Sequence record: MH791409.1 | Origin: Escherichia phage EcWhh-1 | DNA length: 64,000 bases | Strand: one strand, 5' to 3' | Shown: positions 1 to 64,000 of the stretch, piece after piece | Position numbering within the stretch: the first letter of the stretch is position 1 | Layout: the number at the start of each line of letters is the position of its first letter | Translations under genes and position numbers: made by a program | The notes under the pieces: model-generated | Seen by the model: the letters and a program-made list of their open reading frames with translations, nothing else | The model's database searches: none | Told to the model about the DNA's origin: nothing

Positions 1-195
1 AAGCTTATTAAACTGGGCTGCATCCATCATCAAGTTAACTTCCTCTGGACGCCAGAAGAAACTCAACTGCTTTTCACAAAGCTCTTCGAATACTTTATGG
101 CGTTGGATATCGTAACGAGCAATACCCAAACCTGAACCAAAGAACATCGGTTCGGCTAAAACATCAACTGGGGTAGTATTAAAAACTGTAGACAT
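1..195 (-). CDS. nrdB: ribonucleotide reductase small subunit NrdB, N-terminal part only (gene continues beyond window start)
   Basis: Minus-strand translation from ATG at 195-193 reads MSTVFNTTPVDVLAEPMFFGSGLGIARYDIQRHKVFEELCEKQLSFFWRPEEVNLMMDAAQFNKL, matching the recalled T4 NrdB N-terminus; lies downstream of nrdA as in T4. Confidence 0.85.
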   Translation of the reverse strand, partial: MSTVFNTTPVDVLAEPMFFGSGLGIARYDIQRHKVFEELCEKQLSFFWRPEEVNLMMDAAQFNKL

Positions 196-248
196 ATTAT
201 TCTCATTTGTTAGTGACTCATCCATGAGTCAATTATAATCAGATTTTA

Positions 249-2504
249 TTAAAGCTTACAAGCTGCACAATCATCGGCTTTAGGAGTTTCGATTTCGTAA
301 TCGTCGGTACCAGAGCCGTCACGGGTGTTATGGTAGTAAAGGTTCTTACCACCAAAGTACCAGAAATATAACAGGTCATCAAGCATTACTGACATAGGAA
401 CTTTTCCTTTCTCATAGTTCTGAGGGTCGTAATACGTATTCGCTGATGCTGATTGGCAAACCCATTTCAACATAATTGCTACTTGGGTAAGATAAGGTTT
501 ATTACCTTTCTTAGCGAGGCTCCAAGCGTAATCATAAAGGCCTTGGTTATGTTCTACATTAGGAACTACCTGTCGGAAGTTACCTTCTTTAGATTCTTTA
601 ATACTTACCGGGCCGCGCGGAGGTTCGATACCGTTTGTAGAGTTGGAAACCTGGCTGCTTGATTCACACGGCATAAGTGCTGATAATGTGCTATTACGGA
701 TGCCATGTTTAGCCAAGTCTTCCCGCAACGACGCCCAGTCACAAACATAGTTAGGGGCTGCGATTTGGTCAATCTTTTTATTGTACCAGTCGATAGGAAG
801 CTCGCCTCGAGACCATTTAGTGTCTGAATAATACTCGCAAGGTCCTTTTTCTTCGGCCAACTTGATTGATGCTCTGATAAGTCCATACTGTAATCTCTCA
901 AACAGTTCATGAGTTAAATCGTTTGCGTCTTCATAAGAAGCAAAGTTGCTTGCCAGCCATGCTGCGTAGTTAGTAACACCGACACCCAAGTTACGACGTT
1001 TCTTAGCCTTCAGAGCTTCAGGAACAGGATAATCTTGGTAGTCTAACAAGTTATCAAGTGCACGTACCTGTACTTCAGCAAGTTCGTTGATTTTGTCTTG
1101 GTCTTGCCAATCAAAGTTATCTAATACGAATGCAGACAGAGTACACAACCCGATTTCGGCGTCAGGACTATTCACATCGGTAGTCGGGATAGCAATTTCA
1201 CAACACAGGTTACTCTGGCGAATAGGAGCCTTTTCACGAATAAATGGTGTGAAGTTGTTAGTGTTATCAACGAACTGAGGATAAATTCGTGCAGTGCCTG
1301 AACGTTCGGTCATAAACAATTCGAAGAGGTCGCGTGCTTTAATACGTTTCTTACGAATACTAGGGTCTTTTTCAGCAGCTTCATACAATTCACGGAAACG
1401 TTCTTGGTCTTCGAAATAAGAATAATAAAGCTCGCCACCCATTTCATGAGGACTAAACAGGGTAATGTAATCATTTTTACCGAAACGTTCCATCATCAGG
1501 TCGTTTAACTGGATTCCGTAGTCCATATGACGAATACGGTTCTCATCGACACCTTTGTTGTTTTTCAGAACGAGCAGATTTTCAACTTCCAAATGCCAAA
1601 TAGGATAATAAGCAGTAGCAGCGCCGCCACGGATTCCACCTTGTGAACATGATTTAACAGCAGTCTGGAAATGTTTCCAGAATGGAATAACACCGGTATG
1701 TTTGACTTCACCCATGCCAATACGAGAACCTTCAGCACGAATCATACCAACGTTAATACCAATACCTGCACGTTTAGAAATGTATTCAATTATTGAGTTT
1801 GCAGTTTTGTTAATAGATTTCAGTGAGTCACCTGCTTCAATAACAACACAAGAACTAAATTGACGGGTTGGAGTACGTGCACCAGCCATAATAGGAGTAG
1901 GCAACGAAACCTGACGAGTACTTACAGCGTCATAAAAACGAATAATATGTGCTAAACGGTTACCCGGCTCATCTTGGTGTAAGGCCATACCAATACACAT
2001 GATAGCGAACTGAGGAGTTTCATAGATTTTACCGGTTGTTTTATCTTTAACCAGATATTTCTCTTTCAGCTGCATTGCGCCAGCATAAGTCAATTCGAAA
2101 TCGCGTTCATGCTTGATATGAGATTCTAAGAAAGTAATTTCTTCTGCAGAATATCGAGATAGCAATTCTGGGTCATATTTACCTTCGTTAACACAATAGG
2201 AAATATGGTCGATAAAACTACGTGGTTCAAACTGACCGTAAACTTCTTTACGCAGCGCAAACATCAATTCTTTTGCTGCTACATATTGGTAATCAGGTTC
2301 TTCAACTGAAATAAGGTTAGCCGCAACTTTAACAGTCAGATTCTGGATATCTTTGGTAGTCATACCATCACGAAGGTGGGGTTTAATTTCTTCGTATAAT
2401 TCATAAGGGTCGATTTGGGTTCCTTCACAGCCCCAAGTCAGAACTTTAATAATTTTTTGTGCGTCAAAATCTTGGGATACACCACTACTCTTTTGTACTT
2501 GCAT
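249..2504 (-). CDS. nrdA: ribonucleotide reductase large subunit NrdA (class Ia)
   Basis: 751-aa ORF with ATP-cone N-terminus and C-terminal redox cysteine tail (CAACKL); T4 gene order nrdA-nrdB. Confidence 0.96.
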   Translation of the reverse strand: MQVQKSSGVSQDFDAQKIIKVLTWGCEGTQIDPYELYEEIKPHLRDGMTTKDIQNLTVKVAANLISVEEPDYQYVAAKELMFALRKEVYGQFEPRSFIDHISYCVNEGKYDPELLSRYSAEEITFLESHIKHERDFELTYAGAMQLKEKYLVKDKTTGKIYETPQFAIMCIGMALHQDEPGNRLAHIIRFYDAVSTRQVSLPTPIMAGARTPTRQFSSCVVIEAGDSLKSINKTANSIIEYISKRAGIGINVGMIRAEGSRIGMGEVKHTGVIPFWKHFQTAVKSCSQGGIRGGAATAYYPIWHLEVENLLVLKNNKGVDENRIRHMDYGIQLNDLMMERFGKNDYITLFSPHEMGGELYYSYFEDQERFRELYEAAEKDPSIRKKRIKARDLFELFMTERSGTARIYPQFVDNTNNFTPFIREKAPIRQSNLCCEIAIPTTDVNSPDAEIGLCTLSAFVLDNFDWQDQDKINELAEVQVRALDNLLDYQDYPVPEALKAKKRRNLGVGVTNYAAWLASNFASYEDANDLTHELFERLQYGLIRASIKLAEEKGPCEYYSDTKWSRGELPIDWYNKKIDQIAAPNYVCDWASLREDLAKHGIRNSTLSALMPCESSSQVSNSTNGIEPPRGPVSIKESKEGNFRQVVPNVEHNQGLYDYAWSLAKKGNKPYLTQVAIMLKWVCQSASANTYYDPQNYEKGKVPMSVMLDDLLYFWYFGGKNLYYHNTRDGSGTDDYEIETPKADDCAACKL

Positions 2505-2570
2505 AATTTCCTCAATATGTTAGGTTCTACATCTATAATAACATAGAACCTGTTAAGCATGGACTGATAT

Positions 2571-2990
2571 TTATAGGTCTTCTAATGAGAACGTATCTTT
2601 GAAAAGTTTGTTAACAACCAGGGCTATCACATCCCCATGACAGTCCTTAGGTTTACAGGTGCACGCTATTCGCATACCTCTAAGGGTTTCAAGGTGTTCT
2701 CTTTTAATTTCACCCGATTTTATTTTAGCAATAAAGTATTCTTTAAAGTTCTTGATGTTTTCCTCACGGGTCCCATCTTTAAATGGATTACCCCACATGG
2801 TCCCGCGTTGGATATTGACATCAAAATCTTCTTTATACTTGTTAACAACTCTGCAGACTCTCATTATAACACCAAATTCAGTCCGACCATAATAACCAAA
2901 AACAGAGTACAGATTATTTGAATTTTCATACAGCCATTTTAGCCTTAATGGTAGGGTGTGATTCGTAACCAATGAGTTTAAAATCTTCAT
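2571..2990 (-). CDS. hypothetical Cys/His-containing protein; start uncertain (an internal Met at 2864 would avoid overlap with td)
   Basis: 139-aa ORF between nrdA and td; contains GNPF and CTCKPKDCHGDV motifs suggesting a small metal-binding fold; its 5' end overlaps the 3' end of td by about 65 nt if the first ATG is used. Confidence 0.45.
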   Translation of the reverse strand: MKILNSLVTNHTLPLRLKWLYENSNNLYSVFGYYGRTEFGVIMRVCRVVNKYKEDFDVNIQRGTMWGNPFKDGTREENIKNFKEYFIAKIKSGEIKREHLETLRGMRIACTCKPKDCHGDVIALVVNKLFKDTFSLEDL

Positions 2991-3785
2991 GGACCATATG
3001 CTCTGTTACCCAATGAAGCTGTAATGTCGTGCTCCAATCAGAGAATCCTTCAGGCCAATTAATTTCCAGTTCACAAAGCTCTTTAGGCTCACGACGAAGA
3101 ACTTCTTGACATTGTTCAACGTGGTTAGAATAGATGTGCGTATTGCCGCCTGAGAACACTAAATCGCCAGGAATAAGATTACACATCTTAGCTACAATAT
3201 GCACAAGAGCGGCGTAAGAGGCGATATTAAATGGCAATCCTAAGAACACGTCAACAGAACGCTGATACCACTGGAGGTCAAGATGGCCGTTACGAACGTT
3301 GAACTGGTAAAAGCAATGGCAAGGCGGAAGAGCCATCCGGTTGATTTCAGCCGGGTTCCATGCAGATACGATTTGACGACGGTCGTTAGGCATCTTTTTA
3401 ATGCGGTCGATAATTTCTACAACCTGGTCGACACCACCAAAATCTCGCCATTGTTTACCGTATACAGGACCCAGTTCGCCGCTATGATAGCCAAGGTCTT
3501 TAGCTTGGTTTTCATAGTTTTCGTCCCAAATAGTTTTACCACCAATTAATGAACCGTGAGTACGTAAACGAAGGTCGTTAACGTTTGTTGAACCCGAAAG
3601 GAACCAAAGGAGCTCAGCAATGCAGGCTTTCCATGCTAATTTTTTAGTTGTTACTGCAGGAAAGCCTTTAGTTAAATCAAAACGTAATTTAGTACCGAAC
3701 AGTGCAATTGTACCGGTGCCGGTACGGTCGTCGGTTTCGTAGCCATTTTCCAGGATATCTTTAATTAAAAATTGGTATTGTTTCA

Positions 3786-3798
<13 letters not shown>
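2926..3798 (-). CDS. td: thymidylate synthase
   Basis: 290-aa ORF with the ThyA fold signature (catalytic Cys in PCH context, FNIASY); single uninterrupted reading frame. Confidence 0.95.
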
Positions 3799-4908
<1,110 letters not shown>

Positions 4909-4918
4909 TATATTTTCC

Positions 4919-5158
4919 TCACGCTTTCTTAGCAACTTTCCAGTCGGCTTTAAATTGGTCAATATCAGAATGGTGAATCCAGAAACCAGATGAGCTACCA
5001 TCTTCATAAAGAGGACAACCATCACACTCATCTTTCCAACCCATTTCACACAAAGCTTGTTCGGCTTTTTCCAGAGCTTCCGGATTGCTACCTTGGATTG
5101 TGAAGTACCATTTGCCTTTAACTTCAGAATCTTTAATTGATTCGCGTTGTAATTTCAT
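4919..5158 (-). CDS. hypothetical Cys-containing small protein
   Basis: 79-aa ORF preceded by a conserved early-promoter element at 5185-5214. Confidence 0.5.
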   Translation of the reverse strand: MKLQRESIKDSEVKGKWYFTIQGSNPEALEKAEQALCEMGWKDECDGCPLYEDGSSSGFWIHHSDIDQFKADWKVAKKA

Positions 5159-5184
5159 TTTATTCTCCTCAAGTTGATAAGGCT

Positions 5185-5214
5185 ATAGTATCACTACCAT
5201 AGCCTTAGGTAAAC
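5185..5214 (-). promoter_or_regulatory. early promoter, conserved family (-35 GTTTAC, -10 TACTAT)
   Basis: Minus-strand GTTTAC-N18-TACTAT followed by the conserved AGCCTTATCAACT leader and RBS. Confidence 0.6.
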
Positions 5215-5216
5215 AC

Positions 5217-5444
5217 TTATTTTTGAATTAAGCCCATATAAAATTTATTGTCTTCTGGGTGCATACCATCGCAATATTCATCAGCCATAAAGCGGGTAAG
5301 GTCTTCAAGAGGACCTTGGACTTCAATTTGCATACTACAGAATTGTGTGTCTTTGATATAAGTCATAGTCAAAGAAGGATAACGATTACGGATAACTTCG
5401 TAAGTGTATTCAAAATCAACGATATCAATATTAACCTTAGCCAT
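5217..5444 (-). CDS. hypothetical protein
   Basis: 75-aa ORF preceded by a conserved early-promoter element at 5473-5501. Confidence 0.5.
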
Positions 5445-5472
5445 TTTATTTTCCTCATTAGTTGATAGGTCT

Positions 5473-5501
5473 ATAGTATCATGCCTATAGACCTTGTAAA
5501 C
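5473..5501 (-). promoter_or_regulatory. early promoter, conserved family
   Basis: GTTTAC-N17-TACTAT; the -10 lies inside the perfect inverted repeat GGTCTATAG-N8-CTATAGACC. Confidence 0.6.
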
Positions 5502-5503
5502 AC

Positions 5504-5764
5504 TTATTTTTGAATTTTATCTAGCCATTTACCAAGTTTAATCATTTCCTTGGTGGCTTTTTCCATACTTCTGAATTTAACCAGTAAAGGTTGGGCATCA
5601 ACACCCATAACTAAGCTGGTTACAAGACTATGTTCACCTACAAGCCATAATGAATACGTTTGGATATCAAGACCGTAATTTCGGTCTTTATGAACTCGTA
5701 CACCCATCACTTCAAATTTCTCACTGGCTTTTTCTACTGCATCCAGGAAATCATCTTTAGTCAT
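5504..5764 (-). CDS. hypothetical protein; start taken at internal Met MTKDDF
   Basis: ORF-track frame 5504..5827; ATG at 5764 abuts the stop of the upstream ORF. Confidence 0.45.
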
Positions 5765-5765
5765 G

Positions 5766-6161
5766 TTAGGCCTTAAAAGTTTTTTGCAAAAGTTCAATAA
5801 TTTGGTCGACGTTCTGTTCAGTGACAATGCAATGGATTTGGGTCACACCGGTCTTAGTAACAGGTTTGTCAACTTCATCTTCGTCATATTCACGGAAGCA
5901 ATAGAACTCATCTTCATGCAATTCAAAATATTCCTCTAGTGTTCCGTCCGAACTAAAAATCTTGCCATTAGCACATTTGATTTTAGTTACAAATTTATCC
6001 CCATCTGTGGTCATTGTATCCTTTACTTCAAACCACCCACCGTTTTCTTGGATAATATCGACCATATCATTATTATTGATAGGGGTGATATTAATAAAAG
6101 CTTTGATACACTCAGGGCGAAGTTCGTATTTTTTACCAATTTTCATTTTTTTAAATTCCAA
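5766..6161 (-). CDS. hypothetical protein, paralogue of 6151..6516
   Basis: 131-aa ORF; shares motifs with the neighbour (EEYFELHEDEFYCF vs DEYFELGEWEFCHF; TQIHCIVTEQN vs TQTIHVQVNHKN). Confidence 0.55.
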   Translation of the reverse strand: MEFKKMKIGKKYELRPECIKAFINITPINNNDMVDIIQENGGWFEVKDTMTTDGDKFVTKIKCANGKIFSSDGTLEEYFELHEDEFYCFREYDEDEVDKPVTKTGVTQIHCIVTEQNVDQIIELLQKTFKA

Positions 6162-6516
6162 AGGTAGCTTTAATCAAGGCAACAACTTCTGCCGCATTTT
6201 TGTGGTTTACCTGTACATGGATAGTTTGGGTATCAACGGCAGGAGCATCGCCATCAACTTCCAGGAAGTGACAGAATTCCCATTCACCGAGTTCAAAGTA
6301 CTCATCAGAATCACCCATACTATTCAGGATGGTGCCATCTTTCATTTCAACTTTTTCAACAAAATAATCACCTTCAATATAACGCATATCCAAGACTTTG
6401 AAGGAATTGCCATGTTGTTCCATCAACCTGACCATGCACGAATTATCATCAGGACTAAAAGCGATGAATTGTTTTTTAGCAGCAGGGTCTAATACGTAAA
6501 ATTTACCAATTTCCAT
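6151..6516 (-). CDS. hypothetical protein, paralogue of 5766..6161
   Basis: 121-aa ORF; tandem duplicate of the downstream gene; RBS GAGGAAA before the ATG. Confidence 0.55.
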   Translation of the reverse strand: MEIGKFYVLDPAAKKQFIAFSPDDNSCMVRLMEQHGNSFKVLDMRYIEGDYFVEKVEMKDGTILNSMGDSDEYFELGEWEFCHFLEVDGDAPAVDTQTIHVQVNHKNAAEVVALIKATFGI

Positions 6517-6545
6517 TTTTATTTCCTCATGTAGTTGATAGGTCT

Positions 6546-6574
6546 ATAGTATCATGTTTAAAGGCATTGTAAAC
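6546..6574 (-). promoter_or_regulatory. early promoter, conserved family
   Basis: GTTTAC-N17-TACTAT-AGACCTATCAACTA upstream of ORF 6151..6516. Confidence 0.6.
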
Positions 6575-6583
6575 CATTAAATG

Positions 6584-6610
6584 CCAAAAAGGGAAGACCG
6601 AAGTCTTCCC
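6584..6610 (-). terminator. rho-independent terminator downstream of gene 32
   Basis: Minus-strand hairpin GGGAAGAC-UUCG-GUCUUCCC followed by a U-run (plus strand 6591-6610 with aaaaa at 6586-6590). Confidence 0.7.
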
Positions 6611-6626
6611 ATTATAAATCAATAAC

Positions 6627-7532
6627 TTATAGACCAGCTAACAGGTCGTCCAGACCATCGTCATCAGAAGGACTTACTGATGGTTCAGGAGTAGTGGAAC
6701 GGGCCGGTGTAGACGGTTTGGAATCATATGCATCAAGGTCTGCACTGAATGCGTCCAGGTCATCACCAATCTTATCAGCAGCTGCAGAAGCTTTAGCGGC
6801 AGCACCACCAAGAGCAGCAGTACCAACAACTTTCTTAAACTTGGCTTCGTTAGTTTCAAAGGATTTGAACTCGAGCAGTTTAGAAAGGTCGTGCATTTCT
6901 TCCATCAATTTAGCTTGGTAAGCTTCATCATTGATGTTAGGAATTTCAGACTGACCCATGAATTTGGAATCGTCGTAGTTTTTGAAGTCGCCAACTTTCT
7001 TAGATTTCAGTACGAAGTTAGCACCATCAAACGGACATGTTACGTCAACCGGCACTTCACCGATATCAGTATCAACTTCAACCATCTGGTTGATTTTATC
7101 CATAATTTTCTGACCGAAACGGAATTTAAACACTTTACCTTCGTTAGCAGGCACTGCACTATCCTTAATAACAAGGATGTTAGCCCAGAAGGAAGTTTTA
7201 CGTTTCATCAGTTTGTATTCGGCGTTATTAGTATTATACGTATCGTTCTGGTTCATGTATTTACATACAGGACAAGAATCGAAATCGCCGTGAGTAGACG
7301 TACAGTTTTCAATGTACCATTGACCATTTTTCTTAAAGCCGTGGTTAACGAGCTTAACGAATGGAGATGGATTTTCTTCGTTTTTCGAAGGTAGGAAACG
7401 AATTACCGCAGTACCAACACCATTGTCATCTTTCAATTTCCATTCAGCTTTATCATCGGAAGAGAAAGAAGAACCACCTTTCATTGCAGACAGTTGAGCA
7501 GCCAGTTGGGAAGGGTCTTTACGTTTGAACAT
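6627..7532 (-). CDS. 32: single-stranded DNA-binding protein gp32
   Basis: 301-aa [17 protein letters not shown]...[11 protein letters not shown]...CPVC zinc site, acidic C-terminus; closely matches recalled T4 gp32. Confidence 0.96.
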
Positions 7533-7600
7533 ATTATTTACCTTAGCAGATTTTAGCAGTTGTATTTTATTAACAGTTTTTAACAGATTGAGTTAGTATA
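7533..7600 (-). promoter_or_regulatory. gene 32 5' leader; candidate autoregulatory translational operator
   Basis: A/U-rich leader carrying four direct heptamers CTG(T/C)TAA on the minus strand immediately upstream of the gene 32 start. Confidence 0.5.
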
Positions 7601-7622
7601 TTAACACATTTGATATGAAGCA

Positions 7623-8276
7623 TTAAAACTTACAAGATTTGATAGTTTCAATGAACAATTTACGAGCTTCTAAATTATCGATTATAAGAATTTTCTTATA
7701 AGCATTTAATTTAGTCGAATACTTAGACCACACTAAATCGTTGGTCTGTTCATCATGTTTATTTATTATGTCCATAAATGAATCAAGCAAAATAAACGTT
7801 TCGAACGAAATAACATTCGATTGAAGGAGCTTAAAAATATAGCTCGAGTTAACTTTTTTATTATAATCAAAAATTTCAGAAAGCGCTTTAACTTCCACTT
7901 TCTTACTGAAATAATAGATGTTTTTGATATCGTCCTCAAAAACTTGTTTTATTCTTTTAAGTCTACCAATATATTCTCGGTAAAAGACTAAGGCGTCAGC
8001 ATCACTGATGTCGCCAATCCATGCGTCTTGGTTAGCCACCAAGTTACTCATGAAGATAAGAGCAAGCTCTTTCAAAGTGTATTTATCACTCAATTTCTCG
8101 AAGAAATATTTGTCACGACGTTTTTGGTAAGCCGTATCAGAGATTCGCATGACCCAGTTATATTTTATAACGTCGTATTTGGCGTTGAAGTGATGTTTGA
8201 GCATTAAGTATAGTGAATATACGCTCTTACCATTCACCATACGATTATTGTTTGGTGGCATGCGAATCTTAATCAT
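7623..8276 (-). CDS. 59: helicase loader gp59
   Basis: 217-aa ORF starting MIKIRMP...GKSVYSLYLMLKHHFNAKYDVIKYNW, matching recalled T4 gp59. Confidence 0.93.
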   Translation of the reverse strand: MIKIRMPPNNNRMVNGKSVYSLYLMLKHHFNAKYDVIKYNWVMRISDTAYQKRRDKYFFEKLSDKYTLKELALIFMSNLVANQDAWIGDISDADALVFYREYIGRLKRIKQVFEDDIKNIYYFSKKVEVKALSEIFDYNKKVNSSYIFKLLQSNVISFETFILLDSFMDIINKHDEQTNDLVWSKYSTKLNAYKKILIIDNLEARKLFIETIKSCKF

Positions 8277-8575
8277 AACAAGAAATCCAGGGTATTAGTT
8301 TTTTGCGTTCGTGCCATTGAAGGACGAAGCAAGTTATCATCAATGGCCTCGTTCATAATTTTATCAATAATTCCTGCAGGCAAATAACGAGCAAAGTTAC
8401 CTTCAGGGATGCTGTTCTCTTCCAACCATGTGGTGGCCGCTTCGAGATAGCTACATCCTTCAGCCTCAACAAAGGCCTCAATATCAAGGCCATTCTGTTG
8501 TTTATTTACCAATACATGGACAGGTTCAGAAGCGGTATTAACCGCTCCATCAAAATCATTCAAAGATTGTGTCAT
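8273..8575 (-). CDS. 33: late transcription co-activator gp33
   Basis: 100-aa acidic ORF in the T4 gene 33 position between 59 and dsbA. Confidence 0.85.
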   Translation of the reverse strand: MTQSLNDFDGAVNTASEPVHVLVNKQQNGLDIEAFVEAEGCSYLEAATTWLEENSIPEGNFARYLPAGIIDKIMNEAIDDNLLRPSMARTQKTNTLDFLL

Positions 8576-8834
8576 ACAGTTCTACCACTTCAGTTTTTTC
8601 GTCTTCGAAACGTTCACGAGTGCCTTTATGATACAAGGAGAACAGCTGGTTAAACATTTTACCGTCTACACCAAGTTCAGTCTTAGCACGGTCTTTGATA
8701 TCTTTAATTTCGTCACCATATGCTTCCATTTTTAATTTGGTATCGGAAGCAGTTTTAATCAACTGGGCTAGGGTATTACCATGTTCTTCTTGGTTGAATT
8801 CAACTTTCACTTTTTCTTTAGCCATTATATTCAC
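8556..8834 (-). CDS. dsbA: dsDNA-binding protein DsbA
   Basis: 92-aa ORF in the T4 dsbA position; overlaps the gp33 start. Confidence 0.8.
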   Translation of the reverse strand: MNIMAKEKVKVEFNQEEHGNTLAQLIKTASDTKLKMEAYGDEIKDIKDRAKTELGVDGKMFNQLFSLYHKGTRERFEDEKTEVVELYDTIFE

Positions 8835-8835
8835 C

Positions 8836-9783
8836 TTAATAAAAATCAGCTACTGTAGCAGTTAGTTTAGACAAACCCGATTTAACGAAATAAGGATAAA
8901 CTTTAGATTTCGAAGGTTTGTTATACGTATTATATCTTTCAGTAATTAAAGCAACAATATCATCTGGAATAAAGTCCATATCAATTAAGATTTGGTTTTC
9001 ACAGAAACGTTCATATTGTTCCTCAGTAAGAAGTGTTTTAATTATATCATGGTCATAATAATTCAGAGCAATTGCTTCAAGTTCCTTAGCACGAGTGCTA
9101 GGAGTACGTTCACCTTCAACCATTGTCAACCAATAATCACCACGAACTTTAATACTTGCAACGTTATCCTTGCGGTCACCTTTAATAACCTTAGTCACAC
9201 AATCAAGCAGAGCATCACCAGATTTTGTTTTGACGAATTTTTTCTGCATTGGAGACCATTGTTTTACACCAGGGAATTTATGAAGTTGGGTAAAGTCACC
9301 ATCAGAAGAACCAATCATAACCGGATGGCCTTTAGCCGTAAGGATACGAGTCAACACAGCAATATGGTCATCGGCCTCGATTGTATCGATATTCATAACA
9401 ATATAAGGCATATTTTGTTCCAGTTCATCCACAATAATATGCATTGCAGTGAATAAGCCTTCCCAATCAAATGGTGATTCGTCACGTGCCTTAGCACGGT
9501 TTTTCTTATAATAAGAAGAATAACGACGACGCCAATAACCTGATTTAGAGTTATCAACACAAATGATTAGTTGGTTGTAACCTTGTTTTTTAAAGTCTTT
9601 AATGTTTTTCTTGATTGAATTCAAGACGAGATGTCGAAGCATTGCTGTTGTTACTTTAGGAAATCCAGCGTTTTCACCAAATTCTTGGAAGGCTGCCGCC
9701 ATAATGATTTGGCTGAAATCCAGGAGTAAAAATCCATCTTTTTGTTGGTCTTCTTCAGGAAGTAAAAAATCTAAATCGTTCAT
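8836..9783 (-). CDS. rnh: RNase H / 5'-3' flap exonuclease
   Basis: 315-aa ORF with FEN-family motifs (ICVDNSKSGYWRR, EADDHIAV, SSDGDFTQL); matches recalled T4 Rnh. Confidence 0.94.
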   Translation of the reverse strand: MNDLDFLLPEEDQQKDGFLLLDFSQIIMAAAFQEFGENAGFPKVTTAMLRHLVLNSIKKNIKDFKKQGYNQLIICVDNSKSGYWRRRYSSYYKKNRAKARDESPFDWEGLFTAMHIIVDELEQNMPYIVMNIDTIEADDHIAVLTRILTAKGHPVMIGSSDGDFTQLHKFPGVKQWSPMQKKFVKTKSGDALLDCVTKVIKGDRKDNVASIKVRGDYWLTMVEGERTPSTRAKELEAIALNYYDHDIIKTLLTEEQYERFCENQILIDMDFIPDDIVALITERYNTYNKPSKSKVYPYFVKSGLSKLTATVADFY

Positions 9784-9850
9784 ATGAACCTCTGTCCAAT
9801 TAGTGTAGAAGGTTATTATATCATGGCCCTGGAAGAAGTAAACACTTTGC

Positions 9851-9858
9851 TATAAATA
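9851..9858 (+). promoter_or_regulatory. T4-type late promoter (TATAAATA) for gene 34
   Basis: Exact TATAAATA octamer 33 nt upstream of the gene 34 ATG. Confidence 0.8.
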
Positions 9859-9890
9859 GTTCTATACCCTGAAAACGAAAAGGAAATAAA

Positions 9891-12800
9891 ATGGCTGATA
9901 TTTTAAAACCTGCATTCCGTGCTACATCCGGACTCGATGCTGCGGGCGAGAAAGTTATCAATGTTGCCAAAGCCGATTACAATGTACTAGATGATGGCGT
10001 CAACGTTGAATTCTTTATAGATGAGAACACCATCCAGGCGTACGACGAGACGCGCGGATATAAGAAAGGGTTTGCAGTAATCCATGACCAACGTATTTGG
10101 GTTGCTCAACGTGATATCGCTGCACCAGCTGGAACTTTTGTACCTGGTTATTGGACCGCTACCCGTACTGACCCTAAATGGATTACAGTAGCATCTCCTA
10201 CACGCCAGCTGGCTTCCGGTGAATATATCGCAGTGGATTCTGCTGCTAGCTTTACTACATTTACCCTGCCTCCTAACCCTACTGATGGCGATACCGTCGT
10301 AATCAAGGATATCGGTGGCCGTGTAGGTTATAATGAAATCAAGGTTCAATCTAGTTCTGCTCCAGGCGGTGGTAATCAGAAAATTGTTCGATTTGGTAAC
10401 CAGTTCTCTGAAACTCTGATAACCAAACCTTTTTCTTATAACATGCTTATCTTTGCTAACCGCCTTTGGCATTTCTGGGAAGCCGGTAACGAAGAACGTG
10501 GTATTCGTGTAGAGCCTAACACTGCACAGTTCCAATCACAAGCAGGTGATAACGTTTTACGTCGTTATACTTCAGGTGCAGTAATTAAATTTACTCTTCC
10601 CAAGTATGCGAACCAAGGTGACATGGTTAAAACCGTAGATATCGATGGTCTTGGAAGTAAGTTCCACTTAATCGTTGAAACCTTTGATGCATCGTCTTCA
10701 TTAGGTAAGCCTGGCCAGCATAGCATGGAATTCCGTACCTCTGGTGATGGGTTCTTTGTTTATAACTCTGTTGAAAAAATGTGGTATGTTTGGGACGGCG
10801 ACCGCCAAACTCGTCTGCGTGTTATTCGTGATGACGTAGAACTTTTGGCTAACGAAAGTATTATTGTTTTTGGTGAGAACAATTCCACACCTCAAACAAT
10901 TAATATCACGTTACCTACCGGTGTAGCTATTGGTGATACTGTTAAGATTGCTCTGAACTATCTTCGTAAAGGCCAGACTGTAAATATCAAGGCAGTTACT
11001 GGTGATAAAATTGCATCTTCTGTTCAGTTGCTTCAGTTCCCTAAACGTTCGGAATATCCACCAGACACTGAATGGGTATTGGTTGATTCATTAACCTTTA
11101 ATGGTAATATCAGTTATACTCCGGTTATTGAGTTGAGTTATATCGAAGACCATGTAGAAGATAAAAACTATTGGGTTGTTGCTCAGAACGTTCCTACGGT
11201 AGAACGTGTGGATTCTAAGGATGATTTAACTCGTGCTCGTCTCGGTGTTATTGCCCTTGCGTCTCAGACCCAGGCAAACGTTGACCATGAAAATAATCCT
11301 GAAAAAGAACTTGCAATTACTCCGCAGACTTTAGCCAATCGTGTTGCCACTGAAACTCGTCGTGGTATTGCTCGTATTGCTACTACTGCTCAGGTGAACC
11401 AGGACACAACCTTCGCATTCCAGGACGATTTGATTATTTCTCCTAAGAAATTAAACGAACGTACTGCAACCGAAACTCGTCGTGGTGTAGCCGAAATTGC
11501 TACGCAACAGGAAACTGATTCCGGTGTTGACGATACCACCATTATTACTCCTAAGAAGCTACAGACGCGCCAGGGCACTGAAAGTCTTTCAGGTATTGTA
11601 AAATATACCTCTACGGTAGACACCACTCCTGCGACTGCTAGGGACACTGTAGGTACTAACGTTTATAATAAGAACGTAGGCAATTTGGTTATTTCTCCTA
11701 AAGCTTTAGACCAATATAAAGCTACTCAAGCCCAACAAGGTACGGTATATCTTTCTACCCAGTCAGAAGTTAATACCGGACAATCTGCTAGCGGATTTGC
11801 TAACAGTGCAGTTTCTCCTGAAACGTTGCATGCCCGTGTGGCTCTTGATACTCGTACAGGGTTAATTGAAATTGCTACGCAAGTAGAGACCGATACTGGA
11901 ACAGATTATACTCGTGCGGTAACGCCTAAAACGTTAAATGATAGGAAAGCTACGGAAGGATTGACTGGTATTGCTAGAATTGCAACCCAAGCAGAATTTG
12001 ATGCAGGCACGTTAGATAATGTTATTTCAACTCCGTTGAAAATTAAAACAAGACTTAATGATACTGCTAGAACTTCTGTCTCAGCAGCCAGTGGTTTGAT
12101 TGAATCAGGAACCTTATGGAACCATTATACACTAGATATTAGAGAAGCAAATGAGACCCAACGTGGTACCGCTCGTCTGGCTACCCAGACCGAAGTCAAT
12201 GTTGGCACCGATGACAAAACCATCATCACTCCTTTGAAATTACACTCTAAAAAATCTACTGAAAGTTCTGAAGGTATTATTCGTGTTGCAACGAATACCG
12301 AAACCACTGCAGGAACTTCTAAAGTTCTGGCTGTAAGCCCTTCTGGTTTAAAATATGTAGTACAGACCGAAACCACTTGGGAAGCTACTGCACTTCGTCG
12401 TGGATTTGTTAAATTGACCGAAGGTGCTTTGACTTACTCAGGAAATAAAGTTACCGGTTCTGGTGTTAAATTTAACTCAGGTACAGGCCTTTATGAGAAC
12501 GACGATACTGTTCTGAATGCAGCCAACTATCCTAAAACAGGTTATGCGGTTTCATCTTACGAGATGAATAAAACTTTACAGAACTTTTTACCTATAAATG
12601 CTACGGCTGTGAACTCTGAGAAATTGGATGGTCTGGATTCACTTCAGTTCATTCGTAGAGACGTCGACCAAACGGTTAATGGTTCTTTAACCCTGACCAA
12701 ACAATTGAACCTGGCAGCCCCTCTGGTGTCTTCTAGTACTGCTACATTTACGGATGTTACAGCTACTAATTCTACCTTTGGTACAGTGAACGTTGTTAAC

Positions 12801-13862
12801 GGAACCAATAAATGGAAAATAACATCTCCATCTACCGGAACTACATTAACGATTGGCGATACTACTAACGTATTGACATTAAACACTGCTACAGGTAATG
12901 TTGCTGCACTTAACAACCTTAGCGCTGGTAATGATGTTCAAGCCAAAAATAACTTTGTGTTAAATGGAAGAACTATCGCAACCACCACTGGTGAAGCTTC
13001 TGGTGCTACATTGACTTTAGGCGATAACTCACAGAATTTAGTGCTCAAAACTCTTGATGCTGGTAATATCATAGCAAATGGCGGTGGTGCATTTAAAGTT
13101 CTTACCGAGAAAAACGCAGTAGAAATTGTAGACAGAAACTTTGTTAACCAAGCAGGTGATACAATGTCCGGTGTACTCCGTGTGAATGCTCCGGTTCGTG
13201 TATTTGGTACTAAGCCTACATTAGCTTCTCAGGTTCCTACGGCAGAGACAGTTGGCTTCTGGTCTGTTGATATCAATGACGAGGCCACTTATAGTAAGTT
13301 CCCTGGGTATCATAGAATGATATTACGTCGTCATATAACTATTGATACAATTCAGACCAAGCCACCTTCGGTGACGGATGAAGTTTGGAAAGCCTCAGGC
13401 TGGTTGACGTTAGATGGAACTTTTAGTTCGCCTGAAATACATTATCTGAATGAGGATGGTACTGAAGGAGCCCCAGTTTTAGGCTCTAATGATGAAAAGC
13501 TTAGAGGCCAATGGTTTGATTTCTTTGATAGAGATAAAAACGAAATTAAATACCCTGGTACGTTAACCCAGTTTGGTAATACATTGGATTCGTGTTATCA
13601 AGATTGGATTTGTTATCCTGTAGGTTTGAATGGTGGTACCATTCGTTATACCCGTACTTGGCAGAAAAATAAAAATGAGTGGACGGATTTTGCTATGGTT
13701 TATACAGCAGCTAACCCGCCTACAGCCAATGACGTTGGTGCTTTACCTGCAGATAATGCCACCATGAAAAACATTACAATCCTTGATTGGTTACGTATTG
13801 GTAATGTTCGTATTATCCCTGACCCAGTCACTAAATCCGTTAAGTTTGAGTGGATTGAATAA
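9891..13862 (+). CDS. 34: long tail fibre proximal subunit gp34
   Basis: 1323-aa ORF; conserved blocks (ATETRRGIARIATTAQVN, ITPKKLNERTATETRRGVAEIATQQETD, final IGNVRIIPDPVTKSVKFEWIE) match recalled T4 gp34. Confidence 0.96.
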   Translation: MADILKPAFRATSGLDAAGEKVINVAKADYNVLDDGVNVEFFIDENTIQAYDETRGYKKGFAVIHDQRIWVAQRDIAAPAGTFVPGYWTATRTDPKWITVASPTRQLASGEYIAVDSAASFTTFTLPPNPTDGDTVVIKDIGGRVGYNEIKVQSSSAPGGGNQKIVRFGNQFSETLITKPFSYNMLIFANRLWHFWEAGNEERGIRVEPNTAQFQSQAGDNVLRRYTSGAVIKFTLPKYANQGDMVKTVDIDGLGSKFHLIVETFDASSSLGKPGQHSMEFRTSGDGFFVYNSVEKMWYVWDGDRQTRLRVIRDDVELLANESIIVFGENNSTPQTINITLPTGVAIGDTVKIALNYLRKGQTVNIKAVTGDKIASSVQLLQFPKRSEYPPDTEWVLVDSLTFNGNISYTPVIELSYIEDHVEDKNYWVVAQNVPTVERVDSKDDLTRARLGVIALASQTQANVDHENNPEKELAITPQTLANRVATETRRGIARIATTAQVNQDTTFAFQDDLIISPKKLNERTATETRRGVAEIATQQETDSGVDDTTIITPKKLQTRQGTESLSGIVKYTSTVDTTPATARDTVGTNVYNKNVGNLVISPKALDQYKATQAQQGTVYLSTQSEVNTGQSASGFANSAVSPETLHARVALDTRTGLIEIATQVETDTGTDYTRAVTPKTLNDRKATEGLTGIARIATQAEFDAGTLDNVISTPLKIKTRLNDTARTSVSAASGLIESGTLWNHYTLDIREANETQRGTARLATQTEVNVGTDDKTIITPLKLHSKKSTESSEGIIRVATNTETTAGTSKVLAVSPSGLKYVVQTETTWEATALRRGFVKLTEGALTYSGNKVTGSGVKFNSGTGLYENDDTVLNAANYPKTGYAVSSYEMNKTLQNFLPINATAVNSEKLDGLDSLQFIRRDVDQTVNGSLTLTKQLNLAAPLVSSSTATFTDVTATNSTFGTVNVVNGTNKWKITSPSTGTTLTIGDTTNVLTLNTATGNVAALNNLSAGNDVQAKNNFVLNGRTIATTTGEASGATLTLGDNSQNLVLKTLDAGNIIANGGGAFKVLTEKNAVEIVDRNFVNQAGDTMSGVLRVNAPVRVFGTKPTLASQVPTAETVGFWSVDINDEATYSKFPGYHRMILRRHITIDTIQTKPPSVTDEVWKASGWLTLDGTFSSPEIHYLNEDGTEGAPVLGSNDEKLRGQWFDFFDRDKNEIKYPGTLTQFGNTLDSCYQDWICYPVGLNGGTIRYTRTWQKNKNEWTDFAMVYTAANPPTANDVGALPADNATMKNITILDWLRIGNVRIIPDPVTKSVKFEWIE

Positions 13863-13870
13863 GAGGTATT

Positions 13871-14992
13871 ATGGAAAGATTTATGGCAGAATTTGGACAA
13901 GGATATGTCCAGGTTCCTACATTATCTGAAAACAATGCTGTAAGGTATAAACTTAGTATAGCAGGTAGTTGTACTAAGTCTACCACAAAAGCATATGTTA
14001 AATTTCAAGATGGGGACTTTGGTCCCCAGAATTTTCAAAATGGACTAAACCTTATAGAAATTGATGTTAGTGCCGAACCTAAAGTGGTGGCTAACAAAAC
14101 TTATAGCTTTACAAAAGATTTTGATGTTATCTCTGAAGCTTTTATTACTTACATAAGTTCAATACCGGCCAATAGAATAGTTTGTTTAGTATCTTCCGGT
14201 AGATTAAATGCTTCGCAAAATCTTATTGATTGGTTCCGTGCAGCAGGAAGTACCGCATTTCCATCTAAATGGCTAATAGACCGCTTCGAGCCGTCTTATT
14301 CGGCCTTTTACGTGTCTGGTAGAAATACTATAGTGATGGAACATGTCCTTTATAATGACGGGGTGTTTGTTGAAGATGTTTCTACCCCGTTAGAAGTTGT
14401 TTTTGACGATATCAGTGATGTTGGCGGCACCGGGTATCCTATAAGAATAGTGGAAGATGAAAACACTTATCTAAGTAATGATGGAGAGGAAATAAAACGT
14501 TTCCCTACTGAATCTCCTACTACTCCTTGCGCCGATTATAATATGAAGCCTGGAGAATTCTTTTATCTTAAATTCCAAATGATGTGTGACCAGGAATTAA
14601 AAGATTTAGGGACCTCTCAGATGTCTGTTAGATTTTTTAATGCCTCAGGTGCTTTAACAGGGTCGGTTAATATGGAAGTTCCACCTAATGTCCCTGCTGG
14701 GTCTTGGATGACTTTTGAGCGGGTAATTGAAGTTCCTGCTAATACTGAAACATTTACATTGTATGCAAGAAAAACAGTGGCCGATGGAGTCGGTGGTGTA
14801 CGTAATGTGATGTTCGGGGAAGTATCAGAGCCAGAATCTCAACCTAAATTGGCCGAATTTGGTGTAAATGGTATTCGTATGAATTTCGGTACCGAAACAA
14901 AGAATATGGGTACTACCATAGCCCAGTTATACGATAAAACAGGTACTAAACCAGGACAGGTTTGGGTGTCTGAATTTAGAGAAAAATATTAA
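13871..14992 (+). CDS. 35: long tail fibre hinge connector gp35
   Basis: 373-aa ORF directly after gene 34 in the late operon. Confidence 0.85.
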   Translation: MERFMAEFGQGYVQVPTLSENNAVRYKLSIAGSCTKSTTKAYVKFQDGDFGPQNFQNGLNLIEIDVSAEPKVVANKTYSFTKDFDVISEAFITYISSIPANRIVCLVSSGRLNASQNLIDWFRAAGSTAFPSKWLIDRFEPSYSAFYVSGRNTIVMEHVLYNDGVFVEDVSTPLEVVFDDISDVGGTGYPIRIVEDENTYLSNDGEEIKRFPTESPTTPCADYNMKPGEFFYLKFQMMCDQELKDLGTSQMSVRFFNASGALTGSVNMEVPPNVPAGSWMTFERVIEVPANTETFTLYARKTVADGVGGVRNVMFGEVSEPESQPKLAEFGVNGIRMNFGTETKNMGTTIAQLYDKTGTKPGQVWVSEFREKY

Positions 14993-15020
14993 GGAACCTT
15001 CGGGTTCCTTTTTCGTTTTC
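14993..15020 (+). terminator. rho-independent terminator after gene 35
   Basis: GGAACC-TTCG-GGTTCC hairpin followed by TTTTTCGTTTTC. Confidence 0.75.
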
Positions 15021-15068
15021 TACGGCCATAAATATATAAAAGGCTATAACTCCCAAAGGAAACTCAAA

Positions 15069-15716
15069 ATGGCAGATTTAAAATTAGGTTCTACAGCAGG
15101 AGGTTCGGTATTATGGCACCAAGGTAATTTCCCCTTAACGCCTGTATCAAATGACCTTCTTTACAAAACATATAAAGTTTACACCGAGTATAATAAACCT
15201 CAAGCAGTTGATAACGATTTCGTTTCAAAAGCTAACGGCGGTAATTATAAGAACAACGTGTATTTTGAAAAAGGTTTGACCTTTAATGATACTAATGGAT
15301 ATGGTATTAAATTAGGAGCAAGAACCGGCGGGGCTCCGTTCACAGCTTCTTTCCGTATTAAAGGTGCTTTTGGATATGAAACGGAAGATGGTACTCCGTT
15401 TGTGATATTTGACCCAAGTAAAGTAGTGGGTGCTAAACGTCTTACCGTAATGGGTGATTCATTATTCCGCCAAGTATATGATGAATCGGGCCGCGTATTC
15501 AGCCCTGGCAACACCCCTACTAAGGCCCAAGTTGGATTGTCATTAGTAGATAACGCAAAACAGGTCCAAATAAATAATACTGACATGCAAATAATGGATG
15601 GAGTGCTAGCGGCTCCTAACTTTATTTCACGGAATCCGGCCTCTGGTGCAGGACACGTTCCTCGCTTTGACCAGATTGTTCAAAAAGATTCTATTCAAGA
15701 TTTTGGTTATTATTAA
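15069..15716 (+). CDS. 36: long tail fibre distal connector gp36
   Basis: 215-aa ORF between 35 and 37; gene order. Confidence 0.85.
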   Translation: MADLKLGSTAGGSVLWHQGNFPLTPVSNDLLYKTYKVYTEYNKPQAVDNDFVSKANGGNYKNNVYFEKGLTFNDTNGYGIKLGARTGGAPFTASFRIKGAFGYETEDGTPFVIFDPSKVVGAKRLTVMGDSLFRQVYDESGRVFSPGNTPTKAQVGLSLVDNAKQVQINNTDMQIMDGVLAAPNFISRNPASGAGHVPRFDQIVQKDSIQDFGYY

Positions 15717-15724
15717 GAGGCATT

Positions 15725-18700
15725 ATGGCTACTTTAAAACAGATACAATTTAAAAGAAGTAAAGTAGCTGGTGTACGTCCTACGCCAGCGCAGTTGGCTG
15801 AAGGCGAGCTGGCTATTAACTTAAAAGACCGTTTGTTATTTACCAAAGATGACACTGGAGCGATTATCGACCTTGGCTTTGCTAAAGGTGGTAATATCGA
15901 CGGAAACGTTATTCATAACGGTAACTACAACCAGACCGGCGATTATGCCCTGAAGGGTGCTTTTACCCAAACAGGTAGTTATACGACATCCGGAAGTATA
16001 ACAGCAAATGGCGATATCACAGCAAAATCTCGCCTAATGACAGATAACGGTGAAGTTCTTGTACGGGGTGCAGGAACTACCCACGTTCGATTCCAGGATT
16101 TGGCTGATGCGCGTGAAAGAGGCATAATTTATTCTCAAAACCGTGCTGGGGATACCAAGCAAATCTTAAATGTTCGTGTTCAGGATTACACTAATTCAAC
16201 ATCTAATATTTTTGCATTCAACGGTGACGGTTTATTTTATGCTCCATCTATTTCTGGTGGAACATCGGTAAAATCTCCAATAATTTATACTAATAAAGTT
16301 ATTACCGACGGTAAAGCCGCCGGCGATTACGATATATCTTCATTATCAAATAACACTCCATTGGCAGAAAGCGAAACGGCTATTAACCACCTCCGTGTTA
16401 TGCGAAATGCTGTAGGAGCAGGTATTTTCCACGAAGTTAATGTTAATGACGGAATAGCCTGGTATTCCGGAGATGGCTTAGACACTTATCTTTGGTCGTT
16501 TACCTGGTCCGGTGGATTGAAAGCCGGTCATTCTATTTCTGTAGGTCTTCCAGGTGGCCCTAAAGGATATTCTGAATTAGGGACGGCTTCAATTGCTCTT
16601 GGTGACAATAACACAGGTTTGAAATGGAAACAAGACGGCCAGTTCCATACAGTTAATAATGGAGCTTATACTTTACTTACAACTCCGACTGAAGTTACAA
16701 GCCTTAAACAGTTAGTTGCTGGTTATTCAACCAACGGTTCTGATTTAATTCTTCCTACAGCTCAAAACTATCCATTAGTTATTGTTAATACTACTAATGA
16801 TAAAAACGGCTTTGGTGATGGACAGACTCTTTTAGGTTATCATCAGAGTGGTAAATACCACCATTATTTCCGTGGTAAAGGTGTAACAAACGTTAACACT
16901 GATGGTGGGTTGTTGGTTACTCCTGGTAACGTTGAAGTCCGTGGTGGTTCGGTTAATATTGACGGTCGTGGTAACGCTTCCACTGTGATTTTTAAAGGAA
17001 GTACCACAGGATATAGTTCAGTTGATAATATAGAGCTCAAAGGTTGGGGTGACACTTTTAATACGGTAGGTGGTTCTCGTAAAAACGTATTGGAAACATC
17101 TGATGCTACCGGCTGGATGCACTATATTCAACGAACTACAGCAGGTAAAGTCGAATCTTATTTAAACGGCACGATGAACATCGTCGAAGGATTGTCTGTC
17201 AGTCAAGATACATCCTTAAAACGCAATCTGTATGTTTCCAATGAAATTAAAGTCCGCGCTGCTAGTGGTCTTCGTATTTGGAATGATAAGTATGGTGTTA
17301 TTTTTCGAAATTCAGAAGACCAGCTGCATATTATCCCAACCAATGCTAATGCTGGTGAAAGTGGCGGATTGGGTCCATTACGCCCATTAAGTATTATGTT
17401 AGACACTGGTCGGGTTAAAATCCCTAACTTAGAAGCTAAGCAGGTTTCAGGTGTATTGGAATTCATCACCACTCACGGCTCCTCTTATGCCAACCAGAAT
17501 ACGACTAAAGCCCCGTTGTATCAAACATTAGATTCTGCGTCTGCTCAAGCATTCTATCCTATTACTAAGCAGAAAAATACTGTTTCGAATGTAACTGTTA
17601 CTCAAGGTATGGACCGAACTACAAGTGAATACCGAATTGTTGCTCAAGGTGATTTGCTTGATGATGGTGATGATACAGGATTAAAATATTGGCGCTTTAC
17701 CAAAGAAGGTAACTTCATGGCTCAGAACCGCTTATATGCCGGTACAGCTTTCATGGATACCGAGGGTAATATTGTTGGTTCTATTTGGAACAAGTATAGC
17801 GGTGCTACTAACCTTGACGCAGCGGTGAATACTCGTGTTGGTAAAGGCGGGGACACAATGACAGGCCGCTTAACTCTTAAAACCAATTCAGACGCTATTG
17901 TTATTGATTATCCGGCAGATGAAGCGGGTTATGTTAAGGGTAAAAAAGGTGGTGTTGATAACTGGTATATAGGTAATGGTGGTGCTGATAACGGTTTAGC
18001 CTTCTGGAGCTTCCAATCCCAAGGTGGTATCAATATTAACCCGAATGGCGAGGTTATTTTATCTCCACAAGGTGCTTCAGTATTCAATGTAAACCGAGAC
18101 CGTATTTATATGAACGGTTCCAACTGGATTGCACATAAATCTGGTGCATGGGGTGACCAATGGGGTTTAGAAGCACCTTATTTCCTTGAGTTTGGTAGTG
18201 TGGGTGAAGACAGTTATTATCCTATTATTAAAGGTAAATCAGTAATTACTGGTCAAGGATATACTACTTCTGTTGAGCTTGGTATTAGACGTACACCTCA
18301 AGCATGGGGACAAGCGATAATTCGTGTAGGTAATGCCGAGCGCGGCGACGGTCCTGTAGGTATTTTCGAATTCCATTCTAGCGGACTATTCTACAGCCCT
18401 ACTATGGTTCAAACTCCTGCAATCGGTGTTGGTACTGTTAACGGATTAGGTGCTCCTAGTATTGCAATTGGTGATAATGATACAGGCTTATCACACGGTG
18501 GTGACGGCCGAATCAATATGGTTGCCAATGGGATTCATATTGCGTCATGGTCCAGCTCATACCATATCCATCAAGGTCTTTGGGATACCACTGGCGCTTT
18601 ATGGACTGAGCAAGGAAGAGCTATTATGTCTTATGGTCATCTTGTTCAGGCAAACGACAGCTATTCTACATATGTCCGTGACGTTTATGTCCGTTCTGAT

Positions 18701-19030
18701 ATTCGTGTTAAAAAGGACCTCGTTAAATTTGAAAATGCTTCTGATAAGCTTTCTAAAATTAACGGTTACACTTATATGCAGAAACGTGGAATGGACGAAG
18801 AAGGTAATCAGAAATGGGAACCTAACGCTGGTTTAATTGCTCAAGAAGTTCAAGCTATTTTACCAGAATTAGTTGAAGGTGACCCTGACGGTGAAGCTTT
18901 ACTTCGTTTGAACTACAACGGTGTAATTGGTTTAAATACAGCTGCAATCAACGAGCATACTGCAGAAATTGCAGAACTCAAATCAGAGATTGAAGAGCTT
19001 AAAAAATTGGTTAAATCATTGTTGAAATAA
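15725..19030 (+). CDS. 37: long tail fibre distal subunit gp37, with C-terminal intramolecular-chaperone-like domain
   Basis: 1101-aa ORF; the C-terminal ~110 aa (SDIRVKKD...[35 protein letters not shown]) resemble the self-cleaving chaperone domain of endosialidase and tail-fibre proteins. Confidence 0.93.
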
Positions 19031-19034
19031 TAAG

Positions 19035-19050
19035 AGGGGCTTAGGCCCCT
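19035..19050 (+). other. intercistronic hairpin between genes 37 and 38
   Basis: AGGGGC-TTAG-GCCCCT perfect 6-bp stem directly before the gene 38 RBS (GGAGG); no T-run, so not called a terminator. Confidence 0.5.
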
Positions 19051-19061
19051 TGGAGGTTTAT

Positions 19062-19835
19062 ATGGCAGTTGAAGGACCGTGGGTAGGATGGTCTGCAAGG
19101 GTACAAACTGGAGACCCTTGGATGGCAGGAGCAGCCGTAAGATTAAGAATGGGTGTTCCGTTTTGGATGAGTAATATGATAGGTCGATCTGTTGAAGTAA
19201 TTCACACACTTGGGGCAGATCATAACTTTAACGGACAATGGTTTAGAGACCGTTGTTTTGAAGCCGGTGGTGCTCCTATCGTGTTTAACATAACTGGGGA
19301 CTTAGTATCTTATACTAAAGACGTTCCATTATTCTTTATGTATGGAGATACCCCTAACGAATATGTTACTTTGAATATTCATGGTGGTGTTCATATGTGG
19401 GGCCGAGGTGGCAACGGTACAGTAAATGGAAACCCAGGCACTAATGGTGGTGACGTAATCCAAAATGATATTGGTGGACGACTTCGCATTTGGAATTATG
19501 GTGTGATAGCCTCCGGTGGTGGCGGCGGCGGTGGCGTATCATTACAGAATAGTTGGCCTGCAAATTCTACAGCAGGTGGTGGAGGCGGCAGACCATTTGG
19601 TCTCGGCGGCGGTGGTGTTAATTGGCCAGGCGGCAATGCTAGTTATGTTGGTCCAGGTGGCGGTGGTAATGCAAGCCAATTTGGCGGTGGCAATGGTGGT
19701 GATGCTGGAGGTTGGGGCGGAGATGGATGGGGTAAAAACTTATCCAGGTCAGGTGGTGGTGCTCCTGGTAGAGCAGTATTCGGTTCCTCCCCATCATGGG
19801 GCGCTACAGGCACTATCTACGGCTCTTGGTTATAA
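19062..19835 (+). CDS. 38: long tail fibre tip adhesin gp38 (T2-type, glycine-rich motifs)
   Basis: Begins [10 protein letters not shown]; poly-Gly runs ([24 protein letters not shown]) separated by variable segments. The ORF track starts at a TTG at 19050; the ATG at 19062 with GGAGG 5 nt upstream is the likelier start. Confidence 0.88.
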
Positions 19836-19851
19836 TACGAAAGTATTAAAT

Positions 19852-19859
19852 TATAAATA
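19852..19859 (+). promoter_or_regulatory. T4-type late promoter (TATAAATA) for holin t
   Basis: Exact TATAAATA 18 nt upstream of the t ATG. Confidence 0.8.
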
Positions 19860-19877
19860 TCTTTAAAGGAGAAAAGT

Positions 19878-20531
19878 ATGGAACCAAAAGTAGGATTTTC
19901 ATTATCAGACCTACTTTTTGGACTTCTTGATAGAATTTTTAAAGATACTTCTTCCGGGAAAGTAGTTTTTTCCCGGGTCCTAGTCGTAATATTATTGTTC
20001 TTTATGGCATTAGTTTGGTATAAAGGCGAGTATATTCTAAACTTTTATAAAGAGACAACTTATGCCTCTTATACTGAAATGATTAGACAAGACCAGGACA
20101 ATAGATTTAAAATTGCGGCTATCGAGCAGCTCCGAATAGTGCATTCTTCTTCAGGCGCAGACTTCACAGCAATATATTCTTTTAGACCAACCAACATGAA
20201 TTATTTTGTGGACATGGTTGCTTATGAGGGTAAATTACCGGAAACGGTAGACGCAAAAAATACGGGAGGGTTTCCAATTGACAAAACGTCAGTAGAATAT
20301 ATGGCGGGAGTTAACGGGAACTATTTTGAATCAAGTACCGAAACTGTATTCCTTCCTACAAAGAAGAAAACACAATTCACGTATATGTTTTCATGCCCGT
20401 TTTTTAATTTGGATAACATCTATGCCGGCTCGATATCATTATATTGGTATGATATCAAACCGGATTTAGGATTTCCTAGACTTTCGTCTATGTGTGGTCA
20501 GGCTGGGAGAACATTAGGTCGAACTCGTTAA
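19878..20531 (+). CDS. t: holin T
   Basis: 217-aa ORF with one N-terminal TM segment and a large periplasmic domain; conserved YSFRP.NMNYFVDM.AYEGKLP and FLPTKK...YMFSCPFFNLDNIYAG blocks match recalled T4 holin. Confidence 0.94.
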   Translation: MEPKVGFSLSDLLFGLLDRIFKDTSSGKVVFSRVLVVILLFFMALVWYKGEYILNFYKETTYASYTEMIRQDQDNRFKIAAIEQLRIVHSSSGADFTAIYSFRPTNMNYFVDMVAYEGKLPETVDAKNTGGFPIDKTSVEYMAGVNGNYFESSTETVFLPTKKKTQFTYMFSCPFFNLDNIYAGSISLYWYDIKPDLGFPRLSSMCGQAGRTLGRTR

Positions 20532-20803
20532 AAATTGGAGGTATACATCATTAGATAACGATGTATATCTTCATACCCTTCATTAAATTGCTCAATAAGA
20601 GTATCACGTTCATCTTCAGTTAAAGACTTAAAGAGTTTATTAAAAGATAGGCCGTTAAGTTCCTTTCCATGTTCATTACGAATACCCAACTCATTCAAAA
20701 AGGCAATAAACTCATCACGGCGCTGCATGATGTCTTCACAATCCGTTTTAATCAAAATGGAAACAATAGTAGCAATTTCGGAAACGATTTCAATTTTAGT
20801 CAT
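20528..20803 (-). CDS. asiA: anti-sigma70 factor AsiA
   Basis: 91-aa ORF; IAFLNELGI...LIEQFNEGYEDIHRYLMMYT matches recalled T4 AsiA; convergent with t as in T4. Confidence 0.88.
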   Translation of the reverse strand: MTKIEIVSEIATIVSILIKTDCEDIMQRRDEFIAFLNELGIRNEHGKELNGLSFNKLFKSLTEDERDTLIEQFNEGYEDIHRYLMMYTSNF

Positions 20804-20843
20804 AATATTCTCTTCAATTCAGTACGACATTATCTGATAAGGC

Positions 20844-20872
20844 TATAATAACATATCCTTATGGATTGTAAA
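20844..20872 (-). promoter_or_regulatory. early promoter upstream of asiA
   Basis: GTTTAC-N17-TATTAT on the minus strand. Confidence 0.6.
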
Positions 20873-21106
20873 CATGTTCTTCGTTCTTTTTAACATATTC
20901 CTGATACATTTCTTCAATAGGTTCCTGGAACTTAAAATCAGCTCCTAGGAATTCCTCAAAGCACTCCTGCTCACGAGTACGCATACCTGTTACGGTATTC
21001 TCTAAGTTATGACTCATACCCTTTACCCTTATGTTTCTGCTTACGCTTGGACTCTTTAAAATTTTTCTTCTTGTCCTTATGGACCGAAGCCTTATTGAAA
21101 TCGTGC

Positions 21107-21388
21107 TTAGCTACAAGATTGTTCACGTAATTTCCTTAATTGATATTCAAGAGAACTGATAATTTCTTTATTAGTTGCAATATACATATCACGTAGGAAC
21201 GGCTTCAACCCTTCCATATTCCCATGAATTGTCTTAGAACTAATATTCTTTATATATTCATGGTCTAATGCATCCCAAGCCGGCTGGTTGACATAAGTTC
21301 CCCAGTTGTCTTCAACCATAACATTCAGACGTTTAATGTGGTTGATATGGGCTTCGATTGCATCAATCTGGAGTTGTTTAAGATTCAT
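21107..21388 (-). CDS. hypothetical protein (arn/motA.1 region)
   Basis: 93-aa ORF between asiA and motA. Confidence 0.45.
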   Translation of the reverse strand: MNLKQLQIDAIEAHINHIKRLNVMVEDNWGTYVNQPAWDALDHEYIKNISSKTIHGNMEGLKPFLRDMYIATNKEIISSLEYQLRKLREQSCS

Positions 21389-21885
21389 TAGTAAAGGTCC
21401 TCAGAGTAAAGTTCTTTTTCACTACCACCACGTTCAATACGAACTTGATTAGCATATGTTGCAATAATCATTGCTTCTTCGCGAGTCCAATAGTTTGAGT
21501 ATTGGTCGATAAATCCTTGGTCATCACCGCAAACATGCTCTGACACAAGTTTATCACTTACTTGGTCAAGCACTTCTGCCATATCTTTTGAATAATGACG
21601 AGCTCCTGGAATAACCAGAGTCCCACCGTCTTTTAACTTAAAGCGATTGGCTGCGCATACAATTCGACGTTGGTATTTTTCATTGTTATTCCAATGAGCA
21701 ATCTGCCAACAGATTTCAGGAACCTCTTCCAAAACATCCTCTTCCGAATATTCAGCGTAATCACCGTAGGCCTGTAATTTAGCTGCTAGACTTTTAGGAG
21801 TCTCACGAGAAAGGGCTTTATCTAATAAAGCCAATTGGGCTTTAAAAGACAATTCTTTAGCTTTTAATGGGTTCATTTGAACCAT
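21388..21885 (-). CDS. hypothetical protein
   Basis: 165-aa ORF; start overlaps the upstream ORF end. Confidence 0.5.
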
Positions 21886-22202
21886 CCTTTAACACGTTGC
21901 CATAAAGTTTTCTGTTGAGCTTTATTAACACCAATTGAACGAATAACCGGTTGTGATTCCTGGTATTCTTTGTAGTCGGCTTTATAGACTTCATAAGCGG
22001 CAGGAACAAAGGTGCTGATTGCGGCCATGAAATTCTTGCGGATTCCCATAGAAGCTTCAGAACCGCCACGGATGATTAAGTATTTACCAGCTTTAATCTT
22101 AACAATAGTGCCGAGATAAGCACCATGGTACCAAATATCCCAACCTTCTTGAGTAGGTTCTGCACAACGACGAAGTTCATTAACAATATTCAGCTTGTTC
22201 AT
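21873..22202 (-). CDS. hypothetical protein
   Basis: 109-aa ORF immediately downstream of motA. Confidence 0.5.
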
Positions 22203-22216
22203 AATAATTTCCTCAG

Positions 22217-22852
22217 TCAGTTAATTGCGTTGGTTACGGTTTTGATAACTTCAGATGATACGTTTTGGAAGTCGATATAAGTATTCTTACCACCAGTCTT
22301 AATCTTAACATCAAGATTCAAAGAAGTAAACACTTGTTTTTCTTTATCGGTCATATTATAACCGAAGATACGCATCATTCCGTCACGACGGACTTCAATT
22401 TGACGAATGCCATTGGTACGTTTAGCGAACCGAACTTCAAGGTTGCTACGGTTTTCAGCAATTTCACGAATCTCGATACGGTCTTCTAATAAAGCTTTAA
22501 CTTCATCAGCCAATACCACCATTTCAGGAGTAACACCACGTGAACTGCGTGTTTTACGTTTTTCCAACATCTCTGGAGCATTTTCAGAAGCGAACAGATC
22601 AGCAGCTTTTTGAACTAAGTCCATTGCTTCACCTGTAGCCACCAGTCCATCACCAGATTTTTCGATGAATCCTTTCTTAATCAATACACCAATGTTAGAG
22701 TTAACTACCGCTGCACTAAATTGTTCACTCAGGGCTTCACGGACTTCGCCTGAAGTGATGAAGTTGTTCTTGATGATATGTACTAAGATAGAAGCCGTTT
22801 TTTCATTCAGGACGTCTTCAGAAGCTTTGATGATATAAGTAATTTTAGACAT
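22217..22852 (-). CDS. motA: middle-transcription activator MotA
   Basis: 211-aa ORF starting MSKITYIIKASEDVLNEKTA, highly similar to recalled T4 MotA. Confidence 0.92.
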   Translation of the reverse strand: MSKITYIIKASEDVLNEKTASILVHIIKNNFITSGEVREALSEQFSAAVVNSNIGVLIKKGFIEKSGDGLVATGEAMDLVQKAADLFASENAPEMLEKRKTRSSRGVTPEMVVLADEVKALLEDRIEIREIAENRSNLEVRFAKRTNGIRQIEVRRDGMMRIFGYNMTDKEKQVFTSLNLDVKIKTGGKNTYIDFQNVSSEVIKTVTNAIN

Positions 22853-22886
22853 TTTAATCTCCGATAACCATTTATTTGATAGGTCT

Positions 22887-22915
22887 ATAGTATCATGTTT
22901 AAAGCAGAAGTAAAC
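22887..22915 (-). promoter_or_regulatory. early promoter upstream of motA
   Basis: GTTTAC-N17-TACTAT-AGACCTATCAAATAA. Confidence 0.6.
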
Positions 22916-22954
22916 TTTATTTTGAGCTCTTTTTCAAGAGCTCTAATAAAGTAC

Positions 22955-23182
22955 TTACTTAATGTTCAGATTACGAACTTCGATTTCGTCTTCAGGGGCA
23001 AAATCAAACTGTTTGAATTCTGTGTCACCTTTAAATTTAAAAATCATTGTGAAGAAAGTCAGAACACCGGGTTTTTCTTCACGAACTCCACATATATCAT
23101 ATTCAATACCATCTACAACCAGTTTGTTAGCAGTCAGAGCATTTTTAGCTTTAACGATTTCGTTTTCGATTTTAAATTTCAT
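22955..23182 (-). CDS. hypothetical protein
   Basis: 75-aa ORF flanked by two conserved early-promoter elements. Confidence 0.5.
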   Translation of the reverse strand: MKFKIENEIVKAKNALTANKLVVDGIEYDICGVREEKPGVLTFFTMIFKFKGDTEFKQFDFAPEDEIEVRNLNIK

Positions 23183-23230
23183 TTTTGTATCTCCGGGTTG
23201 TTTGTTTCAGTTCATTTATTTGATAGGTCT

Positions 23231-23259
23231 ATAGTATCATGTTTAAAGCAGATGTAAAC
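23231..23259 (-). promoter_or_regulatory. early promoter upstream of ORF 22955..23182
   Basis: Near-identical copy of the motA promoter. Confidence 0.6.
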
Positions 23260-23278
23260 ACTTTTTTGCACTAAACCC

Positions 23279-23299
23279 AAAAAGGAACCCGAAGGTTCC
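23279..23299 (-). terminator. rho-independent terminator after gene 52 and its trailing peptide gene
   Basis: Minus-strand GGAACC-UUCG-GGUUCC hairpin followed by UUUUUGGG. Confidence 0.7.
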
Positions 23300-23404
23300 T
23301 TACTTTTTAAAGTGGGCCGCTATTAAACCTATAGCTAAGCCTGTTGCCAGGCCTAGGATAACAGCAAAGATACAGAGTAGCAAGAACTCGACTCCAAGGC
23401 TCAT
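23300..23404 (-). CDS. 34-aa hydrophobic peptide (single predicted TM helix)
   Basis: ATG overlaps the gene 52 stop (ATGA); translation MSLGVEFLLLCIFAVILGLATGLAIGLIAAHFKK; below the ORF-track size cut-off. Confidence 0.5.
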   Translation of the reverse strand: MSLGVEFLLLCIFAVILGLATGLAIGLIAAHFKK

Positions 23405-24780
23405 AGAGCCTCCAAATCTTTAACATACTCAGTTACAACATCAGTGGTTTTCCAGTATTGATGCTCTTCTTTCTTAGCCTTGGCTTCCAAAGCCAGTTTC
23501 TTAGCTTCATCGGACGTGATATGGAAAATATTCATTGCTACGAGTTTATCAGCGTATTCGCCGTAGACTTTATTACCGGCTAATTCTTCGGTTAAAACCT
23601 TACGGGTCTTACCTTGGATAACCACTACACCATCAATAACATCTTTGATAAATGTGGCTTTAGCCAATGCCAGTTTGAAAGCTTCTTCGGTTTCGATGAT
23701 TTTACCATCAATACGTTTTTGTACAAAGGTCTTACGGACCTCAACGAAATCACGAATCAATTCAACTACATCTTCGTAAACCTTAAGTTTACCTTTCTCA
23801 TTAATGACTGTCAGGTTTTGCGAACGACGTTCGATTAACCCGAAGTCCTTCATGATTTTCTCATGCTTCTTATTTTCTTCAGTAGGCAATTCGTATTCTT
23901 TACGAATTTTAACCTTGAAGCCGAAACCATTCTCGTCACAGTCATCATCATACGTGATGTACCCTTTGTCTTCTAAAGGGTCCAACACCTTAGCCACATA
24001 CGTTTCACGGTCGTATTTGTACGGGATTTCTATGATATGCATTTGGGTTCGAGATGTGAACTTATACGTGCCTCGTAGTTCATAACTACCCGGTTCAATC
24101 TCAACCACATCACCACGGAATTCCGGATAAGCCACCTTAGGCTTGGTTACGCGTTTTTCTTGAAGAACCTGCAATACAGCTTTCTTAACAGAATCAAAAC
24201 TATGAGGAAGAATATTAGTTGCATAACCAGTTGCAATACCGGAAATACCATTAAGAAGAACAGTAGGAATAATAGGCAGATAAAAAGCTGGTGGCTTATG
24301 TTCGACATCCGCATGAACCGGAGCATATTCTGTATCCTTATAAACTTTGGCAAAGTTACTTCCGATACGAGCAAAAATATAACGAGATGCCGCTGCTTTT
24401 TGAACCAAACGAGAACCAAAGTTACCTTGGCCATCCAACAGTGGGAAGTTGTTGTTCCAAGTGTTAGCCATCAGAGCACCTGCTTCTTGAGCAGAGCCTT
24501 CACCATGGTGATATCCAAGGTCGGCTACACCACCTGCAATAGAAGCCAGTTTGTGGAATTTTTCTTTATTACCACGAGCCATATCAAGACAACGAGCAAC
24601 TACAAAACGTTGCACTGGTTTAAAGCCGTCAATCATATTTGGAATGGCGCGGTTTTCGACAGTATACATTGCGTAAGCCAGCGCTTCATTGTCGATAATG
24701 CTTTTTAAGTCACGACGAGTAAAAGCATCATCGTAAACATCTAAGGATTGTTTAAAAAGGGTATCAATTACATCAGCCAT
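23401..24780 (-). CDS. 52: DNA topoisomerase II medium subunit gp52 (GyrA-like)
   Basis: 459-aa ORF with GyrA/ParC-type motifs (AYAMYTVENRAIPNMIDGFKPVQR); T4 order motA-52. Confidence 0.92.
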   Translation of the reverse strand: MADVIDTLFKQSLDVYDDAFTRRDLKSIIDNEALAYAMYTVENRAIPNMIDGFKPVQRFVVARCLDMARGNKEKFHKLASIAGGVADLGYHHGEGSAQEAGALMANTWNNNFPLLDGQGNFGSRLVQKAAASRYIFARIGSNFAKVYKDTEYAPVHADVEHKPPAFYLPIIPTVLLNGISGIATGYATNILPHSFDSVKKAVLQVLQEKRVTKPKVAYPEFRGDVVEIEPGSYELRGTYKFTSRTQMHIIEIPYKYDRETYVAKVLDPLEDKGYITYDDDCDENGFGFKVKIRKEYELPTEENKKHEKIMKDFGLIERRSQNLTVINEKGKLKVYEDVVELIRDFVEVRKTFVQKRIDGKIIETEEAFKLALAKATFIKDVIDGVVVIQGKTRKVLTEELAGNKVYGEYADKLVAMNIFHITSDEAKKLALEAKAKKEEHQYWKTTDVVTEYVKDLEAL

Positions 24781-24784
24781 AATT

Positions 24785-24925
24785 TTACCATACTAGTGAA
24801 TGAATAACCATAATAACATCGGAAATAAAAAGCACAACTTGGATAAGACCGAATATTACTCCATAATACAGTGCTACCAATAAAGCAGCAAGGGCCACCG
24901 AGTAGCCCAAGATTTTCTTAATCAT
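24785..24925 (-). CDS. 46-aa hydrophobic peptide
   Basis: Translation [46 protein letters not shown]; start overlaps the stop of the upstream peptide gene. Confidence 0.5.
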   Translation of the reverse strand: MIKKILGYSVALAALLVALYYGVIFGLIQVVLFISDVIMVIHSLVW

Positions 24926-25079
24926 TTTTAATCATCTTAAGTAAACCGACAAAAGTAGAAAGAACCCAGCCAATAAACAGAAAACTTAAGAATACCGGAC
25001 CAGGGGTCCACACACCTAAAAAGAAGCAAACCGAACAGACTATAGCCGTAATAAGTTCAATAAAAACTATGATAATCAT
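24918..25079 (-). CDS. 53-aa hydrophobic peptide (two predicted TM segments)
   Basis: Translation MIIIVFIELITAIVCSVCFFLGVWTPGPVFLSFLFIGWVLSTFVGLLKMIKND. Confidence 0.5.
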   Translation of the reverse strand: MIIIVFIELITAIVCSVCFFLGVWTPGPVFLSFLFIGWVLSTFVGLLKMIKND

Positions 25080-25089
25080 ATTTTCCTCA

Positions 25090-25228
25090 TTAGCGTCCGA
25101 AGACGCCTTTAGTTTTAAGATTGTTACGATAGAACTGCATCACATGTTCGTTATGGGAATTACTCCGTAATACAGTGTTACTAATAAAGAAGAAAGGGCT
25201 ACCGAGTAACCCAAGATTTCTTAATCAT
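25090..25228 (-). pseudogene. decayed duplicate: truncated small-peptide ORF (MIKKSWVTR-stop) fused to an stp-like frame lacking a start codon
   Basis: About 75 bp near-identical to 24850-24925 but with a 1-nt deletion (frameshift); followed by a reading frame encoding [25 protein letters not shown] that matches recalled T4 Stp, with CGG where the ATG should be. Confidence 0.55.
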
Positions 25229-25374
25229 TTTTTGGTAAAGGCCTGTAGAATCAGAACAAATGCCAATATGAATTGTGGAATGGCCTGAGAAATGACCGAA
25301 GTTTCACCCGTAGTAATAGTCCAAATACCTAGATAAGTCCAAATACCCGCAGCAAAACCTTGTAAAATATTCAT
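25225..25374 (-). CDS. 49-aa hydrophobic peptide (ac-position small membrane protein)
   Basis: Translation MNILQGFAAGIWTYLGIWTITTGETSVISQAIPQFILAFVLILQAFTKK. Confidence 0.5.
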   Translation of the reverse strand: MNILQGFAAGIWTYLGIWTITTGETSVISQAIPQFILAFVLILQAFTKK

Positions 25375-25381
25375 ATTTTCC

Positions 25382-25462
25382 TCAAGGGCGTCCGAAGACA
25401 CCAGTTAATTTCAGATTATGACGGTGCCATTGCATCACATGTTCGTTATGGAAATTACTCAT
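25382..25462 (-). CDS. stp: Stp-like 26-aa peptide
   Basis: ATG overlaps the ndd stop by 1 nt (TAATG); translation [26 protein letters not shown]; N-terminal 11 residues identical to recalled T4 Stp. Confidence 0.7.
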
Positions 25463-25911
25463 TAGTAAGCCTGCAGAACGAATTTGAAGTTATCGGCCAA
25501 CATACGGTTCATTTCTTCCAGTGTCTGAAGGTCTGAACTATGATTGCGAGTGAAAGCCATTGCAATTTGACCTTTACCAAAGCCTGTAGTCAGAGGTTTC
25601 ATTTTAGAAGCTGGCACATAAAGAACTTCATACACCACACCATTCACTGCCATAGTGCGAGCTGATTGAGAACGTTTCTTACGGATGTTAGCCACAATAC
25701 CATCAAGACCTTGAGCTGAACGTTGGTTACCGACATAAAAGCGAGCGGCTACGACACGAGAATCTGCTTCACCTTTAACAAAGAAGTAGAAGCCTGGCTG
25801 AGCTGAGATTTCTTTAGAAGGCTTACCATTTTGGTATTCGCCATTCTTAACATAAGCAACAGTAGTAGCACCAGCAGACAGAACGTTACCGCGAGTCATA
25901 TAAGTATTCAT
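25462..25911 (-). CDS. ndd: nucleoid disruption protein Ndd
   Basis: 149-aa ORF; C-terminal half ([10 protein letters not shown]...[13 protein letters not shown]...AFTRNH...[21 protein letters not shown]) nearly identical to recalled T4 Ndd. Confidence 0.92.
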
Positions 25912-25960
25912 ATCAATTTCCTCAGTAGATTAATGTTTTGTTATCCAGTCAACGAGAACC

Positions 25961-25989
25961 ATTATAACATGATTCTCGAGGTTGTAAAC
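25961..25989 (-). promoter_or_regulatory. early promoter upstream of ndd, with dyad symmetry over the -10
   Basis: GTTTAC-N17-TATAAT; the -10 is embedded in CGAGAACCAT-TATAAC-ATGATTCTCG (1 mismatch). Confidence 0.6.
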
Positions 25990-26333
25990 TATTTTTGTAG
26001 CTGTTCTAAAATAAATCCGCTCGTATAAAAGGACGCATTATATACCTTATTCAGTGGGTTCAAAGCGCGTCCATAGGTATCACGTAATTCTTTGATAACA
26101 TTTTCGTAACTCACATAGTAAGCACTACGATAGTCAGGGTCCATGCTCATACGGAATTTGATGAATCGATAAAACCCTGTATCCGGGTCTTGAACGAAAA
26201 CGAAATCCGCGCTTGCCATAGTTTTTGAATCTAACCCAGTAACCAGTTCTTGATTAAAGGCTGCCAATGCCTCTTTAAGACTGAGTTGCTCAAAGAACAT
26301 AACCTTAGCATTACCAAAAAATACTTTAGACAT
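25989..26333 (-). CDS. hypothetical protein
   Basis: 114-aa ORF upstream of ndd. Confidence 0.5.
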   Translation of the reverse strand: MSKVFFGNAKVMFFEQLSLKEALAAFNQELVTGLDSKTMASADFVFVQDPDTGFYRFIKFRMSMDPDYRSAYYVSYENVIKELRDTYGRALNPLNKVYNASFYTSGFILEQLQK

Positions 26334-26347
26334 AATAATTTCCTCAA

Positions 26348-26614
26348 TTATTCAGAGTCGACTTCTTCTGATAATTCCATCAGTTCATCAACCGTGAAAC
26401 ACTCGGTATTATTTTCAATAGCAAAACGCTTTTGATAAAAAGGATAATCCAAACAGTTTTCAGTACGAATGGGACGCTCACTATTATCCATCAAAGGAGA
26501 AATGCGAATCAATTGTTGGCCGTTACCTAATACAAATTTTTCACCAACTGCGACATCTTTAAAAAGTTTCATAATATTTTCCTCAGAAGTTAAAGAATAC
26601 ACGTACATGGTCAA
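26348..26614 (-). CDS. hypothetical protein
   Basis: 88-aa ORF. Confidence 0.5.
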   Translation of the reverse strand: MTMYVYSLTSEENIMKLFKDVAVGEKFVLGNGQQLIRISPLMDNSERPIRTENCLDYPFYQKRFAIENNTECFTVDELMELSEEVDSE

Positions 26615-26719
26615 TCATAAAAACTATTGGGAAAATGCTCAATACCATTAACAACACAAACATGTTCCAAATTGCTTTAAGTAAGTTTTTCATAATCATC
26701 TCCATTAGTTGATAGGTCT

Positions 26720-26748
26720 ATAGTATCATGTCTAATGGAGATGTATAC
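26720..26748 (-). promoter_or_regulatory. early promoter variant (-35 GTATAC)
   Basis: GTATAC-N17-TACTAT-AGACCTATCAACTAA upstream of ORF 26348..26614. Confidence 0.5.
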
Positions 26749-26838
26749 TGATTTATGCCAATTTCCACAACAATAAACTAAAACATACGCAAATCACTGG
26801 GATACAGGCTATCCAAATAAGGCACCACATTTTGCTAC

Positions 26839-27099
26839 TCATAATACTATCTCTTTTATTTCCATAAACCCATCATTCAGTGCATGGCGGAGTTCATAAT
26901 GGATATCTATACCATCGACATTATCTAATTTACCGTCGATAAGTTTTTGTAAATCTTTTTTTGACGCTATCAAAGGACGAAGAAATCTACAATTAGAAAG
27001 GGATAATTCCGTAATAACATCTTCACCTGATGCATCGTACATTGCGGCAACAACTTTACCTGTAACTTTGTGTTTAGCGTAATATAATTTGATATCCAT
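26839..27099 (-). CDS. hypothetical protein
   Basis: 86-aa ORF preceded by a conserved early-promoter element. Confidence 0.5.
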   Translation of the reverse strand: MDIKLYYAKHKVTGKVVAAMYDASGEDVITELSLSNCRFLRPLIASKKDLQKLIDGKLDNVDGIDIHYELRHALNDGFMEIKEIVL

Positions 27100-27130
27100 T
27101 TTGTTTTCCTCTCATGTAGTTGATAGGAAG

Positions 27131-27160
27131 ATAGTAACACCATCCATGGTGTATGTAAAC
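27131..27160 (-). promoter_or_regulatory. early promoter, conserved family
   Basis: GTTTAC-N18-TACTAT upstream of ORF 26839..27099. Confidence 0.55.
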
Positions 27161-27174
27161 ACTTATTTTAAAAA

Positions 27175-27654
27175 TTATAAGGCGAGATACCAGCCGTTGT
27201 AATTACTCTTACGGACTAGCTTTTTGATGGATTCTCTGTCACCAGAGAACTTAGGAGTGAACAGGACGTCGCCTGCCTCATTTACTGAAGTGTCGAATAT
27301 AATTATACAGTCTGCAACTTTATGATTCAAGAGCGGTCCCAGGTTAATCCCTGTTCCATAAGGGAAGTCACCCGAGTATCCTGTAGTGCAGGAAATCCAC
27401 TTAGAATCAGATTGGTGGGTCTTGACCTCTACACGTAGTCCACAGTACATAGGATGGGCTAAAACATCCCAGGCGTAGGTATAAGGGTCGTCATGGTCTT
27501 CCAGACCACTGTTGACGTATCCTTTCAACCAATCAGCAACCATGTACTCTGCATACGTTGCAATAACACATCGAGTCAATACTTCTTTCTTATCTTGGGA
27601 TGGGTCTTGGCCTAAGGAATACAATACGGTATCCTTAATCTTGACCTTCATTTC
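27175..27654 (-). CDS. hypothetical protein in the denB position; start uncertain
   Basis: ORF-track frame 27175..27795; start placed at an internal Met to avoid overlap with the upstream ORF. Position matches T4 denB but I could not confirm any nuclease motif. Confidence 0.4.
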   Translation of the reverse strand, partial: EMKVKIKDTVLYSLGQDPSQDKKEVLTRCVIATYAEYMVADWLKGYVNSGLEDHDDPYTYAWDVLAHPMYCGLRVEVKTHQSDSKWISCTTGYSGDFPYGTGINLGPLLNHKVADCIIIFDTSVNEAGDVLFTPKFSGDRESIKKLVRKSNYNGWYLAL

Positions 27655-27664
27655 ACCTGTTAAA

Positions 27665-27991
27665 TCAGATGTCTTCAGGGTAAATGTCGGCATCTTCGAC
27701 AGTCGAACTAGTCCCGGATTTGACGGATTCATAATCACCACCAATATACAATTCTTCGACGTGGACATTACCAAAATAGATACGAGAGTTTTCACTCAAT
27801 TTACTATGGTCTAATTTTTTAAGGTTTTCAACTGAATCGAAAATCACATCTGTTGCAAAAAGATGGCCTGTAGCTTTATCAGATTTGATTACATCTACAC
27901 AATAAACCTTATCGGCCACATGATTACCTTGGAGATAACTATCTTTGATATCTTCGTCGCCGACGTTCATGTAATTAATCATTTTACTCAC
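27665..27991 (-). CDS. hypothetical protein
   Basis: 108-aa ORF. Confidence 0.45.
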   Translation of the reverse strand: MSKMINYMNVGDEDIKDSYLQGNHVADKVYCVDVIKSDKATGHLFATDVIFDSVENLKKLDHSKLSENSRIYFGNVHVEELYIGGDYESVKSGTSSTVEDADIYPEDI

Positions 27992-28181
27992 CGAAATAAG
28001 AAATACGAACCTCTAAACAATGAACATATGCACCCATCGCATCCAGTTGGGCAATCAGTAACCCTTGTTGACGGATATCAAGAGTTTCAAAAATAGCACC
28101 TTTAATAAACTCTTCAAGAGCGTTAATTTTCAAGACCAGTTGGGCGTATTCATCAATTACACGTGCTTGGAAACCTAACAT
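27984..28181 (-). CDS. hypothetical protein
   Basis: 65-aa ORF with RBS GAGGAA, directly downstream of rIIB. Confidence 0.45.
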   Translation of the reverse strand: MLGFQARVIDEYAQLVLKINALEEFIKGAIFETLDIRQQGLLIAQLDAMGAYVHCLEVRISYFGE

Positions 28182-28219
28182 AATTCCTCATTAGGAGGCC
28201 GGAGCCTCCGTTTATTGAT

Positions 28220-29188
28220 TTAGTATTTGTATTCGTTTGCGAACTGTTCAGTGACGTCTTCCAGAACTTCATAATAACATACACGCATTTTAGCATCACC
28301 GTAATCGACCGGGATACTAACAACATCACGCGGGTTAACTTTGCATGAAACTACTTTACAGTTAGAGTTACCAAAATGACCAATATAGCTACGAGAGCAA
28401 ACATGCAGACCTGTTGAACAAGTTACTTCGTCGTCATCATTTACACGTGAACGTGGCATTTTAACTGGCTTACCTGGCGAGTTATCAAACGTGCCGGTAC
28501 GGCAGTCAGTATAATCAGAGTTAACAACTTTCCATGTGATAAAGTGGCCGTCTTCAGTGATTTTGATATCGTTCGCGACCAGGAAGTCGAACAGACGCTG
28601 TACAGCTTTTTCGCTTGGGTTTTCTAACAGATTCTCAAGGAACGGCAGGTAGAATTCGAAGTCTTCGCCATTTTCCATTGAGGTGATAATACGGTCAATC
28701 AACCCTGAACGCAATTCGATACCTTGATAAACCAGACGTCCACCTTCAATACGAACGTTACCTTTAACGAAAGCCTTAACAGCTTCTTTAATGGAAATCA
28801 GTTTAATCGCGTCATCAAAACGGGATTCTTTAAGGGCCTGTACGATGGCATCAAAATGTTTGTTCTTATTAGTGGTGTTCCATACTGTACGACCTTCAGT
28901 GATGGATACGAATTTAGAACTGGCGTTCCAGATAATTTCCGGACGAGAACCACCAATAGTAACTTCAACCGGAACTGCACGAGGCTCGTTAGGAACCGTT
29001 ACTTTAATATTTCCGGTAATAACCACTTGTGAACGTTTAGCTTCTTCAGCATTTTTCAGAACTTTACGGACCGTATCAACCGAGATACCAAAATCTTCAG
29101 CCAGATCAGATTGGGTATAATTACCTGAAGCATACATAGAAGTAATTAAGGTTTGTTCGTATTCAGAGACACATTTAATATTGTACAT
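28220..29188 (-). CDS. rIIB: rIIB protein
   Basis: 322-aa ORF starting MYNIKC...SGNYTQ..L.....GVSVDT.R.VLKNAEEAKR with conserved C-terminal blocks; matches recalled T4 rIIB. Confidence 0.93.
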   Translation of the reverse strand: MYNIKCVSEYEQTLITSMYASGNYTQSDLAEDFGISVDTVRKVLKNAEEAKRSQVVITGNIKVTVPNEPRAVPVEVTIGGSRPEIIWNASSKFVSITEGRTVWNTTNKNKHFDAIVQALKESRFDDAIKLISIKEAVKAFVKGNVRIEGGRLVYQGIELRSGLIDRIITSMENGEDFEFYLPFLENLLENPSEKAVQRLFDFLVANDIKITEDGHFITWKVVNSDYTDCRTGTFDNSPGKPVKMPRSRVNDDDEVTCSTGLHVCSRSYIGHFGNSNCKVVSCKVNPRDVVSIPVDYGDAKMRVCYYEVLEDVTEQFANEYKY

Positions 29189-29202
29189 AATATTTCCTTA
29201 GA

Positions 29203-31413
29203 TTAAGCCGCTTCCACGGCTTTCATGAATTTAACGATTTGAGCTACAGAAGCCTCGGTAATGGATGTTCCACGACGATACATGTAGTCCGAAACTAAAT
29301 GGTAATCAGATTCAAACTGTACAGTCATTTTATCATTGTTACTTGAAGCATTATTGGTTAACGTATTGAACGTGGTGTTACAGATTTTCTTGATAACAGA
29401 AAGTTTGTCATCAGTTATATACCCATGGAAATTCATATAACGGAATATATCATAGAAATTGCTCAGACGAGTATATGCTTCAGACACCGGCTTATCACTG
29501 AAATATTTAGTCATAAAACCAAGCTCAGGGAACTTAGCAATGATTTCAAGATAATACCTTGCACGGGTATTACTACCAATATAATCATCGATATCTACAG
29601 CATCTAATGCTTCGGCATAAGCTTCTAACGTGGTTTCCATCAAGCATTCACATTGGCCCAACTTTTTAATCTTTTTGGCAATCTGAGGGCGAATGATATG
29701 GAATTCGGTAGCACCAATCAAATTAGCCATACGACACATAGTAGTGGTATTGATGTCAAAGATACCATAAGCTTCATCCATTCCCATGATATCAGAACGA
29801 CTACCAAACAATACGTACCCTGTAATTTCTTCTGCTTCTGCAGCAGTTAAGTATAAGGTCTCTTGTTGCCAACGTCCATCTTTAATGAACCAACGATAAG
29901 CACTTGGTGTTTTAGGACGAGGTTCTGATGAACGGACAGTAACCGGAATCCATGGCTTAACAATTTTATTCAGTTCAGAGACTTTATAAAAATGAATAGT
30001 ATCACCTTTAAAAAGTTCTTTAACCTTTTCAAGTTGTTGCATTTGCAGCATTGAATTTGGGTCGACAAAAATAAGGTCAGTTCCATATTTAGGAATATTG
30101 TTCTCTTTAACAATTTTCTTAGCCGAAGCACTGTTGTCCATTGCCAGAGCCCAAAGTCCTCGAACTAATGGCACACGACCCTTTTCATCATCAAAAACAA
30201 TATGGATTTCTTTATTATTAATGCCTAATAAACTACTAAGTCCTGCTACCGAAGAAGTATTACTACTTGGCTTAATTCGTTTCAAACGTGGGTCTGAAAC
30301 GATTTCGTAAACCACACCTAAATTAATAAGGTCGTTTTGAAGTGTGTAACGTTGGTATAATTTCTCATATGTCAATTTTTCTGTAGTAAACAGGCTAGTC
30401 CCACCTTTTTTGGTAAGATAGTCACGAGCACTGTAACCAAGGTTAGAAAGGTCGCGATAAACATGGCGTGGATTATCAGATTCAACCCATTCTTGTGTAT
30501 CGTTTTTAAAGACCACTGCATCCAGTGCTTCGATACGGGTTGCAATATTTTCCATCGTACGTTTATCAAGAGACAACACTTCACGAGACGGAGCAATATC
30601 CAGCGAGCCCATAGGGAACTTAATATAAACTACATCATGGCGAGTACGCATCCATGTGCCTTTATTATAAGCAGAATCCAATGGATAAACAATACCACCA
30701 TAAACTGCATAAAGTCCTGAACGTTCGAAGCTGCCATAATTTGTAGTGGTTACAGGATAGTAGTCTTCAAATTCAGGGAAATAATCAACTTCAACACCGT
30801 CAACATCACCAAGTCCAATGAACGGACGCATGATATATCGAACTTCAGTTTCAAACTTACGGAAATCTTCTTCATCGACAGGAACCGTGATTTCGATACC
30901 TGTTTTATCACCTGGCTGCATAGGTTCTACGAAAGTAGGTTTAATCTGCGGCCCATCACCATCCATATATGCCACATAACCGCGAACTTCACCATTATGC
31001 CATGAGGTAATGTTGAAAGTTTCGGTATAACTGAACGGAGATTTTGAACCAAGGCCAAAGCCACCGATGAAATCGTTAGAAGCGGTTTTGGATGATGCGA
31101 AATAAGAGTTATACAAACCGGTTTCGTTTTCATCGCCACGAATCTGGAAATCACTCATGCCTGGTCCGAAGTCACGGCACACAAAGCGAGGGTCGAGCTT
31201 ACCAGGAACCTGTACTTTCCAACGTTCTTTATTACCATTCAGAATATGAGCATCAATCATGTTGGTAATTAGTTCACGAACTACGGCACGTACCTTATTA
31301 CTATAAAGGTCTGATGAAAGAATTTTAAAGACCTTAGGCGAGGCCTGGATAGTAAATCCTGTGGACTTAGAGCCGTTGCCAATGATTTGTTCTTTTTCGG
31401 TTTCAATAATCAT
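29203..31413 (-). CDS. rIIA: rIIA protein
   Basis: 736-aa ORF immediately upstream of rIIB in the same orientation; ATPase-like N-terminal region. Confidence 0.92.
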   Translation of the reverse strand: MIIETEKEQIIGNGSKSTGFTIQASPKVFKILSSDLYSNKVRAVVRELITNMIDAHILNGNKERWKVQVPGKLDPRFVCRDFGPGMSDFQIRGDENETGLYNSYFASSKTASNDFIGGFGLGSKSPFSYTETFNITSWHNGEVRGYVAYMDGDGPQIKPTFVEPMQPGDKTGIEITVPVDEEDFRKFETEVRYIMRPFIGLGDVDGVEVDYFPEFEDYYPVTTTNYGSFERSGLYAVYGGIVYPLDSAYNKGTWMRTRHDVVYIKFPMGSLDIAPSREVLSLDKRTMENIATRIEALDAVVFKNDTQEWVESDNPRHVYRDLSNLGYSARDYLTKKGGTSLFTTEKLTYEKLYQRYTLQNDLINLGVVYEIVSDPRLKRIKPSSNTSSVAGLSSLLGINNKEIHIVFDDEKGRVPLVRGLWALAMDNSASAKKIVKENNIPKYGTDLIFVDPNSMLQMQQLEKVKELFKGDTIHFYKVSELNKIVKPWIPVTVRSSEPRPKTPSAYRWFIKDGRWQQETLYLTAAEAEEITGYVLFGSRSDIMGMDEAYGIFDINTTTMCRMANLIGATEFHIIRPQIAKKIKKLGQCECLMETTLEAYAEALDAVDIDDYIGSNTRARYYLEIIAKFPELGFMTKYFSDKPVSEAYTRLSNFYDIFRYMNFHGYITDDKLSVIKKICNTTFNTLTNNASSNNDKMTVQFESDYHLVSDYMYRRGTSITEASVAQIVKFMKAVEAA

Positions 31414-31420
31414 ATTTTTC

Positions 31421-31624
31421 TCAATTCAGGTTACGTTTAAAAATATCTGCTACTTCAAGGAGCTCTTCCTTAGTAGCGATGTCGTTGAGTATTTTATATC
31501 TGATTTCTTTAAAGCGTTCTTTAAAATCTTCAGCTGCATTGATATCAAAAAATCTCTGGATTAGCCGGAATTCTTTGTGGACAGCTTTATCAAACAAATC
31601 AATGTTGACTTTAAAGTTTGTCAT
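31421..31624 (-). CDS. hypothetical protein (rIIA.1 position)
   Basis: 67-aa ORF. Confidence 0.45.
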   Translation of the reverse strand: MTNFKVNIDLFDKAVHKEFRLIQRFFDINAAEDFKERFKEIRYKILNDIATKEELLEVADIFKRNLN

Positions 31625-31934
31625 TTTTAACTACCTCATGTTGAACATATTCTCTGGTAGAACCCAGTTCAGCCAGAATTCTTCTCATAGAACCCATTGT
31701 ACTTTTGTGCTCTCTGTGGCGATACAATATCTCTAGAACCTTTTCCTGGACAATAGGAGAGAGCGCCTGGTTATCTTTAATCTTTAAGGCAATAGATTTT
31801 ACAGCCTTGAGATATTCTAGTCCCTTGCCGCTTGTAATCACTACTCCTTCGTCTTTACAATTGCGAATTGCCGTCTCCATAAAAGACAAAGCCAAGTTGT
31901 CAGTGTTCACTATACTATTATCTTGCATAATCAT
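31611..31934 (-). CDS. hypothetical protein
   Basis: 107-aa ORF. Confidence 0.45.
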   Translation of the reverse strand: MIMQDNSIVNTDNLALSFMETAIRNCKDEGVVITSGKGLEYLKAVKSIALKIKDNQALSPIVQEKVLEILYRHREHKSTMGSMRRILAELGSTREYVQHEVVKNDKL

Positions 31935-31980
31935 ATTCTCACCTCTTAGAGAATCGTATCACACTTTTAATCTGTTGTAA

Positions 31981-32006
31981 ACCCCGAAAAGGGCCTTGCG
32001 GCCCTT
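31981..32006 (-). terminator. rho-independent terminator downstream of gene 39
   Basis: Minus-strand AAGGGCC-GCAA-GGCCCUU hairpin followed by UUUCGGGGUUU. Confidence 0.6.
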
Positions 32007-32212
32007 AATTAGTTGCTTGAATCGACTCTATAAACTTGACCACGGGTTTGGTAAACTTCGCCGTCCCATGTTTCAACTGTGATAGTAACGTACTCGGCAA
32101 AAAGAGGACGTGTATCTGTCCAGAGATAACCATATTCACCTGTGACGAGCGTAACCCAGTACTTTCTCATAAAGTCTCCTTTTATACGGTACTCATGTAC
32201 CGTACGTATTTA

Positions 32213-34033
32213 TTATGACATCCAAGCCTTACGCAGCTGTGGGTCGTTTCCAAGGAGCATTTCGAACTGGTCTTTCCAATCTTCAGGTAATTGAACTACA
32301 TCGAATTTAGGGTCTTGAATCATTCGACGGTATTCAGCCTTCTCAAGAGAACCGAGTCCTTTAATATAACGAATAGAATGCTTAGGTAGAGAGTCCTTAG
32401 CTTTGGTATAACTAGGTACATCATAGAACCATTCCTGTTCTTTACCAACCTGAGCAATGATTACAGGAGTCTTACAGAAACGAATTCGTCCCTGTTCAAA
32501 CAATTCCGGCCACTGACTAAAGAAAGCTAATAACGAAGGATAAATCGAACCAGTACCATCCACATCGGCGTCAGTCATGATAGCGATATTACGATAGTTG
32601 GTTTTATCTGCAGGTTCACCAATAACCAGTCCAGTGATTGCACAGATATCAAACAATTCTTTGTTCTTCATGATATCGGCAGCAGTCATACCCCAGGTAT
32701 TCATAACCTTTCCGCGTAACGGATAACCACCTTGGAGGTCTTTATTACGAACTTCAATGAAAGGACCCATTGCAGAATCACCTTCCGTAAGGAATAAAGT
32801 CGTATCAGCATCTTTGCCATACATATTGGCTTTAATATGCTTATGGACCTTGGCTTTCAAAGCTTTCTTAGCAGCTTTTGTTTCGGCAGCCTTTTCAGCA
32901 GCGAGCTTACGTGCTAATGCAGCCTCAATAATAGGCATCAACACAGCTTCATTAGCTAATATGGATTTAGCTAGTTTTTTAGAATCTAACTGAATATGCG
33001 AACGAATTTCACCATACGGCGATGTTAGACGTTCTTTAGTCTGGGAATCGAATCGCATATTTTTCATGCTTCGCACAAACATCAGCATCGTTAAACATTC
33101 TTTAATACGGGCTTTGGTTACTTCAATTTTAAACTTACGCTTAATTTGTGGGATAAGCTCGTCACAAATATCATCCATAACACATTCAACGTGGTGACCA
33201 CCGTTTTTAGTATGAATATTGTTCACGTACGTTAATTGTCGGAATCCATCAGGAGAGCGTCCTATAGATATCGAACAATTGTCCTGTTCTTGGATAATGC
33301 ACTCTTCGTCGAACTGTTTGGCGTATTTTTTAAACGACCCTTGGATTTTCTTACCATTAAATTTAAATTCAATATCAGGATAAATGACTGCTAAGGTTTG
33401 AAGTCGGTCAATGGTAATATCTTGATAAATTTTTTCAAATTGGTTCATTTCAAAGTGGCTAAAATCAGGTACAAATTCTACTTTGGTTCCATTAGTTTTA
33501 GATGGCTTTGATTTCCAAGAAACGTTTTCAGCGTTATTAGAGCAGTTAACAATAAGTTCAGATTTACCATCAGAAGTTGTGCCTGTAAACATCACAGAGA
33601 ATATATTTGTTAAACTGGAACCGACACCGTTTTGACCACCGGTAACACGTTCAGAGTCATCACCAAAGTTACCGCCTGCCTTGGTTTTTGTCCAAGCCGC
33701 GACGGGTCCTGGGATTTCTTCACCTTCAGGAGTAACCACTAGAGCTTGAGGAATACCACGGCCATTATCTTCTACAGTAACCTTATTAGAACTTAAATCA
33801 ATGCTTACTGAAATTTTGTTGGCAAACTTAAAATTAGTACGAATAGCTTCATCAACTGAGTTATCGATGATTTCATCAACTAATTTAAGAACACCCGCTA
33901 CATACCGTACTTTGGTAAACTCGCCGAAAAGAAATCGTTCATGGTCTTCAAATGATACACTTCCGATGTACATTCCAGGACGCTTAAGAACGTGTTCCTT
34001 ATCTGAAAGCATTTCAATTTTATTATCAATCAT
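32213..34033 (-). CDS. 39: DNA topoisomerase II large subunit gp39 (GyrB-like), full-length single ORF
   Basis: 606-aa ORF with HATPase_c and TOPRIM motifs; about 90 aa longer than T4 gp39, consistent with fusion of the gene 39 and gene 60 coding regions. Confidence 0.93.
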   Translation of the reverse strand: MIDNKIEMLSDKEHVLKRPGMYIGSVSFEDHERFLFGEFTKVRYVAGVLKLVDEIIDNSVDEAIRTNFKFANKISVSIDLSSNKVTVEDNGRGIPQALVVTPEGEEIPGPVAAWTKTKAGGNFGDDSERVTGGQNGVGSSLTNIFSVMFTGTTSDGKSELIVNCSNNAENVSWKSKPSKTNGTKVEFVPDFSHFEMNQFEKIYQDITIDRLQTLAVIYPDIEFKFNGKKIQGSFKKYAKQFDEECIIQEQDNCSISIGRSPDGFRQLTYVNNIHTKNGGHHVECVMDDICDELIPQIKRKFKIEVTKARIKECLTMLMFVRSMKNMRFDSQTKERLTSPYGEIRSHIQLDSKKLAKSILANEAVLMPIIEAALARKLAAEKAAETKAAKKALKAKVHKHIKANMYGKDADTTLFLTEGDSAMGPFIEVRNKDLQGGYPLRGKVMNTWGMTAADIMKNKELFDICAITGLVIGEPADKTNYRNIAIMTDADVDGTGSIYPSLLAFFSQWPELFEQGRIRFCKTPVIIAQVGKEQEWFYDVPSYTKAKDSLPKHSIRYIKGLGSLEKAEYRRMIQDPKFDVVQLPEDWKDQFEMLLGNDPQLRKAWMS

Positions 34034-34703
34034 TATGTTTTCTCTCGAATTGTTTTAAAATATTTTTATAGGACCCTTCAGGAAATCCACGTTTAATACT
34101 TTCTTTCATGAATTTAGCCAGTTTAGGTTTATCTAATTCTAACCATAAATCTTCTAAAGCGGATTCATATTCCCAAACAGGGCTTTTACGATTTTTAAGA
34201 CCGCATTTGATTAAGGCCTCGTCTGTATGTTTCTTACCAAAGAAAGGGTTGTTTTCTTTAGCCATTGCTTTGGAATGTTCAGGGCGTTTAATCCCATACA
34301 TAGGGTTAAGTTCACCTAATTTAAGGCCTGATTGGATTTTTATAGTTTCATGAGAATGATGTTTGTTAAAGAAAGGATTGTTTTCTTTACTAACGTCGGA
34401 GCCGAAAAATCCTTTAGGTGCTGCAGTTGCTCTATTAAAAAATAAATCAGATTTAGCCGCATTATTAAGGACTTGATACTTATACTCCGCTTTAGTAGCT
34501 TCTTCTCTTGTCTCGAATTCTTCAACTATCAAACTATCGAAAAGCTCAGGATGGGCAGCCAATTCAGACTTGTAAATCTCTTGGTACTTTTTAGATTTTA
34601 CGGAGCCGTGGTATCCGTTTAAATGTTTTTCTAGGCTAGTCGAACCTATATAAAATGGAGGTAATTTGTCTCCGGAATAAATCGTCAAGTAAACTATAAA
34701 CAT
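34026..34703 (-). CDS. GIY-YIG homing endonuclease (Seg-like) with NUMOD-type DNA-binding repeats
   Basis: N-terminus IVYLTIYSGDKLPPFYIGST is a GIY-(10)-YIG module; C-terminal repeats NNPFFNKHHSHETIKIQSG and LNPMYGIKRPEHSKAMAKENNPFFGKKHTDEALIKCG resemble NUMOD3 motifs; stop overlaps the gene 39 start by 8 nt. Confidence 0.8.
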   Translation of the reverse strand: MFIVYLTIYSGDKLPPFYIGSTSLEKHLNGYHGSVKSKKYQEIYKSELAAHPELFDSLIVEEFETREEATKAEYKYQVLNNAAKSDLFFNRATAAPKGFFGSDVSKENNPFFNKHHSHETIKIQSGLKLGELNPMYGIKRPEHSKAMAKENNPFFGKKHTDEALIKCGLKNRKSPVWEYESALEDLWLELDKPKLAKFMKESIKRGFPEGSYKNILKQFERKHND

Positions 34704-34775
34704 ACATCCTCCTTTAATTTATGAAGATTATATCATGGCTTTATTGGAGCGTAAACAAAAAAAGGGCCGAAGCCC

Positions 34776-35036
34776 TTATTCGAATCGAATAGTAGAGTTT
34801 TTAAACAGTAATCCTGAGCACACGGTACCCTTAACAGTTTTACCTGTAGGACCTACAGCAATGAATCCTGTACGTTGGAAGTCATCTTCAGAACATCCAA
34901 ACAAGCTATAACCTGTGATTTGGACCTGATCGAACCCGTTTGCATTCAAAACTTTAACAGCATTATCAGCATCAGTACAACCAACCAACGAAACTGCTAG
35001 TACAAGAGCCGCAATAGAACGATTAACATATTTCAT
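34776..35036 (-). CDS. putative small lipoprotein
   Basis: 86-aa ORF with signal peptide and lipobox (LAVSLVGC). Confidence 0.55.
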   Translation of the reverse strand: MKYVNRSIAALVLAVSLVGCTDADNAVKVLNANGFDQVQITGYSLFGCSEDDFQRTGFIAVGPTGKTVKGTVCSGLLFKNSTIRFE

Positions 35037-35042
35037 AATTTC

Positions 35043-35219
35043 TCACTTAGTTAGCAGGTCATAGAACCCGCCGTTAACATGTTTAGGAGCTGAAACTAGC
35101 CGAACAGCCGGCCGATGGCAATCAGGGCAAACATCATTATCTCTTTCAGAGATTTTCTTGATTTTTTCGTATTCTTTTGCACAGTCTTCGGATTGGCATT
35201 TGTAATCATAAAGTGGCAT
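35043..35219 (-). CDS. 58-aa zinc-ribbon protein
   Basis: Translation MPLYDYKCQSEDCAKEYEKIKKISERDNDVCPDCHRPAVRLVSAPKHVNGGFYDLLTK with CxxC...CxxC spacing; below the ORF-track cut-off; read manually. Confidence 0.5.
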   Translation of the reverse strand: MPLYDYKCQSEDCAKEYEKIKKISERDNDVCPDCHRPAVRLVSAPKHVNGGFYDLLTK

Positions 35220-35220
35220 A

Positions 35221-35658
35221 TTATTCCTTAAAGTGCGCTTTCAGCATCTGGTAAACAGTCCAGGCTTCAGAATTATTAGAGATAGTGATTTTAGTCAAAG
35301 GGAAATCACTCGGTTCAGATGGGGCTGCATCTTCAGACTGGTCTTCGTCTTCAGAAAAACCATCTTCGGCCCATTCGTCTTCACTGTCAACTACAACCAT
35401 TTCCGTAAAGAATTTACGCTCGCTTGGATATAAAACCATATCAATGTTATCACCATAAGCCAAGTCCACGTTCATCACATAACCTGCCGCTAATCTAACA
35501 GGGCAAAACCCTTCAGCATTGACAATAATATCGGCTAAGCTAGAATTATCAGGATTCCTAATATTATGGGCATTCAGCTTACGGAATTCAGCTTCTGCAG
35601 CGTCATCTTTAAAATAGTACCATTTACCTTTTTCAAATTCGAGTTCTTGATTAAGCAT
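35221..35658 (-). CDS. hypothetical protein with acidic C-terminal tail; start at internal Met MLNQEL
   Basis: ORF-track frame 35221..35751; Asp/Glu-rich stretch near the C-terminus. Confidence 0.45.
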   Translation of the reverse strand: MLNQELEFEKGKWYYFKDDAAEAEFRKLNAHNIRNPDNSSLADIIVNAEGFCPVRLAAGYVMNVDLAYGDNIDMVLYPSERKFFTEMVVVDSEDEWAEDGFSEDEDQSEDAAPSEPSDFPLTKITISNNSEAWTVYQMLKAHFKE

Positions 35659-35869
35659 TGTAAGTTTCCTTCCAGAAGTCGGTGCCTTCAGCAGTGATTT
35701 CACGGAACACTGCATAGATAGGGTTTTTATCACCTTGATTTTCGTATACATAAACCGACGATAAATGAGAAAACGTATCAGAATGTTCCTTTTGAACCAC
35801 GATTAAATCAGGGTTGAACAGAACATCTTCAAATTCTTCACGAGTCGAGTTCACAGTAACTTTAGCCAT
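35651..35869 (-). CDS. hypothetical protein
   Basis: 72-aa ORF preceded by a conserved early-promoter element. Confidence 0.5.
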   Translation of the reverse strand: MAKVTVNSTREEFEDVLFNPDLIVVQKEHSDTFSHLSSVYVYENQGDKNPIYAVFREITAEGTDFWKETYNA

Positions 35870-35900
35870 TTTATTTTCCTCTCATTTGTTGATAGGGTAA

Positions 35901-35930
35901 ATAGTATCACTACCCTACCGTATTGTATAC
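35901..35930 (-). promoter_or_regulatory. early promoter variant (-35 GTATAC)
   Basis: GTATAC-N18-TACTAT upstream of ORF 35651..35869. Confidence 0.5.
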
Positions 35931-35943
35931 TATTTTTTAAACT

Positions 35944-36510
35944 TTATGCACGGTGAATGTTAGCATATTCAACAATAAAGCTTTCAGGAACAACCTTAAA
36001 GGTTCCAAGGAACACGATGTTATAGAGCTTAACGCCACCTTCAACCCACTGGTCTGTGATGTAACCAGACATGCTACTGGTTTCGTAAGTACCAAAAGGT
36101 TCGTCAACATATTTGAACGGTTTAGGAGTATTAAAACACACTCCTCGACCTAATTTCCATTTGAAATCAACGCCAACATGGGACTGGTCGATAGTTTCAA
36201 CGTCTTGAGCTACTACGCCACGGATATCATTGCTTTCACATACATACCCATCATGGGATTCAACTTCTTCAACTACAGGAGCGATGTACCCGGTAAATTC
36301 AGTCGATTCCAAGAATTTAGCACGCACATAACCGAATTGAGTTTCAGTCTGGCGATTTTTAGGAATGATACGAACTTTTACTTCATAATTTTCTTCACTG
36401 ACACCTTCTTTAAGTTGGATGCTAACAACTTCAACTAAACTGCCCGCAGCTTTTGAACGAGACTTTTTGGATACACGAACGATACTGCCGATATCGGAAA
36501 TAGTAATCAT
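35944..36510 (-). CDS. hypothetical protein, paralogue of 36584..37132
   Basis: 188-aa ORF; C-terminal block GYITDQWVEGGVKLYNIVFLGTFKVVPESFIVEY matches CGWVTDQWIEDGVELLNVVHAGDFSIVPRSAVVN in the neighbour. Confidence 0.55.
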   Translation of the reverse strand: MITISDIGSIVRVSKKSRSKAAGSLVEVVSIQLKEGVSEENYEVKVRIIPKNRQTETQFGYVRAKFLESTEFTGYIAPVVEEVESHDGYVCESNDIRGVVAQDVETIDQSHVGVDFKWKLGRGVCFNTPKPFKYVDEPFGTYETSSMSGYITDQWVEGGVKLYNIVFLGTFKVVPESFIVEYANIHRA

Positions 36511-36552
36511 AATTTTTCTCTCTTGGTTAAAGGTTTATAATCCATGAGAGCC

Positions 36553-36581
36553 ATTATAACATGGCTCTCGATAAAGTAAAC
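36553..36581 (-). promoter_or_regulatory. early promoter with perfect 9-bp inverted repeat flanking the -10
   Basis: GTTTAC-N17-TATAAT; GAGAGCCAT-TATAAC-ATGGCTCTC palindrome at plus 36546-36569. Confidence 0.6.
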
Positions 36582-36583
36582 TA

Positions 36584-37132
36584 TTAATTCAATACGTTAA
36601 CCACTGCACTACGAGGTACTATGCTAAAATCACCAGCATGTACAACGTTCAGGAGTTCAACACCATCTTCAATCCACTGGTCTGTTACCCAACCACAGAT
36701 AGGATTATCAAAAGGACGACGGATAGCCACAGCAGCACACAACAGGTCGGTAGGGCCTTGTTCTTCAACTTCTTGGAACAGGATGAACTCATCTTCATAA
36801 ACCAGGTTTTTCTCTATTTTGTTATTATCTAACCGGCGACCGTGGATGACGTAAGATTTGTCAAACCACTCACTTTTGGCGAATTCTTCAACAATAAATT
36901 CGCCTTCGCCAAAAACATCAGTCAGAGTTTTATAACCAGAAATCAAGGCCTTAGTTTTAATTTCAGGTTCAACCAGTTTGTAGGTTTTGCCGATTTCGAT
37001 AGTCTGAGTAGTCATAGTGGTTTCCTTAATTTCCAGTGGTTTAACAGGGCATACATAAGTGCTTAAAACATCAAAATCAATCAGTTTAGCTGCCGGATTC
37101 GGGGTGTATTTAGGGTTGTAATTAAATTTCAT
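36584..37132 (-). CDS. hypothetical protein, paralogue of 35944..36510
   Basis: 182-aa ORF; shared C-terminal domain. Confidence 0.55.
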   Translation of the reverse strand: MKFNYNPKYTPNPAAKLIDFDVLSTYVCPVKPLEIKETTMTTQTIEIGKTYKLVEPEIKTKALISGYKTLTDVFGEGEFIVEEFAKSEWFDKSYVIHGRRLDNNKIEKNLVYEDEFILFQEVEEQGPTDLLCAAVAIRRPFDNPICGWVTDQWIEDGVELLNVVHAGDFSIVPRSAVVNVLN

Positions 37133-37638
37133 ATTGTTCTCAATTCAATAAAATCTACGAGTTCGGCATAGGATTTGCGGAACATTACTTGGCGGCCACC
37201 AATGACAACCTCATCTTCAGGTATTTCGTAAACAGCAAGATAGAATCCTTTAGAAGATAATTCTTTACGCTCTTCACGAGTGAACCAGCGCATCATATCA
37301 TACTCACTGGCAAAAGCAAAATGGTAGAGGTTAACAAACCAGCCTGGAATATAATCGTCGCAGCCTTCATAATCAGGTCGTTTCCACTTAGTTCTAATGG
37401 TTTTATTAGAATTTTCTACCAGCAACTTATCTTGACTTGGTAGTGGGATATTTTTATTAATGCTATGATGATGTCTAAAAATAGGTCTGTCTAAACCTAC
37501 TTCTAATAACCAGCCTTCACTCCATGAGTCTGTTGTACTTCTATACGGGGTCATTTGGGTACAGAGGTCTCGTCGTATTGTGATAGCGTTTCCATCATCT
37601 AAGATACTGAACGATGACTCAACTCGATAAATTTTCAT
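37129..37638 (-). CDS. hypothetical protein
   Basis: 169-aa ORF with overlapping stop/start to the downstream paralogue. Confidence 0.5.
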   Translation of the reverse strand: MKIYRVESSFSILDDGNAITIRRDLCTQMTPYRSTTDSWSEGWLLEVGLDRPIFRHHHSINKNIPLPSQDKLLVENSNKTIRTKWKRPDYEGCDDYIPGWFVNLYHFAFASEYDMMRWFTREERKELSSKGFYLAVYEIPEDEVVIGGRQVMFRKSYAELVDFIELRTI

Positions 37639-37665
37639 TTTGTTCTCCTCATGTTGATAGGGTAG

Positions 37666-37694
37666 ATAATATCATGTCATGAGGAGAAGTAAAC
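37666..37694 (-). promoter_or_regulatory. early promoter upstream of ORF 37129..37638
   Basis: GTTTAC-N17-TATTAT. Confidence 0.55.
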
Positions 37695-37698
37695 ACTT

Positions 37699-38373
37699 TT
37701 ATCGATTTTTTACACTTAATGGGTCTGGATTCTCAGGAACATCTTCCAGGTTTAAAGCATATCGTTGGGCATATTTCAGCATCAAGATATCCTTAGCACA
37801 GTCATGGATAGAGTCATGGGCTACAAAGCCATTCAATGTTCCGTTAGGCAGAGGGCACATGCTTAATCCACGCGTCAGTGAATAGGCTTCAATGGCCGTG
37901 CGGATATCACGTTGGTTCCAGAATTTAACCGGTTCCAACTTAGTGGTATCGATTTCGTTCTCAGGAACACCTTCAGAACGATAAGCATCGCGAATAAGGT
38001 CCACTAAGATTGGAAAGTCAAAGGACATTCCGCGGCACCACATCTGCGATTTCCATTGGTCCACTTCGTTTTTACGGCAGTATTCCAGGAAATTACCAAT
38101 GCCGATAGAAGTACTCACATCAATTTCGGACGGAGCCAGGTTTTTACGTGCTTCGGGTCCTTGTTCTTTCCACCACTGCAATGTGCTTTTAGAGAACAGA
38201 CGTTTATCGCGTTGAGAAGCCAAATCGAATTTAATACGAAGGCCACGTTGAGTAAGCTCTTCAAACGATTCTACTACCTCTGGATTAGGGTCATAAGCAA
38301 TTACGGCGAGGTCGATAACTGCTGCATTTTGGGTAGTGGCAAAGGTTTCGAAGTCAATAATTATATCTTTCAT
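37699..38373 (-). CDS. dexA: exonuclease A (DnaQ-like 3'-5' exonuclease)
   Basis: 224-aa ORF; N-terminal IIIDFETF motif and C-terminal H..D motif; T4 dexA position next to dda. Confidence 0.85.
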   Translation of the reverse strand: MKDIIIDFETFATTQNAAVIDLAVIAYDPNPEVVESFEELTQRGLRIKFDLASQRDKRLFSKSTLQWWKEQGPEARKNLAPSEIDVSTSIGIGNFLEYCRKNEVDQWKSQMWCRGMSFDFPILVDLIRDAYRSEGVPENEIDTTKLEPVKFWNQRDIRTAIEAYSLTRGLSMCPLPNGTLNGFVAHDSIHDCAKDILMLKYAQRYALNLEDVPENPDPLSVKNR

Positions 38374-38609
38374 TTAACGTACCTCATAAGGTCTCGGATT
38401 TGGCCAACAGTATAGTCTTCAATATAAACCGAAGAGATATTGTCGTCCATCAGTTTTTGCACTGCAATAAAATCACTTTCAATCTCTTTAAGTGAATGCA
38501 AGACCTTATGAGCCTTGCCACGGATATTTGTATCGTCTGGGTTGACCTTAATAATATATTCCGTCTCGAATTTCAACTTATAAAATTGGTCTTTAGTTAC
38601 TTTAATCAT
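38370..38609 (-). CDS. hypothetical protein; start at internal Met MIKVTK
   Basis: ORF-track frame 38370..38660; the ATG at 38609 has a GAGGAAAA RBS and avoids overlap with dda. Confidence 0.45.
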   Translation of the reverse strand: MIKVTKDQFYKLKFETEYIIKVNPDDTNIRGKAHKVLHSLKEIESDFIAVQKLMDDNISSVYIEDYTVGQIRDLMRYVK

Positions 38610-38616
38610 ATTTTCC

Positions 38617-39948
38617 TCAAACATAATAGGCATCAGTACGAGCACGGGTAATACTAACATAAGCCAGCTGTGAAGCTAAATTGGCATCTGCCATGTGCAT
38701 GCACGGAGTATAGATGAAACTGTTTTGGACAGTAAGACCCTGTGATTTATGAACAGTGCTCACCGGAAGAGCTCGAACCTTAGTGAACATTCGCTTAGCT
38801 TTCCAGAAATCAGCCCACTTAGGTTTCTTACCAGTTCCACGCATAGCCTTGTACTCAGTAGCCACCTTAGCCAAGAAATAATGGAACTTCTCAACTGAAG
38901 CCTCATCAATAACTTTCAAGTGTTCTACATAGTACTCGTCATCCTCATCAACAGATTCAACCTGGAGGTCCCAGTAATTAATCATCTGGCGAGTGCCTAC
39001 ATCCTTGGCAGACAAGAACAATGAGGTGTGGTTCACATCTAAAATACGAACCATCTGGCCGTTATTAAAAATGGTTTCAGAGAATTTCTTACCGTCGTAT
39101 TCAAGTTCCTTAATAAAAGGCTCTTGCATCACGAGGATTTCGCCCTTGATATAAGGCGCATCGGTTTCATAAAGCTTTTTACGAATAATACTATTCAGTT
39201 TTTCAACTGATTTATTTGTATAAGCAAACATCCTATTCTCAAACAAGGCATCGGCATCTTTTACGATGGAAAAATAATTCATCATAAAATCTTTTAAAGC
39301 CGTTTGAGATTTAAAACCATGGACACCGTGACCTTCGAATATACAATCTCGGAACCATCCACCATTACGGATTTCAGTAGCAACCTCAATGATGGGAGCA
39401 TTACTACGCATTACTTCAGTAAGGTGCAGCTGTTTAATTTTAGGATGAGTAAAGAATGGAGACAACTGAGGGCTTCCATCACTTCCTGGTTCTACAGGTT
39501 GTAACTGTGCTCGGTCGCCAATCCCTAGTACAGTGCACCATGGTGGAACCGAAGCTTCGATAATCTTAAACAGCTTGCCGTCAATCATTGAGCCTTCGTC
39601 GACCACAAGAACATTACATTTGCTCAAGTCAGGAGCTTCACGTTGTTCAAAAATATCCTGGTCTTCGTATGTAGTCGGGTTAATCTTTAAGATTCGGTGG
39701 ATTGTCGATGCTTCTTGGCCTGCGAGTTTCGACAATACCTTCTTGGCCGCGTGTGTAGGTGCGGTCAAAATAACTCCGAGTTCGCCATTCTTGACTAAGT
39801 GGTCAAGGATAAATTTAGTAAGGGTCGTTTTACCTGTACCCGCAGGACCATTCAATGTAATCCATTCGCCCTTACGTCGTTTAATAGCTTCAATGATTTC
39901 TTTAAAGGCCGTCCGTTGCCCAATATTCAAGTCTTCAAATGTAATCAT
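38617..39948 (-). CDS. dda: SF1B DNA helicase Dda
   Basis: 443-aa ORF; Walker A GPAGTGKTT, then LTAPTHAAKK, VVDEGSM and other helicase motifs; closely matches recalled T4 Dda. Confidence 0.94.
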   Translation of the reverse strand: MITFEDLNIGQRTAFKEIIEAIKRRKGEWITLNGPAGTGKTTLTKFILDHLVKNGELGVILTAPTHAAKKVLSKLAGQEASTIHRILKINPTTYEDQDIFEQREAPDLSKCNVLVVDEGSMIDGKLFKIIEASVPPWCTVLGIGDRAQLQPVEPGSDGSPQLSPFFTHPKIKQLHLTEVMRSNAPIIEVATEIRNGGWFRDCIFEGHGVHGFKSQTALKDFMMNYFSIVKDADALFENRMFAYTNKSVEKLNSIIRKKLYETDAPYIKGEILVMQEPFIKELEYDGKKFSETIFNNGQMVRILDVNHTSLFLSAKDVGTRQMINYWDLQVESVDEDDEYYVEHLKVIDEASVEKFHYFLAKVATEYKAMRGTGKKPKWADFWKAKRMFTKVRALPVSTVHKSQGLTVQNSFIYTPCMHMADANLASQLAYVSITRARTDAYYV

Positions 39949-40244
39949 GCCAATTTTACTCGCTTAACATATAAAGTATCTAAAATCAATTTTAATTCTC
40001 GGGCCCGTTCTTTGGTAGGAAAAACTGTTTTAGTTTCCCACTTATCAAACCACCACTTTCTTGGCGTGCACACTGTTTCAAGGCGTCCAAGCCGAAGATA
40101 TCTTTTTGTTGAGATTTCATAAGCCTCTAAAGCAGTGTCAGCCCCAATCTTTGTCGAATACAAAGTCACTTCACCGGCATCTTCTAACGGAATTTCATAC
40201 CCGTCTTTGTCCTTGTGAACCAATACGTATGCATAGTACATCAC
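39945..40244 (-). CDS. hypothetical protein (dda.1 position)
   Basis: 99-aa ORF. Confidence 0.5.
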   Translation of the reverse strand: MMYYAYVLVHKDKDGYEIPLEDAGEVTLYSTKIGADTALEAYEISTKRYLRLGRLETVCTPRKWWFDKWETKTVFPTKERARELKLILDTLYVKRVKLA

Positions 40245-40245
40245 G

Positions 40246-40995
40246 TTAACCTCTAATCAGTGAAAAAATTGAAGCATTCAGCGGAAGACCTTTTTTCAAC
40301 TTCAATTTGTCAATAAAAGAAAGGTGTTCTAAACGCTCCAGACCTTGAATAATTTTATCATACATATCGTAACGCGTTTCTGCTTCAGACAATTTAAACT
40401 TGACACGCCAGTCAGGTCCACCAATTAAAGATTTAAGACCTTTTTCCATAGTACCGATTGAAGCATTAGAACCGTGGATACGGGCCTTAACTGCGATAAC
40501 AGAAGGAGTCTTATCAGTAGCTCCTGATTTAATAAGGTCTTTAAGACGTTTTTCACGTTTTTTAAGACCTCTTTGGGTATCTTTTATATTTTTAACGATT
40601 TTACGGATTTTATAATAATTATCAGGGGTAACTTTAAAACTATTAGGCATTTTAGAACTACCTGAAATACGAACTGCTAAACGAGTCTGAGCACGTTTCA
40701 GTTCATCAAGGGACAAATCGGCACGTAAGCTGTTATACTTAACTTTAACTGGGATTACATTACCCTCAATATAGCCGATATCGTTGTTAAAACGTTCAAA
40801 TGAAATCTTATCATTAACTGAATTTTCATCAAAGTACTCGCCTGAATAAGCGCACACTTTTTGTTCGAGAAGTCTACGAACATATTTACTAGACAGATTG
40901 AAGTCCTTACCACGTTTATAAGCAGAAGCTTTGGTGTGTTTGCGGCGGTTGTAAACCTTTAACTCAAATTCATCGTTAGTTTTAATAGTAGGCAT
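40246..40995 (-). CDS. hypothetical basic protein in the T4 srd position
   Basis: 249-aa Lys/Arg-rich ORF; assignment is by position between dda.1 and the Mod-like genes only. Confidence 0.45.
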   Translation of the reverse strand: MPTIKTNDEFELKVYNRRKHTKASAYKRGKDFNLSSKYVRRLLEQKVCAYSGEYFDENSVNDKISFERFNNDIGYIEGNVIPVKVKYNSLRADLSLDELKRAQTRLAVRISGSSKMPNSFKVTPDNYYKIRKIVKNIKDTQRGLKKREKRLKDLIKSGATDKTPSVIAVKARIHGSNASIGTMEKGLKSLIGGPDWRVKFKLSEAETRYDMYDKIIQGLERLEHLSFIDKLKLKKGLPLNASIFSLIRG

Positions 40996-41035
40996 GATAT
41001 TTTTCTCATCTTACGGACGATTAGTTGATAGGTCT

Positions 41036-41064
41036 ATAGTATCATGTTGCTTGATAAAGTAAAC
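41036..41064 (-). promoter_or_regulatory. early promoter upstream of the srd-position gene
   Basis: GTTTAC-N17-TACTAT-AGACCTATCAACTAA. Confidence 0.6.
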
Positions 41065-41133
41065 ACTTTTTTGCTTTAAATTTTCAACGGTATAATGAAT
41101 CAAGGACTTTGCCTTTCAATTAAACCGGGTGGT

Positions 41134-41748
41134 TCAGTAAGAAAGAACGGAAAGATTCCAAATGGTGTAATTATTCCATTTAGGATTTCTCTCAATAGAG
41201 TCTACGCGCAGCGTAGTTCCCGCAGGGAACATCATCTCATCTTCATCATTAATTAATTGTAAGTTTGCTACACGTGTAGATTCAGGAAATGCGCCTGGGA
41301 ACTCTTCAGGGGGCGCAGCACATAACATTTTAAAGATTTCTTCCTGATAATTGTACACAAATGGCGCATCATTAATACAAAAGATATTAAATGTGCCGTA
41401 GAAGTTATAAGATGCGAAATTCCTTGCTACGTTGAAGTCTTTAGAGAAGCTCATCACACGGTCGAATTCAATTACCGCACCCACACACATTGTGGACTCT
41501 AGATACTTCAGGGTCTTTTTAGATATACCGCGATAGAGCTTATCAGGCACTACAGAAGTCAGGTTCTTACGAATAATTTTGTTCAGAGTTTCCTGGATAG
41601 AATCAGGTTTATTTTCCATACACTGCCAGAGCGTGCTCTGTTCTAAATCAGAATACACCTCATCAATTTCTATCTGAGTATTCTCACGGAAATCATCGCA
41701 TTTGGCATTGTTGATAAATTCTGCTAATTTATGGCTTGGATATAACAT
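41134..41748 (-). CDS. mono-ADP-ribosyltransferase, ModA/ModB-like (R-S-E class)
   Basis: 204-aa ORF with Arg (LYRG), S-x-S (MSFSKD) and Glu-rich (DEDEMMF) motifs in ART order. Confidence 0.7.
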   Translation of the reverse strand: MLYPSHKLAEFINNAKCDDFRENTQIEIDEVYSDLEQSTLWQCMENKPDSIQETLNKIIRKNLTSVVPDKLYRGISKKTLKYLESTMCVGAVIEFDRVMSFSKDFNVARNFASYNFYGTFNIFCINDAPFVYNYQEEIFKMLCAAPPEEFPGAFPESTRVANLQLINDEDEMMFPAGTTLRVDSIERNPKWNNYTIWNLSVLSY

Positions 41749-41802
41749 ATTATTCTCCTCAGTTGATAGAAAGATAGTAACATAAGCATCCTTGCCTGTA
41801 AA

Positions 41803-42372
41803 CTAAAAATCTAACATTTTTAAATGAATTGTTTTATACTCGATTTCGTATGGATCCCTTTTGACGGTTTCGATTGCAACAATCTCAAATCGCGATAGAC
41901 TAGAGACCATGAACTCACATTCAGTTTCAACCATATCATAGAGGTCGATACGAGATTCATCTATTTCAAGCTCATCCACATTCCCTGCAAGAACAAGGTC
42001 GATAGCATGATTGTAGTAGTCGAAAATGAACGGTGCATTCCTGAGACTTAAAATGGTTTTGGTTCCATACTCCCATGCCCCTGCGAACTGACGAGCCTGA
42101 GAGTATTGTGTACTAAAAGAAGTAACTCGACCAGGAGACCATTGACACCCTACTGAAAGGAGCTCTAATTGCTCAAGTTCTCTGGTGGTAATCCCACGAT
42201 ACAACTCTACTGGAACCGCTGAAGTAACATGCTTGCGAACCAGTTTGTCGAGGTCGTAATGGAAGTTAGGGTCTTTTTTGGCGTCCAGACATTTCTCTAA
42301 CAACGCTTGTTCAGATTTTGAAAATTTAGAATTGATTCGGTCTTGATAAAGACATTTTTGTTCGATGTTCAT
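41803..42372 (-). CDS. mono-ADP-ribosyltransferase, ModA/ModB-like paralogue
   Basis: 189-aa ORF with LYRG, TSFSTQ and ECEFMV motifs; tandem with 41134..41748. Confidence 0.7.
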   Translation of the reverse strand: MNIEQKCLYQDRINSKFSKSEQALLEKCLDAKKDPNFHYDLDKLVRKHVTSAVPVELYRGITTRELEQLELLSVGCQWSPGRVTSFSTQYSQARQFAGAWEYGTKTILSLRNAPFIFDYYNHAIDLVLAGNVDELEIDESRIDLYDMVETECEFMVSSLSRFEIVAIETVKRDPYEIEYKTIHLKMLDF

Positions 42373-42424
42373 ATGACCTCCAGTGATTTAGAGGTCATTA
42401 TAACATGAAGGGAGGGGGTGTAAA

Positions 42425-42679
42425 CTACTTAAACACACCAAGTGGGACGCCAAACACTGCAATGTCGGCAGCCATGCCTAATGAGGATTGGGTATATGAA
42501 GTATAGGAGCTTTTTGATTCATAAGAGCTTTTTGTTTCTGGCTTCTCAGCTTCAATCTTAGGAGCTTTTGCCTGAATATTTTTTTGCTCGGTTTCCTTAC
42601 GAGCTTGTTTACGGTCGATATCCAACGCCGATGTAGGTATATTAGTTAGCCAATTCATTATTTTACCCAAGGGGCCCAA
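42425..42679 (-). CDS. hypothetical protein
   Basis: 84-aa ORF. Confidence 0.45.
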   Translation of the reverse strand: MGPLGKIMNWLTNIPTSALDIDRKQARKETEQKNIQAKAPKIEAEKPETKSSYESKSSYTSYTQSSLGMAADIAVFGVPLGVFK

Positions 42680-42846
42680 GGTGGAGGGTCTTGATAGTAA
42701 GAAGCTAGGTCACTAAGGACCTCTTTAGGCAACTTAAAACCGTGCTTCTGTATAATCATATCAAGTTCGTTGACAAGGTCAACAGGCGGCTCCTGAGTTG
42801 TTTCAGGCTCAGGGTCCGGAATGACAAACATATCAAATAAGTCCAT
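42658..42846 (-). CDS. hypothetical protein
   Basis: 62-aa ORF. Confidence 0.4.
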   Translation of the reverse strand: MDLFDMFVIPDPEPETTQEPPVDLVNELDMIIQKHGFKLPKEVLSDLASYYQDPPPWAPWVK

Positions 42847-43337
42847 TAGTAACCACCGATAGGACCATAACCATACATACGAGCTCGTAACTTAGCATCA
42901 CGAATAGCTTCTTCGGTCGGGGTAAAACGCAAACCAATATCAAAGTGTTTCCAAATCTGACATTCTACCTCCGTCAGGTCTTCGACGGTAGAAATCAGAT
43001 AAGTACGACCTTTAAGACGTTCAGTAGCCATTCTATCTCTATCTTTATAGAAAATATCCATTGTTCCATCGGCATACGGGTCTGCCGGGTAACGATAGCC
43101 TTTGATATGCAAGGCTTGAGCCACACTAAAAGGGCACCCCTCAGCGACATCAACATTTTTGTTATGGTAAGCCTTCATCAGAATATTTTCTGGCAGCTTA
43201 ATATCTTTTAATCTTGTTTCTAACTGGGTTATAGAATTCATACCATTGTCGACAAAGATAAGACACGCCGTAGCATCATAAGGACGCGTTTGGCCTGATG
43301 AATCACGTACATGGAATTCGAGTTCATAGACTTTCAT
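42846..43337 (-). CDS. hypothetical protein
   Basis: 163-aa ORF. Confidence 0.5.
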
Positions 43338-43487
43338 TATGTTTTCCTCTTTTTAGTTTACCTACTAAAGGACCATCCGGAATTTTATTTTCCTGGATGT
43401 ATTTCTCGTTTTCTTCCATCATTTTACTACCAATTTTAAGAAGCAAATCCATTGCCTCTTTAGTACGTGCTTCAGCTTCTTCAATAG

Positions 43488-43688
43488 TCATGATTTATCC
43501 CCATAGATATCACGCATAATCCTAAGGGCCTCGCGTTCTAATTTCTTTTCGCGTTCGTCACGGATGCCTTTAAGAATCCATTCCTCTGATTCACGTTTCA
43601 TTTCTGCATTAGCTTGGTCTAACCAACCGTCATCAAGATAATCACCGGGACGGTCTAGCCAATCTTTAAGCCATGATAAAGGTTTCAT
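43488..43688 (-). CDS. hypothetical protein
   Basis: 66-aa ORF. Confidence 0.45.
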
Positions 43689-44023
43689 TAATCACACGAG
43701 CCGGACGATGAGTCACAGCTTCCTGAGTCAGAATAAGACGAATCGCCGGTCCAAGAACTAACGGCAGCCGCTACTACAATAGGAGTGGTATCAATATAAT
43801 TTTGCCTTTGCGCTCGCTCGTCTTTTAATTTTTCTAAACGGGCTTTTAATTCGTCGGCATTTAAGCTCGAAGCGTGAGACCCAACATTGCCTGCTTTTTC
43901 AGGCTGACGGATAACTTCTTCCATCATACCGTCGCCTACATAAACATATTCCTTCGGGCCTGAGATAGGAACTACACCTTCGCCAGGAGTGGTCTTGAAA
44001 AAATTCTTAAGCCACTGAATCAT
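43688..44023 (-). CDS. hypothetical protein with Ser/Cys/Asp-rich C-terminus
   Basis: 111-aa ORF ending SSYSDSGSCDSSSGSCD. Confidence 0.45.
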   Translation of the reverse strand: MIQWLKNFFKTTPGEGVVPISGPKEYVYVGDGMMEEVIRQPEKAGNVGSHASSLNADELKARLEKLKDERAQRQNYIDTTPIVVAAAVSSWTGDSSYSDSGSCDSSSGSCD

Positions 44024-44253
44024 AGGAAACCTCGTTTAAATTCAACTTTATCAATATCATCAGTCTCGTGACGGATTTCGGCGTTAAATTCGATAGAACC
44101 GTCTTCATGCATCATAAATGAATGGACAATAACTTCGGTATACCAAGGAGTATAGAAATACTTTTTCAATACGTGATTAGCGATAATTTCATCCAAAGTT
44201 TTATTTGGTTTAATCCAACGATTTAACATAGTGTTCTCCTCTATAAGATACAT
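44020..44253 (-). CDS. hypothetical protein
   Basis: 77-aa ORF preceded by a promoter-like element. Confidence 0.45.
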   Translation of the reverse strand: MYLIEENTMLNRWIKPNKTLDEIIANHVLKKYFYTPWYTEVIVHSFMMHEDGSIEFNAEIRHETDDIDKVEFKRGFL

Positions 44254-44293
44254 CTATCTTAACATGGCCTACTCGTAAAGTAAACTACTAAAA

Positions 44294-44317
44294 CGAAAAA
44301 AGGAACCCGAAGGTTCC
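44294..44317 (-). terminator. rho-independent terminator after soc
   Basis: Minus-strand GGAACC-UUCG-GGUUCC hairpin followed by a U-run. Confidence 0.7.
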
Positions 44318-44323
44318 TTATAA

Positions 44324-44557
44324 TTAAACAATATCGGTAGGCGTAAACATCGCCGCGTTCTTAGTTCGCCAATCGGCTGCATCAGTCACTACAGTAGTAT
44401 AGGCTGCAACGGCCGAAGGGAAAGTCTGATAATGAGCATTAGCAATACGATGCTCATTTGAATAGATTTCAAACGGAACTGAAACCTCAGTACCTTTAAC
44501 TTCTTTACCTTCACCAGCTGGATGCGTAAAGGTTTTGATATTAACGAAACCACCCAT
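44324..44557 (-). CDS. soc: small outer capsid protein Soc
   Basis: 77-aa ORF; G.VNIKTF...EGKEV.G.EVSVPF.IYS..HRI..AHYQTFPS..AAY.TV matches recalled T4 Soc. Confidence 0.85.
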   Translation of the reverse strand: MGGFVNIKTFTHPAGEGKEVKGTEVSVPFEIYSNEHRIANAHYQTFPSAVAAYTTVVTDAADWRTKNAAMFTPTDIV

Positions 44558-44588
44558 AATTAACTCCTTTGTTGTTTAATTACAGGTG

Positions 44589-44596
44589 TATTTATA
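44589..44596 (-). promoter_or_regulatory. T4-type late promoter (TATAAATA on minus strand) for soc
   Basis: Plus-strand TATTTATA is the reverse complement of TATAAATA, about 30 nt upstream of the soc ATG. Confidence 0.7.
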
Positions 44597-44598
44597 AC

Positions 44599-45138
44599 TT
44601 AATAACCTCGGTCTTGACGAGCAAAGTTCTCGGCATTTTTCAGGTAATACAGTTTAAAGATTTCTTCAGCGGTCAGTCCAAGACCCTGGAACATATTCAG
44701 AACAAAGTGCAGAATATCAATCATTTCGAATTTAATTTCGAGCTGGTCTTCAGGAGACAAATCGTTAATCAGGGTTTCACGACGTTCAGCATGTTGAGCT
44801 TTCCAAGGCTTCCATACTGCAGATGCATCTTTTTCACCATTGCTCATACCACCAAGAGAAGTCAGAAGTTCACGGAATTCGTCATCAATATAATCTTTCT
44901 GGTTGCGAAGCCAATCGACAACTTCACCCGCAGTGGCCAAATCATCAGGATGACGATTATATTCAGGCTTATCTTTAGCTAAACGAACCTGCAAAGATTT
45001 CTGCATATCAAGCATAACCTGCAGAGGGTCTTTATCTTCGTGAATCAGAGCATTAAAATAAGCTTCTTCAGCTTTATCGGCACCGGCAATCAGTTGAGAA
45101 CATTCATTAAAATGAGCCATTATATTTTTCCTTATCAA
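44599..45138 (-). CDS. 56: dCTP pyrophosphatase gp56 (MazG-like)
   Basis: 179-aa ORF; from MAHFNECSQLIAG the sequence matches recalled T4 gp56 through the C-terminal FKLYYLKNAENFARQDRGY. Confidence 0.92.
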   Translation of the reverse strand: MIRKNIMAHFNECSQLIAGADKAEEAYFNALIHEDKDPLQVMLDMQKSLQVRLAKDKPEYNRHPDDLATAGEVVDWLRNQKDYIDDEFRELLTSLGGMSNGEKDASAVWKPWKAQHAERRETLINDLSPEDQLEIKFEMIDILHFVLNMFQGLGLTAEEIFKLYYLKNAENFARQDRGY

Positions 45139-45214
45139 TTCATTTGTTAGTAAGTTAGATAATTATAAACTGCTAGATTAAAGCGAATAAATATTAATTT
45201 AACAGGAGGATAAC

Positions 45215-45415
45215 ATGGGTAGTATTTTTTACCAAATCTGGAAATTGGCTGAAAAGAAAGACAAGAAAATGATGTTAGGTTTTCTTGCGCTAGACGTATT
45301 CCTTTGGAATCTTTTAGTAGTTCCTGTAGCCGCTAGCCAAGGGGTAATTTTACCAGCGGTTACAATGGAACACGTATTAAGCATAATTGGATTCTTTAGC
45401 GGAGTTCCTGTCTAA
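45215..45415 (+). CDS. hypothetical small membrane protein on the opposite strand
   Basis: 66-aa plus-strand ORF with RBS AGGAGG 7 nt upstream; hydrophobic; convergent with gene 61. Confidence 0.5.
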   Translation: MGSIFYQIWKLAEKKDKKMMLGFLALDVFLWNLLVVPVAASQGVILPAVTMEHVLSIIGFFSGVPV

Positions 45416-46440
45416 ATTTTAGAATATTTTGAAAGCCTCATTTTTGCCATTAACCCTTGGGCTATATTAGCTTTCATATACGCCAATATATCATTTATAT
45501 CAGCTTTATCTTTCATAACCATATCATTTATATCTTTAGAAGGCCATGGAGCCTTGTCCCAGAATAGGACCCTTTCGCCGGCATCAACTAATCGTTGCAT
45601 ACGCTTAATTGTGTCAGGATGACGGGGTTCATTGTCCATTACCCAAGCACGAGTTTCTTTACATGGAACCATAGCCAAGTCCAACGACCCACCAGTAATT
45701 GCTATTGCATTAGGTACGAATAATGAATCAATAGGACCTTCCATTACCCACACCAATTGACGTTCGTCAACTGTATCCATTCCATATATTTTTGTAGCTT
45801 GGTCATGAGCTTTTATTGTAATATATTTTTGTGGAGCATCTTTACGCAAGGCTCGGCCCTGAAAACTTTCAATTTGTTTATTCTTATTGAAAATTGGAAT
45901 AACCAAACGTGGTTCAGGCATTTCTTTGGAATAGGTCCCCGGATTAACAGAATTCACCAATGCAGGCCATTCTTTAGTAAACCATAACCGATTCCATTTA
46001 TTTTCAGGAATGCACCGCAGAGTTACATACTTAATAATAGGATGGTCCTTAGGCATTCTATCTAATCGTTCACAGAAATTAAGCTTTTCGATGACAGGCA
46101 TCTTAGCTTTAATTTTTTCAGATATCTCCACCTTAGGTGCAGCTTGTCTCCCAAACGATTGCTCTTTATGTTTCTCAAGAATATATTCGCGATATAAATC
46201 AGGCTCATATTCGTATAGGTACTTCTTAATTCCTGCCGAATAATCACAGTTAAAACAGTGTAGCATTACAGAGCCGTCATTGGCCGGATAGGCCCAGAAT
46301 CGAGCTTTGTTCTCATCCTTTTGGGAGTCGCCACATACACGACAACGACAGTTTAATTTAAAATCACTACCAGTTACTTGTCTGAATTTAGGTTGGTAAT
46401 TCAAGGCACGTACAGCAAATTCTCTATCGACATATGACAT
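45412..46440 (-). CDS. 61: DNA primase gp61
   Basis: 342-aa ORF with N-terminal zinc-binding Cys cluster (CRCRVCGDS...CFNCDYS) and TOPRIM-like C-terminal domain. Confidence 0.92.
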   Translation of the reverse strand: MSYVDREFAVRALNYQPKFRQVTGSDFKLNCRCRVCGDSQKDENKARFWAYPANDGSVMLHCFNCDYSAGIKKYLYEYEPDLYREYILEKHKEQSFGRQAAPKVEISEKIKAKMPVIEKLNFCERLDRMPKDHPIIKYVTLRCIPENKWNRLWFTKEWPALVNSVNPGTYSKEMPEPRLVIPIFNKNKQIESFQGRALRKDAPQKYITIKAHDQATKIYGMDTVDERQLVWVMEGPIDSLFVPNAIAITGGSLDLAMVPCKETRAWVMDNEPRHPDTIKRMQRLVDAGERVLFWDKAPWPSKDINDMVMKDKADINDILAYMKANIAQGLMAKMRLSKYSKI

Positions 46441-46656
46441 TATTTTTCCTTGGGCTCTAAATTAATAGAGCCATTATATCATTCGTTTTCGGATTTTTCT
46501 TTACGCTTTTTGGATGGGATTTGTTCAGGCCCTTTGTTGACGACTGCACCTGAGGTAGTTCCGGAGGCAATATTAGATGGGTTTCCACCTGCATCGCCTG
46601 CGACCATATCTTCGTTCATAACTTCTTTAAAAGATTTCATAGGCTCCTGGCCTTAT

Positions 46657-46848
46657 TTATATTACGAAAATAGCTTTGTCACCGTTGGCGTCAGTGACTT
46701 CGTACGTATCTTCGTGGTAAAGTGGGATAATCCAGGTCACACCATCATCAGCAATAACATGGATAGCTTCTTGGTCTTTTGATACGATTTCATATTCTTC
46801 GAACAACTCGAATACAGAAATCTTAGAGCCCGTACACATTGCACTCAT
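46657..46848 (-). CDS. hypothetical protein
   Basis: 63-aa ORF. Confidence 0.45.
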   Translation of the reverse strand: MSAMCTGSKISVFELFEEYEIVSKDQEAIHVIADDGVTWIIPLYHEDTYEVTDANGDKAIFVI

Positions 46849-47044
46849 ATTGTTCCCTTCTTTTAATCAGTTGACGATGGGCCTTTTTAAGTTTACGAAG
46901 CTGGCGCTTAGTTGGCCGTGCAACATAAGCTTGAGTAGTTACTCGTCCAAAAACACCATACTTAGGTGAAGGAGAATCAATAAAGACTTCCCACTGGCAG
47001 GAGTAACCATATACCGCTTTAGAGAATTGAGTTAAAACAAACAT
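46823..47044 (-). CDS. hypothetical basic protein, paralogue of 47866..48129
   Basis: 73-aa ORF; shared RPTKRQ(L/I)R..KKA.R motif. Confidence 0.5.
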   Translation of the reverse strand: MFVLTQFSKAVYGYSCQWEVFIDSPSPKYGVFGRVTTQAYVARPTKRQLRKLKKAHRQLIKRREQYECNVYGL

Positions 47045-47045
47045 A

Positions 47046-47486
47046 TCAACCTCGATTCATAAAGGCATTAAAAATCTGGTCGTCAATTGAATAAACCGGA
47101 GCTTCCAGAATTTTCAACAGGCTATTTTTGATATACTTGCTAGGGATATCCATATTAACGCAGTCGTTCAATTCATTGTCCGGGAGGATATCTTTAAATT
47201 CGAATCCTTCAAATTCAACCTTGTCAGGAAAACCATCAGCGAAAAAATAAACCAATTGGTGTATTGTATTGCGCGAAAATAATTTAGACTTAACAGCAAT
47301 AAGTTCTTGCCAGTGGTTTAATTCTCTATTAAGAAGTTTATGGGCAAATACAATCCTATCATCGCTATCAACAATAAAATAACCCAGGTATTGATGGTCG
47401 TCGCTCCAATACATTCTGTATGCCTGGGCATTTGGATTTTTACAACGAAGTTTTTTGATAACCAAATTTCTGTTAATCTTATTCAC
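47046..47486 (-). CDS. hypothetical protein
   Basis: 146-aa ORF. Confidence 0.5.
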   Translation of the reverse strand: MNKINRNLVIKKLRCKNPNAQAYRMYWSDDHQYLGYFIVDSDDRIVFAHKLLNRELNHWQELIAVKSKLFSRNTIHQLVYFFADGFPDKVEFEGFEFKDILPDNELNDCVNMDIPSKYIKNSLLKILEAPVYSIDDQIFNAFMNRG

Positions 47487-47772
47487 CTGTCACCTCTTTA
47501 ACGATATTTTTGTTATCGAAATTAGCATCACAGTACAGAACATAGTTATACTGCATAACACCGCTAGAAGCCAATTGGTCAGATACTTCTTTAACCATAT
47601 CAGGACGGTCACGTTTAGTGATGTTCATGATATCGGCATAAATCTGATGCTCAACTGCTTCTTGATCGGCAGTCATAGACCACTCACAAAGGTCTGCGTC
47701 ATAACCGGCCGTTACCGGAGCCGTGCCACATGATGCTACTGTAAGGATTGCTGCGATTAATAACTTTTTCAT
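47479..47772 (-). CDS. sp: secreted/lipoprotein, Spackle-like (candidate superinfection-exclusion protein)
   Basis: Start at internal Met MKKLLIAAILTVASCG (signal peptide and lipobox), giving about 97 aa; GYDADLCEWSMTADQ and YNYVLYCDANF blocks resemble my recollection of T4 Sp. Confidence 0.6.
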   Translation of the reverse strand: MKKLLIAAILTVASCGTAPVTAGYDADLCEWSMTADQEAVEHQIYADIMNITKRDRPDMVKEVSDQLASSGVMQYNYVLYCDANFDNKNIVKEVTGE

Positions 47773-47800
47773 TTTTAACTCCTCGTTAGTTGATAGGTCC

Positions 47801-47830
47801 ATAGTATCATTACCATAGACCATTGTAAAC
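47801..47830 (-). promoter_or_regulatory. early promoter upstream of the Spackle-like gene
   Basis: GTTTAC-N18-TACTAT-GGACCTATCAACTAACGAGGAG. Confidence 0.6.
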
Positions 47831-47865
47831 ACTTATTTTACTTTAGCGTAATCTAAAGTTACTAA

Positions 47866-48129
47866 CTATGATTCCATTATCAGACGACGTTGACGACGGA
47901 GAACCTCACCGCCGACATAAGCACGAAAAGCTTTTTTGCACTGACGAATCTGGCGCTTAGTAGGACGAACAGTAAATTCGTAGAACTCTACAAAATCCAT
48001 TTCACCTTTAGTTTCCTGAGAAAGGACAAGTTCCCAGCGACTGTTAATACGATCTGCATAAATCTTATGCTTACCGAAAGACCGGTCCCAAAAGCCACTT
48101 TTAACAGGCTTCATAATTTGGATATTCAT
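47866..48129 (-). CDS. hypothetical basic protein, paralogue of 46823..47044; start at MNIQIM
   Basis: ORF-track frame 47866..48180; ATG at 48129 has RBS GAGGAA. Confidence 0.5.
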   Translation of the reverse strand: MNIQIMKPVKSGFWDRSFGKHKIYADRINSRWELVLSQETKGEMDFVEFYEFTVRPTKRQIRQCKKAFRAYVGGEVLRRQRRLIMES

Positions 48130-48130
48130 T

Positions 48131-48271
48131 TTATTCCTCGTCTTCATGTTTATGAGCAATTTCTTCGAATTCACTGTCACAGTCTAAACAGGTTGCGTTG
48201 TCCCAAGCATCAAATACCGCTTGCTCTTCACAAACTGAACAGCCGCACACTACACATTCTACTTCTTCCAT
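48131..48271 (-). CDS. 46-aa Cys-rich acidic protein (possible zinc finger)
   Basis: Translation MEEVECVVCGCSVCEEQAVFDAWDNATCLDCDSEFEEIAHKHEDEE; read manually. Confidence 0.45.
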   Translation of the reverse strand: MEEVECVVCGCSVCEEQAVFDAWDNATCLDCDSEFEEIAHKHEDEE

Positions 48272-48478
48272 TTAGATTTCCTCAATGCGGGCATCATATT
48301 CAAAAACTTTATTGTCATTAACAAAGGCTTTCACCAGCGCATTATTCACTTCTGCATACTGCACCGTAACCCATTCAATCATATTTTGGTCACTAACATC
48401 CAGCGCAGTTTCTTTGGTAAACATATTACCATTTTCAAACCAACCAATAAACACTACGATCTCTTCTAATTTACGCAT
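48272..48478 (-). CDS. dmd: Dmd-like antitoxin (discriminator of mRNA degradation)
   Basis: From internal Met MRKLEEIVVF; FIGWFENGNMFTKE...VQYAEVNNALVKAFVNDNKV resembles recalled T4 Dmd. Confidence 0.7.
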   Translation of the reverse strand: MRKLEEIVVFIGWFENGNMFTKETALDVSDQNMIEWVTVQYAEVNNALVKAFVNDNKVFEYDARIEEI

Positions 48479-48479
48479 T

Positions 48480-48809
48480 TTAGATTTCCTCACAGAAGGC
48501 CCATTCAGCATGATAAACCGTGGCGCCTTTAGTATCATTTAAACAAACCACATCTACCGGAGCAATTACACGATAAAGACGAGGTTCTCCTCCCACTGAA
48601 CGAGCAGCTCGTCCAGCATAAATCTTAGCCAAACCGATATCTTCAGTAAAGAATACACGATTCAGGTTTTTCTTACGACCAGTTTCAGACAGAACTCCTG
48701 TTTCCTCAGGAGGACAAAGCATATTACCAATATTAGCCACACTACAACTTCCGTGATAATACACTTTATATTCTGCTTTACAGTCGATGGTTTTCATTTT
48801 GTTCTCCAA
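48480..48809 (-). CDS. hypothetical protein with N-terminal Y-H-G-S motif
   Basis: 109-aa ORF between gene 41 and dmd; preceded by a conserved early-promoter element. Confidence 0.5.
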   Translation of the reverse strand: MENKMKTIDCKAEYKVYYHGSCSVANIGNMLCPPEETGVLSETGRKKNLNRVFFTEDIGLAKIYAGRAARSVGGEPRLYRVIAPVDVVCLNDTKGATVYHAEWAFCEEI

Positions 48810-48821
48810 GTTGATAGGTCT

Positions 48822-48850
48822 ATAGTATCATGCCTATAGGAGATGTAAAC
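48822..48850 (-). promoter_or_regulatory. early promoter upstream of ORF 48480..48809
   Basis: GTTTAC-N17-TACTAT-AGACCTATCAACTT. Confidence 0.6.
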
Positions 48851-48856
48851 CCTTAA

Positions 48857-48879
48857 AACAAAAAAGGAGCCGAAGCTCC
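48857..48879 (-). terminator. rho-independent terminator after gene 41
   Basis: Minus-strand GGAGC-UUCG-GCUCC hairpin followed by UUUUUUG. Confidence 0.65.
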
Positions 48880-50319
48880 TTAAAATTTGATAGATGCTGC
48901 TAAATCGTCTAAATCACTTCTATTAACACGCGACTGGCGATTGACCTCTGCTTGGCGGTTCATTTCACCTGTAGCCTCACGAACAGTGTTCACTGGACCT
49001 GGGTTAAAATCGTCTTCAACTTCATACCAACGCTGGTTTCCTTTCTTAACACCAATCTTAAATTTGTTGTAGTAGCTCTTATCACCATAACGAGATTTAA
49101 GCTGCTTAACCATCTGCATACCCATCTGAGCAAACTCTTCTGTCTCGACCACACCTAACATGAAGTCTGCAGTATGTGCAATACCAAAGGATTCAGCGAT
49201 ATCAGCCATATCGATTTCGGCGGCAACGTTCGCACCACGAGTAGTCTGGGCTGCAGTCCACAACAATAATTTCTTCTCTACTGCAAGTCCACGTAGTTCT
49301 TCGGCAACCATCTTAATCAATCCATAACTGTTTTCAGAGAAAACTTTCGTACGGGATGAAGCACAGATAGCCAAGTAGTCGACGATAACGACCTGTGGGA
49401 CAAAGTTTTGTTTGAGCTTGTATTCGTTTAATAATGCACGGAATGTATCGGCATTAGCACCACCAGTAGGGTACTGTTTAATCTTTAAACGACCTAAAGT
49501 AGCAGTTGAACGCCACTTATCCATCTTAGCTTTATATTCAGGCCATGAGACGTGACCATCATCGATATCATCCAGTGATACATCCAGAAGGTTAGCATCG
49601 ATACGCTTAGCACATACTTCCTCTGCCATCTCCATAGAGATATAAAGAACATCATAACCGGATTGAAGGTAATCAGCAGCCAATGAACACAGTCCAAGAG
49701 ACTTACCTACGTTTGTTCCTGCCAACAATACGTTTTCAGTACCAAACTCTGCTCCACCCTTAGTAATCTTGTTCAGAATATTAAGACGGAATGGAACCTT
49801 ACGTGCTTTATCGGAATAACTTTTGAATCGTTCTTCATAGTCATCCATCCAGTCATGACCTAATTCGGAATCGAAACAAATCGATAATGCATCACGCATG
49901 ATATCTGGAATAGCACCAATACCTGGAAGTTTTCTATTTTGTTGCTCAACCGGAAGGTCGGCATTAGTTTGGATTTCAATGATTTTTGAAGTTGCATTAT
50001 ACATCGCTGCTTTCTGAACGTATTTCTCCGTTTCTTTAACCAACCATTCTTGGTCTTCGGGTCCAGCATTCAGTGAGCTTAAAAGCTCTTTAGCTCCTTG
50101 ATGTTCAACTTCTGAAAGCGTACTGTTATCTAATGCAATGCTCAATGCGTTCTTAGAAGGCACTGCATTATATTCATTGACGTGTTTTTTAATTTCTTTG
50201 AAAAGGGTCTTTGCAGGACCCTGGTCAAAATATGAATCATTCATATAAGGCCAGACCTTAGTGAAATAATCACTATTGCCTAGCAGTTGAGCCAAAATAG
50301 TTTCTACCACTTCCACCAC
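48880..50319 (-). CDS. 41: replicative DNA helicase gp41 (DnaB-like)
   Basis: 479-aa ORF with Walker A (GTNVGKS) and RecA-like core; T4 order uvsX-40-41. Confidence 0.94.
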   Translation of the reverse strand: MVEVVETILAQLLGNSDYFTKVWPYMNDSYFDQGPAKTLFKEIKKHVNEYNAVPSKNALSIALDNSTLSEVEHQGAKELLSSLNAGPEDQEWLVKETEKYVQKAAMYNATSKIIEIQTNADLPVEQQNRKLPGIGAIPDIMRDALSICFDSELGHDWMDDYEERFKSYSDKARKVPFRLNILNKITKGGAEFGTENVLLAGTNVGKSLGLCSLAADYLQSGYDVLYISMEMAEEVCAKRIDANLLDVSLDDIDDGHVSWPEYKAKMDKWRSTATLGRLKIKQYPTGGANADTFRALLNEYKLKQNFVPQVVIVDYLAICASSRTKVFSENSYGLIKMVAEELRGLAVEKKLLLWTAAQTTRGANVAAEIDMADIAESFGIAHTADFMLGVVETEEFAQMGMQMVKQLKSRYGDKSYYNKFKIGVKKGNQRWYEVEDDFNPGPVNTVREATGEMNRQAEVNRQSRVNRSDLDDLAASIKF

Positions 50320-50633
50320 CTCTTAGATTTAATTTTATCCAGTTCTTCTTGTATTTGCATTGTAACACATTTTTCTACATGAAGCGCTAGCTCTTCTTTT
50401 CGGTCTTCGGAAGGTGTTCCGAAATCAACCGACACTTTTCCATCTTTCTCAATAACAATATTCATCACATAAACGATGTGAGCAGTGCCATCGGGTAAAG
50501 TAAGCATAATTTCCTGCTTAACAGAACCCATTGACTTACGGATTATATCTAATGATTTCTCATAATAACGAGGGTCACTAGGACCCTCTTCGGTATCTTT
50601 AACAAAATTATCTAAATCAGATAAATCAGTCAT
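50304..50633 (-). CDS. 40: gp40-position protein (head assembly factor)
   Basis: 109-aa ORF between uvsX and 41 as in T4; assignment mainly by position. Confidence 0.6.
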   Translation of the reverse strand: MTDLSDLDNFVKDTEEGPSDPRYYEKSLDIIRKSMGSVKQEIMLTLPDGTAHIVYVMNIVIEKDGKVSVDFGTPSEDRKEELALHVEKCVTMQIQEELDKIKSKRWWKW

Positions 50634-51807
50634 GGTCGCTCACAAAATTCATGTTTTCTAAATCGCTTTCGATGTCAGCAGCGCTTTGGGTATTTCCACC
50701 TAATTTAACAGAAACGTTCTTAGAGACACGAGAGTTAATAAGGTCGTTCACTGCATCGTCAACTTCTTTAATAGAATTAATTGCACCGAGCTTATACTTA
50801 TTCTCGATTGCTTCACGGAACGGAGCATGTTTAAACAGTGGTCCCCAGAACTCAACACAATCGGTAGCTTTAGCACGCCATGCTTTTTCTTCTTGAACCA
50901 TTTCACCTGTGGTTTCGTCAAGGAATGCACGATTATACCACCCAGCTTTAGGTTTCACGACAAAGCCGATATCAGTAGCCATTTCAAGCAATCCACTGAA
51001 TGGGTCGATACCGCCTTCAAAGTTAACGGTGATAGGGAACGTTGACTTCTCTTTAACCGTACGAGATTTCTCAGCCTTAAGTGTGAAGTCATAACCAGTG
51101 AGCTCAGTACCATCTTTAACCTGGCGTTTAGAGATAAAGAACACGGTAGAAGCAGAGTACAGAATACCAGTACCACCACCCATAATCTCTTTAGGATACA
51201 TTCCACCAATTTCCATAGCCGTGTGGTTAATTGCTACACAAGGGATATCCTTGATGGTCAGATAAGGTGTTACGATACGGAACAGAGATTTCAGTGACTT
51301 AGCACGAGTCATATCACCTACAACTTTCTCGTTCAAAGCATCTTCGGTTTCTTTCTTAGAAGCAGTGTTACCAATGGAGTCGATAAAGATAATAACCTTT
51401 TCGCCACGAGTAATTTCTTCTAACTGGTTGGTCATATCAACTTTAAGCTGTTCGACTGACTGGATTGGTGTATGAACCACACGTTCCAAATCAACACCCA
51501 TCGAACGGAAATAAGATTCTGAAGCACCGAACTCAGAGTCATAGAACAAGCAAATTGCGTCTGGATATTTCTTCATATATGCCGCAACCATAGTTAATCC
51601 AAACAACGTTTTAAAGTGTTTAGACGGTGCAGCAAAGATTGTCAAACCTGATTGTAAGCCTGCATTCAACGCACCACCCAATGCAATATTAAGCATAGGA
51701 ATACGAGTAGGAACTTCGTCACGACCATTAAACAATTTAGATTTGGTCAGGTCGGCAGTCATTTTAGAAGTAGAAGCTTTAATCAAACGGGATTTTAAAT
51801 CAGACAT
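50626..51807 (-). CDS. uvsX: RecA-like recombinase UvsX
   Basis: 393-aa ORF; MSDLKSRLIKASTSK... nearly identical to recalled T4 UvsX over long stretches. Confidence 0.96.
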   Translation of the reverse strand: MSDLKSRLIKASTSKMTADLTKSKLFNGRDEVPTRIPMLNIALGGALNAGLQSGLTIFAAPSKHFKTLFGLTMVAAYMKKYPDAICLFYDSEFGASESYFRSMGVDLERVVHTPIQSVEQLKVDMTNQLEEITRGEKVIIFIDSIGNTASKKETEDALNEKVVGDMTRAKSLKSLFRIVTPYLTIKDIPCVAINHTAMEIGGMYPKEIMGGGTGILYSASTVFFISKRQVKDGTELTGYDFTLKAEKSRTVKEKSTFPITVNFEGGIDPFSGLLEMATDIGFVVKPKAGWYNRAFLDETTGEMVQEEKAWRAKATDCVEFWGPLFKHAPFREAIENKYKLGAINSIKEVDDAVNDLINSRVSKNVSVKLGGNTQSAADIESDLENMNFVSDHD

Positions 51808-51884
51808 TATATTTTTCCATAGGCATCATTATATTTTTCTCACGTTTTAAGATAGGGTAATTATATCACTTCACAGCTACAGCA

Positions 51885-52016
51885 TTACTTAATTCCTCGG
51901 TTGATAGCCTTATCGACTATCTTCCGAACTTCTCGTTTCTCGAGCCACACTAATAATAGCAAGCCTCCGAAAGAGAATAATAACAAACCTATAAAAAGCA
52001 ATAGAGGACCTAGCAT
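51885..52016 (-). CDS. 43-aa hydrophobic peptide
   Basis: Translation MLGPLLLFIGLLLFSFGGLLLLVWLEKREVRKIVDKAINRGIK; start overlaps the stop of the upstream gene. Confidence 0.45.
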   Translation of the reverse strand: MLGPLLLFIGLLLFSFGGLLLLVWLEKREVRKIVDKAINRGIK

Positions 52017-52903
52017 ACTACGTCCTCATAACGTGGCATTTCGTATTCAGAATGAATATTGGCACCGAAATAAATGAATTCAGCCAGACCAGGATGGAAT
52101 ACTAAACCTGGGTTCTCATGATAAATGATATGTGGTCTTGATTTCAGAATTTGATAATATTCAACCTTACTCGGTTTGAATTTAATAATCTCTACATCAG
52201 GACGATAGTCTTCGCGCTTAAATGAATCATTAGGGTCGGTGATATAAAGACGAGCACCTTCAGCGGCAGCTTGGTCTACAACTCTTTCGAATTGATAACA
52301 CTTATCCGAAATACGGAATGGATGGAAAATACCATCAATTTTAATAGGCGCTAGACCTTCAGAGTAACGCTCAATTACTGCAGGATTAATTACCTTTTGG
52401 TCTACAAAAATCTTATCAGAGGATGCACCTCGTGACATCAGGACGTCTTTCTGGCATTGATTCAAGACTGTAGTATAAAGTGAACGTTCAACTGAAGCCA
52501 CATCAATATCAATGAACTCGTCGATATAATAACGAGGAACTTCAGGGTCCATTGTGATATTAAAGTTGAATTGTACAGTATGAGCACCATCATAACCGGT
52601 GATATCGGTCACCAGTCCTGAGCAATCATAGTATTCGATTAGTGAATCGACTACAAACTCATTTTCAGACCAGAAATGTTTACGGGTTTCATAAGCATTT
52701 TCTTTATACCAAAGTGGTACGAAATTCAGTTCTGGGAATAATTCAATGCATTCTTTGATATCGCTCGAATTTCTAGGATAAGCCAGATAATCACCTGGAC
52801 GAGCACGATTTAAATGGAGTTGAAAATTACCGTCCTTAAGGACGGCATATTCACCTGTTTCGTAACTACGCATACTGAAAATAGGAACGATAAACAAACT
52901 CAT
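52010..52903 (-). CDS. hypothetical protein in the T4 bgt position; candidate DNA-modification transferase
   Basis: 297-aa ORF, translationally coupled to the upstream hydroxymethylase; no motif I can assign by eye. Confidence 0.5.
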   Translation of the reverse strand: MSLFIVPIFSMRSYETGEYAVLKDGNFQLHLNRARPGDYLAYPRNSSDIKECIELFPELNFVPLWYKENAYETRKHFWSENEFVVDSLIEYYDCSGLVTDITGYDGAHTVQFNFNITMDPEVPRYYIDEFIDIDVASVERSLYTTVLNQCQKDVLMSRGASSDKIFVDQKVINPAVIERYSEGLAPIKIDGIFHPFRISDKCYQFERVVDQAAAEGARLYITDPNDSFKREDYRPDVEIIKFKPSKVEYYQILKSRPHIIYHENPGLVFHPGLAEFIYFGANIHSEYEMPRYEDVVC

Positions 52904-53598
52904 TTCAGGAAACCTCGGACGTAGTCAAAATCACGTTCAAACACGTGTGCACTTACCATGGTGTGGGAATATGTACCTAAACCGACACCACACTGTTCAG
53001 CAATAAATGCCATCAGTTTACCCTGCAGATAGAAATCCAGCTGCATAACAACGGCGCAGTTTTGTGAACGCATATGAGTGTGTGCATACAGACGTCCATC
53101 ACGAATATAATATGTTACCGAATCGGTACACGGATATTCTAGGGATTCGTCAGAATCAAGGAGGGCTTGGTCTTGTTCTTGGAGAATTTGGAACACAACT
53201 CGTCTCGAGTTAGGCTTTTCTTTAAGCTCTTTAAGTAGGGCTGGGAGTTGGGCCACAATTCGAGGGCCATAGAAAGTGTTGAAGTTTGCAGGCAATACGT
53301 CACTTTTCGGCTTATCAATGAACTTAGCAACATTAGGGTATTCCTTAAATGCTTCGGCAGCGTCAGTACCACCAGAAATCATAAATTTCCAAAAGGATTC
53401 GGCATATTCATAACTAATACGATTGATACGTGGGTCGGTGAATTTATAGGTGCTTGCATCCAGTACTTCTACCGAAGCAGAACCAATTTCATAACAACGT
53501 CCGATACGAGAATCAACTGCAAACTGTGGAGCTTCCAGGATTTCTTCGTTCATTTGTTTAAATGCATTTTCAAAACTAACAGCGGTAATGTGTTTCAT
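52900..53598 (-). CDS. 42: pyrimidine hydroxymethylase of the thymidylate-synthase family, dCMP-hydroxymethylase-like (gp42 homologue)
   Basis: 232-aa ORF; SRR, PCTD (catalytic Cys), YYIRD and MRS blocks align with recalled T4 gp42; Asp 31 residues after the Cys (QLDFY), where thymidylate synthases carry Asn. Confidence 0.8.
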   Translation of the reverse strand: MKHITAVSFENAFKQMNEEILEAPQFAVDSRIGRCYEIGSASVEVLDASTYKFTDPRINRISYEYAESFWKFMISGGTDAAEAFKEYPNVAKFIDKPKSDVLPANFNTFYGPRIVAQLPALLKELKEKPNSRRVVFQILQEQDQALLDSDESLEYPCTDSVTYYIRDGRLYAHTHMRSQNCAVVMQLDFYLQGKLMAFIAEQCGVGLGTYSHTMVSAHVFERDFDYVRGFLK

Positions 53599-54131
53599 TT
53601 ATTCACCTTATTTTCAATATATTCGTTCAGACGTTTTAATTCTACCATATCAACATTAAGCAAATTATTATGGCCGTCATGATTTAAGATTTTAAACACG
53701 TTTTCAAAACATGTTTCGTATTGCCGGATAGTTAGGTTGAACTCATCTTTGGTTAATTTAATAAGGTCGTCTTCGAAGTCTTCGTCTAATGGATTGCGAG
53801 TTAAAATAACCTCGATAACGTTAAATTCGGATTTAAACCCTTTCCAATCTTCCAGTTCTACATAAGGGTCCATTTCACCACGAAGGAATCCTGAGTAAAC
53901 AATATTACTTGGATAACCACGGTCAAGGATATAAACGAAATTAGGGTCTAAAAACTTATACAGAGTTTCAACTAAAGCCTTATCGTTATCAGTTCCTAAT
54001 GAAATACACTTGCCATTAATCTTTTTAGGAAAATCAATAAGGCGGTATTTCTTATTGGATAACAGATTTTTAATTAAAGTGGACTTCCCGGAATTATCCG
54101 GGCCGTCTATAACAATGATTTTTGGATTCAT
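53595..54131 (-). CDS. P-loop kinase (nucleotide/nucleoside-kinase-like)
   Basis: 178-aa ORF with N-terminal Walker A IVIDGPDNSGKST. Confidence 0.65.
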   Translation of the reverse strand: MNPKIIVIDGPDNSGKSTLIKNLLSNKKYRLIDFPKKINGKCISLGTDNDKALVETLYKFLDPNFVYILDRGYPSNIVYSGFLRGEMDPYVELEDWKGFKSEFNVIEVILTRNPLDEDFEDDLIKLTKDEFNLTIRQYETCFENVFKILNHDGHNNLLNVDMVELKRLNEYIENKVNK

Positions 54132-54526
54132 GGATGATAGGCCTTATAACTATCAAGAGTTCCTTCACGAACCATTTCTTTAAAGTGGTCAGGACGGATT
54201 GCTCGGTCATCGATGATAAAAGTATAACTCGGCTTATGCGTAAGCAGATTATGATATTTCAATCCAATCTTTTCAAGGTTCTTAACCAATGCAGGAACTA
54301 CTTCAACCAAGATTCGACCTGGGCCACATGAAGTCATGCCACGGGCAGTGAATAATGTAATCTCGTACCCTTCATCATAAAGCTTATTAATCATGGACAC
54401 CATTTCGGTGTCCGGTTTAAAGTTCTCATAATCACGGTCATGGTTCCAAATCGTGATTGTGTTATCGATATCAAAACATAAATGTGGCTTATTTTCTACT
54501 CGATGCGACATTAAATTTTCTTCCAT
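54128..54526 (-). CDS. HAD-superfamily phosphatase (small, capless)
   Basis: 132-aa ORF with motif I CFDIDNTIT (DxDxT) and C-terminal IIDD motif IV. Confidence 0.7.
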   Translation of the reverse strand: MEENLMSHRVENKPHLCFDIDNTITIWNHDRDYENFKPDTEMVSMINKLYDEGYEITLFTARGMTSCGPGRILVEVVPALVKNLEKIGLKYHNLLTHKPSYTFIIDDRAIRPDHFKEMVREGTLDSYKAYHP

Positions 54527-56184
54527 TGTTTGTGGAGTTCAGTAGAACCTGTAGGTTTATATTTTACACCAGTTTCCTGGTCAAGCAAAACCCACTTATC
54601 AGGACAACGAGTAATAATTTGAGCCGTGATAGGGTCACGAACTTCATCGACAAATTCACCAGTAATAAGCTTACGCTTATGAGGATGCCGCTTCAGCAGC
54701 ACACTCAGTTGATACAAACCGTTATAATAAGCACCCAGAGCTTTCAGAGGGTTATTCTTAAAGTAACCTGCCAGCGCCATCCAAATAACAGCAATCCAGA
54801 GCTTGTGCTTAAATGTGCACATAGGAATATCGTCTAAAGGCATAACCTTTTCGATATCAACGAATACACGAGTTCCGTTACGAGTTAATCCACCCCATAG
54901 AGGGTCTGAGTTAAATTTGTCATAGCCATCGATAGAATAAAGCACCTTAGCTTCATCATAAATCGCAGGGCCTTTAGAACTATTACCGAAATAACCACGT
55001 GGGTCGATGATTTTAATATCACCTTCGTCCGACAGCATAATATTACTGTAGTGCGGGTCGCCATGAATAAGTTGGTACGGTTCTTTATGTTCAGACAGAA
55101 TTTCTAGTGCATGGCGGAGAAGTTTTTCGGGGTCGCCTACTTTGAAATCGTTAACATAGGTAATGCCCTGTGGAGCAAAGCCTTCAATCAATCCGGCAAT
55201 AGAAGCATTACGAATAAGGACCTTGTCCAACACTTCTTTCTTAACATCGGAATACCATTGCTCATCGGACGGGTTATCGATAGTTCCACCGAATGAACGT
55301 AATGCACTAATGACCTTATAAACCATGAGGACTTTAGTTTCTTTGGACATAAACCGGTAGGCATCTGCCATGGTACGACCAAAGATACGTTCCATTTTAA
55401 TGAATTCGCCTGGAGAAAAGTCTACAATGCTAGGAACGAATTCAGAATCAATAGAATTATACCAATTGATTTCTTTAGATTGAATTTCTTTACCTAATTC
55501 GTTAGTTGGTACTTTAATAGCCAGATTCTCGGTGAACTCTAATTTATTAAATTCACGGTTAATTTCAGAATCTTCATGGGCCTTGGCAAGTTTCAATTTG
55601 TCACCGACATCAACTACAAAATCCAGTTTACGTTCAGTCAAATAGACCATTGAATCCAGGTTATCAGCAAGGTCTTCGCCATAATTAGAACGGTCGAAAC
55701 CTGTCCAATTGGCTACCTGATACAAACCAACTACACCGCCACCGGTACCAATTTCACGTAAGTACGGTTCTTCAAATGTAAAGCGACAGTCAGTTCCATA
55801 GGTATAACAATAGTCGTTACCCCATTCAACTTTATGACCGATAGGAATGATGTCACACCAGTTAAACAGGACATTATGGCCAATGATATCTTCGGCAATG
55901 CAATCGATAGCATGAGCTGAACCATTAGCAACATCAACGTTACGAATAGTGAATTTAGGCTTATCACCAGTAATCATGTTAATGGATTTAATATAGCCTT
56001 TAACGAGGTCGTTAAATTTGCTGTGAATAACCAGAATAATTTCATCTGATTGGTTACTATACAAATCATACAAATGTTTTAATACCGTATGTTGTTTGTA
56101 GTTAACCAATACCTTTGGGATTTCGTTAGTAATTGGATACAACCGTGAGCCAAGACCTGCGCCTAAAATAACAACCTTTTTCAT
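54511..56184 (-). CDS. bifunctional protein: N-terminal sugar-1-phosphate nucleotidyltransferase domain fused to C-terminal APH/choline-kinase-like kinase domain
   Basis: N-terminus MKKVVILGAGLGSRLYPITNEIPKVLV matches the RmlA/GlmU G-x-G-x-R-L-Y-P-I-T...PK signature; C-terminal region has Brenner motif LIHGDPHYSNIML plus IIDPRGY. ORF-track start is 56214; the ATG at 56184 has a GAGGAA RBS. Confidence 0.75.
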   Translation of the reverse strand: MKKVVILGAGLGSRLYPITNEIPKVLVNYKQHTVLKHLYDLYSNQSDEIILVIHSKFNDLVKGYIKSINMITGDKPKFTIRNVDVANGSAHAIDCIAEDIIGHNVLFNWCDIIPIGHKVEWGNDYCYTYGTDCRFTFEEPYLREIGTGGGVVGLYQVANWTGFDRSNYGEDLADNLDSMVYLTERKLDFVVDVGDKLKLAKAHEDSEINREFNKLEFTENLAIKVPTNELGKEIQSKEINWYNSIDSEFVPSIVDFSPGEFIKMERIFGRTMADAYRFMSKETKVLMVYKVISALRSFGGTIDNPSDEQWYSDVKKEVLDKVLIRNASIAGLIEGFAPQGITYVNDFKVGDPEKLLRHALEILSEHKEPYQLIHGDPHYSNIMLSDEGDIKIIDPRGYFGNSSKGPAIYDEAKVLYSIDGYDKFNSDPLWGGLTRNGTRVFVDIEKVMPLDDIPMCTFKHKLWIAVIWMALAGYFKNNPLKALGAYYNGLYQLSVLLKRHPHKRKLITGEFVDEVRDPITAQIITRCPDKWVLLDQETGVKYKPTGSTELHKQWKKI

Positions 56185-56244
56185 TATCTGTTCCTCAAGT
56201 GAATGTAGGTACATTATACACTATTTTTAATAAATTTCTATTGC

Positions 56245-56745
56245 TTAAATCTTATCTTTACCGTATTCCATGCACTGTTCTACTGCAGCAGGCACTTTGG
56301 TCTTAAGCTTGTTGATTTGTTTCTTATAATCACGAGCCTTATCGAAGCTCTCGGTTTCGAGCATTTCGTAATAACGAGCCTCGTGGACAGAAATCTGTAG
56401 ATTGATATGGTTTACACACATGGCATACAGTTTCTGCTTTTTGTACAAATCATCTTGGCGCTTCATTTCTGCCTGGTGTTTGGCTAGTACCGCTTCACGC
56501 TTAGACTCTTGTTCACGTTGGAATTCGATTTCCCTTTGAGCATATTTTGCACAGTTATTACCACATTGATTATTAGCTCGGGTGTACACAAGTCCAGAAC
56601 CGGCACGGAATTTCATTTCGCCGTCGAATTGTTTCTGTTCAGCTGCGATACGAGCTTTACCAACTTCATCAGCAGAAACTGCATCACCGTATTGGACTGC
56701 GCAACCTGATAGGAGCATACTCATTGCGATAATTAACTTTTTCAT
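56245..56745 (-). CDS. putative lipoprotein with coiled-coil region
   Basis: 166-aa ORF with signal peptide and lipobox (LLSGC). Confidence 0.55.
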   Translation of the reverse strand: MKKLIIAMSMLLSGCAVQYGDAVSADEVGKARIAAEQKQFDGEMKFRAGSGLVYTRANNQCGNNCAKYAQREIEFQREQESKREAVLAKHQAEMKRQDDLYKKQKLYAMCVNHINLQISVHEARYYEMLETESFDKARDYKKQINKLKTKVPAAVEQCMEYGKDKI

Positions 56746-56752
56746 AATATCC

Positions 56753-56890
56753 TCAATTAAAACAGTTATACTTAATTTGTGCTATAAGAATAATCCATCC
56801 CATGATTAATGTTGGAATCATTGGAGGAATTGCCACTGCCCAATAAACGGTAAAGGCAGCCATTATAAGAAATAAAATAATTATCTTCAT
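56753..56890 (-). CDS. 45-aa hydrophobic peptide
   Basis: Translation MKIIILFLIMAAFTVYWAVAIPPMIPTLIMGWIILIAQIKYNCFN; ATG overlaps the imm stop. Confidence 0.45.
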   Translation of the reverse strand: MKIIILFLIMAAFTVYWAVAIPPMIPTLIMGWIILIAQIKYNCFN

Positions 56891-57123
56891 TGTTTAACGA
56901 TAATGATTTGTGCGTTTGATTTATGTTCAGCGACTATAGCCCAGATTAAAGCCACTACCCAACCAATCATCGTCCACCCTAACAGGAGATTAAGGAAGAA
57001 GATTCCGACATTGCTACGAGTGCCTCGCAGAAGGGCCAGAATCCATGGTAAAAAGTAACCAATGAACATAATAACCAGAGAACCGAATCCTAAAACACCA
57101 GCACTAACGATTAAAGCTTCCAT
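56887..57123 (-). CDS. imm: superinfection immunity protein Imm
   Basis: Start at internal Met MEALIVSAG; two TM segments and a YFLPWILAL motif typical of the Imm family; T4 position next to gene 43. Confidence 0.75.
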   Translation of the reverse strand: MEALIVSAGVLGFGSLVIMFIGYFLPWILALLRGTRSNVGIFFLNLLLGWTMIGWVVALIWAIVAEHKSNAQIIIVKQ

Positions 57124-57154
57124 TGTAATTTCCTCTAAGTAGTTGATAGGAAGG

Positions 57155-57184
57155 ATACTACCACGTTCCTTGTGGTATGTAAAC
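57155..57184 (-). promoter_or_regulatory. early promoter upstream of imm
   Basis: GTTTAC-N18-TAGTAT followed by the conserved CCTTCCTATCAACTA leader. Confidence 0.55.
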
Positions 57185-57186
57185 AC

Positions 57187-59898
57187 TTAAAAGTCGAACA
57201 TATCAAATAATGTTGCTTTTTTCTCGTAGTCGATTTTAGCAGACTCGGTAAAACCAGTTAGAGGCTTGATAAAGGTCTTTTGGAACAGTACGTTGTAGTC
57301 CATCCAACGGAGGACTTGGTCACGAATCTGAACTGGGAGTTCAATACCTGACGGCCATGCCATACAGGCTTCACCAAACGGGTTGCCTTCTTTAAGTGGC
57401 AGTACATATACCTTTTCACCGTCAACGATACGAGGCATAGTCAAATCACCAGCAGAAGCACGCATGTAAGCTAAGCAACCTTTGATGTGGTACGGGCATT
57501 TAGAACCAGGGAATCCGCCTTCATTATATTTCTCGATGTTGTTAGCACTGGATACTGCTGCAATGCTTACATAGTCCAGTTCGTTAAATTCCTTATTAAA
57601 CTGTTTGAAATATTCTTGCAAAGACGCCTCGCCTTCTTGAAGCATACGACGGATACATTCTTTCAGAGCTTTCTGAACAGCTTTAGGTGTACTTGATTTC
57701 TGAGTTTCGAGACCCATGATTTTCAAGTGTGGTTCGGCATAACGAGTGCCTTCCATGTCCCAAACGTTCAGTGCATAACGTTTCTTGCCTGTCCAGAATC
57801 CACCAAGACCTTTAGAACCAAGTGGAGGACCTGCGATAGCTTCTCGGTCCATGAACATCAAGTGTTGTTTGTTGTTCATGTATTCGCACATCTCACGGAA
57901 GCCTGCATCAATAGTCGGTTCCATACGTTCACGTGCAAATTTATCTAAGAAGTCGACCCAGTGGTTAGTGTCACGGAATTTATCTTCGCCTACTTTATTG
58001 ATGATTGCATCTGCCTTAACATAAATGGAGTCAGTATCACCATAGAGCACGAACTTCTGGTTTTCAGTCTTACACACGCTATTCAGATATTCGTTAACCT
58101 TACGTTCAATCCATTGGAGAGCCATTTGACCAAACAGTGTGATTGCAGTTGCGTTCCTGAGGTCGTAATAACGAAACCATACGTTACCAAGTGCACCATA
58201 AAGGGAGTTGATAAGCAACTTACGGTTAATCTGAGCAGTGTTACCTGCAACTTCGGTACGTTCAGCTCTGAACAACATTTCTTTTAAAGAAGAGGCCGAC
58301 AGTTTTTTAATCTGGGCTTTTATTTCATCAGAGAAGTCGAAACGGTAATCGATATCCAGTGGACTATCAACAGACAGATTAGGATTTTCCAATGCTTCTT
58401 TAATTAACTCGCCATTACGTTGGGCTGCAAGCATATAACCTTTATGTTCTTTACGTTGTAAGAACACCTTCGTGATTTCTGTAGGAATCACACCATCACG
58501 GTCTTTATAGTACATCATGCCGTTAGGAGAGCAACTGTAGGTGTCGCTAGGACGCGGAGCAGTTCCGGCAATATATTCATGTATCGGTGCGTTGGCGAAT
58601 GTGCCTGCGATGGTCTCTGGGCTTATATTCACTTGTCGAATGATACTCGGGTACAGAGATGTAAGGTCGAAACTCATTACATATTTGTACGCGTTAGGAA
58701 TAGGTTCCTTAACGAAAGCACCTGGATAAGGTTGAACCGCATGCGATTTGGCCTGAGGAATAACTTTACCCTGTTCTTTAAGGCTATTAAAGATAATAGC
58801 GTCCCAAGTCTTAATTGGACTGAACACCGACTGAATCTGCATCTTAGCATAATAACCCATGTCCAGACTAAGAAGAATGAACTGGCGTTTCATATCAATC
58901 TGCACAACACGATATACGTCGATAATGTTATAGGAAATATATCGTTGGTGGTTCGTCTCACGTAACTTGGAGATAGGACCATCATATTTCAACTTACCTA
59001 CTTTCAATTCATATTCAGAAACATAATCCAGAGAATAAGAAGGCTGGTTAGTAAAGCTGAATTTTTTATAAAGGTCGATATAATCCAGAACAGAGATACC
59101 GAACAGTGTAATAATTTCGCGAACACCGTACATATTCTCGATAACTTTAACACGAGTCTTACGATGTGGGCTTAATCGCTTAGCAGTGTTCTCACCAAAC
59201 AGATTTTTCAGACGGTTATAAACGTATGGCACGTCAAATGATTCAACGTTCCATCCAGTCAAAATCACAGGAGTTTTCTGTTGCCAGAAATTCAGATACT
59301 CAAGCATCATTTCTTCTTCAGAATTAAACGGAAGATAAACGATTTTGTCAATGATTTCTTGTGGAACTTCGTCACCACCTTCGTCTTGGAGTTTCTCAGC
59401 GATTTTAATCGACCACTCTTCGACCGTACCATAAGGTGAAACTAAAAGGTCAAATACATAGAATTTATCATCAATCGAGTCGTAGTGAGTAATGGCATCG
59501 ATAGGATGTTTAGCCTGGGCAGGTTCAGGGAATCCATCAGGGGATGTTACCTCGATGTCGAAGTTAGCAATACGAATCTTGGAAGAATCATACTTGATTT
59601 CTTTACGATAGGTATCAGACAAATAGGCTAATTTATAGTCGTCCATACCAAGGGCTTCGAGACCCATATCGTCCATGCGCTTCATCCACTGAGAAGCATC
59701 GCGCATTGAATCGAATTCTTTCTTAACACAACCCTTACCGTAGATGTCAATATATTTTACGGCTTGCTCTGGGTTAGCGTGCATAAACATTGTAGGCTTG
59801 TAAGGAACTTCACGACTACGTTCGTTACCATTTTTATCGATGTAACGTTCGAGAATATTATCACCGATTTGTTCGACTGTCAAATAGAATTCTTGCAT
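57187..59898 (-). CDS. 43: DNA polymerase gp43 (family B)
   Basis: Exo and pol motifs (FDIEV, YGDTDS, KILINSLYGALG); start taken at MQEFYLTVEQIGDN (ATG 59898), matching recalled T4/RB69 gp43 N-termini; the ORF track extends 20 codons further upstream. Confidence 0.95.
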   Translation of the reverse strand: MQEFYLTVEQIGDNILERYIDKNGNERSREVPYKPTMFMHANPEQAVKYIDIYGKGCVKKEFDSMRDASQWMKRMDDMGLEALGMDDYKLAYLSDTYRKEIKYDSSKIRIANFDIEVTSPDGFPEPAQAKHPIDAITHYDSIDDKFYVFDLLVSPYGTVEEWSIKIAEKLQDEGGDEVPQEIIDKIVYLPFNSEEEMMLEYLNFWQQKTPVILTGWNVESFDVPYVYNRLKNLFGENTAKRLSPHRKTRVKVIENMYGVREIITLFGISVLDYIDLYKKFSFTNQPSYSLDYVSEYELKVGKLKYDGPISKLRETNHQRYISYNIIDVYRVVQIDMKRQFILLSLDMGYYAKMQIQSVFSPIKTWDAIIFNSLKEQGKVIPQAKSHAVQPYPGAFVKEPIPNAYKYVMSFDLTSLYPSIIRQVNISPETIAGTFANAPIHEYIAGTAPRPSDTYSCSPNGMMYYKDRDGVIPTEITKVFLQRKEHKGYMLAAQRNGELIKEALENPNLSVDSPLDIDYRFDFSDEIKAQIKKLSASSLKEMLFRAERTEVAGNTAQINRKLLINSLYGALGNVWFRYYDLRNATAITLFGQMALQWIERKVNEYLNSVCKTENQKFVLYGDTDSIYVKADAIINKVGEDKFRDTNHWVDFLDKFARERMEPTIDAGFREMCEYMNNKQHLMFMDREAIAGPPLGSKGLGGFWTGKKRYALNVWDMEGTRYAEPHLKIMGLETQKSSTPKAVQKALKECIRRMLQEGEASLQEYFKQFNKEFNELDYVSIAAVSSANNIEKYNEGGFPGSKCPYHIKGCLAYMRASAGDLTMPRIVDGEKVYVLPLKEGNPFGEACMAWPSGIELPVQIRDQVLRWMDYNVLFQKTFIKPLTGFTESAKIDYEKKATLFDMFDF

Positions 59899-59930
59899 TT
59901 CATTTCCTTTATAGACGAGTGATTGTCTTT
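59899..59930 (-). promoter_or_regulatory. candidate gp43 autogenous translational operator
   Basis: Minus-strand hairpin AGAC-AAUCACUC-GUCU (8-nt loop) immediately 5' of the gene 43 RBS AAGGAAA. Confidence 0.5.
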
Positions 59931-59952
59931 TGTTTGTTGATGAATCATTATA

Positions 59953-59976
59953 CTCCAAAAAGGGACTTCGGTCCCT
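59953..59976 (-). terminator. terminator hairpin between the regA-proximal ORF and gene 43
   Basis: Minus-strand AGGGAC-CGAA-GUCCCU followed by UUUUUGG, then a TATAAT hexamer. Confidence 0.6.
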
Positions 59977-59980
59977 TTGC

Positions 59981-60195
59981 TTAAATTTCTATTGTCAAGC
60001 GTTTAATAGTCGGATTGCCATCTTCGTCTTTAGTTTTAATCATAGCCTGGAAGACTTGCTGACCTGGATGTAGTAACTTATGGAGGTCCTTTTGAAATTC
60101 TATTTGGAGCTCTTCGGAAAGGTCAAAAACAGTTTGAGTTGGTGAAAGCCCATACACCTCTTTAAGACGTTCGCACGTTTCAATTTCAAGAATCA
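59981..60195 (-). CDS. hypothetical protein; start at MILEIETCE
   Basis: ORF-track frame 59981..60262; ATG at 60195 overlaps the regA stop. Confidence 0.45.
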
Positions 60196-60197
60196 TA

Positions 60198-60560
60198 TTA
60201 ATTACCAATCGTATACTTAGACAATAGTTCCCAGTCATTTTTCTGTTTAAAGGAAATGACACGGAAATTATTAGTAATTTCGAACAATTCAGAATCGTCT
60301 ACTATATCAATAAGTCCCCAATCCTTAAGAAGCTGGGCGATAGAATCACGACGTTGGTAGTCTTCACCATCGATATCTACCTGGCGGCCATCCATACGCA
60401 ACATCTCTTTAAAGTGGACAATATAATACCGTCCTTGCTTTTGCAAAATGTGACAGGATTGATATAGTTTCTTTTCTTTATTATTAGCGATACCCATACG
60501 AGTCAGGGTCTCTTTCACTTTCAAAAAGTCTTCAGGTTGTTTCAGAGTAATTTCAATCAT
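60198..60560 (-). CDS. regA: translational repressor RegA
   Basis: 120-aa ORF MIEITLKQPEDFLKVKETLTRMGIANNKEKKLYQSCHILQK..., near-identical to recalled T4 RegA. Confidence 0.95.
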   Translation of the reverse strand: MIEITLKQPEDFLKVKETLTRMGIANNKEKKLYQSCHILQKQGRYYIVHFKEMLRMDGRQVDIDGEDYQRRDSIAQLLKDWGLIDIVDDSELFEITNNFRVISFKQKNDWELLSKYTIGN

Positions 60561-60566
60561 TTTAAT

Positions 60567-61139
60567 TTACCATTCCAATGCTTTCTTTTTCAAGTCTTTT
60601 TGTTCTTTCACATTTTTAGTTACGGATTTCAGGAACTCGTCCGTAACCAACCCTTTCATCTTCTTAAGCATTGCTGGAAGATGGCCTTTAATTTTATAAG
60701 TCTCGAGATAACGATAAGCGTCATCATTATTAATTGAATGGTATTTCATCAATAAACGAGTAATAAAAACTACACTAACTTCATCATCATGGGCCTTAGC
60801 CCATTTACCAAATCTCTTACCCTTAGGAACGGCATGTAAAAGATAATTGAAGTGACTTTGGTCGTCAAGTTTAAGACAGTTAACCATCGCGGCTTGCATA
60901 ATACAATCTACGTGTTGGCTCAAACTATTATCTAGCCAAAATTGATTATAGTTTTCTGATTGAGCCAAGTTACGTTGTTTTTTACCGTATGTGATATCGT
61001 TCATAATGGCAAACAATTCGTTTTCAGCCTTTTCTTTAAATGAATCGGCTAAGGCTTGAATAGCAGCGTCGTTACGTTGTTTCCAAGCAACTTCATGTTC
61101 ATTCAGTTCAACGTCATCATCAAAAAGACTTATAGCCAT
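60567..61139 (-). CDS. 62: clamp loader small subunit gp62
   Basis: 190-aa ORF between regA and 44. Confidence 0.88.
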   Translation of the reverse strand: MAISLFDDDVELNEHEVAWKQRNDAAIQALADSFKEKAENELFAIMNDITYGKKQRNLAQSENYNQFWLDNSLSQHVDCIMQAAMVNCLKLDDQSHFNYLLHAVPKGKRFGKWAKAHDDEVSVVFITRLLMKYHSINNDDAYRYLETYKIKGHLPAMLKKMKGLVTDEFLKSVTKNVKEQKDLKKKALEW

Positions 61140-62089
61140 TGGAGCTCCAGAGCAAGTTGGATAAACAGATAAGTCAGGTGAATTTCTGGGTTAGCAGCAA
61201 TACCATGGTATTGGTTATTTTCACCGACGATTTCATACATTCTAACAATGCTTGGTCCAGGCAATTTACCATAGAGTTCATTAGCCAATGTCATAATAAA
61301 GTTGGCATAATCATTGACATGACGTGGAGCTAATGCACGGAGTTCTTTAAAGTTTTTATCTTTCAGTGCAGCCACTACTTCATCAATAGGCGAATTGGTA
61401 TTCATTACAATACTCAAAATGCCTGTATCGATTTTACCACTTGAGGAATAACGGTCTAGTTGGTTAACTGTTTTACGGAAGTCAGGGAAGTTTTGTTTAA
61501 CCAAAGCAGCAATAACTTTAAGGTCTTCGACTTCGATATTTTCGTTTTTACAAATTGCTACGGCACGATGAATCATTTCTTTCATCATGGCTGTTTGGTC
61601 AGCTGGAGTGGCTTCACCAAATTTAATTACACGACAACGGGATTGAAGTGGACCGATGATACCATCAATATTGTTTGCTGTAATAATTACAGAACAGTTT
61701 GAGGAATAGGCCTCTAAGAATGAACGAAGGTGGCGTTGAGCTTCAGCAACACCAGCACGGTCGAATTCGTCAATAACAATTACCTTACGTTTACCTTCGA
61801 TAGATTTAGAAGATGCAAAACGAGTAAGTTCGTTACGAACGAAATCAATACGACAGTCGGAACCGTTAACAAACAACATGTCTGAATTTGTATCAGCACA
61901 CAATGCTTTAGCCACGGTAGTTTTACCTGTGCCTGGTGAAGCAGAGACTAGGATAATGTTAGGGATTAGGCCCTTATTAACAATGGCTTGGAGGGTTTCT
62001 TTATCATGTGCAGGCAGAATACACTCAGATAAAGTACCTGGACGATATTTCTGTTCGAACATGAATTCATTATTGTTTACTGTAAGCAT
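61130..62089 (-). CDS. 44: clamp loader large subunit gp44 (AAA+)
   Basis: 319-aa ORF with Walker A SPGTGKTT, Walker B VIVIDEFD and SRC motif. Confidence 0.94.
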   Translation of the reverse strand: MLTVNNNEFMFEQKYRPGTLSECILPAHDKETLQAIVNKGLIPNIILVSASPGTGKTTVAKALCADTNSDMLFVNGSDCRIDFVRNELTRFASSKSIEGKRKVIVIDEFDRAGVAEAQRHLRSFLEAYSSNCSVIITANNIDGIIGPLQSRCRVIKFGEATPADQTAMMKEMIHRAVAICKNENIEVEDLKVIAALVKQNFPDFRKTVNQLDRYSSSGKIDTGILSIVMNTNSPIDEVVAALKDKNFKELRALAPRHVNDYANFIMTLANELYGKLPGPSIVRMYEIVGENNQYHGIAANPEIHLTYLFIQLALELQWL

Positions 62090-62150
62090 ATTAATTTCCT
62101 CAGGTTTGTTTTTACATTATACTCCAAGGGAGGAATTTCCTCCCTATGCT

Positions 62151-62849
62151 TTAGAACGAGTGGCTTGAGCCTGCTTCCATAGCTAATACATAAGAAGCTT
62201 GTGTACCTTCAAACTTAGCTGCAAATCGAGCATCCTGACCTTCACCGCGCGCCCATAACAACACATGATAATCAGCAGGCATCATTTTCATATTGGTTTT
62301 GTTAATGATGAACTTAAAGTCAGGACCATCATGGTCGGCCACGACCAGAGAATACAATGGGCGAGTTAATTCTTTATCGTCGACTTGTTTATAACCGTTG
62401 ATAACAATTTTACCATCGTCTACAGTGATTGCAAATGTATCAATACTCAGACCAGAGGACACACGCATCAACTGTTGATAATCTTCGGCTTTCAGGTCGA
62501 AAATAACTTCGGCCACAGGGAACGGAATAGCTTTACTTGGGAATGCGATTGTGCTTGGGTCGGCAATAGGCCACTTAATTGTTGAACGTTGGTCTTTAAT
62601 AATTAATGTTGTTTGGTCTTCACTTACCGAAACTTCAGCACTTTCCGATACCAAAGACAGAATACTTAAGAAGCCATTCAAATCATAGATTGCTGCTTCG
62701 ATATCGAAGGTATCACTTACAGTAGCTTCACCATAACTTGCACCGGTAACAGATCGGGTCAGAATGGTGTTACCTGGTTTAAGCATAATGCCTGGGTTAA
62801 TACCAGAGAAGTTTTTAAGAATGTTCAGGGTTTCTTTAGAGAATTTCAT
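62151..62849 (-). CDS. 45: sliding clamp gp45
   Basis: 232-aa ORF; MKFSKETLNILKNF...FIINKTNMKMMP matches recalled T4 gp45. Confidence 0.94.
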   Translation of the reverse strand: MKFSKETLNILKNFSGINPGIMLKPGNTILTRSVTGASYGEATVSDTFDIEAAIYDLNGFLSILSLVSESAEVSVSEDQTTLIIKDQRSTIKWPIADPSTIAFPSKAIPFPVAEVIFDLKAEDYQQLMRVSSGLSIDTFAITVDDGKIVINGYKQVDDKELTRPLYSLVVADHDGPDFKFIINKTNMKMMPADYHVLLWARGEGQDARFAAKFEGTQASYVLAMEAGSSHSF

Positions 62850-62874
62850 AATGTTTCCTTATCAAGTCAAATTA

Positions 62875-63309
62875 TTAAGCAATTACGATCATTTGTTTAC
62901 GGATTGATTCAGGCAGAGATTCAATATACTCTGGAATCTTGGAAGCAATAATAGAACCGGCTTCAAGCAACTGCTCATCAGGGTCGACGCAATAATCATC
63001 TTCTAAACGTTCAGAACCGTCGCGGTCGATAACAAGTTTAGCACCTGCAGCCAAAGAATCTTTAAAGTGTTTACGCATGATTTCAATCCACTTATCAGAT
63101 ACATCATTATCGATGATACTGTACAGCATAAACTTGGTTTCTTGTGGAAGAGACTGCAGTCGGCGTGCAGAGTCGGTATCAATATTCAGTACCCATGATT
63201 TACGGATACGGTTCTGATTATGTGGGTTGGAATCAGTACGGATGGTTTTAACTTGGATATCTTTAACGGTAACGCCATTAGAAGTAGCAAACATAATATT
63301 TTCTCTCAT
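62875..63309 (-). CDS. rpbA: RNA polymerase-binding protein RpbA; start may be the internal Met at 63294
   Basis: 144-aa ORF directly upstream of gene 45 as in T4. Confidence 0.7.
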   Translation of the reverse strand: MRENIMFATSNGVTVKDIQVKTIRTDSNPHNQNRIRKSWVLNIDTDSARRLQSLPQETKFMLYSIIDNDVSDKWIEIMRKHFKDSLAAGAKLVIDRDGSERLEDDYCVDPDEQLLEAGSIIASKIPEYIESLPESIRKQMIVIA

Positions 63310-63350
63310 TTAGTTGGTAAATGTATTATAAATCAATATTTTAAAGCAAT

Positions 63351-63542
63351 TTAATCAAAGTACTCATAGACAAACCATGCTGGATTTCTATTTGACATGA
63401 TTGTAACATATTCTGACTTAAAAGCATTTTGGAGATAATCTTCAGTAACAAGATGTTCGTCTCCAGAGAAGTTGTTAACTAAAACATATCTCTTTATTTC
63501 TGGAACGGCCAACAAATGCTGGCCTGTTATAAAATCACTCAT
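63351..63542 (-). CDS. hypothetical protein (45.2 position)
   Basis: 63-aa ORF between rpbA and 46. Confidence 0.5.
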   Translation of the reverse strand: MSDFITGQHLLAVPEIKRYVLVNNFSGDEHLVTEDYLQNAFKSEYVTIMSNRNPAWFVYEYFD

Positions 63543-64000
63543 TCTAACACCGTGAATCGCCCAACTTTCTTCATTTGAAGATGTTGGCCATAAGCTTGTG
63601 GGTCATGGTCTCGGTGAGAGATAATGAACACGTTCGTATCCTCAAGGCTATTCAAGATGGTTGCAATGCTCTTAACGCCTTCAGAATCCGTGGCACTGTC
63701 AAATACCTCATCAAGAATCAGTGTGGATATATTAACACCTGATACCCTAGAAGCAATATCACGCCATGTAAAAAGTAGTGCGATATCAATACGTGCTTTC
63801 TCACCCTGTGAAAATGAAGCATAACTAAAGTCTTCACGTCCACGTGATTTAATCGTCTCATTGAATTCTTCGTCTAGGGTAAAGACGTAGTCCGCTTCCA
63901 TAATCTTCAAATAAGAATTAATCTGCTTATTAAAGATAGGAATGTATTTCTTAATAATGGAACCTTTAATACCTGTATCCTTCAACATTTCTGTCAGAAT
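63539..64000 (-). CDS. 46: recombination endonuclease subunit gp46 (Rad50/SbcC-like), C-terminal part only (gene continues beyond window end)
   Basis: C-terminal ABC-ATPase motifs: signature FSQGEKARIDIALLF, Walker B LILDEVFDS, H-loop FIISHR. Confidence 0.85.
   Translation of the reverse strand: MLTEMLKDTGIKGSIIKKYIPIFNKQINSYLKIMEADYVFTLDEEFNETIKSRGREDFSYASFSQGEKARIDIALLFTWRDIASRVSGVNISTLILDEVFDSATDSEGVKSIATILNSLEDTNVFIISHRDHDPQAYGQHLQMKKVGRFTVLE

Follow-up and report, generated by a model that had tools for sequence, protein, structure and literature searches.

The endonuclease gene and its surroundings

The window analysed here comprises 64,000 nt of Escherichia phage EcWhh-1 (MH791409.1), and the region of interest within it is 100% identical to Enterobacteria phage vB_EcoM_IME281 (Dhakavirus, Straboviridae; NC_055740/MH051913), the name IME281 being used below. 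On the minus strand we find an ORF of 225 aa with an ATG start (34026..34703), 100% identical to YP_010094417 of IME281. Directly downstream on the same strand lies gene 39 (32213..34033), intact and coding for the 606 aa gp39, the large subunit of DNA topoisomerase II (PHROG 543 'DNA topoisomerase II large subunit', E 1e-280; Pfam HATPase_c, DNA_gyraseB and Toprim). As stated in the original prediction the ORF ends 8 nt inside gene 39; its stop codon and the start codon of gene 39 share 34026..34033 (minus strand), reading ATGATTGA, and the identical overlap is present in Bp7, HX01, TG1 and the metagenomic contig L027.

Upstream of the ORF is gene 39.1 (34776..35036, minus strand). The N-terminus of its product begins MKYVNRSIAALVLAVSLVGC, a lipobox-like signal, hence the earlier description of this neighbour as a lipoprotein gene is reasonable, and its relatives are annotated 'lipoprotein'. 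An Rfam scan of 32000..35300 returned no intron and no other match, and the endonuclease gene is free-standing, being an ORF of its own between genes 39.1 and 39. It is not a chance reading frame, as it has 242 homologues at E <= 1e-5, shows dN/dS values of 0.09-0.19 among seven intact orthologues at this locus, indicating purifying selection, and is already annotated in the public record NC_055740, there as 'HNH endonuclease'.

A strong Shine-Dalgarno sequence, AGGAGG (34708..34713, minus strand), is read 4 nt upstream of the endonuclease ATG. An intrinsic terminator after gene 39.1, consisting of GGGCTTCGGCCC and a T run (34755..34777, minus strand), is kept at occupied and empty sites. At the empty sites this terminator is followed by a MotA-box-like middle promoter for gene 39, which in JS98, FB and RB69 occupies the place taken here by a putative promoter, GTTTAC(G)-17-TATAAT with a TG extension (34727..34755, minus strand; 10/12 in a consensus scan), lying inside the insert described below. 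Neither a promoter nor a terminator was detected between the endonuclease ORF and gene 39, hence co-transcription of the two is likely, and the endonuclease gene is probably transcribed together with gene 39 from the predicted promoter just upstream. No T4 late-promoter motif (TATAAATA) was found near the ORF. The upstream junctions differ in other lineages, where the ribosome-binding sites are weak or absent. We also considered an RNA hairpin sequestering the ribosome-binding site by pairing of GGAGG with a downstream CCUCC, and rejected it as it was no better than those formed by shuffled sequences (z -0.28).

A divergent GIY-YIG protein with NUMOD3 repeats

The protein can be divided into an N-terminal catalytic domain (34404..34703, minus strand; aa 1 to about 100), two NUMOD3 DNA-binding repeats (34212..34394, minus strand; about aa 104-125 and 144-164) and a C-terminal helical domain that is helix-turn-helix-like and SegA-like (34029..34190, minus strand). 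The two NUMOD3-like repeats named in the prediction were confirmed by Pfam, which matches two stretches at E 4.7e-11 and 42.9 bits (cut-off 20.4 bits). The Pfam GIY-YIG family (PF01541) scores 20.2 bits, below its gathering cut-off of 22.6 bits (E 7.6e-4), and no precomputed assignment to it is found among the homologues listed. The motif reads IVY (residues 3-5) or TIY (residues 7-9) followed by YIG (residues 18-20), giving a spacer of 12 or 8 residues; the predicted GIY-(10)-YIG module thus stands as a GIY-YIG module, and its spacer of exactly 10 was a trivial inaccuracy.

Sequence searches went little further. A phmmer search against PDB sequences gave just a weak match to a UPF0213 (GIY-YIG) protein (E 0.24), and the only profile match was that of the family profile to the I-TevI DNA-binding domain 1i3j, at the NUMOD3 region (E 0.0097), hence a comparison by fold was needed. 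A single-protein search of viral contigs yielded nothing beyond the phage itself and matches confined to NUMOD3, and the NCBIfam model 'group I intron endonuclease' scored 26.6 bits against a cut-off of 56 bits. The AlphaFold model, made with 42 homologues, has a mean pLDDT of 89.4 and shows the strand-strand-helix-helix-strand-helix order typical of GIY-YIG domains. The three-stranded sheet and the helices of the GIY-YIG fold, whose absence would have spoken against the original prediction, are present in the predicted structure, and the predicted fold is nearest to the catalytic domain of I-TevI. Matches by fold in the viral structure library are GIY-YIG and Seg-type homing endonucleases, and SegG is listed by fold in BFVD at 19% identity.

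The label 'HNH endonuclease' is carried by RefSeq and by phrog_10820, which matches aa 1-133 at E 1e-46. No HNH-type Pfam match was found in the ORF, and the NUMOD3 repeats, the predicted GIY-YIG fold, the Seg-type structural matches and the SegA-like C-terminus all show the label to be wrong; the public annotation is hereby corrected from HNH to GIY-YIG.

In an alignment of 120 homologues twelve N-terminal residues are invariant (Y5, Y9, G11, P15, Y18, G20, Y31, S37, E47, F55, E73 and N90), and four of them, Y18, G20, E73 and N90, correspond to Y17, G19, E75 and N90 of I-TevI. R27 is a catalytic residue in I-TevI. No Arg is invariant in the 120 homologues; hhalign places a deletion over the helix that bears R27 in I-TevI, and as this first helix is shortened, R27 and H31 of I-TevI have no clear counterparts in the endonuclease. 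Judging from the alignment, position 26 (K or R in 104 of the 120) or K38 (in 101 of the 120) may stand in for the canonical Arg. The catalytic domain is a divergent GIY-YIG subfamily, below the Pfam threshold and without an invariant Arg.

These features raise the question whether the protein still cuts DNA. It might be a relic or domesticated protein that binds DNA and no longer cleaves it, for instance a regulator of gene 39 expression, with the replacement tracts described below left by past homing or by ordinary recombination. The missing Arg at the R27 position and the sub-threshold Pfam score fit such a role, as does the position of the ORF between a promoter and gene 39, overlapping the gene 39 start. 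Further, orthologues at this locus differ less in the C-terminal DNA-binding half (dN 0.06-0.22) than in the N-terminal half (0.12-0.41). However, the N-terminal domain is itself constrained, with dN/dS of 0.06-0.23, and its twelve invariant residues include two Tyr, a Gly, E73 and N90 that match the active site. The import into IME281 must also be recent, as its flanks are 99-100% identical to JS98. We therefore regard a protein that has lost its cleavage activity as improbable, and take the ORF to code for a putative active nuclease.

An insert with a foreign tract of gene 39

JS98 is the closest sequenced relative and has no endonuclease ORF, and a comparison with insert-free relatives, as the prediction had called for, could be anchored on it. 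By blastn and MAFFT the insert relative to JS98 spans 34045..34751 (minus strand), with 707 bp in place of 31 bp. Over 34.8 kb the median identity of IME281 to JS98 in 200-bp windows is 98%. Only 14 of these 200-bp windows fall below 88% identity, 11 of them in a single block around the ORF (32789..34985), and no second divergent tract of similar length was found in the 34.8 kb. The foreign, co-converted tract itself extends over 32888..34958, with 60-80% identity to JS98 inside and 98-100% outside, and takes in, besides the endonuclease gene, ~190 nt at the end of gene 39.1 and ~1107-1146 nt at the start of gene 39. Gene 39 of IME281 is accordingly chimeric, of the endonuclease-linked allele type up to nt ~1107-1146 (32888-32927 in the window) and JS98-like (99.2%) thereafter. 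A close donor was not found for the tract; the best among sequenced phages is Bp7 (78.5%), and the nearest relative of its gene 39 part is the metagenomic Dhakavirus contig L027 (88.6%). The comparison indicates that the endonuclease gene arrived together with ~1.1 kb of foreign topoisomerase sequence.

The same arrangement was found in three further pairs of phages with and without the insert. HX01 and RB69 (Mosigvirus) have flanks of 97-99% identity and a gene 39 tract reaching nt ~1106-1146, in which identity drops to 57-81%. TG1 and phiR1-RT (Tegunavirus) have flanks of 95-100% and a tract to nt ~1129, and the Klebsiella/Raoultella phages Mexia and M21a have flanks of 95-100% and a tract to nt ~650 only; the insert-bearing phage is named first in each case. 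In all three pairs the upstream flank is near-identical (95-100%) right up to the insert, where it ends in a sharp edge. With IME281/JS98 included there are four independent congener pairs with a divergence that sets in at the insert and continues into gene 39. These insert-adjacent replacement tracts support, as far as comparison of genomes can, the localised gene conversion suggested in the original prediction.

Within nt 1-1150 of gene 39, phages that carry the endonuclease share 75-89% identity across genera and have ~69% identity to JS98 and RB69, while nt 1160-1821 group by genus (IME281-JS98 99.2%, HX01-RB69 98.6%). The two allele types can be told apart at the gp39 N-terminus, which reads MI(D/Q)NKI(E/Q)(M/I)LS with the insert and MIKNEIK(V/I)LSD without it, T4 included. 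An endonuclease-bearing contig (L028) is an exception, its gene 39 starting like the other allele type (MIKNEI...). In FB the linked gene 39 allele (98.3% to Bp7) is joined at the ATG to an empty site of the JS98 type.

The endonuclease gene occupies one and the same site in IME281, Bp7, HX01 and AV phages, TG1, PM2, Klebsiella phages and metagenome contigs, and is absent from JS98, FB, RB69, phiR1-RT, M21a and T4. Full-length copies occur in 53 records, compared with 1235 records carrying gene 39 (~4%), and in the Klebsiella group in 11 of ~140 records; no T4-type phage was among the matches listed in a tblastn search at E <= 1e-5. The copy in AV118 is frameshifted by a one-base deletion in an A-run, either genuine decay or an artefact of sequencing. 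Presence of the ORF in all relatives would have argued against mobility, and most relatives lack it; its absence from the near-identical JS98, its occurrence at one site in several genera and the lack of an intron all agree with the free-standing mobile endonuclease that was predicted.

Tracts of this kind could also arise by ordinary mosaic recombination at conserved patches between co-infecting T4-like phages, with the endonuclease uninvolved. T4-like genomes are mosaic in general, the tract junctions lie at peaks of gene 39 conservation (nt ~607-667 and ~1114-1174), as expected of homology-driven crossovers, and FB carries the linked allele without the ORF; the linked allele could be an old lineage spread by ordinary recombination. 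Such exchange does not readily explain why in four pairs from four genera the tract starts exactly at the ORF and runs in the same direction each time, nor why ORF and allele type co-segregate from genus to genus and no other tract of comparable length exists in the 34.8 kb of IME281/JS98. Recombination without any part for the endonuclease hence appears very unlikely to us, and homing is the reading we pursue below.

Predicted target and comparison with known systems

The tracts are polar, extending 0-200 bp upstream of the insert and 650-1140 bp into gene 39. Their junctions do not place the cut, as repair would come upon homology first at the conservation peaks. A cleavage site at the recurrent junction (gene 39 nt ~1107-1146) was considered and is not favoured, since the Klebsiella tract stops at ~650 nt and the junctions lie on conservation peaks. 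The shortest tract would bound the cut between the insertion point and gene 39 nt ~650. Further, nt 1-100 of gene 39 hold 8 of the 18 differences fixed between the linked alleles of endonuclease-bearing phages and the alleles of endonuclease-free phages (Poisson 2e-4); with distance the allele types become less differentiated, an effect that has faded by nt ~600. From the shortest-tract limit and this clustering we suggest the 5' end of gene 39 in insert-free phages as the likely target, the shared ancestry of the linked alleles being a confounder in this comparison. The prediction had left the choice between gene 39 and the lipoprotein gene, and tract polarity favours gene 39, as a probable rather than a proven target.

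The cut might instead fall in the intergenic or promoter region between genes 39.1 and 39, or in gene 39.1 of insert-free phages. The ~190 nt of gene 39.1 replaced in IME281 would be explained in this way, the empty site offers a conserved terminator and a middle promoter, and as the insert removes or displaces empty-site sequence, it would confer immunity by disrupting the target. Upstream, three of the four pairs are nevertheless 95-100% identical right up to the insert, whereas at least 650 nt of gene 39 is replaced in all of them; differentiation between linked and unlinked alleles is highest in gene 39 nt 1-100, and FB combines an intergenic region of the JS98 type with the linked gene 39 allele. 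A target outside gene 39 thus seems rather unlikely, though it deserves more weight than the alternatives discussed above.

Taken together we propose, with a probability of about 0.8, that the ORF codes for a Seg-type GIY-YIG homing endonuclease that is free-standing and active, with the 5' end of gene 39 as its likely target, both the nuclease activity and the target being predictions. In a mixed infection the NUMOD3 repeats and the C-terminal helix-turn-helix would bind the genome of a co-infecting insert-free phage, the 5' end of gene 39 or its vicinity being the most likely site, and the N-terminal GIY-YIG domain would cut at the bound site. Recombination-dependent repair would then take the donor genome as template and copy from it the endonuclease gene along with the neighbouring part of gene 39, the exchange being resolved where gene 39 next offers high homology (nt ~650 or ~1110-1146). 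Substitutions in the donor's own gene 39 5' allele would protect it from cutting.

Further, we speculate that the endonuclease and the gp39 ATPase(-transducer) module form one cassette that moves among Dhakavirus, Mosigvirus, Tegunavirus and Klebsiella phages and repeatedly builds functional chimeric topoisomerases, joined at the same conserved patches near domain boundaries. The nuclease would represent an unrecognised GIY-YIG subfamily without the canonical Arg, and its catalytic module would have been re-targeted to other essential genes (e.g. gene 47) by swaps of the C-terminal DNA-binding domain. For this wider scheme as a whole we would give slightly less than even odds.

A literature search found no paper describing this endonuclease locus upstream of gene 39. 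The locus extends the list of homing endonucleases by an uncharacterised one, whose predicted target region lies in an essential gene. That the ATPase half of the topoisomerase is replaced with the same polarity in four genera provides natural replicates, by which the reshuffling of essential genes through homing and the points of repair resolution can be studied. The near-identical pair IME281/JS98 is ready-made for marker-exclusion crosses.

Among known systems the Seg endonucleases of T4 (SegA-SegG), and especially SegF and SegG, are closest. They share with the present gene the free-standing ~220-aa GIY-YIG gene placed between or overlapping conserved early genes, segF overlapping gene 56 in the manner of this ORF with gene 39, as well as the patchy distribution and the polar replacement of flanking sequence. 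SegF adjoins gene 56 and SegG gene 32, and polar flank replacement fits cleavage distant from the insertion point. The present endonuclease would work like the T4 Seg enzymes, and its comparative signature is clean and replicated. To SegA the C-terminal ~55-88 aa are similar (last 88 aa 27% identical, E 1e-5), whereas for SegA and SegF, the only Segs compared, the similarity of the N-terminal domain is not significant (z 1.7 and 0.1, respectively). The site also differs, the position upstream of gene 39 being empty in T4. I-TevI, the td intron endonuclease of T4, is intron-borne, unlike the endonuclease here, which lies outside any intron; pairwise sequence similarity to the N-terminal domain is not significant, and the zinc finger of I-TevI is not shared (I-TevI_ZnF match E 0.61).

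Endonuclease genes have been reported in association with allele-exchange boundaries (PMC10448857; PMC2988022), and the present locus fits these reports. HEG-linked allele exchange, or 'HEG islands' (Barth et al. 2023, PMC10448857), and the mobA-bypass cassette of T4 gene 60/39 resemble the present locus in that an endonuclease gene bounds an exchanged segment of an essential gene, and in that gene and segment move jointly between related phages. They differ from it in cargo and enzyme, the cargo here being the ATPase/transducer half of gp39 and the nuclease a GIY-YIG protein. The current understanding of homing endonucleases is left unchanged by the locus, which we regard as an ordinary case, though an unusually clean one, of a type of mobile element already known.

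A paralogue beside gene 47

The Dhakavirus QL01 (NC_028847) carries, 5' of gene 47, a seg paralogue (locus L039, 1795..2412, + strand) with the same N-terminal catalytic domain as the IME281 endonuclease (63% identity across aa 2-124) and a different C-terminal half. This ORF runs 14 nt into the start of gene 47. The sequences suggest that the catalytic domain was re-targeted through exchange of the DNA-binding domain. A further copy of the gene 47 paralogue, unannotated, was seen in IME08 at 37485-37832. Within the window, IME281 has no second copy.

Recombinant and broken forms

In the Dhakavirus vB_EcoM_FB (MT682711) the seg-linked 5' allele of gene 39, 98.3% identical to that of Bp7, is joined to a JS98-type empty intergenic region (locus L023, 3532..3599), with the junction positioned at the gene 39 ATG. 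FB is a natural recombinant which holds the linked allele without the endonuclease. The orthologue of Mosigvirus AV118 (OR352948) matches the HX01 gene at ~99% identity, and its frame is broken near codon 40, where one nucleotide is missing from an A-run (locus L036, ~380-400); either this copy is decaying, or the deletion is a homopolymer sequencing error.

Other differences and annotation

Beyond the endonuclease tract, the identity between IME281 and JS98 falls below 88% in only two short patches over 34.8 kb, at window positions 47768..48164, which contains an indel of ~60 nt near genes 61.4/dmd, and 36386..36582, which falls within motB. No nuclease gene was seen in either patch. At window 35221..35751 (- strand) the longest ORF encodes 176 aa, against a goF-like product of 145 aa with an internal start in the public record, and the start codon is uncertain. 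The annotated N-terminus of RB69 gp39 (NC_004928; locus L026, ~5400..5483) reads …EPLLRNRMVCILVLSAKE where relatives keep the conserved …EHIKKRSGMYIGSSANE; the departure spans ~15 residues before agreement resumes, and from the sequence it looks like a compensated frameshift within the record.

Other genes at the gene 39 site

The site directly 5' of gene 39 is in the Gaprivervirus phage vB_EcoM_RZ (NC_070780) taken by a different nuclease gene (locus L025, 4161..4868, - strand), whose product, of 235 aa, hits the HNH-type Pfam family Endonuclease_7 (E 5e-18). Compared with the seg-linked type of allele, the 5' part of gene 39 in RZ is 75-79% identical. Free-standing endonucleases from two families apparently share this position as a hotspot. 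Seg-less phages of the Klebsiella group hold an unrelated 122-aa ORF at this site, as in Raoultella phage vB_Rp_M21a (locus L033, 2011..2379, + strand), for which a Pfam search gave no match.

Proteus phage PM2 (NC_055727) has a seg-like gene 5' of gene 39 along with a second gene annotated as 'homing endonuclease' (locus L037, 5202..6017, + strand), which interrupts the topoisomerase gene and divides it into 39-like and 60-like parts. In T4, mobA splits the topoisomerase gene in a like manner.

Follow-up and report, generated by a model that had tools for sequence, protein, structure and literature searches.

Class II holins and pinholins, of which S68 of phage 21 is an example, are very small proteins made late, with one or two hydrophobic segments and a cytoplasmic N-terminus. 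Phage T4 also has two small envelope proteins, Imm and Sp, which serve early in infection to exclude superinfecting phage. Late promoters of T4 have the sequence TATAAATA at -13 to -6, and T4 late transcripts are found in either polarity (PMC2988020; PMC1524935). A list of 50 T4 late sites contains 32 perfect ones, 9 with A at -13 and others that each deviate at some other single position (PMC2988020). Antisense transcription is also on record for T4, with an antisense RNA of gene 32 (Belin et al. 1987, cited in PMC3014915) and 150 phage TSSs mapped by dRNA-seq, 22 of them antisense (bioRxiv 10.1101/2024.04.04.588121). In the family considered here, the T4-subtype members are called dam.1 in T4T, RB32ORF030w in RB51 and RB69ORF029w in RB69. 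Our literature search found no paper on dam.1, RB69ORF029w, RB32ORF030w or the protein family phrog_2024, and the main text of the CRISPRi-ART paper does not mention the gene.

We analysed a 64,000-nt stretch of Escherichia phage EcWhh-1 (MH791409.1), hereafter the window, which is 99% identical to UP19, MN04 and JS98 by megablast and belongs to the JS98 group of Dhakavirus. An earlier note on this DNA had pointed to a hydrophobic 66-aa ORF with a strong AGGAGG ribosome-binding site on the plus strand. Both are present: the ORF listing of the window contains an ATG-initiated frame at 45215..45415 (+) encoding MGSIFYQIWKLAEKKDKKMMLGFLALDVFLWNLLVVPVAASQGVILPAVTMEHVLSIIGFFSGVPV, and a Shine-Dalgarno (SD) sequence AGGAGG occupies 45204..45209 (+), with a 5-nt spacer to the ATG. 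We annotate this frame, on its phrog_2024 match and codon statistics, as the CDS of a probable small membrane protein of the Dam.1/RB69ORF029w/PHROG 2024 family, JS98 subtype. On one side, a 94-nt divergent intergenic region separates the ORF from the dCTPase gene 56 (44599..45120, -), its divergent neighbour in EcWhh-1. On the other side lies the DNA primase gene 61, its conserved convergent neighbour; since the primase gene spans 45412..46440 (-), the two stop codons interlock in a 4-nt overlap (45412..45415), just as the earlier note had described. The ORF had also been presented as the exception among minus-strand neighbours. The annotation of UP19, 99% identical to the window, bears this out: of the 23 CDS annotated within +/-3 kb of it (7.8 kb), the ORF is the sole plus-strand one and the other 22 are all minus-strand. 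The identical ORF is annotated there as a 'hypothetical protein'.

Comparison of relatives indicated that the ORF encodes a protein. In nine 201-nt orthologues, the variable sites were distributed over codon positions 1/2/3 as 26/15/59, and the five alternative frames all contained stops in every relative checked. Between genera, pS was about 0.8 (saturated) and pN 0.09-0.2, and omega was 0.07-0.22 in unsaturated pairs. The pN/pS of the small ORF (0.12-0.24) was close to that of the primase gene (0.13-0.29), and the two are similarly constrained. Every relative also retained an equivalent of the SD sequence (AGGAGG, GGAGG, AAGGAG or AGGAG). Judged by these codon and signal patterns, the ORF at 45215-45415 is a genuine protein-coding gene. 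A 51-aa ORF on the opposite strand (45229..45384, -) was rejected because its frame has stops in every relative checked. Against Bp7, a phage of the same genus, synonymous divergence was higher in the small ORF (pS 0.79) than in the adjacent primase gene (pS 0.44), which suggests a recombination boundary at the homing-endonuclease insertion in Bp7.

The product matched the profile of phrog_2024 ('unknown function') at E=6.5e-28 over residues 1-64 of 66, and no other PHROGs profile matched at E<=1. As a 'hypothetical protein' (T4 dam.1) the gene had thus been catalogued before, and nearly all coliphages of the T4 type have it. A tblastn search with the window protein retrieved the JS98 subtype in 121 phage records, comprising Dhakavirus, Marfa-type phages of Klebsiella, Gaprivervirus, phages of Enterobacter and Pectobacterium, Gelderlandvirus and Kanagawavirus. 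The T4/RB69 subtype was found in 693 records, and a query from a metagenomic T4-like contig (P0073) in 279, among them Slopekvirus-type Klebsiella phages, Citrobacter phage Moon and Salmonella phage S16; these three record sets overlap in part. BLASTP aligned the T4 protein and the window protein with 44% identity over a 25-residue core (E=2e-7) that reads LWN(F/L)(I/L)xxPVAxxxGVxxPxVT. A profile built from both subtypes and searched against 1.8 billion representative proteins returned 16 clusters, all from the PHROG 2024/Dam.1 family. The contigs behind five of the novel clusters were of two kinds: two were T4-like, and three carried the gene after an endonuclease VII gene, not facing primase.

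The reference annotations do not reflect this distribution. The T4 record NC_000866 has a 309-bp unannotated gap between dam and gene 61. It contains a plus-strand 66-aa ORF (17738-17938; L002 4239-4439) that overlaps the stop of gene 61 by 4 nt and has its own SD sequence and GATAAATA box; the sequence upstream of it, GATAAATATTAATTTAAAGGAGG, is nearly identical to that in the window. This dam.1 ORF is annotated in T4T (HM137666), is missing from NC_000866, and is likewise present but unannotated in the reference records of JS98, JS10 and IME08. A conserved gene under strong purifying selection is thus missing from the reference annotation of all four phages, and genome-wide screens built on these records therefore skip it; the HIDEN-SEQ T4 gene table, for example, has no dam.1 entry. 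The value of the finding lies mostly here, in a gap in the annotation of several reference genomes. Where the ORF is annotated, its name is sometimes odd: it is a 'DNA packaging ATPase' in Klebsiella phages SAKp28, EI and MY02, a second 'dCTP pyrophosphatase' in dhaeg and dhabil, and a 'Holin' in OE5505 (UniProt). The implausible names look like annotation-transfer errors.

Some genomes carry two members of the family. In Gaprivervirus VR25 the copies are diverged paralogues in tandem, first the T4/RB69 subtype (L007 1995-2192) and then, 8 nt later, the JS98 subtype (L007 2201-2401) with an SD of its own; an ATAAATA box is found only at the first copy. SP18, P896 and DCP80 have an apparently complete first copy and a truncated second one. 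Phage DCP80 (PQ671644) has, besides its primase-adjacent copy (L033 2811-3008), an unannotated 57-aa member (L032 4792-4965) that overlaps the end of an endonuclease VII gene and is followed by genes for soluble proteins of 183 and 99 aa, with an endolysin nearby. This genome, which measures 141 kb and is filed under Gaprivervirus, may be mosaic or mis-assembled. Searches by tblastn with the 57-aa ORF of DCP80 and with the distant member P0077 found no further isolates.

We then considered what kind of protein the family represents. In most members the N-terminal segment is basic, with 4-8 K/R, and hydropathy shows a hydrophobic stretch of about 23 residues after it. The remaining 25-residue tail is moderately hydrophobic, with 0-2 K/R across the family and none in the window protein; it carries one conserved acidic residue and ends in hydrophobic residues. 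An AF2 model from a 16-sequence alignment (mean pLDDT 74) has helices at 2-11, 14-41 and 51-62, of which one is a clear transmembrane (TM) helix, and a C-terminal tail with pLDDT of 56-71. For RB69ORF029w, one TM segment at 21-41 has been predicted (Nolan et al.). The positive-inside rule predicts a cytoplasmic N-terminus, and the product is most probably an inner-membrane micro-protein of 66 aa in N-in orientation; the model would allow the tail to be periplasmic, a re-entrant segment or a second TM helix. The tail region carries the conserved motif WN..P.A...G..LP....E. The window protein has the core form of this motif, W-N-x4-P-x-A-x3-G-x2-(L/I)-P-x4-(E/D), after its basic N-terminus, and residues W31, N32, P37, G43 and P47 vary little or not at all in the alignments, followed by E/D near 52. 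All of these map to the TM helix, in its outer half, or to the loop after it, a clustering that speaks for specific binding to another membrane protein and against a mere anchor. Searching Pfam, NCBIfam and the PDB by sequence, whether from the protein alone or from an alignment of 21 members, yielded no significant match, and Foldseek against viral and PDB structures returned family members only.

The sequence upstream of the gene bears on its time of expression. A late-promoter-like box of the gp55 type, AATAAATA, occupies 45186..45193 (+), 10 nt upstream of the SD, and places the predicted start near 45199. It departs from TATAAATA at one position (A at -13), the commonest natural variant. 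In the window, T4, Bp7, Marfa, RB69, VR25, PM2, Kosakonia 305, PEi20, L023 and L031, a NATAAATA box precedes the ATG by 13-21 nt, and it is kept even in intergenic spaces as short as 22-34 bp. The box takes the form GATAAATA in T4 and the perfect TATAAATA in Bp7, Marfa and Kosakonia 305; that of SEA1 is more degenerate than the T4 form. Within the 64-kb window ATAAATA is rare, occurring five times on the plus strand and seven times on the minus strand, and 4/5 plus-strand copies precede an SD-ATG. One of these belongs to the ORF under study, and the other three precede a 1323-aa gp34-like tail-fibre ORF, a 215-aa ORF at the gene 36 position and a 217-aa ORF at the holin t position, names that come from a reading of the translations and from T4 gene order. 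One minus-strand copy precedes an ORF that by position matches the 'virion structural protein' of UP19 (soc in Bp7 and IME08). Against a late promoter, none of the RB69 late sites predicted by HMM (Nolan et al. 2006) is located before RB69ORF029w. Scans of the region for sigma-70 promoters gave no hit better than expected from shuffled sequence, and Rfam had no match in 44900-45800. The earlier note had proposed a late-expressed membrane protein. The basic N-terminus and the long hydrophobic helix agree with the membrane part of this proposal; for the late part we infer, from the conserved AATAAATA box, transcription by gp55-RNA polymerase. The early replication cluster would then contain, in this gene, one of its few late-type members on the plus strand.

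The late box directly abuts, back to back, a MotA-type middle promoter of gene 56. A MotA-box-like GCTTTA (45179..45184, -) is followed 11 nt downstream by the -10 hexamer TATAAT (45162..45167, -), and by its elements and spacing this divergent pair is a classic T4 middle promoter for gene 56. The arrangement GCTT(T/A/C)A, 11-12 nt and a -10 hexamer recurs wherever gene 56 is the neighbour, the hexamer being TATAAT in Bp7, VR25 and SEA1, TATTAT in PM2 and TAGAAT in RB69. A middle promoter, Pm:16038, had been predicted at the same spot in RB69 (Nolan et al. 2006). Two further late-type boxes were noticed on the minus strand of the window. A perfect TATAAATA with AGGAG at 46654-46661 (-) stands directly before a 53-aa ORF (46479-46640, -) located just downstream of the primase start, in the position of 61.1, and suggests late expression of another small gene inside the 'early' cluster. 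A AATAAATA at 32206-32213 (-) lies upstream of a second 53-aa ORF (32009-32170, -), at the end of a 606-aa topoisomerase-like ORF (32213..34033, -) called gene 39-like by reading of its translation. There the box is followed by an inverted repeat (cgtacggtac...gtaccgta) and then by the SD and ATG of the 53-aa ORF, which may represent a late-promoter and hairpin arrangement.

Taken together, the data are best explained by an ancestral accessory gene, the JS98-subtype orthologue of T4 dam.1, that would encode a late-transcribed inner-membrane micro-protein. From sequence comparison and modelling, we put the probability of this explanation as a whole at about 0.75. Under this explanation, gp55-RNA polymerase would transcribe the gene late from the AATAAATA box at 45186-45193, and the transcript would have a leader of about 16 nt carrying the optimal AGGAGG. 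The 66-aa product would insert in the inner membrane with its basic N-terminus in the cytoplasm, a TM helix at about 14-41 and an uncharged hydrophobic tail of 25 residues. Its conserved residues (W31, N32, P37, G43, P47 and the acidic residue at about 52) would contact another membrane protein, and the protein might tune a late envelope process, for example the timing of lysis.

Transposon sequencing of Bas37, a close relative of T4, offers a view of how much the gene matters to the phage. The gene bas37_0144 (91945-92145, +) is 201 nt long and has the 4-nt primase overlap; because of this matching geometry, and not on sequence, we infer that it is the dam.1 orthologue. It was disrupted at 20/24 TA sites and classed 'Non-essential', and three host comparisons gave log2FC of +0.33, +0.20 and -0.28, each with q=1; the T4 annotation employed in the same study lacks the gene. 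The gene is probably dispensable in the laboratory. As to its role, our best guess, made with low confidence, is a late modulator of the envelope or of lysis, to which the presumed late timing, the predicted membrane location and one distant homologue in a cluster with a lysozyme point. A more specific version, possible but unlikely in our estimate, is that the micro-protein binds the TM region of an inner-membrane protein of phage or host (e.g. holin T) and thereby tunes lysis timing or inhibition. The T4 and JS98 subtypes would in that case perhaps reflect co-evolution with the partner, and the late transcript might silence primase as well. If the protein did help to control lysis, or its transcript to silence primase late, this would add modestly but truly to T4 biology; the probable membrane micro-protein is an uncharacterised member of the best-studied phage family.

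It is also conceivable that the protein is itself a small holin, pinholin or antiholin, which forms or gates inner-membrane lesions late in infection alongside the T4-type holin T. The size of the family members (52-82 aa), their probable late promoter and their N-in topology resemble class II holins, and 2/21 members match the Pfam family GTA_holin_3TM, weakly (E=0.08); yet no holin family in Pfam, NCBIfam or PHROGs gave a significant match. One T4-subtype member is labelled 'Holin' in UniProt, but this is an annotation made without a test. The genomic context is similarly divided. The distant member P0077 (contig L026), which matches phrog_2024 at E=1.3e-9, stands first, behind a CTAAATA box, in a cluster of four co-directional genes for proteins of 82, 180, 109 and 161 aa, the last of them a T4-e-like lysozyme. 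However, the two middle proteins, of 180 and 109 aa, have no TM segment and are soluble, and one of them is weakly tail-like, so the cluster cannot clearly be called a lysis cassette. Moreover, the gene adjoins primase and not endolysin in the T4-like phages examined, and at the holin t position the window has a separate 217-aa plus-strand ORF, preceded by a TATAAATA of its own. Holins typically have a hydrophilic C-terminal tail with charges, whereas this C-terminus is uncharged and hydrophobic, and the presumed Bas37 orthologue is non-essential. Assignment to the holins thus founders on profile similarity, C-terminal charge, location and essentiality, and we consider a holin-type function quite doubtful.

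The geometry of the locus raises another question, namely whether selection acts on the RNA and the peptide is secondary. The earlier note had stated that transcription through the ORF would be antisense to the early unit, and as geometry this is right. A terminator scan of 44900-46600 found no terminator-like site, the junction of the ORF and gene 61 included; the convergent 4-nt overlap leaves no room for one, and a weak plus-strand hairpin (46641-46653) occurs only beyond gene 61, where it overlaps the region of the minus-strand box at 46654-46661. Lacking a terminator, a late transcript would therefore continue antisense into the primase gene, and late head-on or antisense transcription through gene 61 and the replication genes upstream of it could help to shut off early and middle expression. 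That the ORF is tightly linked with gene 61, at the 3' end of the latter, while its upstream neighbour changes fits such a function, as does the transcription of both strands at different times at several T4 sites (PMC2988020). Nevertheless, the amino-acid sequence is under purifying selection in the plus frame while synonymous sites are saturated, and both SD and ATG are conserved. The distant members keep the motif after endonuclease VII, away from primase, and Bp7 keeps the ORF although a homing-endonuclease gene separates it from gene 61. Given this selection at the protein level, an antisense effect cannot be the main constraint, and a primarily RNA-level function appears very improbable; an antisense effect on gene 61 in addition to the role of the protein is possible.

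Comparison of the intergenic region in relatives found the ORF conserved across T4-like phages, T4 included. All T4-like genomes and contigs examined (Dhaka-, Tequatro-, Mosig-, Gapriver-, Mosuguk-, Gelderland-, Kanagawa- and Marfavirus, and metagenomic T4-like contigs) have it on the plus strand, running towards the 3' end of gene 61, and the 4-nt overlap with gene 61 is also found in T4, RB69, Marfa, VR25, Kosakonia 305 and Bas37. Its upstream neighbour is variable and may be gene 56, dam, a homing endonuclease or unrelated hypotheticals. This constancy of the locus despite a variable neighbour rules out a recent insertion, and by the same comparison the gene is an ancestral accessory gene of T-even-type phages and the JS98-subtype orthologue of T4 dam.1. 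The earlier suggestion of an insertion is accordingly rejected, and with it the idea that a mobile element, for instance a homing-endonuclease cassette, brought the ORF as cargo; both have a negligible chance of being right. Homing-endonuclease genes do favour the 56-61 interval as a hot spot (mobE between gene 56 and the ORF in IME08, L034 782-1438; one between the ORF and gene 61 in Bp7, L003 2208-2963; one upstream of the ORF in Kosakonia 305, L010 1023-1673; segF beside gene 56 in T4) and the ORF exceeds primase in pS against Bp7 (0.79 and 0.44). The ORF is nevertheless kept with or without such genes, in the same position and orientation to gene 61 in all Tevenvirinae genera and Marfavirus records sampled, T4 among them; it is accompanied by neither repeats nor integrase-like genes, and the tandem subtypes of Gaprivervirus suggest old duplication and not mobility. 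The mobE-type insert between gene 56 and the ORF is about 630 bp long, and the 56-61 interval of the window has no homing-endonuclease gene.

Set beside the systems introduced above, the gene shares features with several of them. It is like class II holins and pinholins in being tiny, probably expressed late and equipped with a cytoplasmic N-terminus and a hydrophobic segment, and unlike class II holins in having no sequence or profile similarity to them, no charged C-terminal tail and, in the T4-like phages examined, no adjacent endolysin. It also differs from two-TM holins, its model having one long helix (14-41) and one short helix (51-62). With T4 Imm and Sp (spackle) it has in common a small size, a non-essential character, a probable place in the envelope and a position among replication genes, and in UP19 the spackle gene is about 2 kb from the small ORF. 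In the T4-type records examined, however, imm and sp are on the minus (early/middle) strand, whereas the small ORF is on the opposite strand behind a late-type promoter. A place in the Imm/Sp group was rejected: phrog_2024 is the sole match, the strand is the opposite one and no sigma-70-like promoter rises above chance. As in the late antisense transcription of T4 (the gene 32 RNA and the TSSs from dRNA-seq), a late-type promoter faces an early/middle unit, but unlike the non-coding antisense RNA of T4 it fronts a conserved ORF under purifying selection. The closest counterparts remain T4T Dam.1 (ADJ39749), RB69ORF029w (NP_861719) and RB32ORF030w, which are of the same family and at the same locus as the window protein. 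The members of this T4/RB69 subtype are 63-74 aa long, on the plus strand and convergent with gene 61, with the 4-nt overlap in most; overall identity to the window protein, which is of the JS98 subtype, is only about 18-22%, and the two have in common the NATAAATA and SD module and the motif W-N...P.A...G..(L/I)P....(E/D).

Follow-up and report, generated by a model that had tools for sequence, protein, structure and literature searches.

What is encoded between the replicative helicase gene 41 and dmd in those T-even phages that carry an additional small gene at this place, and does its product act with Dmd or independently of it? Dmd (discriminator of mRNA degradation) is the antitoxin of host RnlA and LsoA, a target that is experimentally established, and in T4 dmd is an early gene. 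The question is examined here in Escherichia phage EcWhh-1, a Dhakavirus (JS98-like T-even phage), on a stretch of 64,000 nucleotides, hereafter the window; the additional gene and its product are called ORF-X.

The locus is not without precedent. In the relevant passage of Iyer, Burroughs, Anantharaman and Aravind (2022, Viruses 14:1977, PMC9503650), a predicted ADP-ribosyltransferase (ART) of the H-Y-[EDQ] clade is placed directly upstream of Dmd in T-even-like phages of Escherichia, Shigella and Salmonella, and 'p0068-family ART + Dmd' is predicted to be a toxin-antitoxin system for which an RNA target is speculated. ORF-X is almost certainly of the same gene family, matched by that description, and because the description fits the EcWhh-1 locus, the ART-Dmd core is to be considered as already published on computational grounds. 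The family was already known as a prediction, ORF-X does not amount to a system of a new kind, and its interest is moderate. Our literature search found no experimental characterization of the family, and the HIDEN-SEQ preprint covers only T4 dmd against RnlAB.

Gene content and organization of the locus

Over region 47800-49300, the window shares 98.4% identity with Escherichia phage UP19 and about 93% with JS98. The gene order on the minus strand is T4-like, namely uvsX, 40, 41, ORF-X, dmd, a 46-aa ORF, an 87-aa ORF, spackle, more small ORFs and the primase gene 61 (Table 1). The preliminary description of this DNA had placed a 109-aa ORF between 41 and dmd; its position stands, its length does not. 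Indeed, the TTG start of the longer frame (48809) overlaps the Shine-Dalgarno sequence, whereas the ATG at 48797 opens a 105-aa protein (MKTIDCK...CEEI) that aligns with PHROG 2110 from end to end (1-105 of 105, E 1.5e-60) and is the annotated CDS of UP19, so that the TTG start was rejected. Relatives are abundant, with 122 close homologues, 247 cluster representatives at E<=1e-3 in an exhaustive HMM search and 609 phage records.

The smaller frame downstream, previously likened to T4 Dmd, proved to be just that, with a length of 68 aa instead of 67. It matches Pfam Dmd PF17587 at E 4.6e-20 and 72.2 bits (cut-off 27), residues 8-64 covering positions 6-59 of the 60 in the profile, and PHROG 2102 'Dmd' at E 7.6e-32, and it shares 57.9% identity with T4 Dmd over residues 8-64. 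Judged by these matches it is an unambiguous Dmd. Both ORFs are confirmed as real, and the number of relatives of ORF-X is far beyond chance.

Table 1. Features of the ORF-X and dmd locus of EcWhh-1 (positions are those of the window).
Feature	Position	Strand	Evidence or remark
Gene 41, replicative helicase	48880-50319	-	Upstream neighbour; 99.6% identity to JS98 gp41; annotated in UP19
Intrinsic-terminator-like hairpin AAGGAGCTTCGGCTCCTT followed by a T-run, directly 3' of gene 41	48864-48881	-	7 pairs, 4 of them G-C; loop of 4
Sigma-70 / T4-early-type promoter-like site, TTTACA-16 nt-TACTAT, TG before the -10	48822-48849	-	Consensus match only
Shine-Dalgarno GGAG, 6 nt 5' of the ORF-X ATG	48804-48807	-	Read from sequence
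ORF-X, 105 aa, Arr-like / p0068-like mini ADP-ribosyltransferase (putative), PHROG 2110	48480-48797	-	Profile, structure and alignment matches
Direct repeat TTTAGATTTCCTCA (14 nt, exact), copy 1	48479-48492		Last ORF-X codons E-E-I-stop and dmd Shine-Dalgarno; coding read on minus strand
dmd, 68 aa (stop codon included in the positions)	48272-48478	-	Pfam, PHROG and T4 Dmd comparison
Direct repeat TTTAGATTTCCTCA, copy 2	48271-48284		Last dmd codons E-E-I-stop and Shine-Dalgarno/start context of the 61.4-like ORF; exact match
46-aa Cys-rich ORF, PHROG 13952, 'gp61.4 hypothetical protein' in JS98	48131-48271	-	Start overlaps dmd stop; same transcription unit
87-aa ORF, PHROG 2375	47866-48129	-	Paralogue of the 73-aa ORF
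Second promoter-like site, same type (TTTACA-17-TACTAT with TG)	47801-47829	-	Just upstream of spackle
73-aa ORF, PHROG 3272	46823-47044	-	Paralogue of the 87-aa ORF

Read on the minus strand, signals and genes follow each other as gene 41, terminator, early-type promoter, ORF-X, dmd and 61.4. A single promoter-like site lies upstream of the adjacent ORF-X and dmd, a sequence scan of the locus found no terminator with a convincing T-run between them, one nucleotide separates the ORF-X stop from the dmd ATG, and the 46-aa ORF begins with an ATG that overlaps the dmd stop. As terminator and promoter-like site precede ORF-X and the gap to dmd is of 1 nt, ORF-X opens a compact unit to which dmd belongs as well. 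The promoter type suggests that ORF-X is expressed early.

Beside spackle, the second promoter-like site makes it seem that the 41-61 interval is split into several short early units. The 87-aa and 73-aa ORFs are small paralogues that have in common the basic motif RPTKRQ[IL]R..KKA.R, and each matches the PHROG of the other.

The two copies of TTTAGATTTCCTCA bracket dmd precisely. In phage fDHCT2 (locus L016), three copies occur (639-652, 843-856 and 1038-1051, with a single mismatch in one) along with two diverged tandem dmd paralogues that both end in ARIEEI, a type of tail absent from T4 and RB69 Dmd. The repeat looks like a cassette junction for the gain or duplication of dmd by recombination.

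ORF-X is a divergent relative of Arr

Three independent lines, namely structure prediction, profile search of the PDB and profile-profile comparison, all computed directly, converge in placing ORF-X on the Arr side of the ART superfamily, as a divergent member of minimal size. The AlphaFold2 model built from 41 homologues is confident (pLDDT 86, pTM 0.77) and has the split beta-sheet ART fold, and its top two Foldseek matches are Arr structures (2HW2 with prob 1.0 and TMq 0.60). PDB searches with the single sequence and with the alignment of the close family gave no match; only a wider family profile of 35 sequences, down to 28% identity, reached Arr, which was its best PDB match (E 8.8e-4), H15 pairing with Arr H19 and F49 with Arr Y49. 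Finally, hhalign of the ORF-X family against three bona fide plasmid Arr proteins gave 96.3% probability (E 1.6e-9, 73 columns). The ART-like fold that the preliminary description had put forward is thus supported by the model, by Foldseek with Arr at the top and by hhalign, and the Foldseek check that it had proposed returned such a fold instead of the absence of one. PADLOC gave no match for ORF-X or Dmd.

Alone, the ORF-X sequence reaches 15.1 bits (E 0.026) with Pfam PF12120 Arr-ms, under the gathering threshold of 25 bits, whereas fused relatives found at E 1e-28 to 1e-31 with the family profile pass this threshold at 26.8-31.5 bits; for this reason we regard ORF-X as a divergent sister of Arr and not as a core member. 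Many of the 247 representatives are embedded in proteins of 250-3900 aa, and in the giant ones the domain is found beside ART-PolyVal, NUDIX, Toprim, GNAT and DUF7178 domains. Phages and conjugative elements encode 'polyvalent' effector proteins of just this architecture, and such fusions are typical of effectors that are delivered into a host.

Arr (PF12120; PDB 2HW2 and 9IAF) is the closest family both by sequence profile and by Foldseek, and both proteins are unusually small for ARTs. They have in common the HG[ST] motif, an aromatic residue in strand 2 with a Thr two residues on, the helix that follows and strands 3-4. ORF-X differs by a Phe in place of Y49 and by an invariant loop of its own, SE-GRKKNL, and it lacks the DPN[VL] motif with D84, the conserved 'TDKKxPGNPT' loop and the C-terminal helix that caps rifampin. 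The catalytic residues of Arr are H19 (HGT motif), Y49 and D84 in DPN[VL], and its rifampin pocket is formed largely by the C-terminal helix alpha-2 (M126, L130, L133) together with A139/I141 (PMC6092378; PMC8120803).

Could ORF-X then be a true rifamycin-inactivating Arr, as some GenBank phage records label it? Besides the closeness of Arr in sequence and Foldseek searches, the annotation 'rifampin ADP-ribosyl transferase' of the homologue of Klebsiella phage KLB21 (70.5% identical) speaks for this. However, every alignment of ORF-X with Arr ends at Arr residue 82, just before DPN, and the NCBIfam equivalog NF033144 rifampin_ARR gives 12.9 bits against a cut-off of 130 (E 0.07, residues 11-75 only). 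Furthermore, ORF-X ends at residue 105, some 35-40 residues short of the Arr C-terminus and with no counterpart of Arr 105-143, and because the protein stops about 35 residues before Arr, helix alpha-2 and A139/I141 are missing. With neither the DPN/D84 motif nor the rifampin-binding elements, a rifampin-modifying function was rejected, and we give it hardly any credit. Other records fare no better: features named 'clamp loader subunit DNA polymerase' cover the ORF-X gene in Salmonella phage SHP1 (100% identical) and its homologue in Escherichia phage ESCO47 (91%). The 'clamp loader' and 'rifampin' labels (GenBank records KY979109.1, OM386662.1 and PP597383.1) look wrong or overstated, and 'Arr-like ADP-ribosyltransferase domain protein' would be a better label.

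Tpt1/KptA has an N-terminal RNA-binding lobe and an Arg-His-Arg-Arg tetrad, both of which are missing from ORF-X; in motif 2, ORF-X has a Phe and not a His, and Foldseek ranks Tpt1 well below Arr. With the anti-CRISPR mono-ADP-ribosyltransferase AcrIF11 (PDB 6KYF), the likeness is at the level of the fold only (20% identity over 70 residues).

Active-site residues and the nature of the acceptor

Across 269 sequences, the near-invariant positions, computed directly from the alignment, are Y14-H15-G16-[ST]17, P29-P30, T/S33, E38, R41, N44, F49, T51, A57, Y60-A61, R/K63, G69-G70, G91 and V94. The N-terminal Y-H-G-S motif seen in the preliminary description corresponds to Y14-H15-G16-S17 and is indeed conserved: among the 269 relatives, H15 and G16 of motif 1 (H15-G16-S17) are kept wherever the N-terminus is present, save in a single sequence that has a Tyr at position 15. 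In motif 2, F49-F50-T51 aligns with Arr Y49-I-T51, and position 49 is a Phe in 259 of 269 sequences and a Tyr in 9, which means that the aromatic stacking role is kept and the hydroxyl is lost; Y60 is a second, near-invariant aromatic residue.

The third catalytic residue is the degenerate one. In the C-terminal third (residues 66-104), no alignment column exceeds 70% D/E. At the expected positions 87/88, taken from alignment columns, 195 of 216 sequences have D/E/N/Q and only 130 of 216 have D/E. Conservation of E103 is confined to the close phage clade. Of the H-Y-E pattern suggested earlier, the His therefore holds, the motif 2 Tyr is replaced by F49 with Y60 as second aromatic, and the Glu, probably E103, is limited to one clade, so that on these alignments the triad is only two-thirds present.

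This raises the possibility of an inactive ART-fold protein that acts as a sponge of NAD+ or of an ADP-ribose-derived immune signal, or as a decoy of a host factor. The lack of a family-wide acid at the third position and the very small size of the protein (105 aa) fit such a binder. Nevertheless, H-G-[ST], F/Y-x-T and Y60, all of them near-invariant, are exactly what positions NAD in active ARTs, Tpt1 and the PARPs of H-Y-I/L type are active without a catalytic acid, and in the polyvalent proteins the domain sits among enzymatic effector domains; we consider an inactive protein distinctly unlikely. If active, ORF-X would either make do with a degenerate third residue or dispense with it, as Tpt1 and several PARPs do.

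The third acid is not conserved, and the nearest structural relatives, Tpt1 and Arr, act at a phosphate or a hydroxyl of acceptors other than proteins, so that ORF-X may use a small molecule or the end of a nucleic acid; the known members of the clade of ORF-X modify RNA phosphates or small molecules. We infer that an acceptor of this kind is at least as likely as a protein, the SE-GRKKNL loop being basic. A more specific proposal, which we put forward only tentatively, is that of a mini-ART active without the classical acid that modifies a non-protein acceptor early in infection, be it an RNA or DNA phosphate end as for Tpt1, an mRNA, a tRNA or a nucleotide that acts as an immune signal; ORF-X would then be a widespread counter-defence or RNA-protection enzyme of T4-like phages that takes part, independently of Dmd, in the RNA-level conflict in which Dmd is engaged.

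Another idea is that of an NAD+ glycohydrolase, or of an enzyme making a soluble ADP-ribose derivative, that depletes or rewires NAD+-dependent host immunity and does not modify macromolecules. Within the superfamily ORF-X indeed lies nearest to the Tpt1/Arr side, where the acceptors are not proteins, and in two giant proteins a NUDIX domain adjoins the ART domain. This adjacency is weak evidence because polyvalent proteins are strings of independent effectors, and T4-like phages need NAD+ for their own Alt, ModA and ModB; such an activity seems improbable to us.

The ART and Dmd are distributed largely independently

What is new here is that the ART and dmd are distributed largely independently of each other, as computed directly from gene order and occurrence. 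The ART was found in 609 phage records (Escherichia 215, Klebsiella 116, Acinetobacter 68, Aeromonas 62, Enterobacter 29, plus Cronobacter, Vibrio, Citrobacter and others), spanning T4-like phages of at least nine host genera. Dmd was found in 797 records, almost all from Escherichia, Shigella, 'Enterobacteria' or Yersinia phages, by tblastn with the 68-aa query, a survey that a very divergent Dmd elsewhere in ART-only genomes could escape.

These data bear directly on whether ORF-X and Dmd form a type II toxin-antitoxin pair, in which ORF-X would be an ART toxin, possibly with an RNA target, and Dmd its cognate antitoxin by direct binding, besides or instead of the inhibition of RnlA/LsoA. 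The pair was predicted from context in the passage of Iyer et al. (2022, PMC9503650) on this family, and according to the same passage some Klebsiella phages have another ART, a Mod-like one, beside Dmd. In line with this prediction, the genes are adjacent under one promoter, the 1-nt gap in EcWhh-1 and a 4-nt overlap in RB69 make translational coupling possible, and the two are kept together in Dhakavirus and Mosigvirus.

The comparison of genomes goes in the opposite direction. Where EcWhh-1, UP19 and RB69 have 41-ART-dmd and fDHCT2 has 41-ART-dmd-dmd, the same locus reads 41-dmd with no ART in T4 and 41-ART-spackle with no dmd in Yersinia phage phiR1-RT. Contrary to the toxin-antitoxin reading as it is given in the passage cited above, Dmd occurs here mostly without the ART and the ART mostly without Dmd, and at least about 300 of the 609 ART records (about half) come from genera in which Dmd was not detected by the survey. 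In Dmd-less phages the place downstream of the ART is taken by gp30.6, a tiny membrane peptide or some other ORF unrelated to Dmd, packed as tightly: there lie a hydrophobic peptide of 55-58 aa in RB16 and KLB21, a 38-aa peptide in Acinetobacter phage AbTZA1, gp30.6 in Aeromonas phage 44RR2.8t and a 156-aa protein in a Bragavirus, and in a Vibrio phage the gene string ends with the ART. Since 4-nt overlaps are also seen between the ART and neighbours other than Dmd, tight packing is the default of T4-like phages and no sign of partnership.

Conservation is also uneven. The ART shares 73.7% identity with its homologue of phage AbTZA1, for which gp41 reaches 58.6%, and 70.5% in Klebsiella slopekviruses, for which gp41 reaches about 54%; on these figures the ART is more conserved than the helicase, and far more so than Dmd (58% to T4). 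Dmd, moreover, already has its established host target. The occurrence of the two genes across phages thus argues against an obligatory pair, which was downgraded on this basis and which we hold to be unlikely; the distribution is a concrete reason to doubt the published reading.

Proposed function of ORF-X

The interpretation towards which we lean, with modest confidence, is that ORF-X is an autonomous, early, Arr-like mono-ADP-ribosyltransferase that shares a transcription unit with dmd and is not its obligate partner. Its activity would follow from fold and motifs. ORF-X would be a minimal (~12 kDa), NAD+-dependent mono-ADP-ribosyltransferase of the Arr-like ('p0068-like') clade, made from an early unit promoter-ORF-X-dmd-61.4 that would start just past the gene 41 terminator. 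NAD+ would be bound by H15-G16-S17 at the end of strand 1, F49-x-T51 in strand 2 and Y60 in the following helix, and further held by the invariant loop T33...S37-E38-x-G40-R41-K-K-N44-L45, the E38-R41-N44 part of which is modelled with a pLDDT of only 66-76. ADP-ribose would be passed to a target conserved across Gammaproteobacteria or T4-like phages, in the service of host takeover or counter-defence, and Dmd would be a promoter-sharing neighbour that acts against RnlA/LsoA. Timing, target and independence from Dmd are, like the activity, the parts of this proposal that we infer.

T-even phages already possess the ADP-ribosyltransferases Alt, ModA and ModB, which are early or injected and reprogram the host. 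These are larger proteins of the R-S-E clade and are unrelated to ORF-X in sequence; if active, ORF-X would be a fourth T-even ADP-ribosyltransferase, from a different clade. AcrIF11 is a small ART of mobile elements that acts as an enzymatic anti-defence factor, and by this example the earlier suggestion of a second anti-defence factor beside dmd remains tenable and, in our view, plausible. The ART, present in about 600 sequenced T4-like phages, heads a putatively early, anti-defence-rich transcription unit.

Other genomic contexts of the ART family

A scan of 185,579 GTDB species genomes returned four ART loci, two of them on phage-sized contigs and two being stand-alone genes of Patescibacteria with a transposase as neighbour; none of the four offered an informative bacterial operon context. 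Two distant homologues (P0221 and P0120) lie in phage-like runs of small ORFs that carry no annotation. The family is essentially borne by phages or mobile elements. The Patescibacteria (candidate phyla radiation) homologues, of 143-148 aa (L019 3902-4348 and L020 3923-4354), are the only matches in the GTDB species set whose genomic setting is not phage-like, and an IS-type integrase adjoins one of them.

In Pseudotevenvirus, Slopekvirus and Biquartavirus, a conserved protein of 250-300 aa that has no Pfam match precedes the ART (L003 1567-2472, RB16p228; L004 1680-2441, 44RR ORF171c; L009 1093-1968); it is labelled once 'DNA polymerase delta catalytic subunit', a doubtful label. Srd is encoded within about 1.5 kb downstream of the ART in these phages, and so is RNA ligase 2 in RB16 and KLB21. 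This alternative neighbourhood, itself conserved, could inform on the function of the ART more than dmd does.

Follow-up and report, generated by a model that had tools for sequence, protein, structure and literature searches.

The five co-oriented genes at 52010-56214 on the minus strand of Escherichia phage EcWhh-1 very probably (a probability of roughly 0.85) constitute the arabinosyl-5-hydroxycytosine (ara-5hoC) DNA hypermodification pathway in the form found in Dhakaviruses. The stretch of DNA analysed, referred to below as the window, comprises 64,000 nucleotides of sequence record MH791409.1 and is 99.5% identical to Escherichia phage UP19, a member of the genus Dhakavirus of T4-like coliphages. 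All five proteins were identified by homology, motif or fold, and the chemistry proposed for the hydroxylase, AfhE and AfhF is that published for orthologues. The existence of the module is confirmed, but its explanation is already in print: the ara-5hoC pathway has been published for RB69, HY126 and DLP3 (PMC13326640), and published comparative genomics names Dhakaviruses among the clusters that are syntenic for 5hodC synthesis. The novelty presumed in the preliminary description of this DNA is thus lost to a literature that spans 2018-2026 and includes the Dhakaviruses.

Gene layout and neighbours

The module is flanked by uvsX (50626-51807) on one side and by imm (56887-57186) on the other, with gene 43 (57187-59958) beyond imm, and the five overlapping ORFs described earlier between uvsX and imm/43 were all present at their coordinates. 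The T4 gene order at the corresponding slot is uvsX-segA-b-gt-42-imm-imm.1-43, and comparison with it bore out the proposal that the module occupies the T4 b-gt/42 slot. Each of the five ORFs has a strong RB69 homologue (E 6e-36 to 4e-147) and hence they are real genes rather than chance reading frames; the motifs YPCTD, IVIDGPDNSGKST, CFDIDNTIT, GAGLGSRLYPIT...PKVLV and HGDPHYSNIML, reported previously, were all found in them. Module (0.388) and window (0.393) have the same G+C content.

Overlaps of 4 to 16 nt had been described between adjacent genes. The three downstream junctions are indeed 4-nt ATGA overlaps, whereas the 16-nt overlap between the fusion and HAD genes arises because the longest ORFs were used. 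For the HAD gene, 54511 is a likelier start than 54526 and gives a 1-nt TAATG overlap with the fusion gene. For the fusion gene a start at 56184 is more likely than one at 56214: the ATG at 56184 has a GAGGA Shine-Dalgarno sequence 7 nt upstream, the ATG at 56214 falls within a TATAAT box, and both RB69 gp53 and the UP19 annotation have starts equivalent to 56184. A sigma-70-like promoter match (TAGAAA-16-TATAAT, 56213-56240, minus strand), the best site of the scan with 10/12 positions, lies just upstream of the fusion gene and may mark the start of a five-gene transcription unit; the total of such sites in the region is not above that of shuffled sequence, so that the match is weak evidence.

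The probable modified base and its supply

The gene at 52900-53598 (minus strand, 232 aa) encodes a thymidylate-synthase (TS)-fold dCMP 5-hydroxylase (5hodCMP synthase) of the RB69 gp48 type. The protein is 80% identical to RB69 gp48 (E 4e-147), matches PDB entries 9iqu, 9iqc and 9ir2 with E about 2e-126 and shows only 25% identity to T4 gp42. Alignment with E. coli ThyA, T4 gp42 and RB69 gp48 revealed C146, L143E, N177D and D169N; T4 gp42 keeps Asp at the ThyA-169 position, where the present protein has Asn. D169N is the published diagnostic of 5hodCMP synthases, and every homologue with D169N that was tested makes 5hodCMP (PMC13326640). RB69 gp48 itself has been verified as a flavin-dependent 5-hydroxy-dCMP synthase with the oxygen derived from O2, and the RB69 modification, formerly described as arabinosyl-hmC, was revised to ether-linked arabinosyl-5-hydroxycytosine by NMR and 18O2 labelling (PMC13326640). 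The absence of the methylene was found independently in a related Mosigvirus.

These results bear on a T4-style pathway, in which the TS-fold enzyme would hydroxymethylate dCMP with methylene-tetrahydrofolate and the sugar would be carried on the hydroxymethyl group (arabinosyl-hmC). The preliminary description had taken the protein for such a hydroxymethylase, and the TS fold, the catalytic Cys and the N177D change of dCMP specificity, all common to gp42, agree with that, as do the gene 42 position of the gene, the name ara-hmC used in the 2018 RB69 paper and the database label of dCMP hydroxymethylase given to homologues. Against it stand the far closer kinship with a demonstrated 5hodCMP maker than with gp42, the presence of D169N and the revised RB69 structure, which together make arabinosyl-hmC very unlikely. 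No second gp42 homologue was found in the rest of the genome by tblastn (window and rest of UP19).

The base branch of the ara-5hoC pathway would begin with dCMP made by the gene 56 dCTPase. This dCTPase/dUTPase homologue (44599-45120, minus strand), which removes dCTP and supplies dCMP, lies outside the module, is 91% identical to RB69 gp56 (E 4e-123) and bears the label nucleoside triphosphate pyrophosphohydrolase in the UP19 annotation. The TS-fold enzyme, with flavin and O2, would then hydroxylate dCMP at C5 to give 5-hydroxy-dCMP, and kinases would convert this to the triphosphate. The candidates are phage gp1, a dNMP kinase annotated in UP19 with its gene outside the window, and possibly the thymidylate-kinase (TMPK)-like P-loop nucleotide kinase of the module (53595-54131, minus strand, 178 aa; RB69 gp45/DLP3 gp78 type), which has the TMPK fold and 38% identity to the RB69 TMPK-like kinase. 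The phage polymerase would finally insert the modified nucleotide instead of dC.

Proposed sugar activation and transfer

The largest protein of the module (54511-56214, minus strand, 567 aa, or 557 aa from the likely start at 56184) is a predicted bifunctional sugar-activating enzyme of the AfhE/RB69 gp52:53 type. It joins an N-terminal sugar-1-phosphate nucleotidyltransferase (Pfam NTP_transferase, 3.4e-08, residues 13-110) to a C-terminal APH/choline-kinase-like kinase (APH, 1.3e-05, residues 356-427) and is 44% identical to RB69 gp53 (E 5e-55) and 41% identical to RB69 gp52 (E 3e-77), at which level its sugar specificity could differ. The neighbouring small HAD-superfamily phosphatase of the AfhF/RB69 gp51 type (54128-54526, minus strand, 132 aa, or 127 aa from 54511) carries the DxD motif CFDIDNT and is 62% identical to RB69 gp51 (E 3e-63); it matches PDB entries 9iqw (E 5.3e-54) and 1xpj (E 4.5e-12), and the NCBIfam capsule-biosynthesis phosphatase family TIGR01689 at 1.3e-14, which is below the family cut-off. 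The homology to gp52:53 and gp51 upholds the earlier suggestion that the fusion and the HAD protein make an NDP-sugar donor and are coupled to a TS-fold pyrimidine-modifying enzyme.

According to PMC13326640 (section 27, with reference to He et al. [quoted passage not shown] The order proposed previously, with the HAD enzyme freeing the precursor before the kinase acts, is reversed in the HY126 route as given there. By analogy, the C-terminal kinase of the fusion would phosphorylate D-arabinose-5-phosphate at C1, the HAD protein, as a predicted Araf-1,5-bisphosphate 5-phosphatase, would take off the 5-phosphate, and the N-terminal nucleotidyltransferase would convert Araf-1-P and UTP to UDP-arabinofuranose.

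The gene at 52010-52903 (minus strand, 297 aa) encodes the predicted first, base-proximal arabinosyltransferase (RB69 gp46:47/DLP3 gp79 type), which would place arabinofuranose on the 5-hydroxyl. It had been described as without recognisable motif and is indeed invisible to Pfam, but its model shows the GT-B glycosyltransferase fold (pLDDT 95). It is the intact counterpart of RB69 gp46:47, with 65-69% identity; homologues from Acinetobacter phages are 46-50% identical, and the gene adjoins the hydroxylase gene, as expected for an ara-5hoC cluster. The seemingly missing transferase of the preliminary description is thus predicted to be this protein. The statement that no canonical alpha- or beta-glucosyltransferase is present held: tblastn of the window and the rest of UP19 gave no T4 beta-gt homologue at E <= 1 and no alpha-gt match better than E 0.076, and in pairwise comparison the 297-aa protein and T4 beta-gt gave E 0.64, a likeness at the level of the GT-B fold only.

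Neither RB69 gp3, the second transferase, nor gp50 has a homologue at E <= 1 in the window and the rest of UP19; the interval between rIIA and gene 39 of the window, which is the gp3 site in RB69, holds small ORFs only, and Pfam recognised no glycosyltransferase in six large ORFs that lack an assignment. A divergent second transferase could have escaped these searches, since the 297-aa transferase is itself invisible to Pfam. With a single transferase, Dhakaviruses would be expected to carry one arabinose per cytosine, not two or three. The literature consulted gave no nucleoside analysis for the genus, and both the kind of sugar and the number of residues are accordingly inferences.

It was reported that the purified first-step transferases of DLP3 were inactive in vitro on 5hoC DNA, and the authors stated that they could not distinguish transfer at the nucleotide level from transfer at the DNA level (PMC13326640). 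No demonstration of the first transfer step or of its substrate, whether DNA or nucleotide, was found for any phage in the literature consulted. The first arabinose might be added before replication, on 5-hydroxy-dCMP, with the TMPK-like kinase phosphorylating the bulky arabinosyl-5-hydroxy-dCMP, which gp1 may not accept, and with the polymerase inserting a glycosylated dNTP. The trio of hydroxylase, transferase and TMPK-like kinase co-occurs from Dhakavirus to distant phage contigs of 356-383 kb, and the three genes stand side by side in RL38JI (published locus tags 214-216). This order of events is considered rather unlikely.

In E. coli, KdsD and GutQ constitutively supply the arabinose-5-P from which Kdo is made, and a phage isomerase is hence dispensable in principle. 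No homologue of the RB69 isomerase gp55 was found at E <= 1 (tblastn, window and rest of UP19), and no Dhakavirus occurred in a sample of 40 of the 276 records holding the isomerase. Since Dhakaviruses lack an isomerase of their own, the arabinose-5-P would come from host KdsD/GutQ. In agreement with the absences described, the phage collection contained 352 transferase-1, 276 isomerase and 212 transferase-2 records; the counts for Escherichia-named records were 176 versus 137, the excess being accounted for by roughly 49 Dhakavirus-type records. The isomerase, present in the characterised members, is treated as an accessory supply gene, since no source consulted shows that it is needed; extra transferases mark the di- and tri-arabinosyl subtypes rather than the ara-5hoC family as a whole.

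The same absence of an isomerase could be read as a sign that the 5hoC base bears another pentose, the fusion and the HAD protein activating, for example, ribose-5-P via ribose-1,5-bisphosphate. The modest identity of the fusion to its RB69 counterpart would fit, and other phages attach different sugars to 5hoC (RL38JI, for instance, uses galactose and glucose); the closer resemblance of the HAD protein and the transferase to those of RB69 argues that the substrates are unchanged and, with the host supply of arabinose-5-P, renders another pentose improbable. That the module serves capsule or LPS precursor salvage or the host surface, unrelated to DNA, is barely credible: the sub-threshold capsule-family match of the HAD protein and database names such as 'phosphoheptose isomerase' and 'capsule biosynthesis protein' are set against tight coupling with the genes of a TMPK-like kinase and of an enzyme that modifies dCMP, amid replication genes, against orthologues in RB69, HY126 and DLP3 experimentally tied to DNA arabinosylation, and against the recurrence of the trio in distant contigs. 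The module shows no link to such salvage, in keeping with the original assignment of the module to DNA modification.

Comparison with known systems and significance

The likeness to the RB69 arabinose system suggested earlier extends to all five genes, from 80% identity for the hydroxylase through 65-69% for transferase 1, 62% for the HAD protein and 41-44% for the fusion to 38% for the kinase, and to the gene 56 partner. The RB69 (gp45-gp55 and gp3) and HY126 (Afh) clusters share with Dhakavirus the slot between uvsX and gene 43. RB69 possesses, and Dhakavirus lacks, the isomerase gp55, gp49, the U32-peptidase-like gp50 and the transferase gp3, whose gene sits in the rIIA-gene 39 interval. 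The TMPK-like kinase gene lies upstream of the hydroxylase gene in Dhakavirus but downstream of the transferase gene in RB69, and in Dhakavirus, unlike RB69, imm and a gene for a 166-aa lipoprotein-like protein separate the cluster from gene 43. Mono-arabosylated 5hoC would be expected as the Dhakavirus product, compared with mono- and di-arabosylated forms in RB69.

Acinetobacter phage DLP3 (gp76-gp83) shares the hydroxylase, transferase 1, TMPK-like kinase, HAD protein and fusion (PMC13326640 Table 1); unlike Dhakavirus, DLP3 also encodes an isomerase (gp83) and, with gp76 and gp77, two more transferases, and it adds three arabinoses. The best precedent for one transferase is the distantly related Straboviridae phage Thanatos of Shewanella, likened to Dhakavirus by its published description, with a single ara-GT and mono-arabinosylated pentosyl-cytosine (PMC13326640). 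In T4 (gp42, alpha-gt, beta-gt, gp56, gp1), by contrast, hydroxymethylation depends on folate, whereas the Dhakavirus enzyme, with D169N, would use flavin and O2; the T4 donor is host UDP-glucose and the proposed Dhakavirus donor phage-made UDP-Araf, and alpha-gt and beta-gt have no detectable sequence similarity in Dhakavirus.

The value of the window is corrective rather than new, as its genes bear misleading GenBank labels ('thymidylate synthase', 'dCMP hydroxymethylase', 'phosphoheptose isomerase', 'thymidylate kinase', 'hypothetical protein'). In the ara-5hoC pathway a TS-fold enzyme has exchanged folate-based one-carbon transfer for hydroxylation with flavin and O2. The sugar coat alters how sensitive phages are to restriction, to CRISPR and to type IV defence systems, which is relevant to therapeutic coliphages, and Dhakavirus relatives of the EcWhh-1 window appear in phage-therapy-oriented studies. 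With five genes, one transferase and no isomerase, the Dhakavirus cluster is smaller than any other coliphage version compared and hence a convenient minimal system for mono-arabinosylation and for dependence on host arabinose-5-P.

The base and the activated sugar

The five minus-strand genes at 52010-56214 very probably (about 0.85) encode the pathway for arabinosyl-5-hydroxycytosine. It was recently reported that arabinofuranosylated 5-hydroxycytosine replaces dC in the DNA of RB69 and of the Acinetobacter phage DLP3, with the sugar joined by an ether link straight to C5 and the bridging oxygen derived from 5-hydroxy-dCMP (Lee et al., NAR 2026; PMC13326640). The latter is made by a flavin-binding, O2-using homologue of thymidylate synthase (TS), RB69 gp48 or DLP3 gp80 (PMC13326640). 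The older assignment of arabinosyl-hydroxymethylcytosine (Thomas et al. 2018; PMC6024577) was thereby revised, and independent work on a related Mosigvirus placed the sugar on C5, with no methylene (PMC13390438). A 2010 review had listed JS98 and RB69 as having gene 42 without a glucosyltransferase, the modification being unknown (PMC2993671). Thomas et al. had already recorded gp43 of the Dhakavirus IME08 as a full-length homologue of ORF53_52c (PMC6024577), and Dhakaviruses are named among the genera with syntenic clusters (PMC13326640); the system is already known, and these phages are already listed as its carriers.

The TS-fold protein of the module (232 aa; 52900-53598) shares 80% identity with RB69 gp48 (E 4e-147) and only 25% with T4 gp42, and its closest solved structures are PDB 9iqu, 9iqc and 9ir2 (E about 2e-126). 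It was aligned with E. coli ThyA, T4 gp42 and RB69 gp48; the ThyA numbering used gives back the Y94, C146 and S167 of PMC13326640. On this numbering, the protein carries C146, L143E, N177D and D169N, and T4 gp42 retains Asp at position 169. D169N is the published diagnostic of 5-hydroxy-dCMP synthases; of the natural homologues with D169N, nine were tested, and every one made 5-hydroxy-deoxycytidine (PMC13326640). The preliminary description had proposed a hydroxymethylase producing hydroxymethyl-dC. That reading was rejected on D169N and the low identity to gp42, and the base is very probably 5-hydroxy-, not 5-hydroxymethyl-cytosine.

Two further proteins correspond to the donor route of phage HY126. 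The fusion protein (567 aa; 54511-56214) has NTP_transferase and APH domains and is 44% identical to gp53 and 41% to gp52 of RB69; the HAD protein (132 aa; 54128-54526) is 62% identical to RB69 gp51 and matches PDB 9iqw (E 5e-54), whose code adjoins that of the HY126 glycosyltransferase 9iqz. As far as He et al. 2026 is summarized in PMC13326640, AfhE (of the gp52:53 type) converts arabinose-5-phosphate to arabinofuranose-1,5-bisphosphate, AfhF (the gp51-type HAD enzyme) removes the 5-phosphate, and the N-terminal domain of AfhE then produces UDP-arabinofuranose. The HAD enzyme had been suggested to act at the start, freeing the precursor; in the HY126 route, within the same summary, the phosphatase follows the kinase. 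Among partner genes, the gene 56 dCTPase (44599-45120) is 91% identical to the RB69 protein, and a dNMP kinase of the gp1 type is annotated elsewhere in Escherichia phage UP19.

The transferase and its conserved partners

The 297-aa protein (52010-52903) had been described as having no recognizable motif. Searches of Pfam, NCBIfam and PDB sequences gave nothing or chance matches (a C-type lectin at E 0.2), and PHROGs returned only an unnamed family; its nature emerged from its homologues in RB69 and from modelling of its structure, not from sequence profiles. It is the unbroken equivalent of RB69 gp47 and gp46 (69% and 65% identity), whose split was attributed to a sequencing error (PMC13326640). 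An AlphaFold2 model built with 66 homologues as input (mean pLDDT 95.3) matched sucrose-phosphate synthase 6kih (17.5), BshA (16.7), PimA (16.0), the HY126 glycosyltransferase 9iqz (14.0) and T4 alpha-glucosyltransferase 1y6f (13.2), and 6kih is likewise the top structural match reported for RB69 gp46:47 (PMC13326640). The gene is thus predicted to encode a transferase, at the place of T4 beta-gt. The absence of a canonical glucosyltransferase held in that tblastn found no homologue of T4 alpha-gt or beta-gt in the assembled Dhakavirus genome, but the module does have a predicted transferase, namely this protein. The modular logic, the sugar activation and the RB69 connection of the earlier interpretation are borne out, whereas the base, the 297-aa protein and the place of the phosphatase had to be revised.

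Distant homologues of the transferase occur on phage contigs of 383 kb (NCBI) and 356 kb (JGI), in the same trio of hydroxylase, transferase and thymidylate kinase (TMPK)-like kinase, and their TS homologues also have D169N and N177D. With a SIS-domain gene, a HAD gene and a nucleotidyltransferase-APH fusion of 522 aa as well, the 356-kb contig has the full pathway. Since the trio is constant across distant phages, the TMPK-like kinase (178 aa in the window; 53595-54131) is probably linked to the modified nucleotide and not to the sugar. The order in the direction of transcription differs, being hydroxylase-transferase-kinase in RB69 and kinase-hydroxylase-transferase in the window. On both giant-phage-like contigs (retrieved regions L007 6426-9576 and L008 1-9682), the trio has a Flavodoxin_2 (PF02525) gene 0.3-6 kb upstream, whose product is a plausible supplier of reduced flavin to the flavin-dependent hydroxylase. 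A homologue was therefore sought in the Dhakavirus genome as a flavin-reductase partner, and none was found.

Gene arrangement and phage identity

The five ORFs lie at the coordinates first described, with every quoted motif. They stand between uvsX (50626-51807) and imm (56887-57186), which is followed by gene 43 (57187-59958). In T4, the order in this slot is uvsX-segA-beta-gt-42-imm-imm.1-43; hence, the module was accurately said to replace the T4 bgt/42 locus. Of the reported overlaps of 4 to 16 nt, the 4-nt ATGA is present at three junctions, but the 16-nt overlap is a product of choosing the longest ORF: with 54511 as the most likely start of the HAD gene, the two genes overlap in TAATG. 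In the fusion ORF, the first ATG falls within a TATAAT box and lacks a ribosome-binding site; a GAGGA precedes the ATG at 56184 by 7 nt, and this start agrees both with the RB69 gp53 N-terminus and with the annotation of UP19. The G+C content of the module equals that of the window (0.388 vs 0.393), so it is not a recent foreign insert. Promoter and terminator scans gave site counts not above those in shuffled sequences, and the operon boundaries are therefore tentative; no terminator-like hairpin was found on the minus strand after the module. In the spacer of about 200 bp between the transferase gene and uvsX (51808-52009), GAAAAATATAATG occurs twice, immediately upstream of uvsX, and these repeats may be promoter elements for that gene. 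Between the fusion gene and imm, a minus-strand ORF of 166 aa (56245-56745) has a lipoprotein-type signal (MKKLIIAMSMLLSGC...) and sits at about the position that gp54 and the isomerase gene gp55 occupy in RB69; it falls into PHROG 1754, a family of unknown function, and no Pfam hit exceeds the cut-off.

Over 4.2 kb, the region shares 99.5% identity with UP19 and 98% with JS10 and JS98, and by sequence the phage is assigned to the genus Dhakavirus (Straboviridae, Tevenvirinae). In these three records, the five genes are named hypothetical protein, thymidylate synthase, thymidylate kinase, phosphoheptose isomerase and hypothetical protein, most of which are uninformative or wrong. UP19 has a 684-bp homing-endonuclease gene beside gene 46 (19733-20416 of the retrieved UP19 region L006; window 63541-63543), which the window's phage appears to lack, because the alignment passes over it, with identity of 98.9% before and 80% beyond. 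In the window, a homing-endonuclease-like ORF (GIY-YIG/NUMOD3, 225 aa; 34026-34703, minus strand) runs into the end of the gene for the topoisomerase large subunit (32213-34033).

Sugar supply and the expected product

The whole Dhakavirus genome was assembled from the window and UP19 32000-144000, covering all but a few hundred bases inside nrdB. Across it, tblastn found no match to RB69 gp55 (the arabinose-5-phosphate isomerase), gp3 (the second arabinosyltransferase), gp50 or a second gp42-like gene, and Pfam searches of large unassigned ORFs gave RlaP, AAA/STAND, DUF7235 and DUF7275/7277 but no glycosyltransferase. In the window, the interval from rIIA to gene 39, in which Mosigviruses carry gp3, is a gap of about 800 bp (31414-32212) with no ORF of at least 140 aa. 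Collection-wide counts point the same way: the transferase 1 family (that of the 297-aa protein) is present in 352 phage records (176 Escherichia-named), the isomerase in 276 (137) and transferase 2 in 212 (137), the Escherichia-named excess being explained by about 49 records whose transferase 1 is of the Dhakavirus type (at least 95% identity). Klebsiella phages have the transferase-1 gene in 26 records and are missing from the organism lists of the isomerase and transferase 2; therefore, other genera may share the isomerase-less minimal architecture.

Literature searches returned no account of Dhakavirus DNA chemistry. With a single transferase, the DNA would be expected to bear one arabinose per cytosine, and Thanatos, which has a single arabinosyltransferase, was reported to be mono-arabinosylated (PMC13326640). 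A 170-kb genome at about 39% G+C has roughly 67,000 cytosines, so that making 100-200 phages in one burst would take about 10^7 arabinose units. E. coli makes arabinose-5-phosphate constitutively via KdsD and GutQ for Kdo synthesis and has about 2x10^6 LPS molecules per cell. On this rough estimate, the need is of about the same order as the Kdo made per cell generation, which makes a host supply plausible for mono-arabinosylation. Dhakavirus DNA is rather likely to be mono-arabinosylated, with arabinose-5-phosphate that would be drawn from the host.
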